Assembly (NCBI GenBank): GCA_044229975.1
Contig: JBGARZ010000007.1
Coordinates: 256,001-320,000 of the forward strand
Origin: Polyangiales bacterium
GTDB taxonomy: Bacteria; Myxococcota_A; Polyangia; Polyangiales; Ga0077539
Direction of reading: 5' to 3'
DNA: 64,000 bases
In this document: positions 1 to 64,000 of the stretch, piece after piece
Numbering within the stretch: position 1 is the first letter of the stretch
How the letters are laid out: every line of letters begins with the position of its first letter
The notes under the pieces: model-generated
What the model saw: the letters and a program-made list of their open reading frames with translations, nothing else
Databases searched by the model: none
What the model was told of the DNA's origin: nothing
Position numbers and translations under genes: made by a program

Positions 1-541
1 GCAGTCGACCGGGCTCGGTGAGCGCGAGCACGCGGCGCGCGGACGTGAACACCACCGCCAGCGCGTGCTCCAGGGGGAGGAGGCGGGGGGTGGTTCCGTC
101 GAGGGCCCAGGCGCGGCCGGAGTGGCCGACGTAGGCGATGGCTCCCTGCTGAAACACACCGCGCACGATGCCCTGCGAGAGCGCCTCGCCGGGCGGGCGC
201 GCGCTGTCCGGGACGGCCGCGATCACCCTCAACGGACCGAGGAAATCGGGCGCGGCGTAGAGGGTTCCGTCGGCGGAGGCGAAGCGCCAGCCGTCGGCGA
301 CACGCGCGGCCGACACCAACGGACGCACCGGGTACGGCGCGCGGGCGAGCTCGCTGTCGGTGCGACGAACGACCCCCGCGAGGTAGTGCCCATCGAGGAC
401 GCGGAGCGCGTCGGCGCCGGGGAGCTGGGCGGTCCATCGACCCGATGGAGGGGCGACCGAGAGGGCGTGACGGCGACCGCGGTGGCGACACCCGGGCGCG
501 GCGGAGAGCAGCGCGAGCGCGATCGCGACGCGACGGTTCAC
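1..541 (-). CDS. Putative lipoprotein (3'-partial, runs off the window)
   Basis: Not in the ORF track; read manually. GTG at 541 overlaps the upstream TGA (GTGA). Translates MNRRVAIALALLSAAPGC... (basic n-region, hydrophobic h-region, Cys) and stays open to position 1. Confidence 0.7.
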   Translation of the reverse strand, partial: MNRRVAIALALLSAAPGCRHRGRRHALSVAPPSGRWTAQLPGADALRVLDGHYLAGVVRRTDSELARAPYPVRPLVSAARVADGWRFASADGTLYAAPDFLGPLRVIAAVPDSARPPGEALSQGIVRGVFQQGAIAYVGHSGRAWALDGTTPRLLPLEHALAVVFTSARRVLALTEPGRL

Positions 542-1092
542 GGCGGTTGGAGCGCGGTGAAGAACGTCTCGACGGTGGTCCCGGCGGCGAAGCCCAACGC
601 GGCCTCGGCGAGGACGTCATCCGAGGTCCCGACCTGGTAGGCCTCCCACACGCGCCACGCCTCGTCGCCATCCGGGCCCAGCACCGCGAGCACGCTGCGA
701 CCGCGCGTCGGGCCGGCGCGACCCGCGGTGTCGTCGAAGGGGTTCTCGATGCGGCCGACGATGCGACCGCTCGCGTCGAGCTGCGTGATCGCCGTGTGCA
801 CGTCGAGCGTCACCCGCGCGTCCGCCGTCAACGCTCGTGCGCCGGTCGGCTGCGACGCGCGCGTCACCGTCGCGCCGTAGACCCGCATCGACACGCGGGC
901 CTCCGGGGTGAGCGCCACGTCCCGCGCGACGCCGTCGTCGGTCACCGCCAGCAGCGCCACCGAGAAGCCCTGCGCGAAGACCTCCGCGGGGCTCTGCGAC
1001 AGCGCGACGGGCGCGCGCAGCACCGACACCGGGTCGTCCGCGCAGGCCGCCGCCGCGACCGCGACCAGCACCGCGACCCGGCGACCGATCAC
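538..1092 (-). CDS. Putative lipoprotein, unknown function
   Basis: C-terminal part of ORF 538..1776. GTG at 1092 overlaps the stop of the upstream gene. Signal VIGRRVAVLVAVAAAAC with lipobox-like AAAC. Confidence 0.75.
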   Translation of the reverse strand: MIGRRVAVLVAVAAAACADDPVSVLRAPVALSQSPAEVFAQGFSVALLAVTDDGVARDVALTPEARVSMRVYGATVTRASQPTGARALTADARVTLDVHTAITQLDASGRIVGRIENPFDDTAGRAGPTRGRSVLAVLGPDGDEAWRVWEAYQVGTSDDVLAEAALGFAAGTTVETFFTALQPP

Positions 1093-1694
1093 TCCACCAG
1101 CCCCACGACGTTGCGGGTCTGCCGCGCCTGATCGACGGCGACCTTGAGCTCCTCGAAGACGCGTCGGCCGTCCTGCAAACCCGACAGCAGGAGTTGCGGT
1201 GACGTGTCGTCGTGCGCCACCACCCGCACCGTCGCCACGCCGAGCATCCGCTGCGTCAGCGACTGCTCGAAGGTCACGTCGCGCACCCGCCAGAGCTGGA
1301 GCGTCTCGATGCGCCGCGACAGAACACCCTCCTCCACGTCGATGGTGCGCGAGGTGAGCCGGTACTTCGTCGCCCGACGCTTGAGCTCGACCGCGACGAA
1401 GAGCACGAGGGACGCGACGACCAGCGCCGCACCCGCGATCAACCCGACCGGCTTGTGTTGCTCCAGCTTCACGTACAGCGCGGCGCCGCCCGCCACGCCG
1501 ACCACCGCGAGCAACCCGGCCAGCATGTAGCGGCCGTACCAGGCCTTCCACGAGGGCGTCCCGCCGTAGATCACCCGCGCCAGCTCGGCGGGCTTGTCCG
1601 CGACGGGGACGGGCTCGTTGAGCATCGATCCGCAGTGCCGACACTTGATGGCCGCGTCCTGGATTTCCTCCGCACAAAAGGGGCAGCGCTTCAT
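1089..1694 (-). CDS. Zinc-ribbon + two TM + bacterial PH (bPH_2-like) membrane protein
   Basis: N-terminal CPFCAEEI...KCRHCG, two hydrophobic helices, then YRLTSRTI.VEEGVLSR..ETLQLWRVRDV..EQSLTQRMLGVATV typical of bPH_2. Confidence 0.85.
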   Translation of the reverse strand: MKRCPFCAEEIQDAAIKCRHCGSMLNEPVPVADKPAELARVIYGGTPSWKAWYGRYMLAGLLAVVGVAGGAALYVKLEQHKPVGLIAGAALVVASLVLFVAVELKRRATKYRLTSRTIDVEEGVLSRRIETLQLWRVRDVTFEQSLTQRMLGVATVRVVAHDDTSPQLLLSGLQDGRRVFEELKVAVDQARQTRNVVGLVE

Positions 1695-1906
1695 AGGCCG
1701 AGCACTCTACACCCCCGCCGGAGCCGCCTTCATCATTCGAGATGTCCGTACAATGACCTGCGGCGTCGGCCAGCAATCACGGACGATTCTTTGACGGGAA
1801 CCGCCGTGATTTTGACGGGTCGGTCCACGCAAAGGCGTGGGGCAATCGGGGAGACGGCCCCGCTCGTCGGGTCGCGGAGCACAGCGGGCAAGTTTCTGGC
1901 GACGGT

Positions 1907-4900
1907 TCAGTCCGAGGCGGCGCCACCGGCGAGGCGGTGCTCGGTCCACTGCTCGGGGCGCAGGACGCTGCGCGCGAGGTCGAGGTTGCGCGCGTGGTGC
2001 GTGAGCAGCAGCACCTGGGTCTTGGTCGCGAGCTCGGCCAGCACCTCCAGGCCGGCCGAGGCGCGCTCGTCGTCGAAGTGGATGAAGATGTCGTCGAGCA
2101 CCAGCGGCATCGGCTCCTGCGCGTCGAGGTGCTGCTCCAGGCTGGCCAGACGCAGCGAGAGGAAGAGCTGGTCGAGCGTCCCGTCACTCAAGGCGTCTTC
2201 CACCTCCACGAGCTGGCCCCGCCGGACGCACCGCAGCTTCGCCTTGTCGTCCTGGTAGACCACCTGGATCTGCTCGTACCGCCCCCGCGTCAGCCGCTCG
2301 AAGAGCCGGCTCGCCCGCTGGAGGATCGCGCCTTCGTGGTTCTTGCGGTAGCGCTCGACCCCGCGACGCAGCACCGCCGCCCCCAGCCGCAGCCGCGCGC
2401 ACCGCTCGGCCTGCGATCGCGCCAGCGCGAGGTGCTCCTGCGCCTCCGCCACCGAGGCCGCCGCGTCGTCGCGACCCGACGCCTGCCGCTCACGCTCACG
2501 CAGTGCGCCGACCTTCTCGCCGAGCGCGTGGCGGTCCTCGTCGGTGCGCTTGTGCTCCTCCTCCAGCCGCGCGATCGCCGTCTCCAACTGGTCGCTGTCG
2601 GTCTCCGCGAGCGCCTGCTCCAGCGACCCGATCGACCAGCCTTCGCCCGCTTCCATCAACCGCTGCTCGGCCTGCGTCTGTCGCTCACCGATCGCCCGCG
2701 CGCGATCCGAACGCTCCTCCGCCGCCTCCAGCTCCTCGCGGCTCGTGCATCCCGTCTCGCGCAGGAGAGCGTCCCATCGGTGCTGCGCCGTCTCTCGGAG
2801 CAGCTCGGCGTCTTGCAGGTCGCGCTGGAGCTTGTCCACCTGCTCGTCGAGCGTGCGCCGTCGCGCCGCGTCCCGCACCGCCGCGGCGTGCTTCGCGATG
2901 AGCGCGTCGGCCACCTCCGTCGTCGTTCCTACGAGCTCCGGAGCCAGTGCGAGCGCCTGCGCGCCCACCGCCTCGTCGAAGAGCTTCATCTGCTTCTTGA
3001 TGGCCTTGAGGCGCACCTCTTGCCGCTCGCAGCGATCCTCTTCGCGGAAGAGCTCGTCGAGCCGCGCGAGCACTGCGTTGGCCTCCGCGGGCAATGCGCT
3101 CGGCGGCAGTCGCAGCGAGCCCATCGCCTCGCCCCACTGCGCCTGCCACTCGGTCAGCGCTCGCTCCCGTTCGGTCACCTGCGCCGCGGCCGAGGCGAGC
3201 TCCTGCTCCAGCGTCGCCACCTCCGCGCGCAGCGACGCCTCCGCCGCGGCCTGCTTCTCCGCCGCCGAAAGCGTGTGCTCGACATGCAGGAAGAGCGTCA
3301 GCCACGACGCCTCTGCGGGCAGCGCCACGCCCGCGAGCGTGAGCCCGCCTTCCAGCGATCGACGCTGCTCGTCCCTCGTGCGCTCCAGCCCCGCGAGCTC
3401 GGCCGCCGCTTCGTCGCGCTGCCGCAGCACCTCCACGAGCTCGACGTGACGCTTGCGCCACGCGCGCATCTCCTTCGGCGACAGCGGCGCAAACCCGCAC
3501 GGCGCCCAGCGCTCCCGCCACGCCTCGCGGTGCGCCTGCGCCACCGCCTCGACCGCCGCGAGCTCCGTCGTCGCCGCCGCGATGGCCGCGAGCGCCGTCG
3601 CCTCTTCGCGCTGGAGCGCTGCGAGCTGTGCGGCGCGCTCGGACTCACGCCGCAGCCGGTCGGCGAGCTCGTCTGCCGCCTGCACCGACGCTCCGTAGGC
3701 CGCCCGCAGCGACACCCCGGGCGCAAACTCCCAGTCGATCTCCTCGGGCTCTTCCTTCGCCGACCACGCGCGCTGCACCCGCGACCAACCGAGCTCGCGC
3801 CGCTCTCGCGCCGCCGCGAGCTGCGCCTCCGTCGGAACCGAGCCCGCGTCGGTCAATCGTCCGATGCGCTGGCGAATGCCCTCCAGCTCGCTCGCCCGTT
3901 GCTCCTGAGCGCGCACCAACCGACGACGCGCCTCCTCGTCCTCGTCGAGCTCCCTCTCGCTCCGATGAACGCTCTCCTCCGACGGAACCGCCAGCCCCGC
4001 GACCTCCTCCAACGCCCCTTGCCACGGCGCGAGCCCCACCAGCGCCTGCTGCGCTCGCGCAGTGCGCTGGGCGACCTTCGCGCGCGCCTCGCTCGCCTGC
4101 TCATCGAGCTTGCGATCGGGCCGCAGCAGCGACCACGTCGAGCGCAGCACCGCCACGTCGACAGCCGCCGGGAGCGCCGTGAGCTCCTGCGTTCGCAGCG
4201 CGAGGCGCGTGCGGCGCGACGCGACCTCCGCCCGAAGCTGATCGAGGCCCGCGCGGAGCTGGAGGCCCGTCTTCTCCAGCGCCCCGATGCGTAGCACCGC
4301 GGCCTCGCTCACCCGGATGCTCTCGAGCGCCGAGGTCTCCAGCGTCGGCAATCCCAGGTCACGGAGAATCTCCCGCTCCCGATTGCGGAAGCCCATGATC
4401 TCCTTGATGACGCCGGGCTGATCCTTCTGCTCGGTCTTGTACTTCCCGAGGTCTTCGGTGAGCTGCTTGATGCGCGCCTCGGCGTGCAGCAGCTCGTCGG
4501 GCACCACCAGCGCGTCGCGCTCCTGGCGCGCCCAGCCGATGTCCGCCGTCGCCTTCCTCACGCTCTGCTCCGCCGCCTCCAGCGCGTGGGTGATCTCCCG
4601 CCGCTGCTGCGCCACATCCCGCGACAGGAGGCGTACGTCACCCATGGCCGCCCGCTCGGTCAGCGCCTCGGCGCGCGCCCGCACCCACGGCAGCGCCCGC
4701 TGCAATCGCTCCAGTCGATGCTGGTCGGTCTTGAGCTTCACCAGCGCCTCGGAGAGCTCACTGCGCTTCGCCTCCGCGGCCTCGATCTCGTCCTGAAGCT
4801 CCTTCCAGTCCTTGGCCGGGAGCGCGCGCTCCTTCACCCGCTTGAGCTGATCGCGGTATGCCGCGAGGGACTTGTGCACGGCCCCAGCGCTGCCCGCGGG

Positions 4901-5422
4901 CGAGAGCAGCTTGTCGGCCTCGGCCTCCATCTTCCCGAGGGCCGTCTGCAATGCGGTGCCGTTGAGCGCCGCGCCGAAGAGCATCTCGCCGAGGCTCGTC
5001 CTGGGGTTGGTGAGCGCCTCACCGGCGGCCCGCAACTGCACATGATCGAGCCCGAACATCAGCTCGAACTGCTTGCGATCGGTGACGCTCAACCACGACC
5101 GCAGCGACGACTCGTCGATCACCGCGCCGGCCTCGTCGAGCAGCGTCCCCTGCTTGCCCTTCTTGCGGACGAACACCCGCTCTTCGCTGTTGGAGTGCCG
5201 CAGCCGCGCGCCGATGCGGAGGTCGGCCATGGCGTGCTGGTGCGCGTCGCCGGTCTGCTGCTCGATGCCGTAGAGCAGCGCGCTGATGGCGCGGAGCGTG
5301 GTGCTCTTCCCCGCCTCGTTGGGCCCGTAGATGATGTGCAGGTCGGGGCCGCCGTGGGGCAGCACGAGCGCGCGCTTCGTGAAGGGACCGTACGCCAGCA
5401 GGTCGAGGCGGAGGATCTTCAC
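1907..5422 (-). CDS. yhaN: YhaN-family SMC/SbcC-like coiled-coil ATPase
   Basis: Start VKILRLDLLAYGPF (GTG 5422 overlaps yhaO stop). Walker A GPNEAGKST, long coiled coil, signature LSDGTLDQLFLSLRLA, Walker B LDDIFIHFDDER, H-loop LLTHH. Confidence 0.9.
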   Translation of the reverse strand: MKILRLDLLAYGPFTKRALVLPHGGPDLHIIYGPNEAGKSTTLRAISALLYGIEQQTGDAHQHAMADLRIGARLRHSNSEERVFVRKKGKQGTLLDEAGAVIDESSLRSWLSVTDRKQFELMFGLDHVQLRAAGEALTNPRTSLGEMLFGAALNGTALQTALGKMEAEADKLLSPAGSAGAVHKSLAAYRDQLKRVKERALPAKDWKELQDEIEAAEAKRSELSEALVKLKTDQHRLERLQRALPWVRARAEALTERAAMGDVRLLSRDVAQQRREITHALEAAEQSVRKATADIGWARQERDALVVPDELLHAEARIKQLTEDLGKYKTEQKDQPGVIKEIMGFRNREREILRDLGLPTLETSALESIRVSEAAVLRIGALEKTGLQLRAGLDQLRAEVASRRTRLALRTQELTALPAAVDVAVLRSTWSLLRPDRKLDEQASEARAKVAQRTARAQQALVGLAPWQGALEEVAGLAVPSEESVHRSERELDEDEEARRRLVRAQEQRASELEGIRQRIGRLTDAGSVPTEAQLAAARERRELGWSRVQRAWSAKEEPEEIDWEFAPGVSLRAAYGASVQAADELADRLRRESERAAQLAALQREEATALAAIAAATTELAAVEAVAQAHREAWRERWAPCGFAPLSPKEMRAWRKRHVELVEVLRQRDEAAAELAGLERTRDEQRRSLEGGLTLAGVALPAEASWLTLFLHVEHTLSAAEKQAAAEASLRAEVATLEQELASAAAQVTERERALTEWQAQWGEAMGSLRLPPSALPAEANAVLARLDELFREEDRCERQEVRLKAIKKQMKLFDEAVGAQALALAPELVGTTTEVADALIAKHAAAVRDAARRRTLDEQVDKLQRDLQDAELLRETAQHRWDALLRETGCTSREELEAAEERSDRARAIGERQTQAEQRLMEAGEGWSIGSLEQALAETDSDQLETAIARLEEEHKRTDEDRHALGEKVGALRERERQASGRDDAAASVAEAQEHLALARSQAERCARLRLGAAVLRRGVERYRKNHEGAILQRASRLFERLTRGRYEQIQVVYQDDKAKLRCVRRGQLVEVEDALSDGTLDQLFLSLRLASLEQHLDAQEPMPLVLDDIFIHFDDERASAGLEVLAELATKTQVLLLTHHARNLDLARSVLRPEQWTEHRLAGGAASD

Positions 5423-6675
5423 GCGCCGTCCCCCCCTTCGAGCAGCAGCGGGATGAGCATCTGCTCCACGTCGTCGAGCATCTCGCGCACCGACTCGGCG
5501 CGGTCGAAGGCCGGGCGATCGGACTCCTCCACGACGGAGAACTTCTCTTGCAGACCCGACAGCTCGGCGGCGAGCGCGGCGAGCGCAGCCGGGTCGTGGC
5601 GGTCGGCGTCGAGCGTGCGCAGCAGCTCGCCGAGGGGCGTCGACCGTTGGCGCATCGCCACCAGATCGATGGGCGAGCGCGTCTCGAAGAGAACCTTCTC
5701 CACCCACACATCACTGAGCTCGGTGCCGCGCGCGCGTACTTCGTTGGTCCAGCGTTCGAGGTCGCCGACGAGCTCGCGGTGGGCCTCGCTCGCGCCCGTG
5801 AGCCGCACTCGTATCGCCATGGGCTTGTCGCCTTCGGACTGTCGCAGCGCCGCGAGGCTCTGGTGCACCTGGTCGACCGCCGCCGAGGCCGATCGCGCCG
5901 TAGCCACCGACACCTCGCGCAGCGCCCAGCGCATCACGTCGTAGTCGCGGTGTTCGAGCGTCGGGCGCCCGTCGGTGACGGTCACCAGCGTCGCGCCCTT
6001 GGGTCCGGTCTCGCGGATGTGGCGCCCCTGGAGGTTGCCCGGGAAGAGCACCGGGGGGTCGGCGTGGAGGAGCTGTCGCCTGTGCACGTGGCCGAGGGCC
6101 CAGTAGTCGTACCCGCGCTCGACGAGTCCCTGCACGCTGCACGGCGCGTAGGTCGCGTGCTCCGACGAGCTCCCGCTGGCGCTGGTGTGGAGCAGCCCGA
6201 TGTTGAACATCCCGGCGACGGGCTTCGGGTACTTGAGCGAGAGGTCTTCGGTGGCGTCCTGCTTGCCGTAGCTCTGTCCGTGGAGCGCGACGCCGATCTC
6301 TTCCATCGTCGCCGTGTCGGGCTTCGTCGACGAGAAGACGTGCATGTTGTCGAGCGGTCGGAGGGACCTGGTCATCGTGTTTTCGGCGTCGTGGTTGCCG
6401 CGAACGATGAACACCCGGATGCCCGCCGCCTTGAGCCGCGCCATCTGCTGGAGCAGGAAGAGCCCGGTGTTGTAGTCCTTCCAGTCGCGGTCGTAGAGGT
6501 CGCCGACGAGCAGCAGGAAGGCGACGGGCTGCGCGATGCAGTCGTTGACGAGGTTGACGAAGGCCTGCCGCGTGGCGGCGCGCACCTCGGCGACGGGCGC
6601 GCCCTGGTAGCGCTCCAGACCCTTCAACGGACTATCGAGGTGGATGTCCGCCGCGTGCATGAACCTGAACGTCAT
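5419..6675 (-). CDS. yhaO: YhaO-family Mre11/SbcD-like metallophosphoesterase nuclease
   Basis: Motifs HAADIHLDSPL, GDLYD, GNHD, GLLHT, YWALGHVH, PGNLQGRH. ATG 6675. Confidence 0.92.
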   Translation of the reverse strand: MTFRFMHAADIHLDSPLKGLERYQGAPVAEVRAATRQAFVNLVNDCIAQPVAFLLLVGDLYDRDWKDYNTGLFLLQQMARLKAAGIRVFIVRGNHDAENTMTRSLRPLDNMHVFSSTKPDTATMEEIGVALHGQSYGKQDATEDLSLKYPKPVAGMFNIGLLHTSASGSSSEHATYAPCSVQGLVERGYDYWALGHVHRRQLLHADPPVLFPGNLQGRHIRETGPKGATLVTVTDGRPTLEHRDYDVMRWALREVSVATARSASAAVDQVHQSLAALRQSEGDKPMAIRVRLTGASEAHRELVGDLERWTNEVRARGTELSDVWVEKVLFETRSPIDLVAMRQRSTPLGELLRTLDADRHDPAALAALAAELSGLQEKFSVVEESDRPAFDRAESVREMLDDVEQMLIPLLLEGGDGA

Positions 6676-6790
6676 CGCTGCCCCCTCGAAGACTCCATGA
6701 AACAAGGAGCGGCATGCTGCCTCAACGCAGTGGGGCTGTCAGCTTGCGGCGGAGGTTCTCGGCGCGGGTGAAGTCCCGTAGGCTCGACGG

Positions 6791-7702
6791 ATGTTGTCGC
6801 GCGACGAGGTGCTCAAGCGGTTCGAGTCGCTTCGTCAGGCGCCCAAGGCGGGCGGGGGGAGGGCGCCGCACAAGCCGCTGCTCGCGCTCTATCTCCTCGG
6901 TCGCATCCAGCAGGAGCGCGCGGCGCTGGCGGGTGCTCCGCTGGTGGTTCCGTACGCGAGCGCGGAGCCCATCGTGAGCGCGCTCATCACGGAGTTTGGT
7001 CCACCAGGGAAGGGCGCCCACCGCGGCGCGATGCCCTTCTTCCACCTCGATCGCTCGGTGTGGCTGCCCGAGGGCGACGGGCTCTCGCCGACGCACTCGG
7101 TGCTGCGCGACCGCCAGGCCGTGGGGCGCTTCGTGCCGGAGGTGGACGAGGCGCTGCGAAGCGAACCGACGCTGGTCATCGAGATCGCCCAGCGGCTGCT
7201 CGCGACCAACTTCCCCGAGAGCTACTTCGAGCCGATCTGTCGCTCGGTGGGGCTCGACCTCGAAGCGCCGGCCGCGTCGAAGAAGAAGCGGGCGCGCGAC
7301 TCGGAGTTTCGTCCCAACGTGCTGCGCGCGTACGACCACTCGTGCGCGTTTTGCGGCTACGACGGGATGGTGAGCGACGCCTCGACGCTGCTGGCGCCCG
7401 TGGCGCTCGCGGCGGCGCACGTGCGGTGGCACGCGCTGGAGGGGCCCGACGAGGTGTCCAACGGCCTCGCGCTGTGCGACGTGCACCACACGCTCTTCGA
7501 CCGCGGGCTGCTGGGCGTGGATGACGCGCGTCGCATCGTGGTGAGCCCGTCGTTCAGCGGGCGCAGCGAGGCGTCGCGGCGGGTGGTGCGGGCGCTCGAT
7601 CAGCAGCCGTTGAGGGAGCCGTCGGCGTCGCGCGATCGGGTCGACGATCGGCACTTCGGGTGGCACCGCGAGCAGGTGTTTCGTCTGGGGTCGGCCGCCT
7701 GA
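6791..7702 (+). CDS. HNH endonuclease with N-terminal sulfur-binding-like domain (putative phosphorothioate-dependent type IV restriction enzyme)
   Basis: RAPHKPLLALYLLG and MPFFHL (SBD-like), RARDSEFRPNVLRAY..CAFCG, AAHVRW, NGLALCDVHHTLFDRG, WHREQVF. Confidence 0.8.
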   Translation: MLSRDEVLKRFESLRQAPKAGGGRAPHKPLLALYLLGRIQQERAALAGAPLVVPYASAEPIVSALITEFGPPGKGAHRGAMPFFHLDRSVWLPEGDGLSPTHSVLRDRQAVGRFVPEVDEALRSEPTLVIEIAQRLLATNFPESYFEPICRSVGLDLEAPAASKKKRARDSEFRPNVLRAYDHSCAFCGYDGMVSDASTLLAPVALAAAHVRWHALEGPDEVSNGLALCDVHHTLFDRGLLGVDDARRIVVSPSFSGRSEASRRVVRALDQQPLREPSASRDRVDDRHFGWHREQVFRLGSAA

Positions 7703-7721
7703 GGGGACTACGCTGGGGCCA

Positions 7722-8105
7722 ATGCTCCCCAAGGTCGCTCTCTGGATCAACGCGCTCGTCTTCGTCGCGCTCGGCGTGTGGCTCATCGTCGATCCGGTCG
7801 GCGGGCTCAGCGGGGTCGACGTGACGGCGCGGTCGCCTGTCGGCGCGACGGAGCTGCGCGCGATGTACGGCGGCCTGGAGCTGGGCCTCGGGGTGTTCGG
7901 TGCGCTCGCGGCGCGACGCCCGGCGTGGCAGGTGCCCGCGCTGTGGGCGTTTACGCTGGCGGTGGGCGGCCTCGGTGCGGTGCGCGGGCTGAGCTCGCTG
8001 CTCACGGCGGGGCACTCGCCGATGCTCTGGGCGCTGTTCGCGACGGAGACGGTGGGGACGGTGGTCAACGTCGCGGCGCTCCGTCAGGCGCAGCGCGCGG
8101 CGTAG
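7722..8105 (+). CDS. Small membrane protein (DUF4345-like)
   Basis: About 4 TM helices with motif TELRAMYGGLELGLG and GAVRGLS. Confidence 0.75.
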   Translation: MLPKVALWINALVFVALGVWLIVDPVGGLSGVDVTARSPVGATELRAMYGGLELGLGVFGALAARRPAWQVPALWAFTLAVGGLGAVRGLSSLLTAGHSPMLWALFATETVGTVVNVAALRQAQRAA

Positions 8106-8151
8106 GCATCCGAGTGGTCGCCTCGTGAAGCGGCGTGAGAGCATCGGGGCG

Positions 8152-8610
8152 ATGTCACGCCAACCGATCCCGACGTGGTTCTTCGCGCTGACGGTGGTCC
8201 GACTGGGGAGGCGCTTTTTGCTGGTGCACGAGCGCAAGCACGGGCAGCTCTGGTACCTGCCTGCGGGGCGCGTCGAGCCCGGTGAGACCCTCGTTGACGG
8301 CGCATTGCGCGAGACCCTGGAGGAGACCAGCGTCCCAGTGGTGCTGGAGGGCGTGCTGCGCGTGGAGCACTCGCCGATGGCGGGCGGTGATGCTCGCTGT
8401 CGGGTGTTCTTCCTGGCGCGACCGGTCGACGACACTGCCCCGCTCGCGGCACCCAACGAGCACTCGCTGGAGGCCCGCTGGGTCACCATCGAAGAGATCG
8501 CGGCGCTGCCGCTGCGGGGCGACGAGGTGCTCGCCGTCTGCCGCTACGTCCTCGCGGGCGGAGCGGTGCACCCGATGAACGTGCTCACGGCGGAGGGCGC
8601 GCCGTGGTGA
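8152..8610 (+). CDS. NUDIX hydrolase
   Basis: Nudix box GRVEPGETLVDGALRETLEETS preceded by WYLPAG. Confidence 0.88.
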   Translation: MSRQPIPTWFFALTVVRLGRRFLLVHERKHGQLWYLPAGRVEPGETLVDGALRETLEETSVPVVLEGVLRVEHSPMAGGDARCRVFFLARPVDDTAPLAAPNEHSLEARWVTIEEIAALPLRGDEVLAVCRYVLAGGAVHPMNVLTAEGAPW

Positions 8611-8966
8611 CCTTCGTGCGCCTCGACCATGTGCAGCTCGCGATGCCGATCGGCGGTGAAGCGACGGCTCGCTCGTACTACGTCGACCTCCTGGGCATGA
8701 TCGAAGAGCCGAAGCCCGCCGCGCTGGCGGCGCGTGGTGGCTGCTGGTTTCGCGCGGGCGATGTGGCGTTGCACCTCGGCGCCGAAGGAGACTTCCGGGC
8801 GGCGCGGAAGGCACATCCCTGCGTGCTCATCGACGGCCTCGACGCGCTCGCTCGACGGCTCGTCGATGGCGGGCGCGAGGTGCGTTGGAGCGACGAGGTT
8901 CCGGGCGTGAGGCGCTTCCACACCGACGATCCATTCGGCAACCGGTTGGAGTTCATCGCCGCCTGA
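8607..8966 (+). CDS. VOC/glyoxalase family protein
   Basis: LDHVQLAMP, LHLG, KAHP, DPFGNRLEFI. GTG overlaps the NUDIX stop. Confidence 0.88.
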   Translation: MTFVRLDHVQLAMPIGGEATARSYYVDLLGMIEEPKPAALAARGGCWFRAGDVALHLGAEGDFRAARKAHPCVLIDGLDALARRLVDGGREVRWSDEVPGVRRFHTDDPFGNRLEFIAA

Positions 8967-8997
8967 AGCGGACGGGGGCCGTGCGCGGAGAGAGAGA

Positions 8998-9134
8998 GGG
9001 CCGCCAGGGCGCAAGGGTCGCAAGGGAGACGCGTTTTCACGGCAAACAGCGATTTCGCGGTGTGGGCTCGTACGCCCCGAGCCCCTCGCCATCCATCTCT
9101 CTCATCCCTTGCGACCCTTGCGTCCTGGCGGCCC
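8998..9134. repeat. REP/REPIN-like inverted repeat (30-bp arms, 77-bp spacer)
   Basis: GGGCCGCCAGGGCGCAAGGGTCGCAAGGGA (8998-9027) matches the reverse complement of 9105-9134 at 29 of 30 positions. A small internal hairpin GGGCTCG..CGAGCCC lies in the spacer. Confidence 0.8.
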
Positions 9135-9190
9135 AATCTCTGTCGACCGCCGAGCCAGTCGCGCGTGCGTTCCGCGGTACAACCGACCCG

Positions 9191-9826
9191 ATGCCTGAGG
9201 CGCTCGTCCGACCCTACGTCGCCGTCTGGATCATCGCTTCCATCCTCGCTCTCGTCCTCGTCGCGCGCTCGCCCTCCACCTTCGCCATCACCCGCCGCGC
9301 CTACTGGCGATTCCTCCTCGCGCCGTGGCGCGTCGCGACCGGCGCCATCGCCACCGCCTTCCTCGTCCTCGCGCCACCCTACGCTGGCGACCCCACCTGG
9401 GACGCCTGGGTCGGCCTCCTGATGGCGTTGCCCACCTTCGTCACCGCCCCGTGGAGCGTCGGCGCCCTCTGGCGCGTCGCCCGCCGTCGTCTCCCACTCG
9501 CCAACGCCTACGTCGCGGCCTGCGCGTGGATGCTCTCCGCCAGCTGGGGCTACGACCTCTACAACCTGCTCCGTCACCGCGCCTATCCCGCGAGCTGGGC
9601 CGCCAACCTCGCGGCCTCCTCCGTCCTCTACGCCGCCGCGGGACTCTGCTGGAACCTCACCGTCGTCGACGGCGTCGGCGTCACCTTCGCCTTCCTTCGC
9701 GACGACTGGCCCGCCGTCACCGAGGCCCACCGTGGCACCGCGCGACTCGCCGCGTACGTCGCTGTCTTCGTCGCGCTCGTGGCCGCGCTGCTGCTCCCCT
9801 TTGTCATCGACGCCATCCGCTGGTGA
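9191..9826 (+). CDS. Integral membrane protein, unknown function
   Basis: Multi-TM portion of ORF 8885..9826 from ATG 9191; high GC3; motifs PYAGDPTWD and APWSVG. Confidence 0.75.
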   Translation: MPEALVRPYVAVWIIASILALVLVARSPSTFAITRRAYWRFLLAPWRVATGAIATAFLVLAPPYAGDPTWDAWVGLLMALPTFVTAPWSVGALWRVARRRLPLANAYVAACAWMLSASWGYDLYNLLRHRAYPASWAANLAASSVLYAAAGLCWNLTVVDGVGVTFAFLRDDWPAVTEAHRGTARLAAYVAVFVALVAALLLPFVIDAIRW

Positions 9827-9945
9827 CGCCTCCGTCGTTCTCCAGTGTTCCAGCGTTCTCACGAACGCCGGTCCCTCGCACACGGGTACCGCTGCTGCCC
9901 CGGCGGCTTGCCTCGCCTCGTCCCGTTGAACGATCCTCCGCGCCC

Positions 9946-12033
9946 ATGACCGATCTCGTGGTGATGGCGGGGGAGCTACAAGACGACTACGCCCGGCAGC
10001 GGGCCGACCTCCGGGTCGATGCGCCGTGGTTCGGCGTGTACGACGCCGAGGTGCGCGGCAAACGCTTGCGCTACCGCGTCGGCGAGTGCCGCAACATGGA
10101 CTACCGCATCGTCGACTGGCGGTCGCCCATCGCGCAGCCCTACTACCGCACCGACCCCGGCGACGAGTACGAGGTCGAGGCCACGCACAACACCGTGCGC
10201 GTCGAAGGAACCCTCCACGCCAAGGCCGCCGTCGTCGCCGACCGCTCGCAGCTCACCCGCGTTCAGGTGGTCGACCGCGACGGCCGCCACGCCCTCGTCT
10301 CCGAGCACGGCCGCTTCTCCCTCGCGGTCGGTCCGAAGCCCCCGTCGAGCCTCGCGGGTCTACCGAGCCTCGCCGCCCTCCTCACCGGCGCGCAGTACGA
10401 GCTCATCACCCGCAGCCGCGATCGGCCCGTCATCATCCAGGGGCGCGCAGGCTCGGGGAAGACCTCCGTCGCGCTGCACCGCGTGGCCTGGCTCACCTAC
10501 GCCTCCGACGACCCCACCGCGCCGCCGCCCATCGCGCAGGAGCGCGTGCTGGTGGTGATGTTCAACAAGGCGCTCAGCCGCTTCGTGGCGTCGTCGCTGC
10601 ACGAGCTCGGGCTCGACAACGTGGCCATCGACACCTTCCACGGGTGGGCGCTCCAGCGCATCCGCGACGCCTACAAGGGCAAGGTCGAGCCGCCGCCTCC
10701 GGGCGACATCGAGGGCCACGCCGTGGCCGCCGCCATCAAGAAGCGCCTCGGCACCTTGCGAGCGCTCGAAGCCTTCGTGGCGCGCCAGGAGATCGCCCTC
10801 GTCACATGGCTCACCGGCCGCCTCGAACCCTACGAAGCCCTCGACGTCGTCGAGCGCTTGAAGACCCTCACAGGCCCGGTCGTCGGGCGCGTGGCGACGC
10901 TCCGCAAAGAAGCGCGGGCGGCCCTCACCGAAGCCCGCGGTCGCGACGCCGAGCGGCGCGCGCAGGTCTTCGAGGTGCTCACGCAGGCCCTCGCTCGCAT
11001 GCGTCGGTACAAGGAAGACCTCTACAAGTTTCTCCGCAGCGGCGACCTGCTCGCCGAGCACCTGCCCGACGTGTCGGCCGAAGACCTCGCGGCCCTCGCG
11101 GACTACCAGCAGGCGCTCCAGAGCCGTGACGGTGTGGCGCGCAAACCAGGGCCGTACGTCGGTTGGGAGGACCTCGCGCTGCTCACGCGGCTCATCCAGT
11201 TGAAGAATGGTGGCTTCCCCGACAAGGACGACGACGAGCGCGTACTGCTCTACGACCACGTCGTCATCGACGAGGCGCAGGACTTCGGCGCGGTGGAGCT
11301 GCGGGTGATGTTCGGCGCGGCGCGCGATCGGCGGGCCATCACCATCGTCGGGGACGTGAACCAGAAGATCGTTCCGACGGCGGACTTCATGGGCTGGTCG
11401 GCGCTGGCGAAGGAGCTCGGCGTCGACGGCGGCGAGGTGGCGCGGCTGGAGGTGGCGCACCGCGCGACGCAGGCGATCATGGACGTGGCCGACTCGCTGG
11501 TGGAGGGAGAGCCCACCGTGGGCGCGCGGGCGGGACGTCGCCCGCGGTTCTTTCAGGAGGCGTCGGCGGACGGGGTGTTCGACCGCGTGCTGCGCCTCAT
11601 CGACGACCACGTCGAGCGCGACGAGGCGGCCCACCTGTGCGTGGTGTGCGCGCGTCGCAAGGAGGCGAAGGCGCTGGCCGAGCGGCTCCAGAAGCTGCTC
11701 GACGGCGTGTCCGAGGTGCGCGTCGGACACAACGAGCAGTTCGTGTTCGGGCGCGGCGTGACGGTGACCAACTACCACCAGGTGAAGGGGTTGGAGTTCG
11801 ACGCGGTCATCGTGGTGGAACCCGGCGCCGACAGCTACCCGATGACCGACGCGGGACGCGGCGCGCTGTACACGGTCTGCACGCGAGCGCGCGAGCGGCT
11901 CGATCTGGTGGGAAGCACCGCGCTGACGGGCCTGCTGGAAGCGGCTGCGCGGTCGGGCGCGCTGGAGAGGGTGGGGGCGCCGGAGGTTCCGGCGGCGACG
12001 TTCAGCGAGGAGGAGCAGGAGGAGCCGTTCTGA
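9946..12033 (+). CDS. HelD-like SF1 (UvrD-family) ATPase
   Basis: PWFG, IVDWRSPIAQPYY, Walker A GRAGSGKTSVALHRVAWL, VIDEAQD, VGDVNQ, VKGLEFDAV, LYTVCTRA. Confidence 0.8.
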   Translation: MTDLVVMAGELQDDYARQRADLRVDAPWFGVYDAEVRGKRLRYRVGECRNMDYRIVDWRSPIAQPYYRTDPGDEYEVEATHNTVRVEGTLHAKAAVVADRSQLTRVQVVDRDGRHALVSEHGRFSLAVGPKPPSSLAGLPSLAALLTGAQYELITRSRDRPVIIQGRAGSGKTSVALHRVAWLTYASDDPTAPPPIAQERVLVVMFNKALSRFVASSLHELGLDNVAIDTFHGWALQRIRDAYKGKVEPPPPGDIEGHAVAAAIKKRLGTLRALEAFVARQEIALVTWLTGRLEPYEALDVVERLKTLTGPVVGRVATLRKEARAALTEARGRDAERRAQVFEVLTQALARMRRYKEDLYKFLRSGDLLAEHLPDVSAEDLAALADYQQALQSRDGVARKPGPYVGWEDLALLTRLIQLKNGGFPDKDDDERVLLYDHVVIDEAQDFGAVELRVMFGAARDRRAITIVGDVNQKIVPTADFMGWSALAKELGVDGGEVARLEVAHRATQAIMDVADSLVEGEPTVGARAGRRPRFFQEASADGVFDRVLRLIDDHVERDEAAHLCVVCARRKEAKALAERLQKLLDGVSEVRVGHNEQFVFGRGVTVTNYHQVKGLEFDAVIVVEPGADSYPMTDAGRGALYTVCTRARERLDLVGSTALTGLLEAAARSGALERVGAPEVPAATFSEEEQEEPF

Positions 12034-12058
12034 CGGGGCGCGCGATATAGTCCGCGCC

Positions 12059-13525
12059 GTGACACCAGAACACCTCGACGTGATCGTCGTCGGCGCCGGC
12101 CTCTCGGGCATCGGCGCGGGGTACCACCTCCAGCACAACTGCCCCGGCAAGACCTACGCGATCCTCGAAGGTCGCGAGCGCCTCGGCGGCACCTGGGATC
12201 TGTTCAAGTACCCGGGCATCCGCTCGGACTCGGACATGTACACGCTGGGCTACTCCTTCCGCCCGTGGACCAACCCCAAGGCCATCGCCGACGGCCCCGC
12301 CATCCTCGACTACGTGCGCGACACGGCCGAGACCTTCGGCATCGACCAGAAGATCCGCTACGGCCTGCGCGTCGAGCGCGCGAGCTGGTCGAGCGCCGCC
12401 TCCCGCTGGACCGTCGAAGCCCGCGAAGTGTCTTCGGGTGAGGTGCGCCAGTTCACCTGCAACTTCCTCTTCATGTGCGCGGGCTACTACGACTACGAGG
12501 GCGGCCACTCGCCCGACTTCCCCGGTCGCGAGCGCTTCGCCGGCCGCGTCGTCCACCCCCAGCACTGGCCCGACGACGTCGACTACGAAGGCAAGCGCGT
12601 CGTGGTCATCGGCAGCGGCGCCACCGCCGTCACGCTGGTGCCCGAGCTCGCCAAACGTGCGTCGCACGTCACCATGCTCCAGCGGTCGCCCACGTACGTC
12701 GTCTCGATGCCCGCGCGCGACCCCATCGCCAACGGCCTGCGCGCACGCCTCCCGCTCCGCGCCGCCTACGCGCTCACCCGCGGCAAGAACATCACCCTCA
12801 GCATGGCGTTCTACGAGTTCTGTCGGCGGCGCCCGGCGGTGGCGAAGAAGCTGCTGCTGCGTCGCGTGAAGTCGCTGCTCAAGGGTGCTTCGTCGATCGA
12901 GCATTTCACGCCCAGCTACAACCCGTGGGACCAGCGCCTCTGCCTCGTCCCCGACGGCGACCTCTTCGACGTGCTGCGCTCGGGCAAGGCTTCGGTGGTG
13001 ACCGACCACATCGAGACCTTCACCGAGAAGGGCATCAAGCTGCGCTCGGGCGAGGAGCTCGAAGCCGACCTCATCGTGACGGCCACCGGCCTGAAGCTGA
13101 AGTTCCTTGGGGGCCTGGAGATGGAGGTCGACGGCCAGCGCGTCGAGCCGTCCAAGACCATGACCTACAAGGGGATGATGTTCAGCGACGTGCCCAACCT
13201 CGCCATCGCCATCGGGTACACCAACGCGTCGTGGACGCTGAAGTGCGACCTCACCTGCGAGTACGTCTGCCGACTGCTCAACCACATGGACAAGCACGGC
13301 TACGCGCGCTGTGTTCCGCGCCGCAACGACGCGTCCGTGCAGGAGGCGCCGCTCTTCGACTTCTCGTCGGGCTACGTGCAGCGCTCCATCGCCAACTTCC
13401 CCCGACAGGGGACCGTCGCCCCGTGGAAGCTCTACCAAAACTTCGCGCTCGACACGATGACGCTGCGCCACTCGCCCATCGACGACGGCACGATGGAGTT
13501 CACGAAGGGCGCGGCGACCTACTGA
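12059..13525 (+). CDS. Flavin-containing Baeyer-Villiger monooxygenase, EthA-like
   Basis: GAGLSG, GGTWDLFKYPGIRSDSDM, FAGRVVHPQHWP, IGSGATAVT, GYTNASWTLK. Confidence 0.93.
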   Translation: MTPEHLDVIVVGAGLSGIGAGYHLQHNCPGKTYAILEGRERLGGTWDLFKYPGIRSDSDMYTLGYSFRPWTNPKAIADGPAILDYVRDTAETFGIDQKIRYGLRVERASWSSAASRWTVEAREVSSGEVRQFTCNFLFMCAGYYDYEGGHSPDFPGRERFAGRVVHPQHWPDDVDYEGKRVVVIGSGATAVTLVPELAKRASHVTMLQRSPTYVVSMPARDPIANGLRARLPLRAAYALTRGKNITLSMAFYEFCRRRPAVAKKLLLRRVKSLLKGASSIEHFTPSYNPWDQRLCLVPDGDLFDVLRSGKASVVTDHIETFTEKGIKLRSGEELEADLIVTATGLKLKFLGGLEMEVDGQRVEPSKTMTYKGMMFSDVPNLAIAIGYTNASWTLKCDLTCEYVCRLLNHMDKHGYARCVPRRNDASVQEAPLFDFSSGYVQRSIANFPRQGTVAPWKLYQNFALDTMTLRHSPIDDGTMEFTKGAATY

Positions 13526-15188
13526 GTCGGCGGCAGCGGGTGGCGGCCCCGCCACTGGTTGTCGGCGCGGCTGATGCGGCCGCTGGCGTCGAGCTCGTAG
13601 ATTCCGTCGGTGTCGGGGCCCCCGAGCGAAGAGTTGAGGTTGAGCGCGCGGCCGAAGTCGAAGCCCGGTGGGCTGTCGACGAGCTGCGACCACGAGCGCG
13701 CGGACAAGCGCCAGACGTCGTTCCAGCGCGCGGTGGAGTTGGGGTCGTCGATGAGCCCTAGCACCGTCACCGGGTCGCCCGGCGTGGGGTGGTGGGTCCG
13801 GTAGAGCATCTCCTTCCAGAGCGGATATTGGAGCGCGCAGGTGGACTCCATCACCACCAGCAACGACGAGCCGAAGCGCTCGGGGTTGAAGGGCCACGGC
13901 TCGCCCAGGCGAGGCCGCTCGGACGACGCGACGCGCACGACGTTGACGGTCGCGCCGGTGTAGGCGATGGCCCCGCCGCGCCGCCGGTGAGCGCGGGGCT
14001 GCCGGGGAAGTGGACGAAAGCCCCCGGCGCGATGGTGGTCGCTCCGATCGTCATGGGCACGCGCCCGACGTTGCGGGCGGGGATCTGCAACGTCCGGTCG
14101 GAGCTCACCGCGTAGCCGCGGGCGGTGTCCGGCACGGTCGCCTCGCCGCTGGGGTCGAGCTCGAACTCCGACACGCTGCGCCAGTCGAGCACCAGCGCGC
14201 GGCCGTCGCGCAGCGCCACGTCGAGCACGCCGTACTCCGCCGGGACGAAGCCGAAGGGGCGTTCGTCGCCAGCGCGCCGGTCGAAGGCGAACGCCCCGGT
14301 GGTGGCGCCGACCAGCAGGGTGGCGTCGTCGAGGTCGACGCTCGTGACCACGGCGGGCGGCCGCAGGCGCCATGCGATGGCGTCGGAGCCCGGGTCGACG
14401 CGCGCCACGCCCGCAGACCCGAGGGCCGCGAAGAGGGCGCCGTCCCGCCAGCGCCCGCCGAGGAGGGGACCGTCGACCGGGACCTCGCGGACGAGCGCCG
14501 CGCCCTGGTACAGGGAGAGCCGACCCGTCACTGCGTCCCAGGCCGCGAGGTGGCTCGCGCCGTCGCCGACGAGGGTGCGAAACGATCCGCGCGCGACGAC
14601 CCGGCGCCGCGACGCATCGGGCGCGCCGTCGGGCCCGACCGGGAGGAGTTCGAGGGTGTCGTCGGCCGTGGCGATCCACAGCCCGTCGGCCTGACGGACG
14701 ACGTCGAAGACGCCGCGGTGGCTGTCGGCCGTCGCGGTGAAGCGACCGGCGGACGTGCCTCGCACGAGGTCGACGAACTCGACGGCGTTGCTGCCGTGCG
14801 CGCCGCAGACGACCAGCGAGCCGCTGAGCGTTCCGACGGTGCAACGCGGAGCGTCCAGGCCCGCGACCGTCTCGACGAGGAGGGCCCCGTCGCGCTCGGT
14901 GACCCTCTGAACGTCGATGCTGTTGACGACGACGAGCTCGGCACCGCGGGCGAGCAGGCGGGTGCCGTGGGGCGTTCCGTTCCTGCTGTTGAGGAGGGCG
15001 ACGCCCCGCCGCCGCCGCATGCCCGGTGTCCGACTGACGGCCGCGTCGGGGGCGTTTACTCCGCGGGGGTTCTGGTCGGGGCCACCGCCGCACTGCCAGG
15101 CCAGGGTGAGCAGCGGCCACGCGAGGTAGCGCGTTCGTCGCCCCCGGCGGGCGTCGGTGGTCTCCGCGTGCGGCTTGTGGTGATCCAT
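13519..15188 (-). pseudogene. Frameshifted exported protein: beta-propeller-like repeats + Ig-like segment + degenerate thioredoxin/redoxin-like domain
   Basis: N-part is in ORF 13851..15194 and C-part (AIAYTGATVNVV...LGEPWPF...LLVVMESTC...YELDASGRI) is in ORF 13519..15120. One extra G near the C4 run at 13971-13974 would join them. Confidence 0.65.
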
Positions 15189-15254
15189 GGGCAAGCGCGC
15201 ATCACACCACGGAGACCACCCGGGGCACAGTGCGCTGTGCGGTCCGCGACCCCG

Positions 15255-16004
15255 CTACTCCCGCGTCGGCGCGCGCATCGGTCGCCCGTTGGTGATGAGG
15301 AAGCGCCACACGCCCGGCTCACCCACGTTGGAGGTCCGGCACAGCCGCAGGATGTTGGCCGTGCGCGAGCCCGGCAGCACCCGCGAGTCGCGCCGGTTGC
15401 CCGCGTCGAAGCCGGCCTGACCGGGCGTTCCGCCGCGGCCGTTGGTGCCGCCGCTCGCGTCGCCCGTCGTCCACTCGCAGCGCGCGTAGCGGAACTCCAC
15501 CTCGAACTGCCCCTCGTCCATCTCGGCCCCGCCGCGCAGGATGATCTGGAAGCTGTTGAGCTTGTCGACGTGCGAGCCGAAGTACCCGACGTTGTGCCAG
15601 GTCACCGTGACCTGCCCCGGGCGAACGTCCCACCACACGCCGTTGCGCGACGGTCGGCCTTCGCCGCGGGTGTCCACGTCCGCCCAGAAGGCCGCGATCA
15701 TCGGCTGGTCGGCGATGGGAAACGGCGTCGGCGTGTACTGACCCACCGCGCCGCGGAAGGTGATGTTGCCGTTGTTGTTGACGAAGATGCTCGAGTAGGT
15801 GCCGGCGAAGTAGCGCAGGCCACCGGGGAAGGCGTGTGACACGTCGATGGCCGCCGACGAGCTGTCGTCGTTGTAGTCGAGAAACTGCGTCCCGAAGCCA
15901 GCGGGCCCACCGAGGTCGCCGATGAGGTCGACCGCCGCCGCCGTCCCCGGTGCTGCCGCCACCGCGAGCCCTGCTGCCACCACGACCGTCGCCAGCGTCT
16001 TCAT
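15255..16004 (-). CDS. Secreted nidogen-like (NIDO) domain protein
   Basis: Signal peptide; NDDSSS, IFVNNNGNITF, MIAAFWADVDTR, VTWHNVGY, NSFQIIL, SNVGEPGVWRF. Confidence 0.88.
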   Translation of the reverse strand: MKTLATVVVAAGLAVAAAPGTAAAVDLIGDLGGPAGFGTQFLDYNDDSSSAAIDVSHAFPGGLRYFAGTYSSIFVNNNGNITFRGAVGQYTPTPFPIADQPMIAAFWADVDTRGEGRPSRNGVWWDVRPGQVTVTWHNVGYFGSHVDKLNSFQIILRGGAEMDEGQFEVEFRYARCEWTTGDASGGTNGRGGTPGQAGFDAGNRRDSRVLPGSRTANILRLCRTSNVGEPGVWRFLITNGRPMRAPTRE

Positions 16005-18472
16005 GTCGCCTCTCCCTGCTCCGCGTCCTTCCGACGCTTCTTCGCCCCGCGCGGAACCCGCAACGCCACCACCCCCAACAGGTACGCCACCAGCGCGCCG
16101 ACGAGCAGCGGCAGCCGCATCTCGCGCATCACCCGCTCGGCCTGCACGTTGGCGAGCGCTTCGTCGAGCCGCGCGATCACGCGCCCTCCGCCCGCCCGCG
16201 CGATGGCCGCCAGCGCCGGCTCGTCCGGCCCAAACGCCCGCAGCTCACTCGGATACGGAACCTCCGCCCCCGCCGCCACCGTGGCCTCGCGCGAAGCGGG
16301 CATGCGCGCGTCCACCACGAAGCCTTCGCCGAGCGCCACGCTCGCCGTCCACACGCCCGGCGCGCTCGGATGAACGGCGACCCGCACGCCCTCCGCGAGG
16401 CCGCGCGAGAGCGTCACGATGGGGGCTACGTCGCTCGCCACGGTGGGTGCCACGACGGAGATACGGCGCACGTCGGGGCGCGCATTCACCGGCTCGACGT
16501 GCAGCTCCAGGTTGTCCTCGCCCTGCGGCCGCAGCATCTCCCAGGCCATCTGCGAGAAGAGCCGACGGAAGCCCGGGCCCGCGCGCCACGCGTTGGCCCA
16601 GCGGCTCGACGTGGCGGTGGTGAGCGACGCCACCTGACCGAGCCCCACGAACCAGTGCGCGAGGATGGGTGACCCGTCGGGTGCGGTCATCAGCGTGAGG
16701 GCGCCGGGCCGCGACTGCGCGACGGTGAAGCCGAGGATGGGCGGATCGCTCGCCGGGTCGACGCCCTCCATGAAGCCCATGCGCGCCCGGACGACGGGGC
16801 GAAACGGCGCCTCGCGCGACGGCGGCGGGGACCGAAACTGCGCCTCACGCACGAAGAGCGTGGGCAGCGAGGTCGACGAGCTGGTGACGTGGTAGCGGCC
16901 GCGGCCGATGCGGGAGATGTCGCGCATGAGCGCGATGCGCGGCCCGAGGGTGATGGCCGTGACGGTGGCGCCCGTCGCCCGCAGCGCGTTGGCCGCGGCG
17001 ATGGCGGGACCGGGGTGGCTCTCTCCGTCGGACATGAGGATGACGTGGTGCAGGTAGCGGTCGTCGCGCGAGACGATGCCCGCGGCGGCGTTGAGGGCGG
17101 CGGCGAGGTCGGTTCCGCCGGAGGCGCGGATGCCGGCGATGGCGTTGGTGATCTGGGCGGACTCCGTCATGGGGACCGGGGCGACGACGAGGTCGGCATT
17201 GCCCGAGAAGGCCACCACGCCGACGCGAGAGTCGGGGCGCAGCGCGCGCACGGCGGCGATGCCGGCGGCGCGGGCGTTGACGATGCTCGGGCCCATCATG
17301 CTGCCCGATCGGTCGATGACGAGGATGAGCTCGATGGGCCGGGGCTCGGGGACCGCGCGCGGCGGCATGATGGGCTCGATCTCGCGCACGATCTCGGGCT
17401 CGCGACCGACGCCGTGCATCCCGGTGGTGGTGAGCAGGCCGCCGCCGCGCTCCTCGACCCAGGTGCGGAGGGCGCGCTGCTGGTTCTCGGCGAGCGAGGT
17501 CATCACGATCTCGTCGAGCACCACGTACTGGTAGCGATCGAGCCCGTTGACGTCGGACGGAACCTCCTCGGGGCTCGCCTCGTCCACGTGCAGGTGGCCC
17601 TCGCGGTACACCGCCGCCAGCGCGGGAGACGTTCCCTGGAGCTCGTGCACCAGCAGCACCCGCGGGGGAGACACCACCCGCACCAACGAGCGCCAGGTGT
17701 TGTTCTGCGCGATTGTGTCGCCCTCGGCCGTCGCCGTGACGCGCACCTCGTGCACGCCTTCATCGGGGAAGGTCACCGCCACGTCGTGCACGCTCGACCC
17801 GGCCGCGACCTCCACCTGCCGCGTCGCCACGCGCTCGCCGTCGCGCGTCACCTGGAGCTGAACGCTCCGCCCCGCCGCCGCGAAGAGCCGCACCCCGACG
17901 CTCACCTCGCGGCCCGCGCGCACCAGCCGCGGCGTCTCGATGCCGCTCACGGCGACGGCGTCGACCAGCGGCCGCGCCCCCGTCGGCAACACGAACACCT
18001 GCACCCCCGCCCGCCGCGCCCGGTCGGCCGCGCCCACCACGTCGCCGCGGGTCTCGCGCCCGTCCGTCGCCAGCACCACGCGCCGCACGCGCCCCGTCGG
18101 CAGCAGCGCCGTCGCCGTCGCTACCGAGCGCTCCAGGTCGCTCTCCGTCGCCGTCGGCAGCTCCATCCACTGCACATCGTCGCGCTCGATGGCCCGCCGC
18201 GGCGTCGCCGCCCGCGTGGCCGTCACCTCGCGCGGCGACACGCTCGCCGATCCGTCGACCGCCAGCGCCACCGCGAGCTTGCGCGTCGACCAGCGCACCC
18301 GCGCGTCGGCCACCGCGAGCACGATGAGCGCCGCCGCGAGCATCCGCGTCACCGTCGCAAACGCCAACCGCCAGCGCGTCGCCTCGATGCGCGTGCGCCA
18401 CGTCGCGAGCGCGATCACCGGGCACACCAGCAGCGCCCACAGAAGCCAGGGCTGTCCCACCGAGAGGTTCAT
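16001..18472 (-). CDS. Membrane-anchored vWA domain protein with Ig-like and GATase1-like domains
   Basis: N- and C-terminal TM; first vWA DGSAS...LATDG; second vWA with intact MIDAS DRSGSM, GGTD, ILMSDG; HWFVGLGQV. ATG 18472 overlaps the upstream stop. Confidence 0.85.
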   Translation of the reverse strand: MNLSVGQPWLLWALLVCPVIALATWRTRIEATRWRLAFATVTRMLAAALIVLAVADARVRWSTRKLAVALAVDGSASVSPREVTATRAATPRRAIERDDVQWMELPTATESDLERSVATATALLPTGRVRRVVLATDGRETRGDVVGAADRARRAGVQVFVLPTGARPLVDAVAVSGIETPRLVRAGREVSVGVRLFAAAGRSVQLQVTRDGERVATRQVEVAAGSSVHDVAVTFPDEGVHEVRVTATAEGDTIAQNNTWRSLVRVVSPPRVLLVHELQGTSPALAAVYREGHLHVDEASPEEVPSDVNGLDRYQYVVLDEIVMTSLAENQQRALRTWVEERGGGLLTTTGMHGVGREPEIVREIEPIMPPRAVPEPRPIELILVIDRSGSMMGPSIVNARAAGIAAVRALRPDSRVGVVAFSGNADLVVAPVPMTESAQITNAIAGIRASGGTDLAAALNAAAGIVSRDDRYLHHVILMSDGESHPGPAIAAANALRATGATVTAITLGPRIALMRDISRIGRGRYHVTSSSTSLPTLFVREAQFRSPPPSREAPFRPVVRARMGFMEGVDPASDPPILGFTVAQSRPGALTLMTAPDGSPILAHWFVGLGQVASLTTATSSRWANAWRAGPGFRRLFSQMAWEMLRPQGEDNLELHVEPVNARPDVRRISVVAPTVASDVAPIVTLSRGLAEGVRVAVHPSAPGVWTASVALGEGFVVDARMPASREATVAAGAEVPYPSELRAFGPDEPALAAIARAGGGRVIARLDEALANVQAERVMREMRLPLLVGALVAYLLGVVALRVPRGAKKRRKDAEQGEAT

Positions 18473-20280
18473 TGGAGCCTCCCTCGTTGCGTGGCGATCC
18501 ACTCGATGCACATGAGCGCGAGCACCATCGCGGCGACCAGCACCGCGAGCGAGGCCCGCCGCGGGAGCGTCACACCACGCGGCGAACGCATCCCCTCCGG
18601 GGCGATGGCGAGCGAGCCCGCGTCGTCGGCGGCGCTCACCGCCACGGCGCGATCGGCCGTGTGGTAGATGCCCGCGCGGGCCGTGTCGTAGAGGGCGCCG
18701 CGCACGTCGCGAGCGGCGCCCGACGGGGTCAGCACCACGGCGGGCGAACCCGAAGCGCGGACGGGCTCACCCGTCGGCTGCCACGAGTGAAACTCCCGCT
18801 CGCGGCGGTCGAGCCACACCAGCGCGTTGTGCAGGAAGAGCGGAAACGCCACGCGCTGCACGAGGTCGGTGCTCTCGGTGTCGAAGCCCATCGCGAGGAG
18901 GCGGGCACCGTCGCGTTCGCGGGCGACCATCAGCGCGTCGCGGCCGCTGCGGACCAGCACCCGGTCGTCGGCCGCGGGGAGCAGCGCGCGGGCGCGGGCG
19001 ATCTGCACCTGATCGAAGCGCAGCCCGGCGAGCACGCGGTGATCGGTCGCGAAGGCCGTCACGCGGGGTTGGTTGACCTCGGCGCCGAGGCGCACGGAGC
19101 GAACGTCCGTCGAGCCCACGAGGAGCTGCGCCGGGTGGTCGAGCGGTCGCGCCGGGGTGACGCGGTCGAGGAGGACGACGTGGTAGCGGGACAGGTCGCG
19201 CCGCGCGGCGAGCGCCGACGGGTCGATGGTCTCCAGCGCGACGGAGGGGTGGGCTTCGAGGGCGTCGGCGAGGTAGCGGTCGCCGCGCGTGACGAGCAGC
19301 ACCCGCGTGGCGACGGCCGGGGCGACGGCGGCGTAGGCGAAGTCGTCGCTCGCGAGCGCGTCGTGGCCGCCCTCGATGTCGATGTCTTCGAGGCGCGCGG
19401 TGAGCTCGGCCTGGGCGCTGGAGAAGCCGTGCGCGAGGTGGGTTCGCACCTCGCCGGGGCCGAGGTCGAGGTGCTCCTCGGAGACCACGACGTCGCGGTC
19501 GCGCAGCACGAGGTGGGCGCGCGCCCGGTGCGCCGAGTACGAGCGCACCTCGCAGCGAACGCGGTACTCGCCGAGGCTCAACGGATCACGCCGGGCGTCG
19601 AGCGCGGCCACGGCGACGGTCTCGGCGGGGGCGCCCACCGGGACGAGCGTCACGGGCACCGACGGGTCGCTCGCACGGTCGAAGTCGTCGCGGTCGGCCA
19701 CCACGAGGACGCGGCCGTTGGCGTGGGCGCCGCGGACGATGGCGCGCGCAACGGCAACAGCCGCGGAGAGGTCGGCGGTCGAGTCGTCGGGCTCGATGGC
19801 GGTGAGGGCGCGCTCGGCGTCGGCGGCGCGTCGCGTGAGGGGGACGAGCACCTCGGGGTGCGGCCCCGCGCGCACGACGGCGATCTGCCCCGAGACGGTG
19901 TCGGCCTGCGCGGTCTCGCGGGCGAGCACGAGCGCGTCGTCGAGGCGGCGGCGTCCGCGCTCGTCGCGGGTGGCCATGGTGCGATCGGCGTCGATCACGA
20001 TCACCGTCGTCCCCGAGACACCAGCGCCCGACCGGGGATCGCCCATCTCGATGACCATGAGCAGCGCGATGGCGAGCGACACCAGCATCGCCAGCCACGG
20101 CACGCGCGTCGCGAAGAGCGAGCGCGGGCGCGAGCGCTCCACCGCGCGCTTCCAGAACTCCACGTTGGAGACGACCTGCGGGCGTGGCGTTCGACGAAGG
20201 AGGTAGAGCGTGACGACCGCCGCCGCGGCCGCGAGCGCCGCCGCGATGAGAGCGCCGGTGGAGAGCGCCGCGAAGGTCAC
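18469..20280 (-). CDS. BatA-type N-terminal double-TM + vWA domain protein
   Basis: LYLLRR..PQVVSNVEFW (BatA-like), vWA with degenerate DADRTM, FPLFLHNAL, C-terminal MCIEW TM. GTG 20280 overlaps the DUF58 stop. Confidence 0.85.
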   Translation of the reverse strand: MTFAALSTGALIAAALAAAAAVVTLYLLRRTPRPQVVSNVEFWKRAVERSRPRSLFATRVPWLAMLVSLAIALLMVIEMGDPRSGAGVSGTTVIVIDADRTMATRDERGRRRLDDALVLARETAQADTVSGQIAVVRAGPHPEVLVPLTRRAADAERALTAIEPDDSTADLSAAVAVARAIVRGAHANGRVLVVADRDDFDRASDPSVPVTLVPVGAPAETVAVAALDARRDPLSLGEYRVRCEVRSYSAHRARAHLVLRDRDVVVSEEHLDLGPGEVRTHLAHGFSSAQAELTARLEDIDIEGGHDALASDDFAYAAVAPAVATRVLLVTRGDRYLADALEAHPSVALETIDPSALAARRDLSRYHVVLLDRVTPARPLDHPAQLLVGSTDVRSVRLGAEVNQPRVTAFATDHRVLAGLRFDQVQIARARALLPAADDRVLVRSGRDALMVARERDGARLLAMGFDTESTDLVQRVAFPLFLHNALVWLDRREREFHSWQPTGEPVRASGSPAVVLTPSGAARDVRGALYDTARAGIYHTADRAVAVSAADDAGSLAIAPEGMRSPRGVTLPRRASLAVLVAAMVLALMCIEWIATQRGRLQ

Positions 20281-21152
20281 CGCATCTCCAGCGAGGGGGC
20301 GAGCACCTGCCGCAGCACCTGATCGAAGGGAGCCTCCACCGCCGCGTCGACCATGCGACCTCCCACCGCGCGACACGCATCGCGGGTGCGCGTCACGTGG
20401 GCCTCGATCTCCTCCCGATAGGCTTCGAGCAGCGCGCTCGTGGCCGTGACGCGCAGCGCCTCGCCGGTCTCGCTGTCGGTGAGCTCCAGCTCGCCGTGGA
20501 AGGTGGGCGCGTGGTCCTCGTCGCAGCGAACGCGCACCACGCAGAGCTGGTGACCGCGCTGGGCGAGGAGGCGCAGGCTCGGGCTCCAGTCGGTGGCGTC
20601 CATGAGGTCGCTCACCACGACGACGTAGCCGGTGCCAGGGTGGCGCTGGAGGAAGCTCCGCGCGGTCTCGGCGAAGGTCGTGGTGCCGTGCGCTTGCAGG
20701 CTGGCGAGGAAGGTCTCCAGGCCCGGGAAGTCGTCGCGGCGTCGCAGCACCGGCGTCGCGCGCTCGACGGTGCTCGCGAAGGGAACCACCTGGACGCGGT
20801 CGACCTGGTTCATCCCGAGGTAGCCGAAGGAGGCCGCCACCTGCCGCGCCACGTCGAGCTTCGGCGGAGCGCCGCGCGCCATCGACCCGGACACGTCGAC
20901 GAGTACGTAGACGCGGGCGTCGTGCTCCTCCTCGAAGGTTCGTACGGTGAGCGAACGATTGCGCGCGAAGGTCTTCCAGTCGATCTTGCGCGCGTCGTCG
21001 CCCACCACGTACTCGCGGCGCTCGGCAAACTCCAATCCCCCCGCGCGCGCCTCGCTCCGATGGCCGCCCTGCTCGCGGGTGGTGGAGCGCGGGCGCACCT
21101 TGAGGTGGAGCCGTTCGAGGAGCCGGCGGGCCGCGTCGTCGAGGAGGGCCAT
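20277..21152 (-). CDS. DUF58 domain protein
   Basis: GLEFAERREYVVGDDARKIDWK, VDVSGSM, VVSD, LTDSETG. Confidence 0.92.
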   Translation of the reverse strand: MALLDDAARRLLERLHLKVRPRSTTREQGGHRSEARAGGLEFAERREYVVGDDARKIDWKTFARNRSLTVRTFEEEHDARVYVLVDVSGSMARGAPPKLDVARQVAASFGYLGMNQVDRVQVVPFASTVERATPVLRRRDDFPGLETFLASLQAHGTTTFAETARSFLQRHPGTGYVVVVSDLMDATDWSPSLRLLAQRGHQLCVVRVRCDEDHAPTFHGELELTDSETGEALRVTATSALLEAYREEIEAHVTRTRDACRAVGGRMVDAAVEAPFDQVLRQVLAPSLEMR

Positions 21153-21156
21153 CGGG

Positions 21157-22161
21157 TCAGCGCGCGACGGGGAGCGTCTTCACGATCTGCGTGACGATGT
21201 CGTCGGCCGTGACGCCGTCGGCGATCGCGTCGAAGTTGCGGACGACGCGGTGGCGCAGGCAGGGCAGGGCCGCGCGCTGGATGTCTTCCACGGCGACGTT
21301 GAGGCGACCGTCGAGGATGGCGAAGTACTTGGCCATCAGCTCCAGCGACTGCGCCGCGCGCGGGCTCGCCCCGTGGCGGACGTACTTCTTGATCTTCGGC
21401 GGCGCAGTGGGCGACTCCGGGTGCGTGGCGAACACCAGTGACACGGCGTACTGGAGCATCGGCTCGGCGACCGGCAGCGTCCGCAGCGTCTTGGATGCGG
21501 CGATGATCTGCGGCGCTGTCGCGACCTTGTTCACCGTCTGATCGAACTGCCGCGCGGTGCGGGCGACGATGGCCATCACCTCGGTCTGCGTGGGAAAGGG
21601 AATCATCAGCTTGAGCAGGAAGCGATCGAGCTGCGCGTCGGGCAGGGGGTAGGTGCCTTCGGACTCCAGGGGGTTCTGCGTGGCCACCACGAAGAAGGGC
21701 GCTTCGAGCGGATAGGTGCTGTTGCCCAGGGTGATCTGCCGCTCCTGCATGGCTTCGAGGAGGGCGCTCTGGGTCTTGGACGACGCGCGGTTGATCTCGT
21801 CGGCGAGCACCACGTTGGCGAAGAGCGGTCCCTGTTGCAGCGCGAGCGACGGACGCCCCGCGGCGTCGACGGACACCATGTGCGTGCCGAGGATGTCCGA
21901 GGGCATGAGGTCGGGCGTGAACTGCACGCGCGAGAACTTCAGCGCCACGACGTCGGCGAGGGTGCGCGCGAGCATGGTCTTGCCGAGGCCGGGCGCCCCT
22001 TCCATGAGGACGTGGCCGCCGATGATGAGGGCGCCGACGAGGCAGGTGATGGCGTCGTCCTGGCCCACCACGCGGGCGCCGACTTCGCGGTGCATCGCGG
22101 TCGCGAGCGAGCGAACGCGTTCGAACGGATTGAGGATCGTCACGGGCTCAGAGTTGCTCAT
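21157..22161 (-). CDS. moxR: MoxR-family AAA+ ATPase
   Basis: GHVLMEGAPGLGKT, RVQFTPDLMPSDI, LADEINRA, ATQNPLESEGTYPLPDAQLDRF, GASPRA, LRHR. ATG 22161. Confidence 0.95.
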   Translation of the reverse strand: MSNSEPVTILNPFERVRSLATAMHREVGARVVGQDDAITCLVGALIIGGHVLMEGAPGLGKTMLARTLADVVALKFSRVQFTPDLMPSDILGTHMVSVDAAGRPSLALQQGPLFANVVLADEINRASSKTQSALLEAMQERQITLGNSTYPLEAPFFVVATQNPLESEGTYPLPDAQLDRFLLKLMIPFPTQTEVMAIVARTARQFDQTVNKVATAPQIIAASKTLRTLPVAEPMLQYAVSLVFATHPESPTAPPKIKKYVRHGASPRAAQSLELMAKYFAILDGRLNVAVEDIQRAALPCLRHRVVRNFDAIADGVTADDIVTQIVKTLPVAR

Positions 22162-22169
22162 TTGCGGCC

Positions 22170-24791
22170 TTACGGGTGAGCGGAGGGCGAGCGCCCGCCG
22201 ATTCGTTGGAAGTAGCGCCGGACGTACGCGCGCAGCGACGGCGGAACCCTCTGCGTCGTCATGCTGGCCTCCGGGTCTTCGTCGAGCGCGCCCGCGAGCG
22301 CGCCGTCGCCAGGGGCGTTGGGCAGCAGCGATCCCGGTGCGACGGGTGCCTCGCTCGTCGGCCCCGTGCCTGCGCCCTGCTGCTGCGCGACGCCCGGCAT
22401 CATCACGCCGCGCGCCCCCGGCGCGAGCTGCGGCGGGTGCCCCAACGGACCACCCGGGTCGACGTCGTGGCCCAGCGGACCGCTCGCGCCCGGTGTTCCG
22501 ACGCTGAGCCGATCGCCCGCGCCCGCGCCCCACGCCCGGCCCCCTTGCGGCTGCCGATTGGGGTCGCCTTCGCCCGATCCGGCGCCGCCGCTGCCGCCCG
22601 ATTCACCGTGCGCCTGCCCCGGTCCCTGCGCCGTCGCCTGGCTGTTGCCGTCGGCCTCGGTGTCACCCGTTCCGCGGTTGAATCGGCTCACCGCCTGCTG
22701 CCCGGTGCCGCCCATCGCGGCCGTGCGGTTGCCCTGCGTGACGCCCATCCCCGAGCTGTTGCCCTGGTTGTTGCCGATGTCTCCGCCGAGCGCGCCGTTG
22801 CGTCCCTGCGCGTCGCCCGTCCCCTGTCCCGGCGGCATGTTGCCCGGCGCCGACATCGACGAACCCATCCCCGGGTTGGTCGCCTGCATGCCCGCCGCGC
22901 GCCACGCGCCCTGCTGTCCCTGCCGCCCGCTCGGTGCGGGCTGTCCACCTGGTCGCGGCTGCCCCGGCATGCCCGACTCGTTGCGCCGCCCGAACTGCCC
23001 CGACTGCCCCGGCTGCCCCGGCTGTCCGGGTCGCCCCTGCTGCCCGGGCTGTCCCTGCTGCGCCGTCGCGCTCGGCTGCCCCGGCTGCTGCCCTTGCTGT
23101 CCCGGTTGTCCGGGCTGTGACTGCTGTCCCTGCTGACGGCCCTGTTGCCCCGGCGAGGGGCTCCCTTGCTGGGCGTTGTCGGGGCTCTCGCCGTTGCGTC
23201 CGGGGCTGCGCTCCTGACCGTTGCGAAGGGCCTCCTGCTCGCGGTTGAGGCTCGACTCGGTGCTGCTCCGCGACGTGCCATTGCGGTCGCCGTTGGCGCG
23301 GTCGGCCGACTGTTGCTGCTGGGCGTTTTGCGCGACCTGATCGTGCAGCGCGTCCATCGCGGCGCGCGCCCGACGCACGTCCTCGGGCTCGGCGTGGGCC
23401 TCACGCGACAGAGAGGCGCGAGCCCGCTCCAGGGCTTCGTTCATGCGCTGGCCGTCGTTGGCCGCGCGAGCCCTCGCGGCGTCTTGCAGGGCGCTCGCCG
23501 TCTCGGGCATCTGCTGCCCCAGCTCGCGGCTCGCCTGGTCCATCGCTTCGCCCACCTGCGCGTTCGGCACGCTCCGTCGCTCGTTCGCCTCCACCGACTG
23601 CAACGCCCGGTCGAGGTGCCCCACCGCGTCGTCGAGCGTGGGCGTCGCCGTCCGCTCGGTCGTCGCCGCCGCCGCTGCTGCGCGTCGAGGGTCCATCGCC
23701 TGCTGCGCCGCCTGTTCACGCTGCGCCGCCGCGTCGTGCGCCGCCTGCGCCTGCGCGATCTGCGACGTGAGCCCGGCGAGTCGTTGCTGCGCCGCGGCCT
23801 GCGCCGTCGCGTCGCCCGCGCGCTGCGCCGCTTCGAGTCGGGTCACCGCGTCGCGGAGCTGCGACTCGCTCGCCTGCTGGGCCGCGTCGGCCTGCGCGCG
23901 CGCCTGACGCGCTTCGGCGAGCGCCTGCCGTGCGGCGGCGACCTCGGGCGTGACGACGGCGGCCGGGTCGGTGGCGTTGGTGTTGGCAGTGGTGGGCGTC
24001 GGTTCGGCCACGCGGGCGCGCTCGATGGCGTTGGCGGCGCGCTCGATGGCCTGCGCGCGCTGCACGGCGGCGCGAGCGGCCTGTGCCGTGAGGGCGCGGT
24101 CGAGGGCGTTGATCTCGGCGTCGATGCGGCGGTTGGGCGAGTCGCGCAGCGCCTCGCGGAGGGCGGCCGCGCGGGCGGCGATGGCCTCGGGGGTCTCGGC
24201 GCCGTGGGGCGGTCGGGCGAAGGCCCGCTGGTGTCCGACGAAGCGGGCGAGGGCGTTGCCGACCTGCGGGACGGCGAGGCTCGCGAGCGCGATGAGCAGC
24301 GCGCCGACGACGTAGCGGGGGAAGCGCATGCCGGGACGCGGAGGAGTGGGCGTGGGGCCCGAGCGGTCGAGAAACTCCGACGCCTCCATGATCTGGAGCG
24401 CGTGGATGGGCGAGCGATCGTGGGTGGTGGAGAAGTGCAGGGCGGAGACGAAGCGGTCCTTGGCGTGGAGGAGCTGGTCGAGGCTGGAGGCCGCGCCAAA
24501 CGCGTTGACCCAGCGGGCTTTGGCCTCGCGGGCGCCGACGGCCACGGTGGCGACGGCGGCGGCGCCGAGGGCGAGGCGAGGGGAGAGGTGCGCGGTGCGC
24601 GCGACGGCGGCGACGGCGACCCCAACGGCGGTGCCCGACGCGACGCCGGAGAGGGCGGCGTCGAGGGCGATCCAAGTGTTGAGGCGGGCGCCGACCTGGT
24701 CGAGCGCGCGGGAGATGCTGGCGGGAAACGCTGGATCAGCCGGGGGGAGGGCGGTGGTCACGTCGGGAGGTGGGACGGGTGCGTCGGGCAT
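22170..24791 (-). CDS. Membrane-anchored coiled-coil protein with Gln/Gly/Pro-rich disordered tail (MoxR-operon accessory protein)
   Basis: About 3 TM, LD..L..KDRFVSAL motif, Ala/Gln coiled coil, QPG repeats, C-terminal VPPSLRAYVRRYF. Confidence 0.8.
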   Translation of the reverse strand: MPDAPVPPPDVTTALPPADPAFPASISRALDQVGARLNTWIALDAALSGVASGTAVGVAVAAVARTAHLSPRLALGAAAVATVAVGAREAKARWVNAFGAASSLDQLLHAKDRFVSALHFSTTHDRSPIHALQIMEASEFLDRSGPTPTPPRPGMRFPRYVVGALLIALASLAVPQVGNALARFVGHQRAFARPPHGAETPEAIAARAAALREALRDSPNRRIDAEINALDRALTAQAARAAVQRAQAIERAANAIERARVAEPTPTTANTNATDPAAVVTPEVAAARQALAEARQARAQADAAQQASESQLRDAVTRLEAAQRAGDATAQAAAQQRLAGLTSQIAQAQAAHDAAAQREQAAQQAMDPRRAAAAAATTERTATPTLDDAVGHLDRALQSVEANERRSVPNAQVGEAMDQASRELGQQMPETASALQDAARARAANDGQRMNEALERARASLSREAHAEPEDVRRARAAMDALHDQVAQNAQQQQSADRANGDRNGTSRSSTESSLNREQEALRNGQERSPGRNGESPDNAQQGSPSPGQQGRQQGQQSQPGQPGQQGQQPGQPSATAQQGQPGQQGRPGQPGQPGQSGQFGRRNESGMPGQPRPGGQPAPSGRQGQQGAWRAAGMQATNPGMGSSMSAPGNMPPGQGTGDAQGRNGALGGDIGNNQGNSSGMGVTQGNRTAAMGGTGQQAVSRFNRGTGDTEADGNSQATAQGPGQAHGESGGSGGAGSGEGDPNRQPQGGRAWGAGAGDRLSVGTPGASGPLGHDVDPGGPLGHPPQLAPGARGVMMPGVAQQQGAGTGPTSEAPVAPGSLLPNAPGDGALAGALDEDPEASMTTQRVPPSLRAYVRRYFQRIGGRSPSAHP

Positions 24792-24985
24792 TCGATCTAC
24801 CGGTCTCGGAGGGCGGGGAGGTGCATGCGCTGGGTGACTCCGTGGGACTGATACGCGTTCAACGGCGCGAAGCTTGGAGGCGTGACGGGGAGGAAGGTTC
24901 CCACATCGGGGACAACGGCGTCGGGGCCCACGGGCTTACGGTCGCCTGGTGGCGGTTTCGGGGGTGCGGTCCCCAGACTGGGAAC

Positions 24986-25567
24986 ATGGACACCACGCTG
25001 GCAACGCATGAGTCGTTGGATGACGAGGCGGCAGCGGACAAGACGCGCACCATGCGCCGCGGAACGCTGCTCACCGCGCTGACGATCGGGGTGGCACTGG
25101 CCGCGGTGCTGCTCGTCGGGGCGGTGACGATGCAGCTCGCCGCGGAGGCCATCGCCGCGCGCACCGCGCCGAACTTCGCGGGCCTGGTCGCGGGCGCCGT
25201 CGCGCTGGTGGTGGTCGTGGCGCTGCCTCTCTGGTGGGAGCGCCATCGCCGCCGCGCGTGGCGGAAGATCGACCCGCTGCTGCGACGCCCGCGCACCTCC
25301 TGGGTGCTGCCATGGAGCGTGCTGTTGGTGGCGGCCATTCCGCTGCTGGCGCCGGACCTCGCGCGGGCGTCGCTCACGACGCACGGCGCGTGGATGATGC
25401 CGAGCGGCTCGACCGTGATCGAGCGCGTGACCACGCGGGCGACGTCGGCGGTGGCGCGGGTGATTCCGTTGCAGACGGCGCTCACGGTGACGCACCGCAC
25501 GGTCTGGCCGTGGGTCGATCGCAACTCGCCGGAGTGCCGGTTGCCCGCGGCGGCGACGGCGCGGTGA
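24986..25567 (+). CDS. Membrane protein, unknown function
   Basis: ATG 24986; three hydrophobic helices; high GC3. Confidence 0.6.
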   Translation: MDTTLATHESLDDEAAADKTRTMRRGTLLTALTIGVALAAVLLVGAVTMQLAAEAIAARTAPNFAGLVAGAVALVVVVALPLWWERHRRRAWRKIDPLLRRPRTSWVLPWSVLLVAAIPLLAPDLARASLTTHGAWMMPSGSTVIERVTTRATSAVARVIPLQTALTVTHRTVWPWVDRNSPECRLPAAATAR

Positions 25568-25580
25568 TCGTCCCCACGGT

Positions 25581-26687
25581 TCATTCGTCGGACCGGTTGC
25601 GGCCGCGGCGCTCGCAATCCCCTTCGAGGTCGATGGTGTAGTGACTCGTTCGCAGGCGGCCGAGAAACGGCGCCCATCGCATGTGGTCCTCGCCGTCGTA
25701 GCCGTGGTTGCCGCAGTGCCAGGTGATGATGTCGCCCGACTCGCGCTCGCGAATCGCCTCCCAGTCGATGTTGAGCCCCGCCATGTGCGCTCCCGCTGGT
25801 GACGCCCACTCCAGGAGGTGGAGGTGCGGGTGCTTGCGGTCGAGGCCGACCACGCCGCGAGAGCTGTTGCCGCAGATGAAGAATCCCATCGGGAGCACGA
25901 ACTCCGTCGCGCGCCCGTCGTGGTCGTAGTCGCCGATGGAGAGCACCGTCGGTAGCGGGAGGCGCTCGGACTCCGCCAACGTCAGTCGGGGTTCCGGGTA
26001 CGGATGTACCCGTCGATAGACCGCCACCGTGGTCGCGAGCGGCGCCTCGCTGATGGCGTCGCTGGCCGGGACGTTCGCCGAAGGGTTGACGAGGCGATCG
26101 ATCACCACGCCGTCGCGCAGGCGCTCGATCACCGCACGCCGGTTCTCGAATTTCCGATCGTTCCAGTCCAGGCAGTCGGGCTCCTCGGGCAGCGGCTCGG
26201 GCAGGCGCGGCGGCGTCGTGAAGCGCACGCGCCAGACCTCCTCCACACCATCGACCATGACCCGGTGCTCCTCGGCGACGTCGGGCGCACTCACGCGGTT
26301 GCGCTGACAGCGCGCGACCTCGTAGGCGTCGAGGTAGACGTAGCCTTCGGCGCCGGTCGATCGCACCCGCACGCCGCAGAGAACCCCGAGGCGCGAGAGG
26401 TTGCCGCGCGGCACCGACGTCACCGAGAGGAGATCGAGGGCTGTTCCCGCGGGTATCGACTGCGCGCCGTTGTCGCCGATGCCCGGACGCAACCGGAGCG
26501 GGACGCGCGCGTGGAAGTCACAGGGATCGTCGGGCGCGTCGACGGGCGTCGCGTCGGCGGGGCGATCGTCGGTGGATGCGTCGATGGCGTCGATGACGGT
26601 GGCGTCGACGATCGGAGGCGGCGCGAGCTCGGTGGTAGGGGCGCAGGCCGCGAGCAGGACCGCCGCGGACAGTGGGGCGAGGCGCAT
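25581..26687 (-). CDS. Putative lipoprotein with Asp/Pro-rich linker
   Basis: MRLAPLSAAVLLAAC lipobox; DA/DP-rich linker; IGDYDHDGRATEF Ca-binding-like motif. Confidence 0.75.
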   Translation of the reverse strand: MRLAPLSAAVLLAACAPTTELAPPPIVDATVIDAIDASTDDRPADATPVDAPDDPCDFHARVPLRLRPGIGDNGAQSIPAGTALDLLSVTSVPRGNLSRLGVLCGVRVRSTGAEGYVYLDAYEVARCQRNRVSAPDVAEEHRVMVDGVEEVWRVRFTTPPRLPEPLPEEPDCLDWNDRKFENRRAVIERLRDGVVIDRLVNPSANVPASDAISEAPLATTVAVYRRVHPYPEPRLTLAESERLPLPTVLSIGDYDHDGRATEFVLPMGFFICGNSSRGVVGLDRKHPHLHLLEWASPAGAHMAGLNIDWEAIRERESGDIITWHCGNHGYDGEDHMRWAPFLGRLRTSHYTIDLEGDCERRGRNRSDE

Positions 26688-26819
26688 GGTGGCGAGCGAT
26701 TCAAGAGACGTTCCTCCGCGGGTACGTCTGGCGTCGCAGTCGTTGGCGGGGGACGAGCGTGGGTGAGCGACCACTGCGGTGCGGGTCGATCGAGCGCCGA
26801 CGCGGTAGGGTTCGCGGCC

Positions 26820-27599
26820 ATGGCGAGCGTCCGCAAACCCGCCTCCCCGCGCCTGCCTCCCTTCAGCCCGACGCGCATCAACCTCTATCGGTTCTGTCCG
26901 GCGGCGTACGCGTTTCAGTACGATCGCGGGCTGCGCTGGGGCGGCGTGTCGGCGGCGCAGTCTTTCGGGGGCAGCGTGCATCGCACGTTGCAGGCGTTTC
27001 ACGACGGGGGCGGCGCGGCGGAGGTCTCGCTCGACGACCTCAAGGCGCAGCTCAACGCGAGCTGGTCGGCCGCGGGGTACGGGTCACCCGAGGAGGCGGC
27101 GACGTTTCAAGCGGCGGGCGAGGCGATGCTGGAGCGCTACCACCGCGCGGCGCAGGAGCCCGGCCGCGAGACCATCGGAACCGAGCTGACCGTCCAGCGT
27201 CGCTACGCGAGCTTCGTGCTCTTCGGGAAGGTCGACCGGCTCGATCGCCGACCCGATGGGTCGCTGGAGGTCATCGACTACAAGTCCGGCTGGCGCACCT
27301 ACGACGAGGGCGACGTGCGGGCGAGCCTCGCCATGACCGTCTACCAGGTGATCGTGGCGCGCGAGCACCCGGGCGTGGCGGTGTACACGGGCATCCTCAA
27401 CCTGCGGACGGGCGACGGGGCCTTCGTGCTGCGATCGGACGACGAACTCGACGCGGCCGAGCAGGAGATCACCGAGCAGGTAGAGGTGATCCTGGCGGAT
27501 GCGGTGAAGGCGGCGACGCCGGGCGAGCAGTGCCGCGGGTGTCCGTACCCGAGCGTGTGCCGCGCGGGACGGGCGTGGCTGCTGGCGCATCCGGGGTGA
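26820..27599 (+). CDS. RecB-family/Cas4-like PD-(D/E)XK nuclease with four-Cys Fe-S staple
   Basis: FSPTRINLY..CP, FGGSVH..L, E, GKVDRLD, VIDYKSG, C-terminal CRGCPYPSVC. Confidence 0.85.
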   Translation: MASVRKPASPRLPPFSPTRINLYRFCPAAYAFQYDRGLRWGGVSAAQSFGGSVHRTLQAFHDGGGAAEVSLDDLKAQLNASWSAAGYGSPEEAATFQAAGEAMLERYHRAAQEPGRETIGTELTVQRRYASFVLFGKVDRLDRRPDGSLEVIDYKSGWRTYDEGDVRASLAMTVYQVIVAREHPGVAVYTGILNLRTGDGAFVLRSDDELDAAEQEITEQVEVILADAVKAATPGEQCRGCPYPSVCRAGRAWLLAHPG

Positions 27600-27665
27600 G
27601 CGCAGTCGGCCCGGGCGAACCGGAAGGTAGACGTGGCAGCCGTCATCAACCCGACCGGCCCGGTT

Positions 27666-28223
27666 TCAGGAAGCCGGCGAGTTGCGCGCGGTTGCGCGTA
27701 CGACTGCACGGGCGAATGGGTGGTTCGTGGGGCCTATCGGGCGATTTGGGGACCCACGGAGCGCCACTACTTCCGTGGGTTCCGCTGCGCCGACGCCCCG
27801 CAGTAACGCTCTCATCAACGGGACCCGAGGGGATCGAACCCACTGCGCGGAGAGGTCCGGCGGGGTGAGTCTGACGTTGATCGTTGCCGCGGTCGGTTCC
27901 CCGCGTTCGCCAGGGTCGACGGGCGGGAGGGCGCGCACGCCGCGGCGGAGGCACACATTGAAGCGCCGATCTGGGGTGTTCTCGACGTCCACGCGCGTGA
28001 AGCGTCCGCGCGCGTTGACCCACAGCGTGATCCGCACGCGCACCGGTTCCCGGGGACCGAGCGCGAGTAGTTCCGTCCAGTACCGCGCCAACACCCGACC
28101 GTTGGCGAACACCTGGACGACACTGTTGGCCCGTCGCGCACCCGTCAACCGTGGGTTGGTCTGCGCGTTCGCGGCACTCGCGGCGCACAGGACCGATAGG
28201 ACGACGAAGGACGCGAGACGCAT
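27666..28223 (-). CDS. Exported protein with TonB-C/AgmX-like C-terminal domain
   Basis: Signal peptide MRLASFVVLSVLCAASAANA; VRITLWVNARGRF.RV.V...FNVCL pattern. Confidence 0.55.
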   Translation of the reverse strand: MRLASFVVLSVLCAASAANAQTNPRLTGARRANSVVQVFANGRVLARYWTELLALGPREPVRVRITLWVNARGRFTRVDVENTPDRRFNVCLRRGVRALPPVDPGERGEPTAATINVRLTPPDLSAQWVRSPRVPLMRALLRGVGAAEPTEVVALRGSPNRPIGPTNHPFARAVVRATARNSPAS

Positions 28224-28649
28224 GGACTTGAGGCTACGACGATGCCGTGCCGTCAGTGCAACCAGATGCGGGCCGCGGCAGCCGCGGTGGCGCCGCCGGA
28301 TGTCTCTTGACCGCAACGCTCCACCACGACGTCACTGGCATCGTGGACCATCTCGCCGTCGCGGACGTCCCGGTCTCTGCTCCCGGTCAACCAGCCCTCC
28401 GTCGTAGACATCCGGGTCGTTGCTCTTGGACGACCACGCCTTCGGCCAGGACAACCCTCCCAGCGCCCAGGTCGACCCTCCCGATGTCAGGGTCGCGACC
28501 CCATGCCGAGCCTGAATTCCCGCCGTTTCCGCAAATCGTCATCCGCCGCGAAACATCGCGCAACCCGTCCCCCGACATGGCCCTCGCGTGACGATGGTGC
28601 ACCCCGCATGTCGCCGGGACCGCAGCCGCCGCTCCGCAAGCGCAACACC

Positions 28650-29231
28650 ATGTCCAACAAGTCCATCAAGTCCGTCTCCTTCTCCGCTTCGTCGTCCGTC
28701 GCCATCACGGCGGCCCCTCTCGCCTCGGTGGATGACACCGCGGCGTACCTCCGCGACGCGCCGCTGATCATGGCGGTGCTCAACGTCGCGCTCCCCACGG
28801 GCGTGCCCGCCCGCGGTGCCCTCTTCGCCCAGCAGGAGCTGCGCAAGCTCGACGCCGATCTCGGCCCGGACACCAACCTCGCGCTCAAGCAGCTCGTCAC
28901 CCTCGGTCCCGCCGCTCTGGAGGCTGACCTCGGCCCTACGGTGAAGAAGCTCCGCGGCGTCGAGGCGCTCATCCAACGTCGGGTCGACAGCGCCCTCATC
29001 GTCACGCGTCTCCGCGCGCTGCTCCACTACGCCGAGACCATCCAGCGCCTCGCCGACCACGACGCCGTGCTGATGATGGACGCGGTCGGCGAGGCCGTCG
29101 CCTTCCTCGGGCAGTACGACGACTCGCTGCACGATCGCTACCGCGCCACGCTCGACGTCCTCGCCGCCCGCAACGGCAAGATCGCCGAGGGCCGCGCCCG
29201 CTCGCGCACGCCCGACCCCGCCACCCGCTGA
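28650..29231 (+). CDS. Hypothetical all-helical protein
   Basis: ATG 28650; strong GC3 bias; followed by a hairpin. Confidence 0.75.
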   Translation: MSNKSIKSVSFSASSSVAITAAPLASVDDTAAYLRDAPLIMAVLNVALPTGVPARGALFAQQELRKLDADLGPDTNLALKQLVTLGPAALEADLGPTVKKLRGVEALIQRRVDSALIVTRLRALLHYAETIQRLADHDAVLMMDAVGEAVAFLGQYDDSLHDRYRATLDVLAARNGKIAEGRARSRTPDPATR

Positions 29232-29246
29232 CACTCCCCGCCCGCC

Positions 29247-29284
29247 GGCTCCCCGGTCGTCGTCCACGGCGGCGCTGGGGAGCC
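29247..29284 (+). terminator. GC-rich hairpin downstream of 28650..29231 (possible terminator)
   Basis: GGCTCCCCGG...CTGGGGAGCC stem followed by AACCTTT; U-tract is weak. Confidence 0.35.
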
Positions 29285-29318
29285 AACCTTTCCCGAATCG
29301 CGCGCCCCATCTCCGCCT

Positions 29319-30086
29319 ATGATCGGCATCCACCCGATGCACCAATACCGCGTCACCTACGCGCGCCGCGACGACCTCCAGCGCGACCTCGACACCCAGC
29401 TCGCCCGCGGCGGGCTCTACGTCCTCGCCGCCCCTCCGACCGAGCTCGCGTACGGCGCCCGCTGCGCCCTGGAGATCGTCGCGCCCGACGGCCGCGCCGT
29501 CTCCGTCGAGGGCGACGTGCTCGCGGTCACGCCCGGCCACGGCCTCGCGCTCTCCGTCGACGCGCCGTCCGTCGACGCGGTGAGGGCGCTCGTCGCCTCG
29601 CTCGGGCCCGACGCCGCGGGCGCCGGCGACACCCGCCACGAGCGCGTCGACGGCAGCACCTCCCGCGAGCCCGCCGCGGTGTCTGCGGTGGATGGCGTTC
29701 AGTCGTGGGACTCGTTGCCCGCGGCCGAAAAGATGCGGCTCGCCCAGCACGGCGGACGCGACGAGCGCGCGGCGGCCCTGCGCGATCGCAACCGCGCGCT
29801 GCACCCGCACGTCCTCAAGAACCCGCGCATGTCCATCGAAGAGGTGGTCGCCATCGCCAAGAACCCGCAGGCCGCGCCCGACATGCTCAAGCTCATCGCC
29901 GATCGCTCCGAGTGGTCGGGGCGCCCCGCCATCGCCGAGGCTCTCGCGCGCAATCCGAAGACGCCCAACGAGGTCGGCGTGAAGATGCTCGCGAGCTGCT
30001 CAGGTGAGTCGGTGCGTCAGATGGCCAAGGGCGTGGGAGCGCCGCCGCACATCTCGCAGGCAGCCCGCAAGCGCGTGCTCGGCTGA
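29319..30086 (+). CDS. Protein with PilZ-like N-terminus and C-terminal helical (LRV-like) repeats
   Basis: QLARGGLYV...GHGLAL beta domain; repeats VLKNPR, IAKNP, LARNPKTP. Alternative start ATG 29337. Confidence 0.7.
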   Translation: MIGIHPMHQYRVTYARRDDLQRDLDTQLARGGLYVLAAPPTELAYGARCALEIVAPDGRAVSVEGDVLAVTPGHGLALSVDAPSVDAVRALVASLGPDAAGAGDTRHERVDGSTSREPAAVSAVDGVQSWDSLPAAEKMRLAQHGGRDERAAALRDRNRALHPHVLKNPRMSIEEVVAIAKNPQAAPDMLKLIADRSEWSGRPAIAEALARNPKTPNEVGVKMLASCSGESVRQMAKGVGAPPHISQAARKRVLG

Positions 30087-30094
30087 CGTCGACG

Positions 30095-31003
30095 CTACCC
30101 GCCGATCGCCGCCATCTCTTCGGCCGAGAGCGTGATGCGACGAGCGTCCCAGTTCTCTTCGAGGTGATCGGGCGAGCTCGTCCCCGGAATCGGCAGCATC
30201 ACCGGAGAGCGCGCCAGCAACCACGCCAGCGCGATCTGCGACGGTGAGGCGCCGTGTCGCCTGGCAATCTTCGCGAGGGCCGGCTTCTCCTCGGCGACAC
30301 TCCCCGCCGCCAATGGGAAGAACGGCAGGTACGCGATGCCGCGCTTCGCACACAGATCGAGCACCGCCGCGGGCGCCTCGACCTCGGCGTGGGAGTACCG
30401 CGCGAGCATTCCGCCGACGCCCGGAACCGTAAGCATGTTCTGCACGGCGACGATGGGCGTTCGCGCCAGCGCCGCTTCGACCTGCTTCGCGTCGACGCAG
30501 CTCAGCGCGAGGTGGCGGATCTTCCCCTCGGCCTGCATCGCCAGCAGCGCATCGAGCGACTCCATCAACGGGACCCCCGACGAAGGCATGTAGCGGAGAT
30601 GCACCACGTCGAGGCGTTCGACGTGCAGCGTGCGGAGGTCGTCCTCGGCGCCGAGGCGCAGCTCCTCGGGGCGTGCAGCGGCCGCCCATCCCTTGTTGGG
30701 AAGCCGCTTGCCACCGAGCTTGGTGGCAATGACCAGGTCGCGCGGATAGGGGTGCAGCGCCTCGAAGATCAGCCGGTTGGCGACGTAGGGACCGTAGTAC
30801 CAGGCCGTGTCGATGAAGTTGATGCCGAGGTCGACCGCGCGGCGGAGCAGCTTGCGCGCGCGATCGGGGTCGTCGGGCTCACCCCAGACGTCCTTGCCGG
30901 GCAGGCGCATGGCGCCGTAACCAAGACGCTGAACCTCGATGTCGCCGAGGCGGATGGTGGCGGGAGCGTGGGCGAAGCCGTCAGTGCGGATGGGGTCGTT
31001 CAT
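30095..31003 (-). CDS. Aldo/keto reductase
   Basis: RLGYGAM, GINFIDTAWYYG, IATK, QIALAWLL, PIPGTSS..HLEEN. Confidence 0.92.
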   Translation of the reverse strand: MNDPIRTDGFAHAPATIRLGDIEVQRLGYGAMRLPGKDVWGEPDDPDRARKLLRRAVDLGINFIDTAWYYGPYVANRLIFEALHPYPRDLVIATKLGGKRLPNKGWAAAARPEELRLGAEDDLRTLHVERLDVVHLRYMPSSGVPLMESLDALLAMQAEGKIRHLALSCVDAKQVEAALARTPIVAVQNMLTVPGVGGMLARYSHAEVEAPAAVLDLCAKRGIAYLPFFPLAAGSVAEEKPALAKIARRHGASPSQIALAWLLARSPVMLPIPGTSSPDHLEENWDARRITLSAEEMAAIGG

Positions 31004-31057
31004 GGCGGCGATTGTGCGGTCGTCGAGCGGGCGCCGCTTGGGCGATGTTGGCGCTTT

Positions 31058-31552
31058 TCAGCGCGGGCCGCGTGTCCCTGCGGTGAAGCGCTCGGCCAGC
31101 CACCACGCGAGGCGCGCGGGCGCCGCGCACGCCCCCTCCGTGCGTCGGGCGAGGTCTCTGGGGTTGGCCGGGAGGTGGCCCGCGTAGTGGTCGGCGGGGA
31201 AGTCCATCGAGTAGGTCGGGTCGCCTGGGAAGATGCCCTCGGGCGCGCATCGCGGAACGGCGTAGACCTCCTGCACGCGCGTCACCAGCGCGACGCGGTC
31301 GGCGTCGGAGAGCACCACCCGCTGCGTCGCGAAGCACGTCCCCGCGAGGCGCGAGACGCAGCCGATCATCGTCCACGGCAGCGAGCCCAGGTCGAGGTTG
31401 ACGTTGGCGTAACTCGTGGACGCGGTGCCCGGCAGGCCCACCTGGGCGTGGATGCGCGCGGGCAGCGGGCGCGGCGCCGACGGTGTCTGCGCGTGGGCGG
31501 TAGAGATGAGCGACCCGAGCGCGACGACGGACAGGAGGGCGGCGTATCGCAT
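31058..31552 (-). CDS. Secreted Cys-containing hypothetical protein
   Basis: Signal peptide ending AHA-Q; four Cys. Confidence 0.65.
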   Translation of the reverse strand: MRYAALLSVVALGSLISTAHAQTPSAPRPLPARIHAQVGLPGTASTSYANVNLDLGSLPWTMIGCVSRLAGTCFATQRVVLSDADRVALVTRVQEVYAVPRCAPEGIFPGDPTYSMDFPADHYAGHLPANPRDLARRTEGACAAPARLAWWLAERFTAGTRGPR

Positions 31553-31594
31553 CGCCCCATCGTGGACTCGCCCGGTGGCGACGGCAAAGAGCCC

Positions 31595-33094
31595 TCAGCG
31601 CGGTCGACGGACGCCCAGCTTCTCCATGCGCGAGCGCAGCGTGCTCGGTTGCAGGCCCAGCCGCGCGGCCGCGCCCGACACCCCCTCCACCGTCCAGCCC
31701 GACTCCTCCAACACACGAACGATGTGCGACCGCTCGACCTCGCGCAGCGACGCGTCGTTCACCACCGGGTGCGCCGTCACCGGTGTCGGCGGCGCGGGAC
31801 GCGAGGTCAGCGGGGGAAGGTCGTCGCGCTCGATGCGCTCGCCGCGAGCGAGGATGGCGGCGCGCTCGATGACGTTCTGGAGCTCGCGAACGTTGCCCGG
31901 CCACTGGTACGCCTCGAGCATCGCGAGCGCCTCGGGCGACACGCCGCGCAGGGTCTTGTGCAGCCGCACGCTCGCCGACTCCACGAAGGCCGCGACGAGC
32001 AGCGCGACGTCGCCGGGGCGCGACCGCAGCGGCGGCGCCTCGATGGGAAACACCCCGAGGCGGTAGTAGAGGTCCGCGCGAAAACGCCCCGCGGCGACCT
32101 CCGTCGGAAGCGTCCGGTTGGTGGCCGCGATCACCCGCACGTCGACCTTCACCGCCTGCGCGCCGCCCACGCGCTCGAACTCCCGCTCCTGCAACACCCG
32201 CAAGAGCGCGGCCTGCGCGTCGGGCGGCAGCTCGCCCACCTCGTCGAGGAAGAGCGTTCCGCGGTCGGCCAGCTCGAAGCGGCCCGCCCGTCGCGCCGAG
32301 GCGCCCGTAAACGCGCCCTTCTCGTGCCCGAAGAGCTCGCTCTCCAGCAACGACGGAGCGATGGCCGCGCAGTTGATCCGCACCAGCGCGTGACCCCTCC
32401 GAGGGCTCGACTCGTGGACGATGCGGGCGAGGAGCTCCTTGCCGGTTCCGGTCTCGCCGGTGAGCAGAACCGTCGCGTCGGTGGGCGCCACCCGCCGCGC
32501 GGCCTCCACCGTCGCGCGCCACGCGGGGCTCTCGCCGACGACGGGCGTGCGCGGGTCGTGGGCCTCTTCGCGGAGGTAGAGGTTCTCGTCGCGCAGACGC
32601 GCGGCCATGGCATCGAGCTCGGTGAAGAGCCGGGCGTTCTTGATGGCCACCGCCGACTGATGGGCGAAGGCACCCACGCGCTCGAACTCCGCCGCCGACA
32701 GACCGCGCCGCGTGAAGATCGCGAGCACCCCGAGCAGCTCGCCACGAAACAGCAACGGGTAGCCCGCGAAGGCCCGCAGCCCGTGGGCGCGCACCCACGC
32801 CGGGTCGGCAACGCGCGGGTCGTTCTCCAGTCCGTCGAGCAGGGTGGGCTCGCGGCGCGAGGCGATGGCGCCGATCTTCAGCGACCCGAAGGCCACCTCG
32901 CGGTAGCGACCGTCGAGCCGCCGTGAGAGCCCCGAGCTCGCCCGCAGTTGGAGTCGGTCGGACTCGACCAGCCAGATGCGCGCGAGGGCCGCGTCGAACT
33001 CCGCCACCAGCCCGTCGGTGATTGCGCCGAGCAGCGCGCCCAGGTCGAGCACGCTGGTCATCTCAAGCGCGATGCGGGCGAGCGGGTCGGTCAT
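31595..33094 (-). CDS. GAF-domain sigma-54 enhancer-binding protein (FhlA/NorR-like architecture)
   Basis: GAF domain; [73 protein letters not shown] 33094. Confidence 0.93.
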
Positions 33095-33103
33095 CGGGTT
33101 TGG

Positions 33104-33161
33104 CCGCGGGGTCTCGTGGGAGCGCCACGACGACTCGCGGCGAGGCCACGATATACCGTGG
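33104..33161. promoter_or_regulatory. Three tandem palindromic operator/enhancer sites, consensus CCACGA-N4-TCGTGG, 21-bp period
   Basis: CCGCGG-GGTC-TCGTGG (33104), CCACGA-CGAC-TCGCGG (33125), CCACGA-TATA-CCGTGG (33146), in the divergent intergenic region of the bEBP gene. Confidence 0.75.
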
Positions 33162-33191
33162 GCTGCGACCGAAGAGGCTTGAATTGCCGTA

Positions 33192-33207
33192 TGGTCTGGT
33201 GATTGAA
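33192..33207 (+). promoter_or_regulatory. Candidate sigma-54 -24/-12 promoter
   Basis: TGGTCTGGTGATTGAA = GG-N10-GA with TT before the -12 element; deviates from canonical GC at -12. Confidence 0.45.
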
Positions 33208-33220
33208 GAAGGGTGCAGCC

Positions 33221-33595
33221 ATGGACACTGTAACGGACATCGTGGCCGCGGTGGAGAGCGCCGATGCGTCGCGCCGGAGGGCGTTGGAGGCGCGGCTGGA
33301 GGCGCTGGCGGAGACGCGTCGCGGGCTGACGCGGGTCGTCGCGCGGGCGCCGTGGTTGTTGATGAGCGCGCTGGGGTCGATTCCCGCGGGGGTCATCTGG
33401 GGAGCGGGCGCGGCGCTCGCGGTGCTGCTCACGTCGATCGCGGTGTCGGGCATGGCGATGTACCTCGCGTGGAGCCACGAGCAGGAGTACGCGGCGCAGC
33501 AGGACACGGTGCGCCAGGCCATCGCGGAGATCGGCAACCCGACCGTGCGCAAGAGCACGCCGTGGCGGGTGCAGGGCAAGGCGACGCAGTGGTGA
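33221..33595 (+). CDS. Small two-TM membrane protein
   Basis: ATG 33221; coiled-coil, two TM, coiled-coil layout; divergent from the bEBP. Confidence 0.75.
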   Translation: MDTVTDIVAAVESADASRRRALEARLEALAETRRGLTRVVARAPWLLMSALGSIPAGVIWGAGAALAVLLTSIAVSGMAMYLAWSHEQEYAAQQDTVRQAIAEIGNPTVRKSTPWRVQGKATQW

Positions 33596-33608
33596 GAGGC
33601 TACCGGGC

Positions 33609-33874
33609 GGGCCTCACCCCGCTGCGGGACCGGAGTTCGCGTGACCTCGTTGCGAGTGCGTGCAGTCGCTCACTCCGGGCTATTTCACGTGGTCACCTCG
33701 CGGCGCGAGGTTGCAGGATCTCCTGGCTGGCGATGAGCGAGTCGCTGGGTTGCTTGTTGAAACCAGTGCTGCAACCTCGCGCCGCGAGGTGACCACGTGA
33801 AATAGCCCGGAGTGAGCGACTGCACGCGCTCGCAACGAGGTCACGCGAACTCCGGTCCCAGCGGGGTGAGGCCC
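33609..33874. repeat. Long palindromic REPIN/MITE-like element, copy 1
   Basis: Arms 33609-33716 and 33769-33874 are near-perfect reverse complements around a 52-nt loop; homologous to 42263-42492. Confidence 0.92.
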
Positions 33875-34806
33875 TACCGCGCGACGAGCAGCGAGTGCGC
33901 GAAGGGCCACGCGGCGTCGACCCACTGCGCGGCGCAGGTGTAGCCCGACTCGTCGGCCCAGGCGCGCAGCTCGTCGGCGCGGAAGCGGTGGCTCGACTCG
34001 GTCCAGATGCTCTCGGCCTCAGCGAAGGAGATGGCCTCGCCCAGCACGCGCACCTCGCACGCCGTGCGGGCGACGAGGTGCATCTCGATGCGGCGGTCGT
34101 GGGCGTTCCAGCGGGCCTCGTGGGTGAAGTTGGCCAGCGGGAAGTCTGCGTCCCACTCGCGGTTGAGGCGCACCAGAAGGTTGCGGTCGAAGGCCGCCGT
34201 CACCCCGAGCGCGTCGTCGTAGGCGGGGAGCAGCAGCGACGGGTCCTTCTCCAGGTCGGTGGCCAGCAGCAACGCGTCACCGGGCGTGAGCGTGTCGCGG
34301 ACGTCGCGCAGGAAGCCCAGCGCCTCGCGGCGCGCGAAGTTGGACAGGTTGCTGCCGAGGAAGAGCACCAGGCGACGCGCACCGTCGACCCGGGCGGCAC
34401 GACGTAGACCCTCAACGTAGGTGGCCTCGACGGCGCGGACGTCGATGCCGGGGAGGTGTTCGAGCGCGCGCTGGCAGTCGCGCAGGGCGGTGGGGGAGAC
34501 GTCGACGGCGGTGAAGACCGTCGACGGCTGACGGGCGCACACGGCCGGGAGGAAGAGCGCCGCCTTGCGACCGCCGCCCGGACCAAGCTCGATGACATCG
34601 AGCGGACCGTTCAGTGAGCTAACGACATCGGGCGCGTGGGCTTCGATGAGACGGAGGTCGGCGCGGGTGAGCCCGTACTCGGGCAGCTCGGTGATGGCCT
34701 CGAAGAGCGCCGAGCCGAGGGCGTCGTAGAGCAGCGAGGTGGGGAGCGTCTTCGGGGTGGCGCGCAGCCCCTTCAGGATGGCGGCGCCGAGGGCAGGATC
34801 GGTCAC
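33874..34806 (-). CDS. egtD: L-histidine N-alpha-trimethyltransferase (hercynine synthase)
   Basis: GL...PKTLP..LYD..GS.LFE.IT.LPEY, IELGPG, FLGSNLSNF, AYDD..GVTAAF, RIEMHL, IWTESSHRF. GTG 34806 overlaps the egtB stop. Confidence 0.92.
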   Translation of the reverse strand: MTDPALGAAILKGLRATPKTLPTSLLYDALGSALFEAITELPEYGLTRADLRLIEAHAPDVVSSLNGPLDVIELGPGGGRKAALFLPAVCARQPSTVFTAVDVSPTALRDCQRALEHLPGIDVRAVEATYVEGLRRAARVDGARRLVLFLGSNLSNFARREALGFLRDVRDTLTPGDALLLATDLEKDPSLLLPAYDDALGVTAAFDRNLLVRLNREWDADFPLANFTHEARWNAHDRRIEMHLVARTACEVRVLGEAISFAEAESIWTESSHRFRADELRAWADESGYTCAAQWVDAAWPFAHSLLVAR

Positions 34807-36125
34807 GCGGGGCTCCCGTCGTCGACGCAGCGTAGCGTCGCGTACACGTGCGGATAGTGCGGCTGAAACCAGTTGCGAAACGAGCGGCGCAGGAAGGTGG
34901 TCGCGGTGCGCGGCGAAGCGCCCTTGAGCACGAAGTGGCGACCGTCGAAGAAGTCCGCCGAGTACCCGCGATAGAAGGGCAGCGGCGCGAAGCCCTCGAA
35001 GGGAGCGAAGGGCGTGCGGGTCCACTCCCAGCCGTTGCCGAGCATCTCGTCGACGCCGAGCGCGCTCCGGCCCGCGGGGTGCGTGCCGACGGGCGTCGGG
35101 TCGAAGCGCCCGAAGCCGAAGTTGCCGTGCACACCCGCGATGGGTGCTTCGGTGCCCCACGGGAAGGGTCGCTCCGAGCCGTCAGCGTTGGCGTACGCCG
35201 CGCGGTGCCACTGCGCCTCGGTGGGGAGCGACCATCCCTTCCAACGAGCATAGGCGCGAGCCTCGGCGTGGCTCACATACACCGGGCACGCGAGCGGCAA
35301 CGGAACCTCTCCCGCCATCGCCCGCCACCACCATCGACCATCACGACGCACCCAGAACGCCGGGTGTTGGACGCCCTCCCGATCGCGCCACGCGCGGTCG
35401 TCGTCGGACCAGAGCGCGTCGTGGCGATAGCCGCCGTCGTCGAGGAAGGCGAGCCACTCGGCGTTGGTCACCTTGTGCGAGCGAACGCGAAACGCCGGGA
35501 CGTCAATCGTGTGCTCGTCGTACTCGTTGTCCCATCCGCCGTGAGGGTCTTCGGTGCGCGAGCGACCGAGCGTGGCGCGACCGGCGGGGACGTCGATCCA
35601 GTGGGTCGTGGGTTGTGGCGTGTCGTGGAAGGCGGGCGCGGCCACACCCCGGAGAGAGCGCGGTGGGAGGTGGTGCAGGAGGTACGAGAGCGTCTCGGCG
35701 TGCATGAGCCGGTGCTCGACGGCGAGGCGCGCGGCCCAGGCGCCAGAGAGCCAGCCGGTGAGCGGCGCGGTGGCGATGACGGCGTCGACGTCGACGCGAC
35801 AGGCGGCGATCCACGCGCGGATGGCATGCGTGGCGGGCCAGTCGTTGGCGGTGTCGCGGGGGAGGTCGCCGTGGGTGGGGTCGATGCCGAAGGCGAAGAG
35901 GCGCTCGAACTCCTCGTGGCGTGAGGGCGCGTGGAGGCAGTCGCGCGCGAGGAGGTTGAAGTCGAAGGCGTCGAGGTGGCCGAGGTAGAAGACGAGCCGG
36001 TGACGCTCGGCGACGGGGCGTGAGAGCAGGGCCGCGGGGGTGAGCGCCTCGAAGAGCGCGTCGGTCTGGCGGCGGGCGGAGTGGAGGTCGCGGGCGAGCG
36101 CGTCGCGGATCGGGTCGCGGGTCAC
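34803..36125 (-). CDS. egtB: Non-heme iron sulfoxide synthase (DinB_2 + FGE-sulfatase), ergothioneine pathway
   Basis: FYLGH and EHRLMHAE iron ligands, WDNE, LPTEAQW, GNGWEWT, YRGYSADFFD, RRSFRNWF; coupled to egtD. Confidence 0.85.
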   Translation of the reverse strand: MTRDPIRDALARDLHSARRQTDALFEALTPAALLSRPVAERHRLVFYLGHLDAFDFNLLARDCLHAPSRHEEFERLFAFGIDPTHGDLPRDTANDWPATHAIRAWIAACRVDVDAVIATAPLTGWLSGAWAARLAVEHRLMHAETLSYLLHHLPPRSLRGVAAPAFHDTPQPTTHWIDVPAGRATLGRSRTEDPHGGWDNEYDEHTIDVPAFRVRSHKVTNAEWLAFLDDGGYRHDALWSDDDRAWRDREGVQHPAFWVRRDGRWWWRAMAGEVPLPLACPVYVSHAEARAYARWKGWSLPTEAQWHRAAYANADGSERPFPWGTEAPIAGVHGNFGFGRFDPTPVGTHPAGRSALGVDEMLGNGWEWTRTPFAPFEGFAPLPFYRGYSADFFDGRHFVLKGASPRTATTFLRRSFRNWFQPHYPHVYATLRCVDDGSPA

Positions 36126-36269
36126 AGGGCCATCCTTACGCCATCGGTGGGAGAGCGGTAACGGACTCCCACTGTTGCCCGGAGGGTTGAGCCGCCAGTG
36201 CCGATGGGAGAAGGGAGCGATGGACGGGCGGCGCGCGATGTTCTAGCGATGCGCGCACAGGAGCCAACG

Positions 36270-36998
36270 ATGGAATACGAGCTGTTCTACTGGCCGGGAA
36301 TCCAGGGGCGTGGGGAGTTCATCCGGCTGGCGTTCGAGGACGCGGGCGCGCCCTATGTGGACGTCGCGCGCGGCGCAGAGGGTGTGCAGGGCATCGTGCG
36401 GATGCTCAAGGGCGAAGGCTTCGACGGGCCGACGCCGTTTGCGCCGCCCATCCTGCGCCATGGTCCGCTGGTCATCGCGCAGGTGGCCAACATCCTCCAC
36501 TACGTCTCGTCGAAGGTGGGGCTCGCGCCCACGCACGAGTCGGAGCGCCACCTCGCGTTGCAGCTCCAGCTCACCGTCGCCGACCTCGTGGCGGAGGTTC
36601 ACGACACGCACCACCCGGTGAGCACGGCGCTCTACTACGAAGACCAGAAGGACGAGGCGCGGCGGCGCACGGCGAGCTTCGTGCTGGAGCGCCTGCCGAA
36701 GTATCTCGGGTACTTCGAGAAGGTGCTGACCCGCAACGGCGGAGACCATCTCGTGGGCGCCGACGTGAGCTACGTCGACCTGTCGATCTTCCAGGTGGTG
36801 GAGGGGCTGCGCTACGCGTTTCCGCGGGCGATGGTGGCGGTCGAGCCGAAGGCGCCGAAGGTCATCGCGCTGCACGACCGGGTGGCCGCGCGACCGGGCG
36901 TGGCGGCGTACGTGAAGTCACCGCGGCGCCTGGCCTTCAACGAGAACGGGATCTTCCGCCGCTACAAGGAGCTCGACCTCGCGCCCGGCGAGGAGTGA
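36270..36998 (+). CDS. Glutathione S-transferase family protein
   Basis: AGGAG RBS; YWPGIQGRGEFIRL, FAPPIL, AQVANIL, SYVDLSIFQ, GIFRRY. Confidence 0.9.
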   Translation: MEYELFYWPGIQGRGEFIRLAFEDAGAPYVDVARGAEGVQGIVRMLKGEGFDGPTPFAPPILRHGPLVIAQVANILHYVSSKVGLAPTHESERHLALQLQLTVADLVAEVHDTHHPVSTALYYEDQKDEARRRTASFVLERLPKYLGYFEKVLTRNGGDHLVGADVSYVDLSIFQVVEGLRYAFPRAMVAVEPKAPKVIALHDRVAARPGVAAYVKSPRRLAFNENGIFRRYKELDLAPGEE

Positions 36999-37002
36999 GA
37001 CG

Positions 37003-38475
37003 TCAGCGCCCTCCACGCAGCGGTCGCGGCACCAGCGCCCGCTCCAGCAGCGCGAAGAGAACCTGCGTGACGATCGCCAGCGCGGCGGCGGGCAACGCGC
37101 CCTCCATGATGGTCGGCGTCGAGTCCAGGCGGATGCCCCTCAGGATGGGCTGCCCGTAGCCTCCCGCGCCGACCATCGCGCCGAGCGTGGCGGTGCCGAC
37201 GTTGATGACGGCGGCGGTCTTCACGCCCGCGAGGATGGACGGCAGCGCGAGCGGCAGCTCCACCAGGCGCAGCCGCGCCCACGGTGGCAGACCGAGAGCC
37301 TCGGCGCTCTCGACGAGCGACGCGGGGATGCCGCGCAGGCCCGCGACGGTGTTCTGCACGATGGGGAGCAGCGAGTAGAGGAAGAGGGCCGCGACGGCGG
37401 GCGCCGCGCCGATGCCCAGCACCGGGATGAGCAGCACCAGCAGCGCCAACGACGGAACCGTCTGCAACACCCCCGCGACCCCGAGCACGGCGGCACCGAG
37501 GCGAGGGCGCTTCGCCGCGGCGACGCCCAACGGGACGGCGCACAACACCGCAGCGAACAGAGAGGCGAGAACGAGCGCGAGGTGCTCGCGGGTGCGGTCG
37601 GCGATGCGCGAGAGGCGGCCCTCGGCGGCGACGACGGTGCGCAGCCCGCGGTGCTCCTCCAGCCACGCGGCGGCGACTGCGCCTTCGGTGCGATGGCGTC
37701 GCTTCACCTGATCGTTGAGGTCGATCATCGCGGGGGCGTCGAGGCTGCCGCCGAGCGACTCCAGCGCCCGCGCGCACGACGGCGACCGACGCGCGAGGTC
37801 GGAGCGGTAGAGCAGCACCGCGGAGTACTCGGGGAAGTAACCGCGGTCGTCCGCGAGCACGCGCAGGTGGTGCCACGCGATCTCGGCGTCGGTGGTGTAG
37901 AGGTCGGTCACCTGGATGGCGCCCGACGCGAGGGCCCGGTAGGCGAGGTCGTGGTCCATGCCGCGCACCTCGTGTTGCGGGAGCTCGTAGCGGGCGCGCA
38001 GTCCGGGCCACCCGTCGGCGCGGTCGAGAAACTCGTGTGAGAGGCCCAGCACGAGGTCGGGCTGCCCGCGCAGGTCGCTGAGGGTGCGCAGTCCGCGCGC
38101 GGTCGCGAGCGACTCAGGGACGCCCAGCGCGTAGGTGTTGTTGAACCCGAGCGGGGCCGTCATGGAGACGCCCTCACGGGCGAGGGCGCGGCGCAGCCCC
38201 GTGAGGTCGCGCGCGTCGACGCCGCGGAGGAGCTCGGCGGCGAGCGTGCCGGTGTACTCGGGGTAGACGTCGATCTCGCCGGCGCGGAGGGCGCGCCAGA
38301 GGACGGCTGTTCCACCGAGCTGGCGGCGGTGCTCGGTGGTGGAGCCGGTGGCGGCGCAGGCGCGCGTGGCGACCTCGCCGAGGATGACGCCTTCGGTGAA
38401 GTTCTTGGAGCCGATGCGTACCGCGCGAGGGGCGCACCCGAGGGCCACGAAGAGGAGAAGGAGGAGGGGCCTCAC
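37003..38475 (-). CDS. Fused substrate-binding + permease subunit of a quaternary-amine (OpuBC/OsmF-like) ABC importer
   Basis: Lipobox-like LGC, IGSKNFTE, YPEYTGT, NNTYAL, YTTD, FPEY; permease QTVPSLALL, EAA-like ESAEALG, GAGGYG. Confidence 0.9.
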   Translation of the reverse strand: MRPLLLLLFVALGCAPRAVRIGSKNFTEGVILGEVATRACAATGSTTEHRRQLGGTAVLWRALRAGEIDVYPEYTGTLAAELLRGVDARDLTGLRRALAREGVSMTAPLGFNNTYALGVPESLATARGLRTLSDLRGQPDLVLGLSHEFLDRADGWPGLRARYELPQHEVRGMDHDLAYRALASGAIQVTDLYTTDAEIAWHHLRVLADDRGYFPEYSAVLLYRSDLARRSPSCARALESLGGSLDAPAMIDLNDQVKRRHRTEGAVAAAWLEEHRGLRTVVAAEGRLSRIADRTREHLALVLASLFAAVLCAVPLGVAAAKRPRLGAAVLGVAGVLQTVPSLALLVLLIPVLGIGAAPAVAALFLYSLLPIVQNTVAGLRGIPASLVESAEALGLPPWARLRLVELPLALPSILAGVKTAAVINVGTATLGAMVGAGGYGQPILRGIRLDSTPTIMEGALPAAALAIVTQVLFALLERALVPRPLRGGR

Positions 38476-39230
38476 GACGTCACCCCCGCGTCACTCTGCG
38501 CGCGGAAGAAGTCGCGCACGAAGGGGTCGGCCGGCGTGGACTCCAGCTCCGCGAAGGTCCCCTGCTGCACCACGCGGCCGTCGCGCAGCAGCACGATGGT
38601 GTCCCCGAAATGCCGCGCTTCGCGGAGATCGTGCGTGACCAGTACGACCGTCTTCGCCAGCGAGCGGAACGCGTCGCGCAGGTCGCGCTGCAACTCGGCG
38701 CGCACCATCGGGTCGAGCGCCCCGAGCGGTTCGTCGAGGAGCAGCACCTCCGGGTCGAGGACCAACGCCCGCATCAACGCCACACGCTGCCGCTGACCAC
38801 CCGAGAGCGCGTCGGGGTGGCGGTCGAGCAGCGCCGCGGGGAGGCGCGCCAGCGAGGCGAGCTCGGTCACGCGGGCGTCGAGGTCGGCGGTCGGTCGGCG
38901 CAGCCAGCGCGGGAGGAGCGTGACGTTGTCGCGGGCCGTGAGGTGGGGAAAGAGCCCGCCCTCCTGGATGACGTAACCGATGCGTCGACGGAGGGCCTCG
39001 ACGTTGGCGGGGGAGGGGGTCTCGCCGAGCACACGGAGGGCTCCGGCGGTCGGGGCGATGAGGCCGTTGATGAGGCGCAGCAGGGTGCTCTTGCCGCAGC
39101 CGCTCGGTCCGAGGAGCACCGTGGTGCGACCGGCGGGGATGTCGAGGTCGATGGGGCCGAGGGCGATCGCGTCGCCGTAGCGGCGGGTCACGCCGAGCAG
39201 GGACACCGCGGCTGGCGGGGCAGTGGGCAT
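38472..39230 (-). CDS. ABC ATP-binding protein (OpuA/OsmV-like)
   Basis: GPSGCGKST, LRRRIGYVIQEGGLFPH, LSGGQRQR, LLDEPLGALDP, VTHD. Confidence 0.93.
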   Translation of the reverse strand: MPTAPPAAVSLLGVTRRYGDAIALGPIDLDIPAGRTTVLLGPSGCGKSTLLRLINGLIAPTAGALRVLGETPSPANVEALRRRIGYVIQEGGLFPHLTARDNVTLLPRWLRRPTADLDARVTELASLARLPAALLDRHPDALSGGQRQRVALMRALVLDPEVLLLDEPLGALDPMVRAELQRDLRDAFRSLAKTVVLVTHDLREARHFGDTIVLLRDGRVVQQGTFAELESTPADPFVRDFFRAQSDAGVTS

Positions 39231-39298
39231 CGGGGCGCGCGATGGTCGCACGCATCCCGTCGCGGGGGTCGCGCGGCTCGCGTAGGCTCCGAGGCGCC

Positions 39299-39838
39299 AT
39301 GGGATTGTTGACGATCATCGGGCTGTTGGTGGTGGGCTTCAGCGTCGGCGTGTCCAGCGGGCTGCTGGGCATCGGCGGCGGGGTGCTGGTGATCCCGGCG
39401 CTGGTGATGGGCTTCGGCTTCTCGCAGCAGCGGGCCGTCGGGACGAGCCTCGCGATGCTGCTGCCGCCCATCGGCATCTTCGCGGTGCTGCGCTACGCGC
39501 GCGGCGGCCACGTCGACTGGGCCGCGGCGATGATCATGGCGGCGGCCTTCGCGGGCGGCGCCTTCGTGGGCGCGTGGGCCGTCACGCGGGGTTGGGTCTC
39601 CGAGCGCGCGCTGCGGACGGTGTTCGCGGCGTTTCTGCTCTACGTGGTAGGCAACCTGCTGTTTCGCGGGGAGAAGCGCGTCTGGTCGGCGCTGGTGACG
39701 CTGGGCCTCGGCGCGGCCTACGGGCTCGCGTACCTCGGTCTGCGCGCCGCGGGTCGGAAGTGGGAGCGCGAGACCAAGCTGTCGGCGATCTACGCCAAGC
39801 AGATCGAGGCGCCGGTGCCGATGGAGTACGAGATCTAG
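39299..39838 (+). CDS. Half-size TauE/SafE (sulfite exporter/TSUP) family protein
   Basis: SGLLGIGGGVLVIPAL, QQRAVGTSL, G.FVGA. Confidence 0.85.
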   Translation: MGLLTIIGLLVVGFSVGVSSGLLGIGGGVLVIPALVMGFGFSQQRAVGTSLAMLLPPIGIFAVLRYARGGHVDWAAAMIMAAAFAGGAFVGAWAVTRGWVSERALRTVFAAFLLYVVGNLLFRGEKRVWSALVTLGLGAAYGLAYLGLRAAGRKWERETKLSAIYAKQIEAPVPMEYEI

Positions 39839-40083
39839 CGACGGTCGCGCCCGAGGCGCTGGATGGCGTCCCTGATCGCCTCGTGGCGGGTGAGCGTCGG
39901 GGCGCGCTTCAGCTCGTGGCTGACGAGGCGCTCGGCCATCGCGTGATCGCCGCGCACCAGCCGCATGAGCCGCAGGAAGTCGTCGTCTTCTTTCGCTCTC
40001 GGCGACCCGAAGAAGACCCACCAGGCCACGACCGCGCCGGCGATCAGCAGCGCGATGAGCGTCAGCGTCGGGTTGTGTCTCAT
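39835..40083 (-). CDS. Small single-TM protein
   Basis: ATG 40083; N-terminal TM then L..LVRGD..MAERL...E..RAP...AI.RL.RDR helical motif. Confidence 0.65.
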   Translation of the reverse strand: MRHNPTLTLIALLIAGAVVAWWVFFGSPRAKEDDDFLRLMRLVRGDHAMAERLVSHELKRAPTLTRHEAIRDAIQRLGRDRR

Positions 40084-40195
40084 GACGCGAGCATCCGTCG
40101 TCGGTGGCGCCGCGCGCAATCCCCGATGCTGCACGTCTCGACCTGCGCCTGATGCATCGCCCGATGGGGCGGGCTATGGCTGTCGTGGCGCAACG

Positions 40196-40639
40196 ATGGC
40201 GACCCCGCGCGAGACGCAGCTCCCCCTGTTGACCGTCGACCCGCGCGAGCGCGGCCGCGGGTTGCTCGCCGTCTGTCGGTTGGTGGTCCGGTCGTTGGAG
40301 CGGGCGCGGCGGCTCTCCGACGACCGCCCGGAGCTGGCGCTCGCCACGCTCGAACGCTGGCTGGACCGGGACGACGGCCCCGCGGAGCTGCACGAGGCGA
40401 TGGAGCTGATGGTGCAGGCGACCTTCGACGATCGCGAGGCGGTGGCCGCGACGCGGTGCGTGCTGTGGGCGATGCGGGTCAACGTGATCCACCCGGCGCG
40501 CGCGAGCGACGTGGCGACGCGCGTGATCGACGGCGCAGTGGAGGTGCTGGTGGCGTTGGGCGAAGAGCCGGAGGCCGCGGCGGCGCAGGTCGACCTCGCG
40601 TACCGCGCGGGCGCGGACGGTCAGGCGTTGGACCAGTAG
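40196..40639 (+). CDS. Hypothetical helical protein
   Basis: ATG 40196; high GC3; convergent overlap with the GST gene. Confidence 0.6.
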   Translation: MATPRETQLPLLTVDPRERGRGLLAVCRLVVRSLERARRLSDDRPELALATLERWLDRDDGPAELHEAMELMVQATFDDREAVAATRCVLWAMRVNVIHPARASDVATRVIDGAVEVLVALGEEPEAAAAQVDLAYRAGADGQALDQ

Positions 40640-41340
40640 CGGGCGCGGCCCCGCTCGACGTAGGCCACGAGGTCGGGGAGCGCCTTCAGGCGGGCACGCA
40701 CCGCGTTGTCGAAGGGAGCATCGTGCAGCGAGTACAGGAAGGACCACACCGTCGCATCGACGGTGCGCGGCGCGTCGCCCAGCACCCATGGCCCCGACCC
40801 GATGAGCTCGTTGAGCGACTCGACGAGCTCGATGGCCAGCGCCTCGACCTCGGCGACGGAGTGACGCCCGGTCCCTTGACCCTTGAGGGACTTCTTCACC
40901 TGCCCGCGGACGAAGTTGCTGATGGTTCCGGCCAGGAAGGCGGGGGGACCGCCCGGTCCCGCGAAGAGCTGCTTGAGCGCCGGGGCCATCACCGTCCACC
41001 CGCGGTCGTCCTGCCAGCGCAGAAACAGCGTGGTGAAGTACATGTGCTCTTCGACCATCGACTGGATGGCGCGGCCGAGCGCGCGGTCGCGAGGGGAGAG
41101 CCCCGCGTCGAGGTCGCCGTGCTTCTTCGACAGGTGCCGGATGATGAAGGTCGTGTCGCCGAGCAGCGTTCCGTCGTCGTCGACGATGTAGGGGATCTTC
41201 CCCTTCGGCGCCTTGCGCGGGTCACCGGGCGCGAAGCGGTACTCGACGCCCGCCATGCGGCACCAGGTCGCGAGCTTCACCACGAAGGGGCTCAGGTCGA
41301 TCATGCCGAGGGCCGCGTTGAACTGGTGGATGGTGATCAT
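40621..41340 (-). CDS. Metaxin/FAX-like glutathione S-transferase
   Basis: SPFVVKL, APKGKIPYI, GDT, MVEEH.YF, GTGRHS, GDAP..VDA. Confidence 0.88.
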   Translation of the reverse strand: MITIHQFNAALGMIDLSPFVVKLATWCRMAGVEYRFAPGDPRKAPKGKIPYIVDDDGTLLGDTTFIIRHLSKKHGDLDAGLSPRDRALGRAIQSMVEEHMYFTTLFLRWQDDRGWTVMAPALKQLFAGPGGPPAFLAGTISNFVRGQVKKSLKGQGTGRHSVAEVEALAIELVESLNELIGSGPWVLGDAPRTVDATVWSFLYSLHDAPFDNAVRARLKALPDLVAYVERGRARYWSNA

Positions 41341-41415
41341 GGGGCGGACGGTCTCCCGCCCAACGCGGGTGACGCAAGATCCCTCTCTTCGGCGGTGTAG
41401 AGTCGCCGCCCGAAG

Positions 41416-42279
41416 ATGCCCCTCGAAGGTCGCGGCGAACACTACTCCCGTCTGCGCGGCGCCATCGAGTGGACGCTGGCCCACCTCTACCGCGGCGGCT
41501 GGTCGGCCCGTGTGGTCCGTCGGCTCGGGCTCCAGTCGCCGGTGCGCGTCGTCCGCCACCGTGTCGCCGTCGCGCGCTGGCCCGCCGGCCTCCGCCCGCT
41601 GCGCATCGCCTTCGCGTCCGACCTGCACGCGGGGCCGACGACGCACCCGTCGCTCCTCGACGAGGTCGTGCGCGCCATCGAGGACGCTTCTCCCGACGTG
41701 GTGCTGCTGGGCGGCGACTACGTGTTCATGGATGCCCGCGAGGTCGGCGCGCTCACCACGCGGCTCGCTCGACTCCGCGCGACGCCGCAGCGCTTCTGCG
41801 TGATGGGCAACCACGACCTCTGGGCCAACGACGCGCGCATCGCCGACGATCTCTCGGGCGCCGGGTTCGCGCTGCTGCGCAACGGCTCCGTCCATCTCGC
41901 GCCGCCCTTCGACCACGTCTCCATCTGCGGCCTCGACGAGCCCTGGACGGGCTCTCCCGACCCTCGCGCCACCTTCGCCGACGCCCGCGACGTTCGCGTG
42001 CTGCTGGTGCACGCGCCGTCGGGTCTGCTGCTCACGGGCGATGAGCGCTTCGACCTCGCGCTCTGCGGCCACACCCACGGCGGCCACATCGCGTTGCCCG
42101 GTGGTGTTCCCATCGTGTCGGTGGGGCCGCTCAGTCGACGGTACCCGCACGGTGAGCACCGCCTGCCCGACGGCGCGACGCTCATCGTGAGCCGCGGCGT
42201 CGGCGCGACCGAGAGCCCGCTGCGGCTCTTCGCCGACCCCGACGTGCGCGTCGTCGAACTGGGGCCGGAGTTCGCGTGA
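41416..42279 (+). CDS. Metallophosphoesterase (YkuE/YaeI-like)
   Basis: SDLH, GGDY, GNHD, LLVHAP, CGHTHGG, VSRGVG. Last codons lie inside the palindromic element. Confidence 0.9.
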   Translation: MPLEGRGEHYSRLRGAIEWTLAHLYRGGWSARVVRRLGLQSPVRVVRHRVAVARWPAGLRPLRIAFASDLHAGPTTHPSLLDEVVRAIEDASPDVVLLGGDYVFMDAREVGALTTRLARLRATPQRFCVMGNHDLWANDARIADDLSGAGFALLRNGSVHLAPPFDHVSICGLDEPWTGSPDPRATFADARDVRVLLVHAPSGLLLTGDERFDLALCGHTHGGHIALPGGVPIVSVGPLSRRYPHGEHRLPDGATLIVSRGVGATESPLRLFADPDVRVVELGPEFA

Positions 42280-42492
42280 CCCCAATGAGTCGAAGTGCAG
42301 TCGCTCACTCCGGGCTATTTCACGTGGTCACCTCGCTGCGCGAGGTTGCAGGAAGCCTCCGCCGACAATGAACGAGTCGATGGGTTGTTCGTTGAAACCA
42401 GTGCTGCAACCTCGCGCAGCGAGGTGACCACGTGAAATAGCCCGGAGTGAGCGACTGCACTTCGACTCATTGGGGTCACGCAAACTCCGGCC
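42263..42492. repeat. Long palindromic REPIN/MITE-like element, copy 2
   Basis: Arms 42263-42351 and 42404-42492 (89 bp, one mismatch) around a 52-nt loop; same orientation as copy 1. Confidence 0.92.
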
Positions 42493-42497
42493 ACAGC

Positions 42498-44411
42498 TCA
42501 CCGCTCCTCCACCGGCTCCGCCTGTCGCGTCGTCGGCGCCTCCGTTCGTACGCACCCGTACGATCCCAGCGCCGCCCACGGTGTCGCCGCGAGAAAGTCC
42601 GTCCGTTGCAGCCGTTGCGCCGCCTGTCGCAGCGCCGCTCGCAGCCTGCACCGGGCTCGTACGTCCATCGCCTCGGGCGGCTGAAACCCCACCGCCCCAC
42701 GCAGCCACGGGTCGACCAGCTCGCGCCCCTCGGTCACCCGGTACGCCACCACCGCGAGCGCCTCCACCGCCTCCACCGTCGGGTCGCCCAGCGCCGCGAT
42801 CACCTCCTGCGCGCGGTGCCCGTTGGCCGCCGCCGTGACCCGCGCCATCGCCTCGGCGCGCTCCCTGGCCGGGACATCCCTCGCGGGAACATAGTCCCCC
42901 AGCCGCCACCACTCGACCTGCGCCGCGAGCCGCGCGCCCGACGACGCCGTGTTGAGCTCCGCCGAGCGCCACGGGTTGTTGAGCTCGTCGAGGCCCACCC
43001 CGACACCCGGGAGGCGCGCGATGATGGGCCGCAGCGAGTGGTCGGTCGATGGCAGCCCTCGCATCGTCTCGGCCACCGACGCCCAGGTGTAGCCCTGCGG
43101 CCACGGCTGCCCCGCCGCGAAGCGCAGGTCGAGCGTGTCCACCGCGAGCGTCGCGCCCGCCGCCGCGAGCTGCCGGACGTTGCTGCGCAGGAGCGATGGC
43201 CGGCGCCACCACATCGGTCGCCAGGGTGGTCCGTAGGTGGTCGCCCGCAGCGCGATGCGGTGCTCGATCACCAGGCGGGCGAGGTCGCGCGACACGTCGT
43301 CGGGGCAGCCCACCGGGCCGCACGCAGCCACCGCGTCGCGCACGCAGCGCACCGTGTCGCGCAGGAGGAAGGGCAGCCGTGGGTCGGCCAGCGCGCCGCG
43401 CAGGATCGCCCCGTCGCGCGCGAGGCAGGAGAGGGTCACTCCGTCGGGTCGCGCCCGCGCGGTCTCCTCGCGAACGGCCTGCGAGAGCGGGTGTTCGTCG
43501 ATGCGCGTGCGGAGGTTGCAGCGGTCATCGGGCCACGGGTCGCGCCCGGTGCGACGGAGAAACTCCGCCGCGAGCGCGCAGTCCCCGGTGGCTTCGACGG
43601 CGTGGGCGATGCGGTCCATGGCTGGGGCGTCGATCCATGGGATGGGTCGTTCGGTGGGCCGTCCCGCGCGCAGGATGCGTTGCGCGCGACGATGATGGAG
43701 CGGGCTCACGTTGGCGAGCGCGAGGTGCGCGCGTTGGTACGGGGTCCAACGAACCTCCCAGCGGAGGCCGTGCGCCGTCATGGCGACGGGGCGCGCGACG
43801 GGCGCGATGCGACCGAGGGCGCGGTGTGCGGCCGCGACGACGCCCGCGAACAGCGCGACGACGACGACCGCGAGGGCGATGGACCAGCGGGCGTACGGGA
43901 CGTCTCGCACGACGCCCGGATCGAGCGCGGCCATGGGGATGGCGTCGCCGTCGGCGCGGAGCGACCAGTGACCTACGTCGGCGCGGGTCGCGTCGTCGGT
44001 CGTGGGCTCGTCCTCGTGGCAGTGGAGCACACCGCGCGCGCGCACCCGGACGCCGCGGGCGAGGGAGCGGCGGTCGGACGGTGCCCACGGTTCGACGCTG
44101 CCGAGGAGCAGTCGTCGCGGTCCGTCGAGGGTGACGCGTCGGCCGCCGACCATGATCCAGGCGGGGCCGTCGGGGGCTTCGTCGCGACCGTAGTGGCCGT
44201 CGAGGGTGACGACCGACCCGACGCCCGCGAAGGGGTCGCGCGCAGGATCACCGAGCGCCCGGAGCGCGACGTGAAACCGGGCGCGAAACCGGGCCCGCGA
44301 CGCGAGGTACATCGCCGCGAGGGAGACGCCGACGAGCAGGCCCAGCGCGATGAAGGTCAGCGGCGGTCCGACGCGCAACGCTAGAGCGACCAGGGCCCGC
44401 ACGCGCGGCAA
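42498..44411 (-). CDS. Hypothetical membrane protein
   Basis: Longest GC3-consistent ORF; two hydrophobic segments; start uncertain (TTG). Confidence 0.6.
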   Translation of the reverse strand: MPRVRALVALALRVGPPLTFIALGLLVGVSLAAMYLASRARFRARFHVALRALGDPARDPFAGVGSVVTLDGHYGRDEAPDGPAWIMVGGRRVTLDGPRRLLLGSVEPWAPSDRRSLARGVRVRARGVLHCHEDEPTTDDATRADVGHWSLRADGDAIPMAALDPGVVRDVPYARWSIALAVVVVALFAGVVAAAHRALGRIAPVARPVAMTAHGLRWEVRWTPYQRAHLALANVSPLHHRRAQRILRAGRPTERPIPWIDAPAMDRIAHAVEATGDCALAAEFLRRTGRDPWPDDRCNLRTRIDEHPLSQAVREETARARPDGVTLSCLARDGAILRGALADPRLPFLLRDTVRCVRDAVAACGPVGCPDDVSRDLARLVIEHRIALRATTYGPPWRPMWWRRPSLLRSNVRQLAAAGATLAVDTLDLRFAAGQPWPQGYTWASVAETMRGLPSTDHSLRPIIARLPGVGVGLDELNNPWRSAELNTASSGARLAAQVEWWRLGDYVPARDVPARERAEAMARVTAAANGHRAQEVIAALGDPTVEAVEALAVVAYRVTEGRELVDPWLRGAVGFQPPEAMDVRARCRLRAALRQAAQRLQRTDFLAATPWAALGSYGCVRTEAPTTRQAEPVEER

Positions 44412-44470
44412 GCTATCACCACGGCGGGGCCTCTCATGGCGCCCCGGGCGTGATAGCGTCGTTCGCCGTC

Positions 44471-45592
44471 ATGGGAACAACGCGCACACCCTCCCTGGGG
44501 TTTCTTGCGTCCGTGGTGCTGTTGTCTGCCTGCTCCCCTGACGGGGTGGAGGAGGTCTCCGTCGTCGCCGACGACGTCCCTGCCGCCGTCGATCGCGCCG
44601 CCGCCCCCGACGCCCCGACACCCTCCATCGACGTCGTCTCTTCGCGCGACGCCTCCGCGCCTCGCGACCTGCCGACCATCCTCGACGTCCCGTTTGCGAT
44701 CGATCGTCCGCCGACCATCGTCGACGTCCCACCGACCATCGTCGATGTCCCGCCGACCATCGTCGACACGGGCCCGCCCGACACCGGCTGCACGCTCCCG
44801 CCGCCCGCCGCGCGCCCGCCCGCCACGGGGCCCGACGGGTCGGCCATCGTCCGCGCCATCGCCGCCGAGCACCCCGACTGGCTGCGCGACTCGTGCGTCC
44901 CCATGGGCGGCAACTACCGCTTCCTCTTCGAGGCCGTGCGCCGCGGGCGCGCCGTCGATCCGCGCTGGGGCCTCGACCGTCGCACCGGCTCCCTCAGCGG
45001 CGACATCGTCACGTACTTCTACGGCGACGGGTGCCCGGAGGGACGCCGCGAGGTCTACATGTTCGACATCATCACCCGGCACTGCGCCATCGCCGGGGTG
45101 CACGAGCCCGCCGCGCCCGGTTGGATCGACCGCTCCTCCGAGGGCGGCGTCTGGACCCTCATGGGCTACGACGCCACGCCCCCGCCCGACGCCGGAACGC
45201 CCGTCGTCGATGTTCCACCCACGCGCCCGCCGCTGCCCAACGGCCGCCCCACGCTGGAGGAGGTCGCGCGCGATCACGCCGACTGGCTCCGCAACTCCTG
45301 CATCACCATGGGCGGCAACAACGACTTCCTCTTCGAGGTGGTGCGCCGCCTCCGTCGCATCGATCCCCGCTGGGGCCTCAACTGGAAGCGCGGCCGCGTC
45401 GGCGACATGTCCCAGGACGTCGTCTCGTACTACTTCGGCCCCGGCGCCCCGGTGGAGGGCAGCCTCGACGTCTACATCGTCGACGTCATCGCGGGCCACT
45501 GCGGCGCGACCCCTGGCACCACCTGGATCGACCAGACCGGCGTCGGCGGCGCCGAAGCCCGTTGGACCCTCGCGGGTCGCACCGACCTCTGA
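44471..45592 (+). CDS. Lipoprotein with Asp/Pro-rich linker and two tandem copies of an uncharacterised ~105-aa domain
   Basis: LLSAC lipobox; PTIVDVP 21-bp repeats; duplicated WLRxSC..MGGN..FLFE.VRR....DPRWGL...D.I..HC. Confidence 0.85.
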   Translation: MGTTRTPSLGFLASVVLLSACSPDGVEEVSVVADDVPAAVDRAAAPDAPTPSIDVVSSRDASAPRDLPTILDVPFAIDRPPTIVDVPPTIVDVPPTIVDTGPPDTGCTLPPPAARPPATGPDGSAIVRAIAAEHPDWLRDSCVPMGGNYRFLFEAVRRGRAVDPRWGLDRRTGSLSGDIVTYFYGDGCPEGRREVYMFDIITRHCAIAGVHEPAAPGWIDRSSEGGVWTLMGYDATPPPDAGTPVVDVPPTRPPLPNGRPTLEEVARDHADWLRNSCITMGGNNDFLFEVVRRLRRIDPRWGLNWKRGRVGDMSQDVVSYYFGPGAPVEGSLDVYIVDVIAGHCGATPGTTWIDQTGVGGAEARWTLAGRTDL

Positions 45593-45595
45593 CCA

Positions 45596-45766
45596 TCAGC
45601 CCCGCTCGCTGAGCATCTCGTCGATGGCCCGGCGCCGCGCCTCGCGCACTGCGACGGAGGCCCATCGCAGGAGCTCGGCGGGCATCCGCAGCACGACCTC
45701 GGTCGCGTCGTCGGTCGGCGCCTGGGGCGATGGATCGGTCGGTGGATCAACCGTGGCGAGGTGCAC
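45596..45766 (-). CDS. Possible 56-aa small protein
   Basis: Read manually: GTG-HLATVDPPTDPSPQAPTDDATEVVLRMPAELLRWASVAVREARRRAIDEMLSERG-TGA; fills the gap downstream of pirin. Confidence 0.4.
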   Translation of the reverse strand: MHLATVDPPTDPSPQAPTDDATEVVLRMPAELLRWASVAVREARRRAIDEMLSERG

Positions 45767-45839
45767 GGCCTCGCTCTACCAGCGACCCGCTCGCAGGCCG
45801 ATGACACGTCGATAGCAGCCGATATCAACCCGCTGGAAT

Positions 45840-46717
<878 letters not shown>

Positions 46718-46721
<4 letters not shown>

Positions 46722-48751
46722 CGCGGCGCCAGCGCGATGCCGCGGAAGACGGTGTTGGTCGCCGCGGAGCGCAGCGCGGTACCCATCACTCCGGTCGGGG
46801 CGGTGCCGTTGTCGGTGAATCGCACGATGCGCGAGACGGTCTCCGCGGTGGTCACGAAGAGCTGCACGTTGGCGCCATCGACGAAGCCCGTGACCGAGCG
46901 GCAGCCGCTGGTGATGCCCATGGCGTAGGTCCCGATCAGCGACCAGGTGCCACCGGAGAGGGTCCACTTCTGGAGGCCGCCGCCCGAGGCCAGGGCGCGA
47001 TCACTGCACTGGTAGATCGCGTCGATACCGGGCGTCGAGTCACGGTCGAAGGCCGCGAAGCCGAAGGGCGACGGCGTGGGGCTCCCGGTGGTCGGGAAGC
47101 CCGGAAGCAATGTGCCCACGTTGCCGTCCACGCGGAACACGCCGTACTGGCTGCCCGTCGCGACGCTGCCGAAGATCGCGCCGTCGTAGTAGGTGACGAA
47201 GCGGGCGTTGCCCAGCGCCGGGACGAGCGGGGTCAGCATCGCGGAGGCGGGCGAGCCCAGCGGCGCGCTGACGATGGCGCCCGCGGTGTTGGCGCCGATC
47301 GCCAGGAACGAGCTCCCGTCGAGCGACGCCGCCCCGCGGACGTTGTTGCCCGAGAACGACGACCCGAGGAGAGTGGTGGTGTCCACGACGCCTGCCGCAG
47401 ACACGCGAGCGACGACACGGCGCACCGTCGACGACGGGGTGCCGGTGACCGAGGCGGTGCCGGGCGCGACGGCATAACCGGCGAGCACGGCGAAGCGGCG
47501 GTCGACGCTGCGCGTGAGCTGGCCGTCGCTGTCGGAGGTCCCAGAGGTGGTGAAGGGGTTGTTGGCGCCATCCATGGCGACGGGGAGGGCGATGGCTGCG
47601 GCCGAGTCCATGCCGTCGCTGAGGCGCACACGGTCGATGAACACCGCCGTAGAAGCGTTGGTCAGCGCGGCCGCGCCGCTGCCGATGCGGACCACCCAGA
47701 GGTCCGTCGGCGCGGGCTCGGTGCCCGCGTCGGGGACACCCGTGTCCGGCGCACCGCCTGCGTCGGGCGTCCCCACATCGGGCGTTCCTGCGTCGATCGT
47801 TCCGCTGTCGACGGGCGGCGTCCCCGCGTCCATGGGCGTCCCGCTGTCGACCGGCGGTGTCCCCGCGTCGGTGCCCGCGTCGGTCTCGGTCGGGCACGTC
47901 CCGAGCGTGAAGTCGGCCGCGGCCCAGGCGTGCACCTGGGTCTGCGTGTTGAAGCGCCAGAGCGGCGCCGTCGTGGTGAACGTGCACCCCTGCCGCAGCC
48001 CCATCGAGGTGCGCAGCGCCGTCGGAACGCGCAGCCGCAAGCCCGTGACCACCGCGGGGATGCCCATGGTGGTGATCTGCGCCGACTCGAAGCCGGTGCC
48101 CGCCGAGCCGAAGCCCCCGGCGACGGTGCCCTGCACCCGCACGAGCTCGTGCTCGTAGCCGTCCAGGCCCGTCACGAGGTCGGCAGCGGCGGAGAGGTCT
48201 TGTCGGAGCGCGGCGAGGTCGGTGCCTGTGCCCGCGCGGGAGAAGCCCGTGACGGCGGTGATCCACTTCGCGCCGCCGCGCACCGCCCCCTGGGTCGCGG
48301 TGAAGGCCACGCGGTCGCCCGCCTCGGGCGCCGGCGTGAGCGTGGTCGGATCCACCGCGACGAAGATCGCCGGACCCGTCATGCCCTGCTGCACGAAGAA
48401 GCCCGCCGGGTCGTTGGCCGACACACCACCGTCGGCCGCCGTCGCTGCGACGCGCGCGGTGACCACGAGGTCGCTGAGCGCGGCGCTGAGCGTGACCGCC
48501 GCGGTGCCGGTGATGGCGGCGCGCACGGCCGCGAGCGAGCCCGCGGGCGCGTCGGTGGGCGTCTGCGTGTCGGTCGGCGTCTGCACGTCACCGGGCGTCT
48601 GCACGTCGGTGGGCACCTGCACGTCGCGACCGACGTCGGAGGTCGTCCCCGCGTCGTCGCCGACGGTGTTGATGGCGGTGGGCGAGGAGTTGCAGCCGAC
48701 GCCCACCGCGGCCGCGGCGAGGAGGAAACAGGTCGTTCGGTGACGCATCAT
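46718..48751 (-). CDS. Large lipoprotein: OB-fold-like domain, DAGT linker, propeller-like C-terminal domain
   Basis: VGVGC lipobox; TDVQTP and DAGT repeats; GFFVQ...AIFV...GDRV (extracellular OB-fold pattern); C-terminal FRGIALAP. Confidence 0.8.
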
Positions 48752-48860
48752 GGCTCTGAGGTTCTCCGCTCCCGGTACGGGGTGCGCGCAACCGTAGCGC
48801 CCTCGGGGTCGCTTCGTCGATGGCGCTCGTGTGTCTACGACCGACACGCCTCTGCCATGG

Positions 48861-49463
48861 TCAGAAGACGGTGCAGAACCCGCCGCGGCAGGGGCCGCGG
48901 TTGCACGCTCCGCCCCCGCAGCAGAGCTGGAAGTCACCGCCGCACGGCGTGCAGAACGCCACACCCGGGTTCACGCAGGTCAGGCCCGACCGACAGGACA
49001 TCGCCCCGGCGCAGCAGCGCTGCATGTTGCTGCCACACGTCGGGTCCAGCGGAACGTCCACGGTCCCGCTGTCGACCACCACCGGGACATCGGGCACGCC
49101 CACGTCGGGGCTCCCCACGTCGGGCACGCCGACATCCAGCACGCCCGTGTCGGGCACGCCCGCGTCGGGCACGCCCACGTCCATCACGCCGGCATCCATC
49201 GGCCCGGTGTCGACCACACCCGCATCGCGCCCGGCGTCGACCCCGAGGTCTACCGTCGGTGGTCGATCGATCGCCGTCACCACGTCGACGGCGATGCCCA
49301 GGTCGACGGGCGTCGGGCGATCGATGGGCTCCGCCACGTCCACGGCCGCGCCCACGTCCGTCGCGACGTCGTTGGTCGGCGGAACGATCACCTGCGGGTT
49401 CTCCAGGGCGCACGCCCCGAGCCCCGACAGCACCAGCACCAGAAGTGTCCGCGACCCGGCCAT
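48861..49463 (-). CDS. Lipoprotein with PDxG repeats and two Cys-rich modules
   Basis: LGACALENP; 15-bp (V)PDxG repeats; CGSNMQRCC...CGGDFQLCC. Confidence 0.82.
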   Translation of the reverse strand: MAGSRTLLVLVLSGLGACALENPQVIVPPTNDVATDVGAAVDVAEPIDRPTPVDLGIAVDVVTAIDRPPTVDLGVDAGRDAGVVDTGPMDAGVMDVGVPDAGVPDTGVLDVGVPDVGSPDVGVPDVPVVVDSGTVDVPLDPTCGSNMQRCCAGAMSCRSGLTCVNPGVAFCTPCGGDFQLCCGGGACNRGPCRGGFCTVF

Positions 49464-49527
49464 GGCCCGCGTCTGTAAACCACCTCCGCGCGCGACGCTA
49501 TGGCTCCGGACGAAGGACCGGTGAGCG

Positions 49528-50778
49528 TCAGGGCGCGGTGGGCGCCGACGCGAGCTGTATCCAGGTGGCGACGTTGGTGAACGACGCGGTCACCCGCTGC
49601 GAGAGCCCACGACCACCGTTGGCATCGGGCGCGCTCACGCGAACGGTGCACGTGCCATCGCGGAGCAATCGGGCCGCCGTGTGGCCGTGGTTGAGGTACG
49701 TCGGGCCGTCGAGGCCGTTGGGGTTGACCGGCACCACGTCGCAGACATCGGGCGTCTCGGTCGTGAGGGTGAACCACCGTGCGTCGACGTCGTCGCAGAG
49801 CCGGTCGTCGCCGACGGTCGCGTTGGGGATCTGAAAGTAGACGCCCCCCAACGCGCGATTGCCGCCGGTCAGGGACGCGCCTTCGGTGACCTCGTGGGTG
49901 GCCCCGGCCTGACCGGGGATGAAGAAGCGGACGGTGGCGGTGGTGAGGTCGCGCGCCGTCACGCCGCACTCGACCGATGGGTGGTCGTTCGTCTCGGGGG
50001 AGGAGAAGGCGAGGTGCGCGCGGGTCGATGGGAGGCGGAGCTCGTCGGGTGACTCGGGCGCTTCACCGAGGTCGACATCGGACTCGATGAACAGGGGAAA
50101 GGGCGCCGTGCGAAGCACGTTGTTGAAGGTCTCCGGCCTGCCCGCGGCGGGCTCGAACGCGAGGCTCACCGGCAGGCCCGTCTGGCAGCGGACGAAGCGG
50201 GCGACGCGCGCCGCCTCGCAGCGCCCCGCGCGGGTGATGCGAACGCGCCCGGGGTCGGACGTCACGTCGATGTGGAGCGTGGTCGCGTGAGGCAGACGAG
50301 AACCGACGGGCGGCGTTCGGCCGCAGGTCGTGCGGCCCTGGGTGTACTCGCCGCGCAGGACGAGCGTGGTGACGCCGTCGGCGACGGGGCGGATGCGCAC
50401 GACGTCGTCGTCGAGCGCCGCCGTGACGGGCGCGCCCGGAGGGACGTCGAGGGCCTGGAGGACGAGACGCCCCGACTCCTCGCCGCAGGTGTCGATCGCC
50501 GGGGCGATGGTGAGCTCGTACTCCGTCGGGAGATCGGCGTGGCGCAACAGGTTGATATTGACGTTGCGGGTGAGCGGCCCGACGGCGCGGTTGATGATCG
50601 GGACGTGGCGCTCGCCCGCGACGCCGCGGCGTGGGAGCTGCAAACGATGGGGGAGAGCGGTCGTGGTCGCGGTAGATGCCGGGGGCGCGGGTGTGGTCGG
50701 GCGCACCGCATTGGTGACGACGGCGTGGGTGCACCCAGCGAGAAGCAGGAGCGCGAGGACAGGTCGACGGCGGTTCAA
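49528..50778 (-). CDS. Putative beta-rich lipoprotein
   Basis: TTG 50778 gives MNRRRPVLALLLLAGC; alternative ATG 50862. Confidence 0.7.
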   Translation of the reverse strand: MNRRRPVLALLLLAGCTHAVVTNAVRPTTPAPPASTATTTALPHRLQLPRRGVAGERHVPIINRAVGPLTRNVNINLLRHADLPTEYELTIAPAIDTCGEESGRLVLQALDVPPGAPVTAALDDDVVRIRPVADGVTTLVLRGEYTQGRTTCGRTPPVGSRLPHATTLHIDVTSDPGRVRITRAGRCEAARVARFVRCQTGLPVSLAFEPAAGRPETFNNVLRTAPFPLFIESDVDLGEAPESPDELRLPSTRAHLAFSSPETNDHPSVECGVTARDLTTATVRFFIPGQAGATHEVTEGASLTGGNRALGGVYFQIPNATVGDDRLCDDVDARWFTLTTETPDVCDVVPVNPNGLDGPTYLNHGHTAARLLRDGTCTVRVSAPDANGGRGLSQRVTASFTNVATWIQLASAPTAP

Positions 50779-50948
50779 GGCACGGTGCTCCGATGGCGAG
50801 GAAGGTACCAACCTCGTCGGGTTGTCGAGTGGTGCCGATCGTGGACGTGGGGAAGGTCTCATAGTCGTCGTTGACCCAATAGCGCGGCGATCTGTTAGCG
50901 TCCGCGGGTCTGCGAGGTGAAGTCTGGCTGTGCAACGGTAGAGGAGGG

Positions 50949-51719
50949 ATGACGATGCGGGAAAAGACAGTCCGATGTCTGCGGGCCGCTCAGCGATGGG
51001 TGTTTGTGTGCCTGGGGTTGGTCGGAGCGGGGTGCACCCCTCCAACGCCCGCAACCCCCATCGCGGCCGATCGACCGCGCCCCGTCGACGTGCCGACCAA
51101 CGGCAGGTGCGAGGGCGTTCCCGGGATGCGATGTCACGGGCTGCCTCCGCCCGAGGAGCGTGAAGGAGGCGTGCCTCCGCCCGAGTTGGACGCCGCGGTG
51201 CGCGTCTCATCGTGGGAAGACGATGGTGGGACGCAGTACACTCGGCAGGTCGATCCGGGGCCCTTCCAGATCTGGGAGTACCTCGGCAACACCTGGGTGT
51301 TGGAGGGAATCATCTACGTCACGGCGGACTCGGCCAATCCCATGATGCTCACCGAACGCTGGGCGTTTTCGCACTATGACGCCTCGACGAACGTCGGCGG
51401 ATACCGCCATCCGCGGTTTGACTTCACCACCGCGCACCTGGCGTTCATCCGCCTGACTACGAGCCCGACAGCGAAGACCGATGCTGCGTTCCAACTCTGG
51501 GCGGGAAACCAATTGCGGGCGCTCGCCGTGGCCTATGCGCCCCAGACGGCGAAGTTCGACAACCCGAACATCGAATACATGAACGCCGCAGTGACCTGTC
51601 CCGCGACGCTCTACTATGGCGGTACGTGCGGTGCGGTTGCCCTGAGCGCGACGACCACCAGCCGCGTGCCGCCCGGGCTGCCTCCGCCTCCGCCGTTGGT
51701 CCCCTCTCAGCAGCGCTGA
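50949..51719 (+). CDS. Putative lipoprotein, unknown function
   Basis: WVFVCLGLVGAGC lipobox, Pro-rich linker, aromatic beta-rich domain. Confidence 0.7.
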   Translation: MTMREKTVRCLRAAQRWVFVCLGLVGAGCTPPTPATPIAADRPRPVDVPTNGRCEGVPGMRCHGLPPPEEREGGVPPPELDAAVRVSSWEDDGGTQYTRQVDPGPFQIWEYLGNTWVLEGIIYVTADSANPMMLTERWAFSHYDASTNVGGYRHPRFDFTTAHLAFIRLTTSPTAKTDAAFQLWAGNQLRALAVAYAPQTAKFDNPNIEYMNAAVTCPATLYYGGTCGAVALSATTTSRVPPGLPPPPPLVPSQQR

Positions 51720-51747
51720 GTCGAGTCGGGGCCCTTCGGAAGTCATT

Positions 51748-54700
51748 GTGACTGGCCTTCCAGAACCTACTACCGCCGATGCGTCGCTCACGGTTGGCGC
51801 GTCGTCGGACCCTGCCCCGACACCGCGGGACGGTCGTTGCGTCGCTCGTCGCTACGACCTCATCGCCGCGATCGGACGGGGCGGCTACGGCACCGTCTGG
51901 AGTGCGTTCGATCGACTGAGCGAGTCGCGTGTCGCCCTGAAGTTCTGGAACCTTCGCGACTCTCCAGCCACCCGCATCCGGCGGGAGGTGGCGGCGTTGC
52001 GCATGCTGCGGGTGCCGGGTGTCGTGCAGCTCTTCGATGAGGGGCGCGATGGCGATGACGCGTTTCTGGTGATGGAGCTCATCGACGGCGTCGCGTTTCC
52101 GGGACGCTCGCTGCCATCGTCGTGGTCGGACGTGGCACCGACTGTCATCAGTCTTCTCGAGACGCTCGCGCTGGTTCACGCGCATGGCGTCGTGCACCGC
52201 GACCTCAAGCCCTCCAACGTCTTCGTCGACGCGAACGGGCGCCCGACGCTACTCGACTTCGGCATCGCTCTTGACGAGCGCGACGCCACATTGACCGGCA
52301 AGAACGAGACACTGGGCACCCCGGCCTACCTCGCGCCGGAGCAGTTTGCGGGCGAGCCGGTCGGTCCTGCGGCTGACCTCTATGCGCTTGGCACCATGCT
52401 CTACGAGACCCTCTCGGGCGACCTGCCCTTCGGTCGCCTGCCGCGAATGGCAACGATGTTCGCGCGCGCTTTCCGAGTGCCTCCGCCGCTCCTCGAAGTC
52501 GCACCGGATGTCCCTGGGCACGTCGCGGAGGTGGTCGACTCCATGCTTCGTCGCTCTCCGGCGGACCGGCCTCGTTCCGCAGGAGCAGTGATCGAGCTGC
52601 TTCGTGGGCGCCTCAGTACGCCCCCTTCCGCCGATGCTCCGGTCATCGTCGACGCCAACCTCGTCTCTGCCATCCTCGCTCGGGCTCAGGGTGGCCAGGC
52701 GGTCGATGTCGTCGGGCCGCCGGACGCAGGGCACTTTCGGGCGCTGCGCGCGGCCGCCGAGGTGTTCGCCGCGGCGGGGCAGGAGGTCCTCTACCTGGAG
52801 CGATCACATCGTCCGTTTGCCGCACTCACGGCCCTGGTCTCAGGAGCGACCGCCACGGAGGGGCTCGACGCCGTCGCGCAGCGGGTGGAAAACGGCTTGC
52901 GGACACGCCTGCGCGGCGGCGCGGTTGTCGTCGCGGAGCACGTCGAGGCAATCGATCGCTGGTCTCGCGGAGTGCTCGACCGTGTTCGCGGCGAGGGTCT
53001 CGTCATGCGCGGATTCGTTGCAAGGGAAGGGCTCCCGACGGATGCGATCGAGGCTCATCCGCTCGACGACGCCTCGCTACGAGCGCTCATCGCAGGTCCT
53101 GATCGGATACTCCACTTGAAAGAGGACGGTGCCCGACTGCTCCGTGCACGCACAGGCGGCCATGCGTTGGGTGTTGAGCGCGAGGTTCGTCGATGGCTTC
53201 GCGCCGGACTTGCACGATGGGATGGCTCTTCCCTCACGCTGCGTCGCGACGACCTCGCCCGCATCGAGGCCGAGCCGCAGCGACCGACCGATCCCACGCA
53301 CAGCGCGGCTTCTTCGAGAGAAGTCGGCGGGCACCACCGAGACATACTCGTGTGGATCGTGCTCGCGTGGCCGGTGGCGACGACCACGCTCCTCTCGGCG
53401 GCCACGGGCACGGCGCGTTGGGAGATCGAGGCGGCGGTCGCCGAACTCATGCAGGACGGATTGGTGTACGAGGAGCCGGACGGGAGCCTCATGACCGCGG
53501 TGCCCTTGCCGGTCGCCGAGCTGTGGCCCGCAGAGCGAATCGACGAAGCGCACCGTGCGCTCGGTCGGGTGACGGCGGTCGGCACCGAAGGACGCATGCG
53601 ACATCTGCTGGCAGGCTCATCGGGGAGGTTGGAACTCCTCGCAGGTGTCGTGGCCGAGGCAGTCGCGGTCACACGTCAGCTGACAGGTCGCGGGCTCTTG
53701 GGACGCGCCGAGGCGATCCTTCGTGAGTCGTTGATGCACCTGCGTCGACACGGCGCCGCGGGGGCCGAACTTGAAGCGCCCCTCCTCGCCGCCTGGGTCG
53801 ATGTTGCGCTCGCACAGAACACTCCGCACGCTATCGATCGAGTCCTGTACGAACTCTCTCGTGCCGAGCAGTTGTCTGCCTCGCACCATGCCATGGAGGC
53901 ACTGTCGCGGGCCGCGCTGTCGGCTCGAACCAACGGCGAGCACGCGCTTGCTCTCGCGAACTCCCTGCCGTTTATGGACGATCCGAGGCTCGAATGGTGG
54001 CGTCATTCGGTGCGTGTGATCGCCGCGCGGCGTTGCTCCCAGGCTGACGAGGAGCAAGTGCTCGCCGACGTGGCGGTCTGGGCTGATGGCGTCAATACAC
54101 CCGAGGCGGCGGCAAGTCTCGCGGGCTGGCGTGCGAGGCTCCGGTATCGACAAGGACGATTCGTGGAGGCCGCGGAGCTGTGGTTGGAGGCCATGCGCGG
54201 CGAGACGCTGCCAGAACGCCAACTCTCCGCGATGACAGGTGCCGCGTCGGGTCTCATGGAGGCTGCCCGATTGGACGAGGCTGGGCGTCTTGCGCACGAC
54301 GCGCTCGATGCGGCGCGGGCTGCGCGACATGTATATTTCGAGGCGAGAGCTGAGTGGCTTGTGCGCGCCGTCTACTATCGTCGTTGCCAGGCGCTGCAGC
54401 CAGACGAGGAGCTGGTGGCGGTCGTTGGTCTGGTCGGGGTGAGTGATCTGGAGGCGCTGGTGTGCCTGACCGAAGCCGCCGTCGCCTGGCGTGTCGGTCA
54501 GACCGAAACCTGCGCGCGCCTCGCGTCGCGTGTGTCGGAACTTTGGCGTCGCAGCGGCTGGTCGTGGCCGGTCGTCCTTCCGCAGAGCCTTGAGCTAGTG
54601 GTCGCGCGCACCGACGTCGTCGATCAGGCGAAGGCACTCATGCATCAGGCTGTGGACTGCCCCATCGCGAGCGTAGGAATCCAAGCACTCGGCCTTCTTG

Positions 54701-54852
54701 CGTTTGGGTTTCCTCAGCTTCGAGAGGGGCTGCGCGCGGCCATCGAGATGCAGGCGAAGACCGTCGATCGACACCTTTGGGAGATTCGCATGGAGGTGAT
54801 CTCGGTCCGAGAGGCGCTCGTCGCTGTTGGTGTCCACGGTGGCGGGTTCTGA
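51748..54852 (+). CDS. Hanks-type Ser/Thr kinase with degenerate P-loop region and TPR-like C-terminus
   Basis: IGRGGYGTV, VALK, HRDLKPSN, DFG, GTPAYLAPE, DLYALG; later VVGPPDAGHFR and RTGGHA; helical repeats. Confidence 0.88.
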   Translation: MTGLPEPTTADASLTVGASSDPAPTPRDGRCVARRYDLIAAIGRGGYGTVWSAFDRLSESRVALKFWNLRDSPATRIRREVAALRMLRVPGVVQLFDEGRDGDDAFLVMELIDGVAFPGRSLPSSWSDVAPTVISLLETLALVHAHGVVHRDLKPSNVFVDANGRPTLLDFGIALDERDATLTGKNETLGTPAYLAPEQFAGEPVGPAADLYALGTMLYETLSGDLPFGRLPRMATMFARAFRVPPPLLEVAPDVPGHVAEVVDSMLRRSPADRPRSAGAVIELLRGRLSTPPSADAPVIVDANLVSAILARAQGGQAVDVVGPPDAGHFRALRAAAEVFAAAGQEVLYLERSHRPFAALTALVSGATATEGLDAVAQRVENGLRTRLRGGAVVVAEHVEAIDRWSRGVLDRVRGEGLVMRGFVAREGLPTDAIEAHPLDDASLRALIAGPDRILHLKEDGARLLRARTGGHALGVEREVRRWLRAGLARWDGSSLTLRRDDLARIEAEPQRPTDPTHSAASSREVGGHHRDILVWIVLAWPVATTTLLSAATGTARWEIEAAVAELMQDGLVYEEPDGSLMTAVPLPVAELWPAERIDEAHRALGRVTAVGTEGRMRHLLAGSSGRLELLAGVVAEAVAVTRQLTGRGLLGRAEAILRESLMHLRRHGAAGAELEAPLLAAWVDVALAQNTPHAIDRVLYELSRAEQLSASHHAMEALSRAALSARTNGEHALALANSLPFMDDPRLEWWRHSVRVIAARRCSQADEEQVLADVAVWADGVNTPEAAASLAGWRARLRYRQGRFVEAAELWLEAMRGETLPERQLSAMTGAASGLMEAARLDEAGRLAHDALDAARAARHVYFEARAEWLVRAVYYRRCQALQPDEELVAVVGLVGVSDLEALVCLTEAAVAWRVGQTETCARLASRVSELWRRSGWSWPVVLPQSLELVVARTDVVDQAKALMHQAVDCPIASVGIQALGLLAFGFPQLREGLRAAIEMQAKTVDRHLWEIRMEVISVREALVAVGVHGGGF

Positions 54853-55040
54853 CTTCGGCTTGCCCGTAACGGACAGGCTGCGTCGACCGGAACCCCGTAC
54901 TCTCGGATGCGACAGTCCGATCGAAGATCGGGTGTGCGAATCGTGCACAGCGATGCGTATTCGAAGTCCCAATAGAGCACAGTTCATTTGCTTCGAGTTG
55001 AGTTACATCATCAACGCTCCGAGGGATATCGTCTCTGGCG

Positions 55041-56216
55041 GTGGACACGCCCGCTCGTCGCGCCCCGCTGCTCTGGACACTCGCCGTCGCGATGACCTCG
55101 TGCGCGTTGGAGAACCCCTCTCTGCGCCACGCGCCGGAGCCCGACCCTCGCTTCGTCGACGCGCAGCCGATCGACGCCGGCGAGCCCGCCGCCGATGCAC
55201 CGAACGACCTCGGTGTCGCTGACGTCGTGGACGCTCCCGCGGGCGACACGGTCGTCGCGGCGCTCGACGTCCCAGCGGACGCCCTGATCCCCGCCGAGGA
55301 CATCGCCGACGCGCCCGACGACGCGCCCGCGATCGACGCTGGCGACGTCGTGGATGCTCGTGACGTCATCGATGCGCCCGACGTCGTCGACGCTCCCGAC
55401 GCGGCCGATGTGCGCGACGTCGTCGATGTTCCCGACGTGGTCGATGTGCGGGCCGACGTCCCGCCCGCCATCGATGCGCCGCCCGCCATCGATGCGCCGA
55501 TCGTCGTCGATGGGCCTGGCGCGGATGCGGGCGATCGTCCGGCCACGCTCGATACGGGTCGCCTCGACACGGGCGCCGCGTTCGACTCGGGCGCGCTCGA
55601 CACCGGGATGGTCGTCACGGGACCCATCGGTGGCGCCTGTGGAGGCAACGGTCAGGCGTGCTGCAACAACGGCCGCTGCGACACCGACCGCGTCTGCACG
55701 CCGCGCATCGCCGCCTCGCCGATCTGCCTCGACTGCGGCGGCAACGCTCAGCCCTGCTGCGACTTCGGCCGCTGCGACCCGGGCGCCGCCTGCACGCCGC
55801 GCATCGGGGCGACGCCCATCTGCCTGAGCTGCGGCGGCAACGGCGAGGCGTGCTGCAACGGCGGCGGCTGCGAAGGCGAGCGCGTCTGCACCGAGCGCAT
55901 CGCGGCGTACGCCGTGTGTCTCGACTGCGGCGGCAACGGTCAACCGTGCTGCGCCTTCGGGCGCTGTGGCGCGGGGCGGGCGTGCGTGGAGTTCCCGGCC
56001 GTCCCGCCGTTGTGCGTGAACTGCGGCGGCAACAACGAGCCGTGCTGCGCCTTCGGCGGGTGCGACGTCGGGCGCACGTGCCTCCCGCGCATCGGGACCA
56101 TCCCGGCCTGCCGCGACTGCGGCGGCAACGGGCAGCCGTGCTGCGGTGGCGTCACGTGCGAGGGCACGCGGCGGTGCGTGCTGGGCATCGGGGAGCCGTA
56201 TCCGTTCTGTCGATGA
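55041..56216 (+). CDS. Lipoprotein with acidic linker and six 32-aa Cys-rich repeats
   Basis: MTSCALENP; DVVDAP repeats; six CGGNxxxCC units. Confidence 0.85.
   Translation: MDTPARRAPLLWTLAVAMTSCALENPSLRHAPEPDPRFVDAQPIDAGEPAADAPNDLGVADVVDAPAGDTVVAALDVPADALIPAEDIADAPDDAPAIDAGDVVDARDVIDAPDVVDAPDAADVRDVVDVPDVVDVRADVPPAIDAPPAIDAPIVVDGPGADAGDRPATLDTGRLDTGAAFDSGALDTGMVVTGPIGGACGGNGQACCNNGRCDTDRVCTPRIAASPICLDCGGNAQPCCDFGRCDPGAACTPRIGATPICLSCGGNGEACCNGGGCEGERVCTERIAAYAVCLDCGGNGQPCCAFGRCGAGRACVEFPAVPPLCVNCGGNNEPCCAFGGCDVGRTCLPRIGTIPACRDCGGNGQPCCGGVTCEGTRRCVLGIGEPYPFCR
55638..56213 (+). repeat. Six tandem 96-bp coding repeats
   Basis: TG(T/C)GG(A/C)GGCAAC recurs at 55638, 55734, 55830, 55926, 56022, 56118. 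Confidence 0.9.
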
Positions 56217-56241
56217 GCGATGGCCCTCCGCTCGCCGCCCA

Positions 56242-57242
56242 TCACTCCCTCCCGTCCACCCCAAACCCCTTCAACAACTCATCGGCCGCCGCGGTCGGCG
56301 TCATCTTCCCCGCCAGCACCGCGGCCTCCACCGCCCCGACGCGCCCCGCCACCGCCGCGTCTGCCCGGAATCGCCGCTCCAGCCGCTCGGTGATCAGCGC
56401 CCACATCCACGCCCGCTGCTGCTCCGCGCGCATCGCCCCGAGCTCGCCCGTCGCCGCGAGCGCCGCCCGGTGCTCTTCCACCATTCCCCACAACTCATCG
56501 AGCCCGGCGCCCGTCTGTCCCGACACCGCCACCGCCCGCGTCGCCCAGCCCGGTCGCTTGCGCGGCAGGTACCGTATCGCCGCGCGGATGTCCCCCAACG
56601 CCACGCGCGCCCGCATCTCCCCGTCGCCATCGGCCTTGTTCACCGCGATGGCATCCGCCAGTTCGAACACCCCCTTCTTGATGCCTTGCAGCTCGTCGCC
56701 CGACCCGGGCAACGCCAGCACCAGGAAGAAGTCCACCATGTCCGCGACGGCCGTCTCCCCCTGGCCGACGCCCACCGTCTCTACCAGCACCACGTCGAAG
56801 CCCGCTGCTTCGCACAGCAGCAGCGTCTCCCGCGTGCGCCGCGCGACGCCGCCCGGCGACAGCCCGCTCGGCGACGGCCGGATGTACGCCCGCGGCTCAA
56901 CCGACAACCGCGCCATACGGGTCTTGTCACCAAGAATCGATCCACCCGACAACGCGCTCGATGGGTCGATGGCCAGCACCGCGACCCGATGTCCCTTCGC
57001 CACTAGCCGCATCCCGAGCTCATCGACGAAGGTGCTCTTCCCCACACCCGGAACGCCCGTCACCCCCACGCGCCGCGCCCCGCCCGTCACTGGCAACAGT
57101 CGAGTGAGCAGCGCCTGCGCCAGCGCCCCGTCCTCCGCCGTCCGGCTCTCGACCAGGGTGATGGCCCGCGCCAGCACCGCGCGGTCGGCGGCACGCACGC
57201 CCCGCTCGTACTCATCGAGCGTGAGGCGCTGCCGCCGCCCGC

Positions 57243-57246
<4 letters not shown>
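56242..57246 (-). CDS. meaB: Methylmalonyl-CoA mutase-associated GTPase
   Basis: [50 protein letters not shown] overlaps the mutase stop. Confidence 0.95.
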
Positions 57247-59384
<2,138 letters not shown>

Positions 59385-59406
59385 CGCACTCCCCCGATCG
59401 TGAGCT

Positions 59407-59456
59407 CATCGCGCCCGTCTGCCGCGGGTTGAAACCCACGGCAGACGGACGCGATG
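59407..59456. repeat. REP-like hairpin between the mutase subunit genes
   Basis: CATCGCGCCCGTCTGCCGCGGGTT-GA-AACCCACGGCAGACGGACGCGATG; about 24-bp stem with two mismatches. Confidence 0.7.
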
Positions 59457-59472
59457 GCTTCGTCGGTGTTCC

Positions 59473-61161
59473 TCACGACACCACCTCCAACACATCCCTC
59501 AACGCCGCGACCACGTCACACCCCACATAGATGAACCCATCCACCCCCGCCTCACGTAACCCCGCCTCCAGCGCCCCCGGCCTTCCCGCCAGCAGCACCC
59601 GTTTACAGCCCGCCGCCTTCAGCGCCCGCGCCGCCTCCGCCGCTTCCGTCGCGTAGCGCTCGTCGGCGCCACACAGACACGCCACCGCTGCCGCCGCCCC
59701 CTCCTTCGCGCGCAGTCCCCCCGCCGCGAACAATGCCGTCGCAAACCCCACCCGCGCCCGGTGCTCCGCGGGCGGTCCGAGCGTCACCAGGGCCACCGCC
59801 CCGTCGAGCCCGTCCGCCCGATCGCGCAGCGCCTCGAACTCCTCCGCGTCGCGCCTCCGCGGCAGTCCCTCTCCCGTCGTCGCCGCCGTCTCGCCAGCCA
59901 GCCGGGTCTCATCGAGGTTGGCAAACTCCGACACGCCCGTGATCGCCTCCTTCCGCTTCGCGATGACCTCGCGACGCTTCGCCCACGCCGCGTCGAGCCG
60001 CGCCCGCAGGCTCCCGTCCGTCAGCGCTGCCGCCACGCCGCCCGCCGCCTCCATCGCGCGAAAGCGCCGCCAGCCTTCACGGGCGAGCGCTTCGGTGAGG
60101 TGTTCGAGGTAGTAGGCGCCGCCGGCCGGGTCGACGACGCGACCGAGGTGGCTCTCCTCGCGCAGCACGAGGCAGGTGTTGCGCGCGACACGACGACCGT
60201 GCGCGCCCGGTGCGCCGACGGCCTCATCGAAGCTCGCGGGCGTGACCAGATCGGCGCCACCCAGCACCGCGGCAAACACCTGCGTCGACACGCGCAGCAG
60301 GTTGACCCACGGATCGCGCGCGGTGAGCGTTCGCGACGAGCAGACGGCGTGCAGCACCGGCATCGTCGCACCCGCAACACCCGCGGCGGTGAGCATCTTT
60401 CCCCAGCACAACCGCAGCGCGCGCAGCTTGCACAGCTCGGCGAAGGTGTCGCGCCCCACGGCCACCTGCACCGCGAGATGCTTCGCCGCGACCGCCGCAG
60501 CGAGGCCCGCGTCGAGCAGCGCGCGCAGGTACGCGACCGCCGTCGACAGCGCGAGGGCGATCTCGTCGGCCGCGTCGGCTCCTGCGTCGTGATACGCGAG
60601 CGTGGACACCAGCGCGCCGCAGCCCAGCGGGTAGCGCTCGTTCACGGCCGTCACGGTGTGCCCGAGCTGCGCGAGCGCATCGGCGACGCCCGTCGTCGCA
60701 ACGACCCCGCGCGCAACCCTGGCCAACGGGTCAGCCGCGAGCGTGAAGTGCACCCCCGTCGTCGGAACCCCATGGCGCGCGGCGTCTTCCATCAACGAAG
60801 CGAGCGCGCCCAGCTCGGACCCGTCGCCATCGACCACGAAGTGCATCTCACGCGCCTTCGCATGGGCGAAGACACCATCGGCCTTCGCGCGCAGCCACAG
60901 AGCCTCGGCGCCGCCGTCGAGGTCATCGCGGAGAGCCGCGGGGTCGTTGGCGTCGTGGCGCATGCACACGCGAAACGGGGCCGCCGCGCCGAGGGTGCGC
61001 GCTTCGGTCGGCGGCGCGTCGGTGTACAGCGGTTGCACCGCGATGCCCTCGGGCGTGGTGTGCACCAGGGTCTTCTCGAAGGAGGCGCCCGCGAGCTCTT
61101 TCTCGACCTGGGCGCGCCACTGTCCAACGGTCACTTCGGGGAGGGTCATTCGGTCACTCAC
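59473..61161 (-). CDS. mutA: Methylmalonyl-CoA mutase, small (non-catalytic) subunit
   Basis: [44 protein letters not shown]; no DxHxxG B12 motif. GTG overlaps the icmF stop. Confidence 0.9.
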
Positions 61162-64000
61162 ATGTTCCGCCGATACTGTCCGCCCACGCGGTACAGCGCG
61201 CCCGAGAGCTGGCCCAGCGTGCACACCTTGCACGCCTCCATCAGCGCCTCGAACACGTTGCCGCCCTCCAGCGCCGCCCGCTGCACTGCCTCCAGCGCCT
61301 TCTCCGCCGTGCCCTCATTGCGCTTCCAGAACGCGTTGCGCGCCTCGATGGCGTAGTCCTTCTCCTCGCCTGTCGCGCGAATCACCTCCGGTGGCGTCAC
61401 CGTCGGCGACCCCTTCGGGTCAAGGAAGGTATTCACCCCCACGATGGGCAACGTCCCGTCGTGCTTCAGCATCTCGTAGTGCAGCGACTCTTCCTGAATC
61501 TTCGAGCGCTGATACATCCGCTCCATCGCCCCGAGCACGCCGCCGCGCTCCGAGATGGCCCGGAATTCCGCCAGCACCGCGGCCTCCACGAGATCGGTCA
61601 GCTCTTCGATGATGAATGAACCCTGCGACGGGTTTTCGTTCTTCGAGAGGCCAAACTCCTTGCTGATGACCAACTGAATCGCCAGCGCCCGCCGTACGCT
61701 CTCCTCGGTCGGAGTCGTGATGGCCTCGTCGTAGGCGTTGGTGTGGAGGGAGTTGCAGTTGTCGTTGAGCGCCAGCAGCGCCTGGAGCGTGGTGCGGATG
61801 TCGTTGAAGGCGATCTCCTGCGCGTGCAGCGATCGGCCCGACGTCTGGATGTGATATTTCAGCTTCTGCGAGCGATCGTTGCCGCCGTACTTGTCCCGAA
61901 TGGCCCGCGCCCAGATGCGCCGCGCCACGCGACCGAGCACCGCATACTCCGGGTCCATCCCATTGGAGAAGAAGAACGACAGGTTGGGCGCGAAGTCGTC
62001 GATGTTCATCCCCCGCGAGAGGTAGTACTCGACAAAGGTGAACCCGTTGGCCAGCGTGAACGCGAGCTGCGAGATGGGGTTCGCCCCCGCCTCAGCGATG
62101 TGATAGCCGCTAATCGACACCGAATAGAAATTGCGAACCTTCTTGTCGATGAAGAGCTGCTGGATGTCCCCCATCATCCGCAGCGCAAACTCCGTCGAGA
62201 AGATGCAGGTGTTCTGCGCCTGGTCTTCCTTGAGGATGTCGGCCTGCACCGTCCCGCGCACCGCCGAGAGCGTCTTCGCCTTGATCTTCTCGTAGACGTC
62301 CCTCGGCAAGACGTCGTCTCCCGACACGCCCAATAGCAACAACCCCAGGCCGTCGTTGCCCTCGGGCAGCGCGCCCTGGTACCGCGGCCTCGCCACACCC
62401 TTCTCCGCGTAGATCGCCTCGATCTTCGCGTCGACCTCGGCCGCCAATCCCTGCGCGTGGATGTACCGCTCGCACTGCTGATCGATGGCGGCGTTGAGGT
62501 AGAAGCCCAACAGCATTGGCGCGGGGCCGTTGATGGTCATGGACACCGACGTGGTCGGGTCGGCGAGGTCGAAGCCCGAGTAGAGCTTCTTGGCATCATC
62601 GACACTCGCGATGGAAACCCCCGAGTTGCCGACCTTCCCATAGATGTCCGGCCGATGATCGGGGTCCTCTCCGTAGAGCGTCACCGAGTCAAAGGCCGTC
62701 GAGAGTCGCTTGGCGGGAAGTCCCCTGGAGACGTAGTGGAAGCGCTTGTTGGTGCGCTCGGGCCCGCCCTCTCCCGCGAACATCCGCGCCGGGTCTTCGC
62801 CCTCACGCTTCAGCGGAAACACGCCCGCCGTGAAGGGGAAATCCCCCGGAGCGTTTTCGCGCAACAGCCACGTCAACACGTCTCCCCAGTCTTCATAACG
62901 AGGGAGGGAGATCTTCGGGATGCGGAGCTTCGAGAGCGACTCGTAGACGAGGTCGAGCTCGATGACCTTGTCGCGCACCTGAAACTGGTACTTCGACGCG
63001 GCATAGCGTCGCTTCGTGGTGGGCCACTGGGCGAGCAGGCGACGGCACTCGGGGTCGAGGCGCGCTTCGAGGTCGCGGTAGAGCTCGACGAGGTCGGCCA
63101 CGTAGGCGGGCTCATCCTCCACGCGCTCGGTGACGTGGACGGCGTCGTCGCCCGAGCGCGGCTCGACGATCTCCAGGCGCTTCTTCCCCACGTTGGAGCG
63201 CAGCGCCTCGATGGTGCCGTGGAGCTGGTACATGCGCCGCGCGATGGCGCACTGGGCGCGCACGAAGCGGTCGGCGGCCTCGCACGTCTCGACGATCTCG
63301 GCGAGGTAGCGGGTGCGCTCCGGGGGGATGATCCAGCGCTTCTCGCTCATGGCCGCGGTGAGCTCGAAGCGTGAGTGGAGCGGGGCGCCGGTGCGCTCGA
63401 CGAGCACGTCCATGAGCTTGCGGTAGAGCCTGCTCATGCCGGGGTCGTTGAACTGCGCGGCGATGGTCCCGTAGACGGGGACGTCGTCCTCGGCGATGGC
63501 GAAGGCGTTGTGGTTGCGGCGCCACTGCTTGCGCACGTCGCGCAGCGCGTCGAGCGAGCCGCGCTTGTCGAACTTGTTGATGGCGACGACGTCGGCGAAG
63601 TCGAGCATGTCGATCTTCTCCAGCTGCGTGGCGGCGCCGTACTCCGCGGTCATCAGGTAGAGCGACACGTCGGCGTGCTCGGTGATCTCCGTGTCGGACT
63701 GGCCGATGCCCGAGGTCTCGACGACGATGAGGTCGAAGCCCGCCGCGCGGCACACCTCGATGGACTCGCGCACGTGCTTGGAGAGCGCGAGGTTGGACTG
63801 CCGCGTCGCGAGCGAGCGCATGTACACGCGCTTGCTGTCGATGGCGTTCATGCGGATGCGGTCGCCGAGGAGCGCGCCGCCGGACTTGCGCTTGGAGGGG
63901 TCGACCGAGAGCACCGCGATGGTCTTGTCGGGGAAGTCGGCGAGAAACCGTCGCACGAGCTCGTCGACGAGGCTCGATTTGCCTGCGCCGCCGGTGCCCG
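61158..64000 (-). CDS. icmF: Fused isobutyryl-CoA mutase/GTPase (5'-partial)
   Basis: [30 protein letters not shown], then mutase RMFAGEG (Phe specificity residue), [18 protein letters not shown]. Confidence 0.95.

Follow-up and report, generated by a model that had tools for sequence, protein, structure and literature searches.

Two long palindromes lie between convergent genes in the window analysed here (the whole 64,000-nt stretch of a Polyangiales bacterium genome), and their arms differ between the copies yet mirror each other within each copy. What kind of element are they, how did they spread, and what keeps their arms symmetric? An earlier sequence-only reading had taken them for a non-autonomous hairpin replicator. 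Our analysis indicates that they are gene-less inverted doublets built from structured ends that also flank an IS200-like Y1/HUH transposase gene elsewhere in the same genome, and that this enzyme has probably spread them in trans as REPIN-like elements.

Structure and position of the two palindromes

The copies and their neighbouring genes are arranged as follows.

33221..33595, plus strand: small ORF, host gene, left convergent neighbour of copy 1
33609..33874, no strand: copy 1 (element e24, family A) with a mirrored outer extension of about 21 nt at either end
33630..33716, plus strand: left core arm of copy 1, 87 nt; hairpin 1 at 33630-33678 with a variable loop of 35 nt, guide-like ATAG read on the minus strand at 33680-33683, hairpin 2 at 33695-33711
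33717..33768, no strand: central loop of copy 1, 52 nt, non-palindromic and homologous to the loops of other copies
33769..33855, minus strand: right core arm of copy 1; hairpin 2 at 33774-33790, guide-like ATAG on the plus strand at 33802-33805, hairpin 1 at 33807-33855
33874..34806, minus strand: egtD-like histidine methyltransferase (TIGR03438 just over cut-off), host gene, convergent neighbour of copy 1
41416..42279, plus strand: ORF of a metallophosphoesterase, 287 aa, whose last residues (E-F-A-stop) derive from copy 2
42265..42351, plus strand: left core arm of copy 2 (element e25); hairpin 1 at 42265-42313, guide position on the minus strand at 42315-42318, hairpin 2 at 42330-42346
42352..42403, no strand: central loop of copy 2, 52 nt
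42404..42490, minus strand: right core arm of copy 2; hairpin 2 at 42409-42425, ATAG at 42437-42440, hairpin 1 at 42442-42490
42498..44378, minus strand: host gene with no Pfam match, convergent neighbour of copy 2

Both palindromes are present as had been read from the sequence. The full arms of copy 1 (33626-33716 and 33769-33859) are 99% complementary and those of copy 2 (42256-42351 and 42404-42499) 97%, each pair being separated by a 52-nt loop. The loops are indeed homologous, with 39 of 52 bases identical, and copy 1 has a folding energy of -274 kcal/mol (z = -25) that none of 200 shuffled sequences equalled. The 87-nt core arms carry a single mismatch within each copy and 10 differences between copies, of which nine fall in arm positions 18-30 and the tenth is the G/T change noted earlier, at position 73. 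A block of about 14 nt had been called unrelated between the copies and mirrored on the opposite arm of each. Over the 80 arms described below, this block can in fact be aligned: it is a loop that changes fast and falls into two main subfamilies. In copy 1 the single arm mismatch sits in this block.

The flanking ORFs place both copies between convergent genes, as proposed. The first 15 nt of the left core arm of copy 2 encode the end of the phosphoesterase and its TGA, which bears out the suggestion that copy 2 supplied the last codons and the stop; phosphoesterase orthologues at empty sites end in LGPVVTAA* and LGPA*. Here, a family A element rewrites the C-terminus of a host protein. Copy 1 had been said to adjoin the egtD stop, whose first base, at 33874, also belongs to the mirrored end of the copy.

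A genome-wide family of inverted arm pairs

Whole-genome searches recovered 80 family A arms, all of them paired, and the two copies in the window are thus 2 of 40 inverted pairs spread over 15 contigs. Specifically, 39 pairs are gene-less and one encloses a transposase gene. Each arm consists, in order, of a hairpin, an NNAG guide and a second hairpin: ATAG stands at the foot of a 7-bp hairpin, and the second hairpin follows 16 nt away. The stems and the guide are near-invariant over the 80 arms and the loops are variable, while 14 of the 80 arms share a compensatory T-A to C-G change in hairpin 2. By analogy with known enzymes, ATAG is considered guide-like.

The median difference between two arms is 1 base within a copy and 11 when arms of different copies are compared. 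In 14 of 40 copies the two arms are identical and in 26 they carry mismatches, but none of 3120 comparisons between different copies yielded identical arms. Since, in addition, even the most similar loops differ at 4 bases, no recent copying of family A is seen, and the family may be dormant.

A Y1/HUH transposase enclosed by the same arms

A HUH transposase flanked by the same core, which the window does not contain, was found at C34:47422-47862 between one family A arm pair. This supports the earlier description of the palindromes as non-autonomous. The product, P0002, is a Y1/HUH protein of 146 aa that matches PF01797 (E 1.9e-21) and NF033573 (59.1 bits against a cut-off of 55), and its best match among solved structures is a transposase (E 8e-4). 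Its motifs DHVH, WQ and YVREQPLHH are those of subclass 1.2 (DH[IV]H, WQ and Y-x3-Q-x2-HH). It scores 30 bits against the RAYT profile NF047646 (cut-off 80) and carries Y-x3-Q rather than the class 2 motif Y-x3-NP. The stop of its gene lies inside the right arm, the element holds no second gene, and the genome has no near-identical copies of it. The possibility that the loops of the gene-less copies are remnants of the transposase gene was rejected, as the loop profile finds nothing in the C34 element.

The genome encodes three subclass-1.2-like genes with mutual identities of 36-57%. The other two have their own arms (104 and 135 nt), with 29 and 14 arm pairs, and gene-less doublets as well; for family C, the within-copy distances (13-27) cannot be interpreted, since its arms were trimmed out of register. 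One genome with three enzyme-arm pairs offers a ready test of cross-specificity.

TnpA-Y1 subclass 1.2 was described by Quentin 2018 as proteins of about 148 aa with a 30-aa C-terminal domain, low copy number and low intragenomic identity, with the entry 'REP: no' and without typical structures at the ends (PMC6006769). The 146-aa product and the three divergent genes agree with the protein features, and all three sequence motifs are shared. Here, on the other hand, long structured arms are the usual state, and so are doublets scattered through the genome. Judged from sequence, the arms contradict the published description of the subclass, not the motif-based assignment of the protein. They provide a defined candidate substrate for a widespread Y1 subclass described as having none. 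The 'IS200 Group 3' of Bertels 2017, with abundant flanking 16-mers and no duplication (PMC5581495), is possibly the same group.

Distribution among relatives and across phyla

In the host family, where related genomes are non-independent samples, a single 12-row enzyme clade (support 90/90) holds all 10 loci with A/B-type arms and another (support 100/100) holds all five with C-type arms, so that arm type follows enzyme clade. An inverted repeat of at least 40 nt was found at 26 of the 29 loci with both flanks. Across phyla, Y-x3-Q-x2-HH occurs in 78 of 80 homologues, flanking inverted repeats of this kind at 60 of 75 homologous loci (control 0/65), and the hairpin-CT-spacer-hairpin layout at 54 of 76 loci (shuffled 1/76). 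At the guide position, AG alone is general, and ATAG is the form in family A.

The gene and its dispersed doublets recur in two other genome assemblies. One of these (G002) has the whole gene-plus-arms unit at four loci (93-98% for the three compared), whereas this genome (G000) has one enzyme gene per arm family. Empty orthologous sites, a check proposed earlier, were found in run X4, at L132 and at G005:C399, and the site of copy 2 is empty in relatives; element sites are thus polymorphic among relatives. In the G005 search (seven elements, six queries), only e21 had both flanks on one contig; for the other elements, synteny was lost or the region was not assembled.

Relation to known systems

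We regard the biology as that of REP/REPIN-type repeats, a variant of REPIN/TIRtron systems and no new class. The kind is already known: PMC3116915 and PMC3733652 report symmetric REP doublets and TIR dimers that go with Y1 transposases. As in REPIN/BIME-RAYT systems (TnpA-REP groups 2 and 3), as far as portions of PMC3116915 and PMC8266576 describe them, the repeats are extragenic inverted hairpin doublets with compensatory changes, with one enzyme per repeat family and a tetranucleotide at the stem foot; the 39 + 1 pairs are likewise dispersed inverted doublets related to the repeats that flank the enzyme. However, family A arms have 87 nt and two hairpins instead of 20-65 nt, their guide position reads ATAG, unlike that of groups 2 and 3, and P0002 belongs to class 1 (Y-x3-Q-x2-HH), below the RAYT cut-off, and not to class 2. 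RAYT genes are immobile as a unit; the four related units in G002, beside one gene per family in G000, may point to a difference here.

TIRtrons (TIRYT) share the Y1 gene between long inverted repeats and the dimers elsewhere in the genome, and some of their repeats are called 'double palindromic' (PMC3733652). The 26 TIRYTs fall in subclasses 2.1, 2.2 and 2.5 according to Quentin, whereas the enzyme here is class 1, and inspection by eye for the TIRtron motif GGGGWSAS gave a match in the variable loop of some copies alone, not in the gene-flanking arms. The repeats of Di Nocera 2013 may overlap with the arms of our families, as judged from the text of PMC3733652. IS200/IS605 elements (subclass 1.1; IS608, ISDra2) share the HUH/Y1 core, but have different left and right ends with subterminal hairpins, in many cases tnpB, and many near-identical copies, whereas the P0002 element has one end type used twice in inverted orientation, no tnpB and one copy.

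The arms also resemble the Rfam family RF01687, Acido-Lenti-1 (Weinberg 2010, PMC2864571), in their succession of hairpin, GGCTA-type/CT junction, short spacer and hairpin, a layout found on both strands of copies 1 and 2. Of 40 scanned subclass-1.2 loci, 5 score above the threshold of the model, but it gave no match in 33000-43000 at E up to 5 or at the three enzyme loci of this genome; hairpin 1 of the arms in the window has a loop of 35 nt, and these arms are not matched by the model. A full Rfam scan of 33000-43000 returned generic hairpin matches alone, below threshold. A DNA-repeat reading is suggested for this orphan 'RNA' layout.

A more speculative proposal, which we consider improbable, places subclass-1.2 elements between IS200 and domesticated RAYTs, as a living intermediate: they would be symmetric single-strand transposons with two copies of one end, move whole (as the four G002 units), drive gene-less doublets, rebuild the second arm by fold-back at each move, and have a family A core in 10-nt phase with upstream stops. 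Such phasing was not seen again in family B (27 distances, p 0.17), and family C offers only 4 distances.

Mobility, arm symmetry and alternative explanations

The palindromes are likely selfish REP/REPIN-type passengers of a P0002-type enzyme. On the model of TnpA-REP and IS608 (PMC8266576), the enzyme would bind a folded arm on single-stranded DNA, its tyrosine would cut at a site picked through the guide, and strand transfer of the doublet would replace a short piece of target instead of making a clean insertion. Family A copies have ragged ends without a fixed boundary, and a conserved CT site is absent from their outer flanks. Arms might then be exchanged between copies, after which template switching during host replication would copy one arm onto the other. 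We favour this as the likeliest origin of the symmetry, at about even odds; generic template switching is a published route to palindrome symmetry (excerpts of PMC5941160). Loop distances show no correlation with arm distances (Mantel r 0.05, p 0.30) and elements e12 and e14 are hybrids with arms from two subfamilies, both of which are predicted by arm exchange. Of the earlier claim that arm-to-arm copying maintains the symmetry, the concerted evolution of arms stands; an element-specific copying step is one candidate cause beside generic template switching. Private alleles are mirrored in 18 cases and one-sided in 18, a parity that fits copying at insertion as well as later correction. Because arm exchange and symmetrisation leave their record in the long variable loops, the question of how REPINs become and remain symmetric can be addressed by strain comparison.

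Symmetry could instead be made at each transposition of the same elements, with one arm and the loop excised and the second arm synthesised by fold-back, which we hold to be a tentative alternative. The 14 copies with identical arms, in a family where no arm is common to two copies, point in this direction, as do mirrored outer extensions of at least 10 nt, seen in 20 of 40 copies but in 13% of mismatched pairs; for Pseudomonas REPINs, an asymmetric intermediate of excision that must be made symmetric again has been proposed (PMC3116915). However, many outer extensions are common to several copies and thus resemble eroding ends rather than copied target, the long L104 extension is partly common to another copy in G002, and the hybrids e12 and e14 persist with 12 differences. 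An inverted duplication of target DNA upon insertion is likewise unsupported, since the extensions are so often common to several copies.

It is unlikely that the palindromes are host-selected RNA structures (bidirectional terminators, 3' stabilisers or an Acido-Lenti-1-like small RNA) spread by recombination, with the transposase incidental. Their position fits such a role: 28 of 40 elements lie between convergent genes (background 18%) and none between divergent genes, and 62 of 68 upstream stops are at most 55 nt outside the core. Yet no U-tract follows the arms, orthologous sites without the element exist, arm type tracks enzyme clade, and a full RNA duplex would bury the conserved arm-internal hairpins and the guide. 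A terminator scan of 33500-34000 gave one weak site, inside the copy 1 loop, and no U-tract at the arms, which leaves the suggested bidirectional terminator unsupported there. The bias towards the 3' ends of genes likely reflects where insertion is tolerated, and a secondary effect of the elements on transcripts is possible.

We give very little credence to a classical MITE mobilised by a DDE transposase recognising terminal inverted repeats. One copy does carry such a transposase (PF03050) in its loop, at C23:501408-502961, but this is an IS66 whose own ends and 8-bp target duplication identify it as an insertion into the loop, and the palindromes have ragged ends and their conserved part inside. 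The near-perfect arms might suggest an assembly fold-back artefact or a single local duplication, a reading that is hardly credible and refuted for family A as a whole by the spread of its 40 copies over 15 contigs, arm mismatches in 26 of them and homologous, non-palindromic loops, by public short-read contigs that enter copy 1 from both sides, one of them spanning arm, loop and arm, and by the same organisation in two other assemblies.

A two-hairpin repeat family and its enclosed transposase

The two long palindromes described by the sequence-only reading are present in the window, flanked by genes for an egtD-like methyltransferase and a metallophosphoesterase, and consist of 87-nt core arms around 52-nt loops.

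33609-33874, copy 1, palindrome
42263-42492, copy 2, palindrome

The arms mismatch at one position within copy 1 and at one within copy 2, the core arms of the two copies are unlike at 10 positions, and their loops have 39 of 52 bases in common. The palindromes are real, and we consider it likely that they are long two-hairpin REPIN-like doublets served by a cognate class-1 Y1 enzyme. Such doublets are a variation on an already known REPIN-like kind. In the accessible parts of the literature, TIRtrons, double-palindromic TIRs and TIR dimers were described by Di Nocera 2013 (PMC3733652), an IS200 group whose flanking 16-mers are abundant by Bertels 2017 (PMC5581495), and REPINs only with RAYT groups 2 and 3 by Bertels and Rainey 2022 (10.1101/2021.07.10.451892).

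Searching the 10.0-Mb source assembly with a profile returned 80 strong arm matches, every one paired in inverted orientation and thus forming 40 elements (family A), besides two weak matches to a related family. The genome-wide copy count proposed by the sequence-only reading accordingly stands at 40 elements on 15 of the 39 contigs. Their loop is short in 38 of the 40; one copy carries an IS66 of 1554 nt in its loop (C23:501408-502961, L260) with an 8-bp target duplication. The HUH transposase flanked by the same core, for which that reading had suggested a search, was found within another family-A pair. A purine-rich stretch resembling a ribosome-binding site precedes this 146-aa ORF (P0002), whose 3' end lies within the right arm. 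The protein matches PF01797 (E 1.9e-21), lies above the cut-off of the IS200/IS605 transposase model and below that of the RAYT model, and contains the motifs DHVH, WQ and YVREQPLHH, which are those of TnpA-Y1 subclass 1.2 as described in the available text of Quentin et al. 2018 (PMC6006769), where no REPs are listed for that subclass. No link of subclass 1.2 to long arms was found in the literature searched, which covered sources outside subscription papers. PF01797 matches in the assembly number four.

C34:47318-47915, family-A element enclosing P0002
C34:47422-47862, P0002
C23:54387-55138 (L013), subclass-1.2-like transposase gene
C23:67403-68127 (L012), subclass-1.2-like transposase gene
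C26:70450-72492 (L015), fourth Y1 gene

The two further genes with the P0002-type motif each lie inside arms of a separate type, 104 nt long in one case and 135 nt in the other. These arm families (B and C) form 29 and 14 pairs in the assembly; one of the 29 is probably a mis-pairing, and a shorter subfamily is counted among them. B arms are distant kin of A arms and C arms are unrelated to them. The fourth gene has a different motif, with arrays of a 53-nt tandem palindromic repeat on both sides in inverted order. Between the arms of one family-C pair (C2:174727-175925, L261) lie 942 nt that contain an unrelated ORF of at most 291 aa, possibly a case of cargo capture.

Read outward on the guide strand, a family-A arm comprises hairpin 2 (7 bp, 3-nt loop), a 16-nt spacer ending ATAG-C, and hairpin 1 (7 bp), whose 35-nt loop contains the variable block; stems and guide are near-invariant across the 80 arms. 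In REPs, according to the accessible text of PMC8266576, cutting depends on the tetranucleotide at the stem foot, the last two bases of which choose the site; by analogy, ATAG is a candidate guide tetranucleotide. The layout is the same as that of Rfam Acido-Lenti-1, which the available portions of PMC2864571 and two 2026 preprints treat as a probable RNA or of function unknown. Scanning 40 enzyme loci with that model gave above-threshold matches in 5, four of them directly adjoining the gene; the window copies gave no match.

Generality across relatives

The closest named relatives of P0002 belong to assemblies of Polyangiales, Deltaproteobacteria and Myxococcaceae, which makes a myxobacterial host likely. 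The best 80 of 506 candidate relatives were compared, and 78 of these 80 have Y-x3-Q-x2-HH. The gene lies within an inverted repeat of 40 nt or longer in 60 of the 75 loci among them with both flanks, versus 0 of 65 outer-window controls. In a structural scan, CT right after a hairpin foot and then a second hairpin occurred in 54 of 76 loci versus 1 of 76 shuffled, a pattern picked post hoc from the data and concordant with an unfiltered dinucleotide count; both window copies match it. The enzyme is carried by 25 of 31 genomes in the host family, and a DNA search for family A itself yielded nothing beyond short traces, seen in 2 of the 40 relatives.

In a tree of 34 proteins, A/B-type arms (10 loci) all fall in one 12-row enzyme clade and C-type arms (5 loci) in one clade, the remaining 19 rows having neither type. 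Arm type thus maps to enzyme clade, which is association rather than proof because kin have labels in common. Another genome, G002, has 69 arm matches and the whole arm-gene-arm unit at four loci (C43, C122, C165 and C23; L097, L101, L104 and L106), the three compared being 93-98% identical, which suggests that the unit itself may be mobile in that lineage. The genome G041 shows a similar pattern among 40 matches scored.

Mobility and arm symmetry

Comparison of orthologous loci, also put forward by the sequence-only reading, revealed empty sites. In the strain of run X4 (~91% identical), one contig joins window position 42266 to 42540 across 70 intervening letters, showing that copy 2 is absent from this strain; its contigs enter copy 1 from either side. 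Locus L132 (88-93% identical) has 36 nt in place of the window's 233 at the copy 2 site, and the genome G005 has 21 nt in place of the 295 taken by another family-A element (e21) and its flanks. The phosphoesterase ends in LGPVVTAA* in L132 and in LGPA* in G005. From these short stretches, insertion seems to replace some target DNA, with ends approximate at the distance of the relatives compared. No arm is shared between family-A copies, and the median difference between nearest loops is 10 bases, which counts against recent activity.

Arms differ within a copy by a mean of 1.9 positions (median 1; identical in 14 of 40) and between copies by a mean of 10.9, and 67 of the 80 arms are closest to their own partner. 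The arms of the gene-enclosing pair differ at 6 positions. PMC3116915 and 10.1101/119743 describe symmetric doublets with compensatory changes from Pseudomonas. Loop and arm distances are uncorrelated (33 copies) and two copies have arms from different subfamilies, which fits a history in which arms pass between copies and are then homogenised; a published route to inverted-repeat homogenisation is template switching (PMC5941160). Alternatively, the symmetry may come from copying at insertion.

Genomic placement

Against codon-usage based calls of 7816 genes, family A lies between convergent genes in 28 of 40 cases (18% background, p 1e-12) and between divergent genes in none of 40 (p 3e-4); the bias is weaker in families B and C. 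At e16 (C23:335950) and e34 (C39:50257), two further predicted genes have a stop codon that falls within the element core, as the phosphoesterase in the window does. Distances from the upstream stop codon to the core peak at 11, 21 and 31 nt in family A (a post hoc result with p 2.5e-4 relative to a smooth null), peaks not replicated in family B. The three largest contigs (C32, C38 and C11; 2.9 Mb, 29% of the assembly) contain none of the 40 family-A copies and 2 of 83 pairs of all three families, and element-free contigs sum to 5.06 Mb versus 2.30 expected (0 of 20000 simulations). Since dnaA lies on the element-rich contig C23, a bias toward the origin side is possible.

The window also contains a separate 40-nt inverted repeat (8988-9144), 90% complementary around a 77-nt spacer and with no relation to family A, and coding-type tandem repeats at 22985-23144 (period 9 nt), 49090-49209 (15 nt), 55187-55524 (18 nt) and 55637-56167 (96 nt).

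Follow-up and report, generated by a model that had tools for sequence, protein, structure and literature searches.

Ergothioneine biosynthesis genes beside a quaternary-amine importer in a Polyangiales bacterium: a recurring pairing and its possible role in recapturing a histidine betaine

It is clear that the pairing of a fused SBP-permease importer with ergothioneine (egt) biosynthesis genes, found here in a Polyangiales bacterium, is real and far above chance. Among 80 related importer loci, there are 30 in which egtD, a sulfoxide/selenoxide synthase, or both lie no more than 7 kb away, versus approximately 0.2 loci expected if one egtD per 5 Mb is assumed. The explanation that we favor, with modest confidence, is that EgtD and a type IV synthase would make the antioxidant ergothioneine, and that the adjoining importer would bring back into the cell a histidine betaine, either ergothioneine or hercynine. 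What the sequences show are the identities of the genes, the motif of a type IV synthase, a linkage that recurs, and the near-restriction of the importer family to egtD-bearing genomes. The surprise is limited, because co-location has already been tabulated and the biosynthetic genes are of known kinds.

Gene layout and the biosynthetic pair

All of the genes named in the first-pass annotation are present in the segment 33874..41340 of the window, the stretch of 64,000 nucleotides that was analyzed (Table 1), and its observation is confirmed, with corrections. The ATPase, the SBP-permease, the synthase, and egtD were described as lying on the minus strand with an opposite-strand GST between them, and the coordinates agree with this. 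They form two gene pairs, ATPase/SBP-permease and synthase/egtD, each with a 4-nt overlap, and GST1 lies between both pairs: 4 bp separate its end from the stop of the permease gene, and 144 bp separate its start from that of the synthase gene. A scan for promoters and terminators gave no signal exceeding that of shuffled sequences.

Table 1. Genes of the segment, with the basis of each assignment and the place of each gene in the proposed system.
Feature	Position in window	Strand	Basis and place
egtD, predicted histidine N-alpha-trimethylase (product hercynine)	33874..34806	-	TIGR03438 and PF10017; core of system
Non-heme iron sulfoxide synthase, OvoA-like branch, EgtB type IV by motif	34803..36125	-	PDB matches 8vih and 8vig, and motif; core
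GST1, common bacterial GST	36270..36998	+	Closest structure 3h1n; conserved neighbor in the genus, weakly linked beyond
Fused SBP-permease, quaternary-amine ABC importer	37003..38475	-	PF04069 and PF00528, EgtUC 9o5f match; core
Importer ABC ATPase	38472..39230	-	PF00005; alternative GTG start at 39251; core
Half-size TauE/SafE membrane protein	39299..39838	+	PF01925, E 4.7e-21; chance neighbor, outside system
GST2, IsoI/StyI-like, metaxin-type fold family	40621..41340	-	NF049950 below cut-off; 9qd3, E 1e-23; chance neighbor

EgtD trimethylates histidine to hercynine, and EgtB-IV joins cysteine to C2 of hercynine. Both ergothioneine and hercynine are histidine betaines, hercynine being the sulfur-free precursor. 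The predicted EgtD, encoded by the single egtD copy found in the genome, passes TIGR03438 with 291.9 bits versus a cut-off of 290.9 and matches PF10017 with E 3e-87. The synthase falls under all three cut-offs (238.5 of 360 bits for TIGR03440, 260.8 of 400 for TIGR04344, and 229.7 of 420 for SenA). It was assigned to type IV because, among solved structures, it matches EgtB-IV best (8vih, E 1.8e-61), with 8vig also among the best PDB matches. The composite motif RxYH--DxHxHYxNWFx, which defines EgtB-IV (PMC11030361), is found in the synthase as R41, Y47, H50, D82, H138, H142, Y385, and N418-W419-F420, with the residues placed through pairwise alignments to 8vih, 8khq, and 4x8b. The protein is therefore predicted to be a type IV synthase and not a classical EgtB; the name egtB given to it at first holds insofar as there is a sulfoxide synthase beside egtD, and fails with regard to its class.

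With 440 aa, the synthase is devoid of a C-terminal methyltransferase domain and is paired with egtD. Its identity as OvoA was rejected, given that it has NWF instead of F(Y/F)AF, no fused methyltransferase, this short length, and a TIGR04344 score under the cut-off; identity as SenA was rejected on its score, and a partial SenB query gave zero matches in the genome. The pair shares with the EgtB-IV/EgtD pathway (8VIH, 8VIG) the composite motif, the pairing with egtD, and the absence of the OvoA methyltransferase domain, but is found here in a myxobacterial genus, of which sister genera (G012, G019, G020) have the classical TIGR03440 EgtB. No C-S lyase is present in the cluster, and the search of the genome for an EgtE-type lyase gave six weak matches to PLP enzymes, none above the cut-off.

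The importer: distribution, neighborhoods, and binding pocket

Bacterial ergothioneine importers have been described mostly from non-producers. With a threshold of E 1e-30, the family studied here numbers at least 7,998 proteins, and it is frequent in Chromatiaceae, Planctomycetota, Rhodospirillaceae, and Balneolaceae. A link of the importer to egtBD had been proposed from the window alone, and the neighborhood survey bears it out: linkage is found in other genomes, in loci from six phyla and with several gene orders, with 14 label changes on the FastTree tree, at least 5 of which are forced by starred branches. Counted by gene, egtD is within 7 kb in 28 of the 80 loci and a synthase in 22, and of the 40 loci with at least 14 kb, 16 are linked. 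After the ATPase gene, which adjoins the SBP-permease in 72/80 loci, the neighbors encountered most often are egtD and the synthase; no osmolyte-synthesis genes were recognized in the 45 largest neighbor clusters, read by eye. The partner synthases could be typed in 18 of 22 cases, with nine EgtB and seven SenA above cut-off and two OvoA-like, and all three types are users of hercynine (PMC11030361).

The remaining 50 loci are unlinked, 46 of them in genomes with egtD elsewhere. In a phylum sample of 151 genomes, egtD is present in 13 of the 14 that bear the importer versus 53 of the 137 that do not (Fisher p 9e-5, with kin not independent), and among 41 relatives it is present in 15/15 with the importer versus 17/26 without. 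The importer is carried by just 13 of the 66 egtD genomes of the phylum sample, and G008, G015, G019, and G021 have the importer on one contig and egtD on another. In five genomes, a family member is present although both egtD and an EgtB above cut-off are missing; one of these genomes is 100% complete, but its importer copy is only 46% identical.

In Table 1 of Abbott 2026 (PMC13674229), which spans all NCBI synthases, OpuBB/PBP2_AfProX_like transporters are beside 5.4% of NHISS genes and ATPases beside 13.6%. These transporters are of the same class and likewise adjoin sulfoxide/selenoxide synthases, but they are classed there as housekeeping genes, and the accessible portion of that paper contains no analysis of ligand, subfamily, or pocket. 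No characterized member of the family and no hercynine importer were found in the accessible open-access literature.

The SBP-permease carries PF04069 at residues 19-274, behind a hydrophobic leader, and PF00528 at residues 313-484. The first-pass annotation was correct in that this order is reversed relative to EgtU, where the permease is N-terminal and the SBP C-terminal (PMC12922746). In other respects, the importer resembles EgtU/EgtUV (SpEgtUBC, 7TXK; H. pylori, 8DP6), with two genes for an ATPase, which here has no CBS domain, and a fused PF04069 SBP/permease, and with EgtUC as the closest solved SBP (9o5f, E 2.9e-39, 138 bits, versus 111 bits for AfProX). The equivalents of EgtU K242, T275, T296, N339, Y341, E375, R379, Y419, and Y443 are retained in 9/9 cases. 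Because AfProX has the same K, T, E, R, and Y contacts (with Asp at the position of N339), they do not discriminate between the two.

The three diagnostic pocket sites match the glycine-betaine binder AfProX and, for this reason, the importer is not a canonical EgtU. The invariant G244 of EgtU is absent, with Phe in the window protein and in 120/120 homologues, and so is its F293/Y337 switch, these positions being Tyr and Phe in 120/120 importer proteins. The position of the sulfur-contacting I243 is variable across the family, and at the position of EgtU P401, which is near the ligand sulfur, there is an invariant His (His175 by alignment to P401; 120/120 proteins and 79/79 loci, with the partial copy L023 outside the SBP alignment and the tree), where AfProX and SpEgtUC both have Pro. 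In SpEgtUC, the substitution G244F lowers the affinity for ergothioneine approximately 100-fold, and the protein is destabilized too. Subclusters other than that of SpEgtU do not have G244 and the Y-to-F switch, and it is stated directly afterwards that H. pylori-type transporters import ergothioneine with lower affinity (PMC9732360). The family also differs from EgtU in its occurrence: it is found mostly in egtD-bearing genomes, spread over many phyla, and homologues of SpEgtU hardly occur outside Firmicutes (PMC9732360). With Archaeoglobus fulgidus ProX (1SW1/1SW2), it shares the residues at 244, 293, and 337 and the four-Tyr cage, but has its SBP fused to the permease, His at 401, and ties to egt/sen genes. 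No pocket signature splits the egt-linked importers from the unlinked ones, given that the pocket residues are the same in both.

Flanking genes and alternative explanations

TauE, with 179 aa that cover profile positions 1-142 of 237, faces away from the importer, its gene and that of the ATPase being transcribed divergently with 68 bp between them, and two hypothetical ORFs separate it from GST2. The best named matches of GST2 are IsoI/StyI-type GSTs; the description of this protein as metaxin-like retains a Tom37/metaxin Pfam match, which is the weaker one. Both genes had been taken as members of a module with the importer, and this was rejected, given that neither occurs in any of the 80 importer loci and that their orthologues are on other contigs in all relatives that have them (5/5 for TauE; 2/2 for GST2, G001 and G003). 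TauE and GST2 are chance neighbors.

GST1 is a different case, as it adjoins the synthase in 6/8 genomes of the same genus; in G020 and at the metagenome locus L180 it sits immediately upstream of EgtB, and in G019 immediately upstream of the ATPase. This is what speaks for a full module that would unite the importer with egtBD, TauE, and both GSTs, the GSTs using ergothioneine and the compound being taken from prey. Such a module is nonetheless improbable: apart from the loss of TauE and GST2, linkage of GST1 outside the genus is limited to 2/16 genomes and 1/77 more distant metagenome loci (24 of them with at least 6 kb), and no GST appears in Table 1 of PMC13674229. The suggested action of a GST on ergothioneine thus keeps for GST1 this sparse adjacency, and the genome has gshB above cut-off and two GCS2 ligases, although PF04262 was not found in it, so that the idea of a GST driven to ergothioneine by a lack of glutathione was rejected. 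For GST1, the most likely role is that of a glutathione enzyme, and its gene and that of the synthase would have a divergent promoter region in common. Uptake from prey as a trait specific to predation is not supported, the importer family being common in the non-predatory groups listed above. The interpretation offered in the first-pass annotation is, in all, partly supported. That the importer stands beside egtBD as a local accident of the genus is very improbable indeed; the unlinked family members and the separate contigs would be in line with it, but it is refuted by the recurrence in 30/80 loci and six phyla, with several gene orders and three synthase types, and by the frequency of the pairing tabulated over all NCBI synthases.

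CBS domains have a role in the osmoregulated OpuA, and their absence from the ATPase is one of the points to be set against a more serious alternative, namely an ordinary transporter for glycine betaine or for osmoprotectants in general, kept close to egtD and the synthase by shared stress regulation or by a second role of hercynine or ergothioneine as an osmolyte. This is a distinct though lesser possibility, to which the AfProX-type residues at 244, 293, and 337 and the database names of the homologues (osmoprotectant or glycine-betaine transporters) point. Furthermore, the importer is the only PF04069 (OpuAC-family) protein found in the genome, which is 93% complete, and a search for a BCCT carrier in it was negative, so the importer may have to serve osmoprotection. 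On the other hand, no osmolyte genes were recognized among the recurring neighbors, the near-restriction to egtD genomes is unexpected for a general osmolyte pump, and the invariant His is missing in AfProX. In the accessible part of a study of engineered C. glutamicum (PMC12689799), osmotic pressure increased ergothioneine titers, but growth under osmotic stress did not benefit.

Proposed recapture of a histidine betaine

In the favored explanation, histidine and cysteine would be converted to ergothioneine by EgtD and then the type IV synthase, with a PLP C-S lyase encoded elsewhere releasing the product. The aromatic cage of the SBP would hold the trimethylammonium group, and a contact to the imidazole or the thione would come from His175, a residue specific to the family. 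Uptake would spare three SAM per molecule and recover lost or oxidized compound. Recapture fits better than scavenging from prey, because the family is found mainly in producers. Against it stand the AfProX-pattern pocket, the 50/80 unlinked loci, and the absence of an EgtE above cut-off.

A more specific and rather speculative version, which we consider unlikely though worth stating, is that the family is a producer-side, hercynine-preferring salvage pump that closes a recycling loop. Ergothioneine or selenoneine would exit the cytoplasm and lose its sulfur or selenium on oxidation, and the resulting hercynine would be re-imported and re-loaded by the synthase of the cell, with the invariant His175 in place of the thione-reading surface of EgtU. 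Hercynine salvage would account for three observations: the family keeps to egtD genomes, it is paired with EgtB-II, EgtB-IV, or SenA without distinction, and its sulfur-contact residues are relaxed.

If recapture is confirmed, there would be a second widespread importer subfamily, tied to producers, which would recapture and recycle ergothioneine, selenoneine, or hercynine, and thousands of "osmoprotectant" transporters would have to be re-annotated. This would bear on why bacteria retain a costly second thiol beside glutathione.

Layout of the gene block

All genes listed in the first-pass annotation are found in the window, and their coordinates confirm that the minus-strand series of ATPase, SBP-permease, synthase and egtD is broken only by an opposite-strand GST gene. 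A 4-nt overlap occurs within each pair (ATPase/SBP-permease and synthase/egtD), and GST1 is convergent with the permease and separated from the synthase by a divergent gap of 144 bp. A repeat of roughly 240-270 bp, palindromic almost throughout, bounds the whole block on both sides; it has 42 merged matches across the genome (38 of them at least 180 bp) and none in the loci of the 27 relatives searched. It resembles a large REP- or MITE-like element, one that may account for local rearrangement.

Features of the importer and egt block in the window
Feature	Position	Strand	Remark
Palindromic repeat	33596-33874		bounds block
egtD	33874-34806	minus	pair with synthase
Synthase	34803-36125	minus	pair with egtD
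GST1	36270-36998	plus	between both minus-strand pairs
SBP-permease	37003-38475	minus	pair with ATPase
ABC ATPase	38472-39230	minus	pair with SBP-permease
Half-size TauE	39299-39838	plus	divergent from ATPase
Small ORF	39835-40083	minus	one hydrophobic segment; no significant Pfam match
Small ORF	40193-40639	plus	no significant Pfam match
GST2	40621-41340		beyond two hypothetical ORFs
Palindromic repeat	42259-42497		bounds block

Biosynthetic genes

The egtD product scores above the TIGR03438 cut-off, and the synthase falls under all three curated cut-offs, with the OvoA model giving the top score among them. The best solved relatives of the synthase are EgtB-IV structures, and its residues R41, Y47, H50, D82, H138, H142, Y385 and N418-W419-F420 match the EgtB-IV composite motif of PMC11030361 and not the OvoA motif of the same source. 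Because EgtB-IV is described there as coupling cysteine to C2 of hercynine, the two enzymes are predicted to make hercynylcysteine sulfoxide, and then ergothioneine if a lyase is supplied. No EgtE above cut-off was found in the genome; lyases are seldom co-located with synthases (egtE 6.2%, ovoB 4.4%; PMC13674229 Table 1).

The window's genus carries an OvoA-like type IV synthase versus a classical EgtB in the sister genera G012, G019 and G020 (loci L145, L154 and L156). The nearest relatives of its egtD are those of G012 and G019 (65-69%), which suggests that the synthase was swapped in place. In many relatives (L111, L112, L124, L149, L154-L156) egtD is followed by a small gene, which from its sequence we take to be DUF427-like; an NCBIfam search gave no match. 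Its counterpart here is now on another contig (G000:C3:39072-39335), and the palindrome occupies its place. DUF427 stands beside 5.7% of synthases (PMC13674229). At L153:1734-4118 (genome G039), EgtD and a sulfoxide synthase form a single fused open frame of 795 aa.

Linkage of the importer to the hercynine pathway

A scan of species genomes gave at least 516 relatives, of which the best 80 loci were kept. The nearest named loci among the matches listed are 86-90% identical and come from Myxococcales/Myxococcaceae, followed at 77% by Polyangiales. Within 7 kb of the importer, egtD occurs in 28 of these best 80 loci and a synthase in 22; at least one of the two is found in 30, compared with about 0.2 matches expected by chance if one egtD per 5 Mb is assumed. 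The linkage first noticed in the window recurs in other genomes. Among the 40 of these 80 loci that span at least 14 kb, 16 are linked. Six phyla contribute linked loci (Myxococcota, Planctomycetota, Acidobacteriota, Pseudomonadota, Verrucomicrobiota and Poribacteria), with several gene orders among them, and on the FastTree tree (80 rows) linkage requires 14 label changes, at least five of them forced by starred branches. The partner synthases that could be typed (18/22) comprise nine EgtB, seven SenA and two OvoA-like enzymes. Each type uses hercynine (PMC11030361), which points to linkage with a shared metabolite rather than with a single gene.

Eight loci (L025, L027, L033, L036, L041, L054, L061, L078) carry the importer and egtD with no synthase in the stretch covered; egtD is the tighter partner. 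At L146 and L147 (G016:C83, G022:C246), the genes next to a divergent egtD and an equally divergent OvoA-like synthase (NWY motif) encode another ABC importer of betaine type, this one unfused. This seems to be a second case in which such an importer is paired with the pathway. OpuBB/AfProX-like transporters stand beside 5.4% of all such synthases (PMC13674229 Table 1), and the available part of that source gives no ligand for them. No characterised member of the importer family and no hercynine importer were found among the open-access literature listings searched.

Binding pocket and role of the importer

The best solved relative of the SBP is S. pneumoniae EgtUC (138 bits; H. pylori protein 113, AfProX 111), and the pocket was compared with the EgtU determinants described in PMC9732360. 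Nine EgtU contact residues are conserved, and AfProX has them too. EgtU G244 is replaced by Phe and F293/Y337 by Tyr/Phe in 120/120 homologues, and the residue at the sulfur-contacting I243 position varies. Given that the family matches AfProX at the discriminating positions (244, 293, 337), the SBP is, by its sequence, not a canonical EgtU. His175 is peculiar to the importer family (120/120 proteins, 79/79 loci), whereas SpEgtUC and AfProX have Pro and the relatives' unfused SBPs Pro, Ala or Leu. PMC12922746 suggests that the equivalent position of the H. pylori protein may touch the sulfur, and treats hercynine as an indicator that ergothioneine has been oxidised. From the alignment we infer that His175 may contact the ligand. 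The pocket is identical between linked and unlinked copies, so one specificity across the family is probable. In an alphaproteobacterial clade of the importer (L063, L065, L074, L079), Asn replaces the cage residue Y443; all four loci adjoin egtB.

The window holds known biosynthetic enzymes together with a member of a widespread but uncharacterised subfamily of importers that is tied to the hercynine pathway. We lean slightly towards an importer that would salvage a histidine betaine. That it is a general osmoprotectant pump is less probable, but this reading stays alive because its SBP is the only PF04069 protein found in the genome and no BCCT was found. A wider module in which the GSTs, TauE and predation take part is very unlikely and was judged not supported. 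G001, G003, G004 and G007 keep the complete series ATPase, SBP-permease, GST1, synthase, egtD, which in G005 is cut short by the end of a contig; in G008, GST1-synthase-egtD is separate from the importer. GST1 occurs in three of the best 80 importer loci (of at least 516 relatives), all from close kin. Outside the genus it is linked in 2/16 genomes (ahead of the ATPase in G019, ahead of EgtB in G020) and in one (L180) of 77 more distant metagenome loci, many of them short; this is a weak linkage, above none at all, that could be old family synteny. TauE and GST2, which the first-pass annotation had counted in the module, do not belong to it: they occur in none of these 80 loci nor near the importer/GST1/egt stretches of G001, G003, G004, G005, G007 and G008, and their orthologues lie on other contigs (TauE in 5/8 same-genus genomes, GST2 in 2/5 genomes searched). 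Since gshB and two GCS2 ligases are present in the genome, GST1 is most simply explained by ordinary glutathione chemistry.

Among the 50 unlinked loci of the best 80 (of at least 516 relatives), 46 are in genomes with egtD elsewhere, 38 of these over cut-off. In an even phylum sample of 151 genomes, egtD is present in 13/14 importer-bearing versus 53/137 importer-free genomes (p 9e-5), and among 41 relatives in 15/15 versus 17/26 (p 0.015), both p values overstating the significance since kin are not independent. Five carriers show neither egtD nor an EgtB over cut-off, and only 13/66 egtD genomes have the importer. Given this co-occurrence, the family is found mainly in producers, a distribution that speaks more for recapture or recycling than for a supply standing in for synthesis in non-producers.
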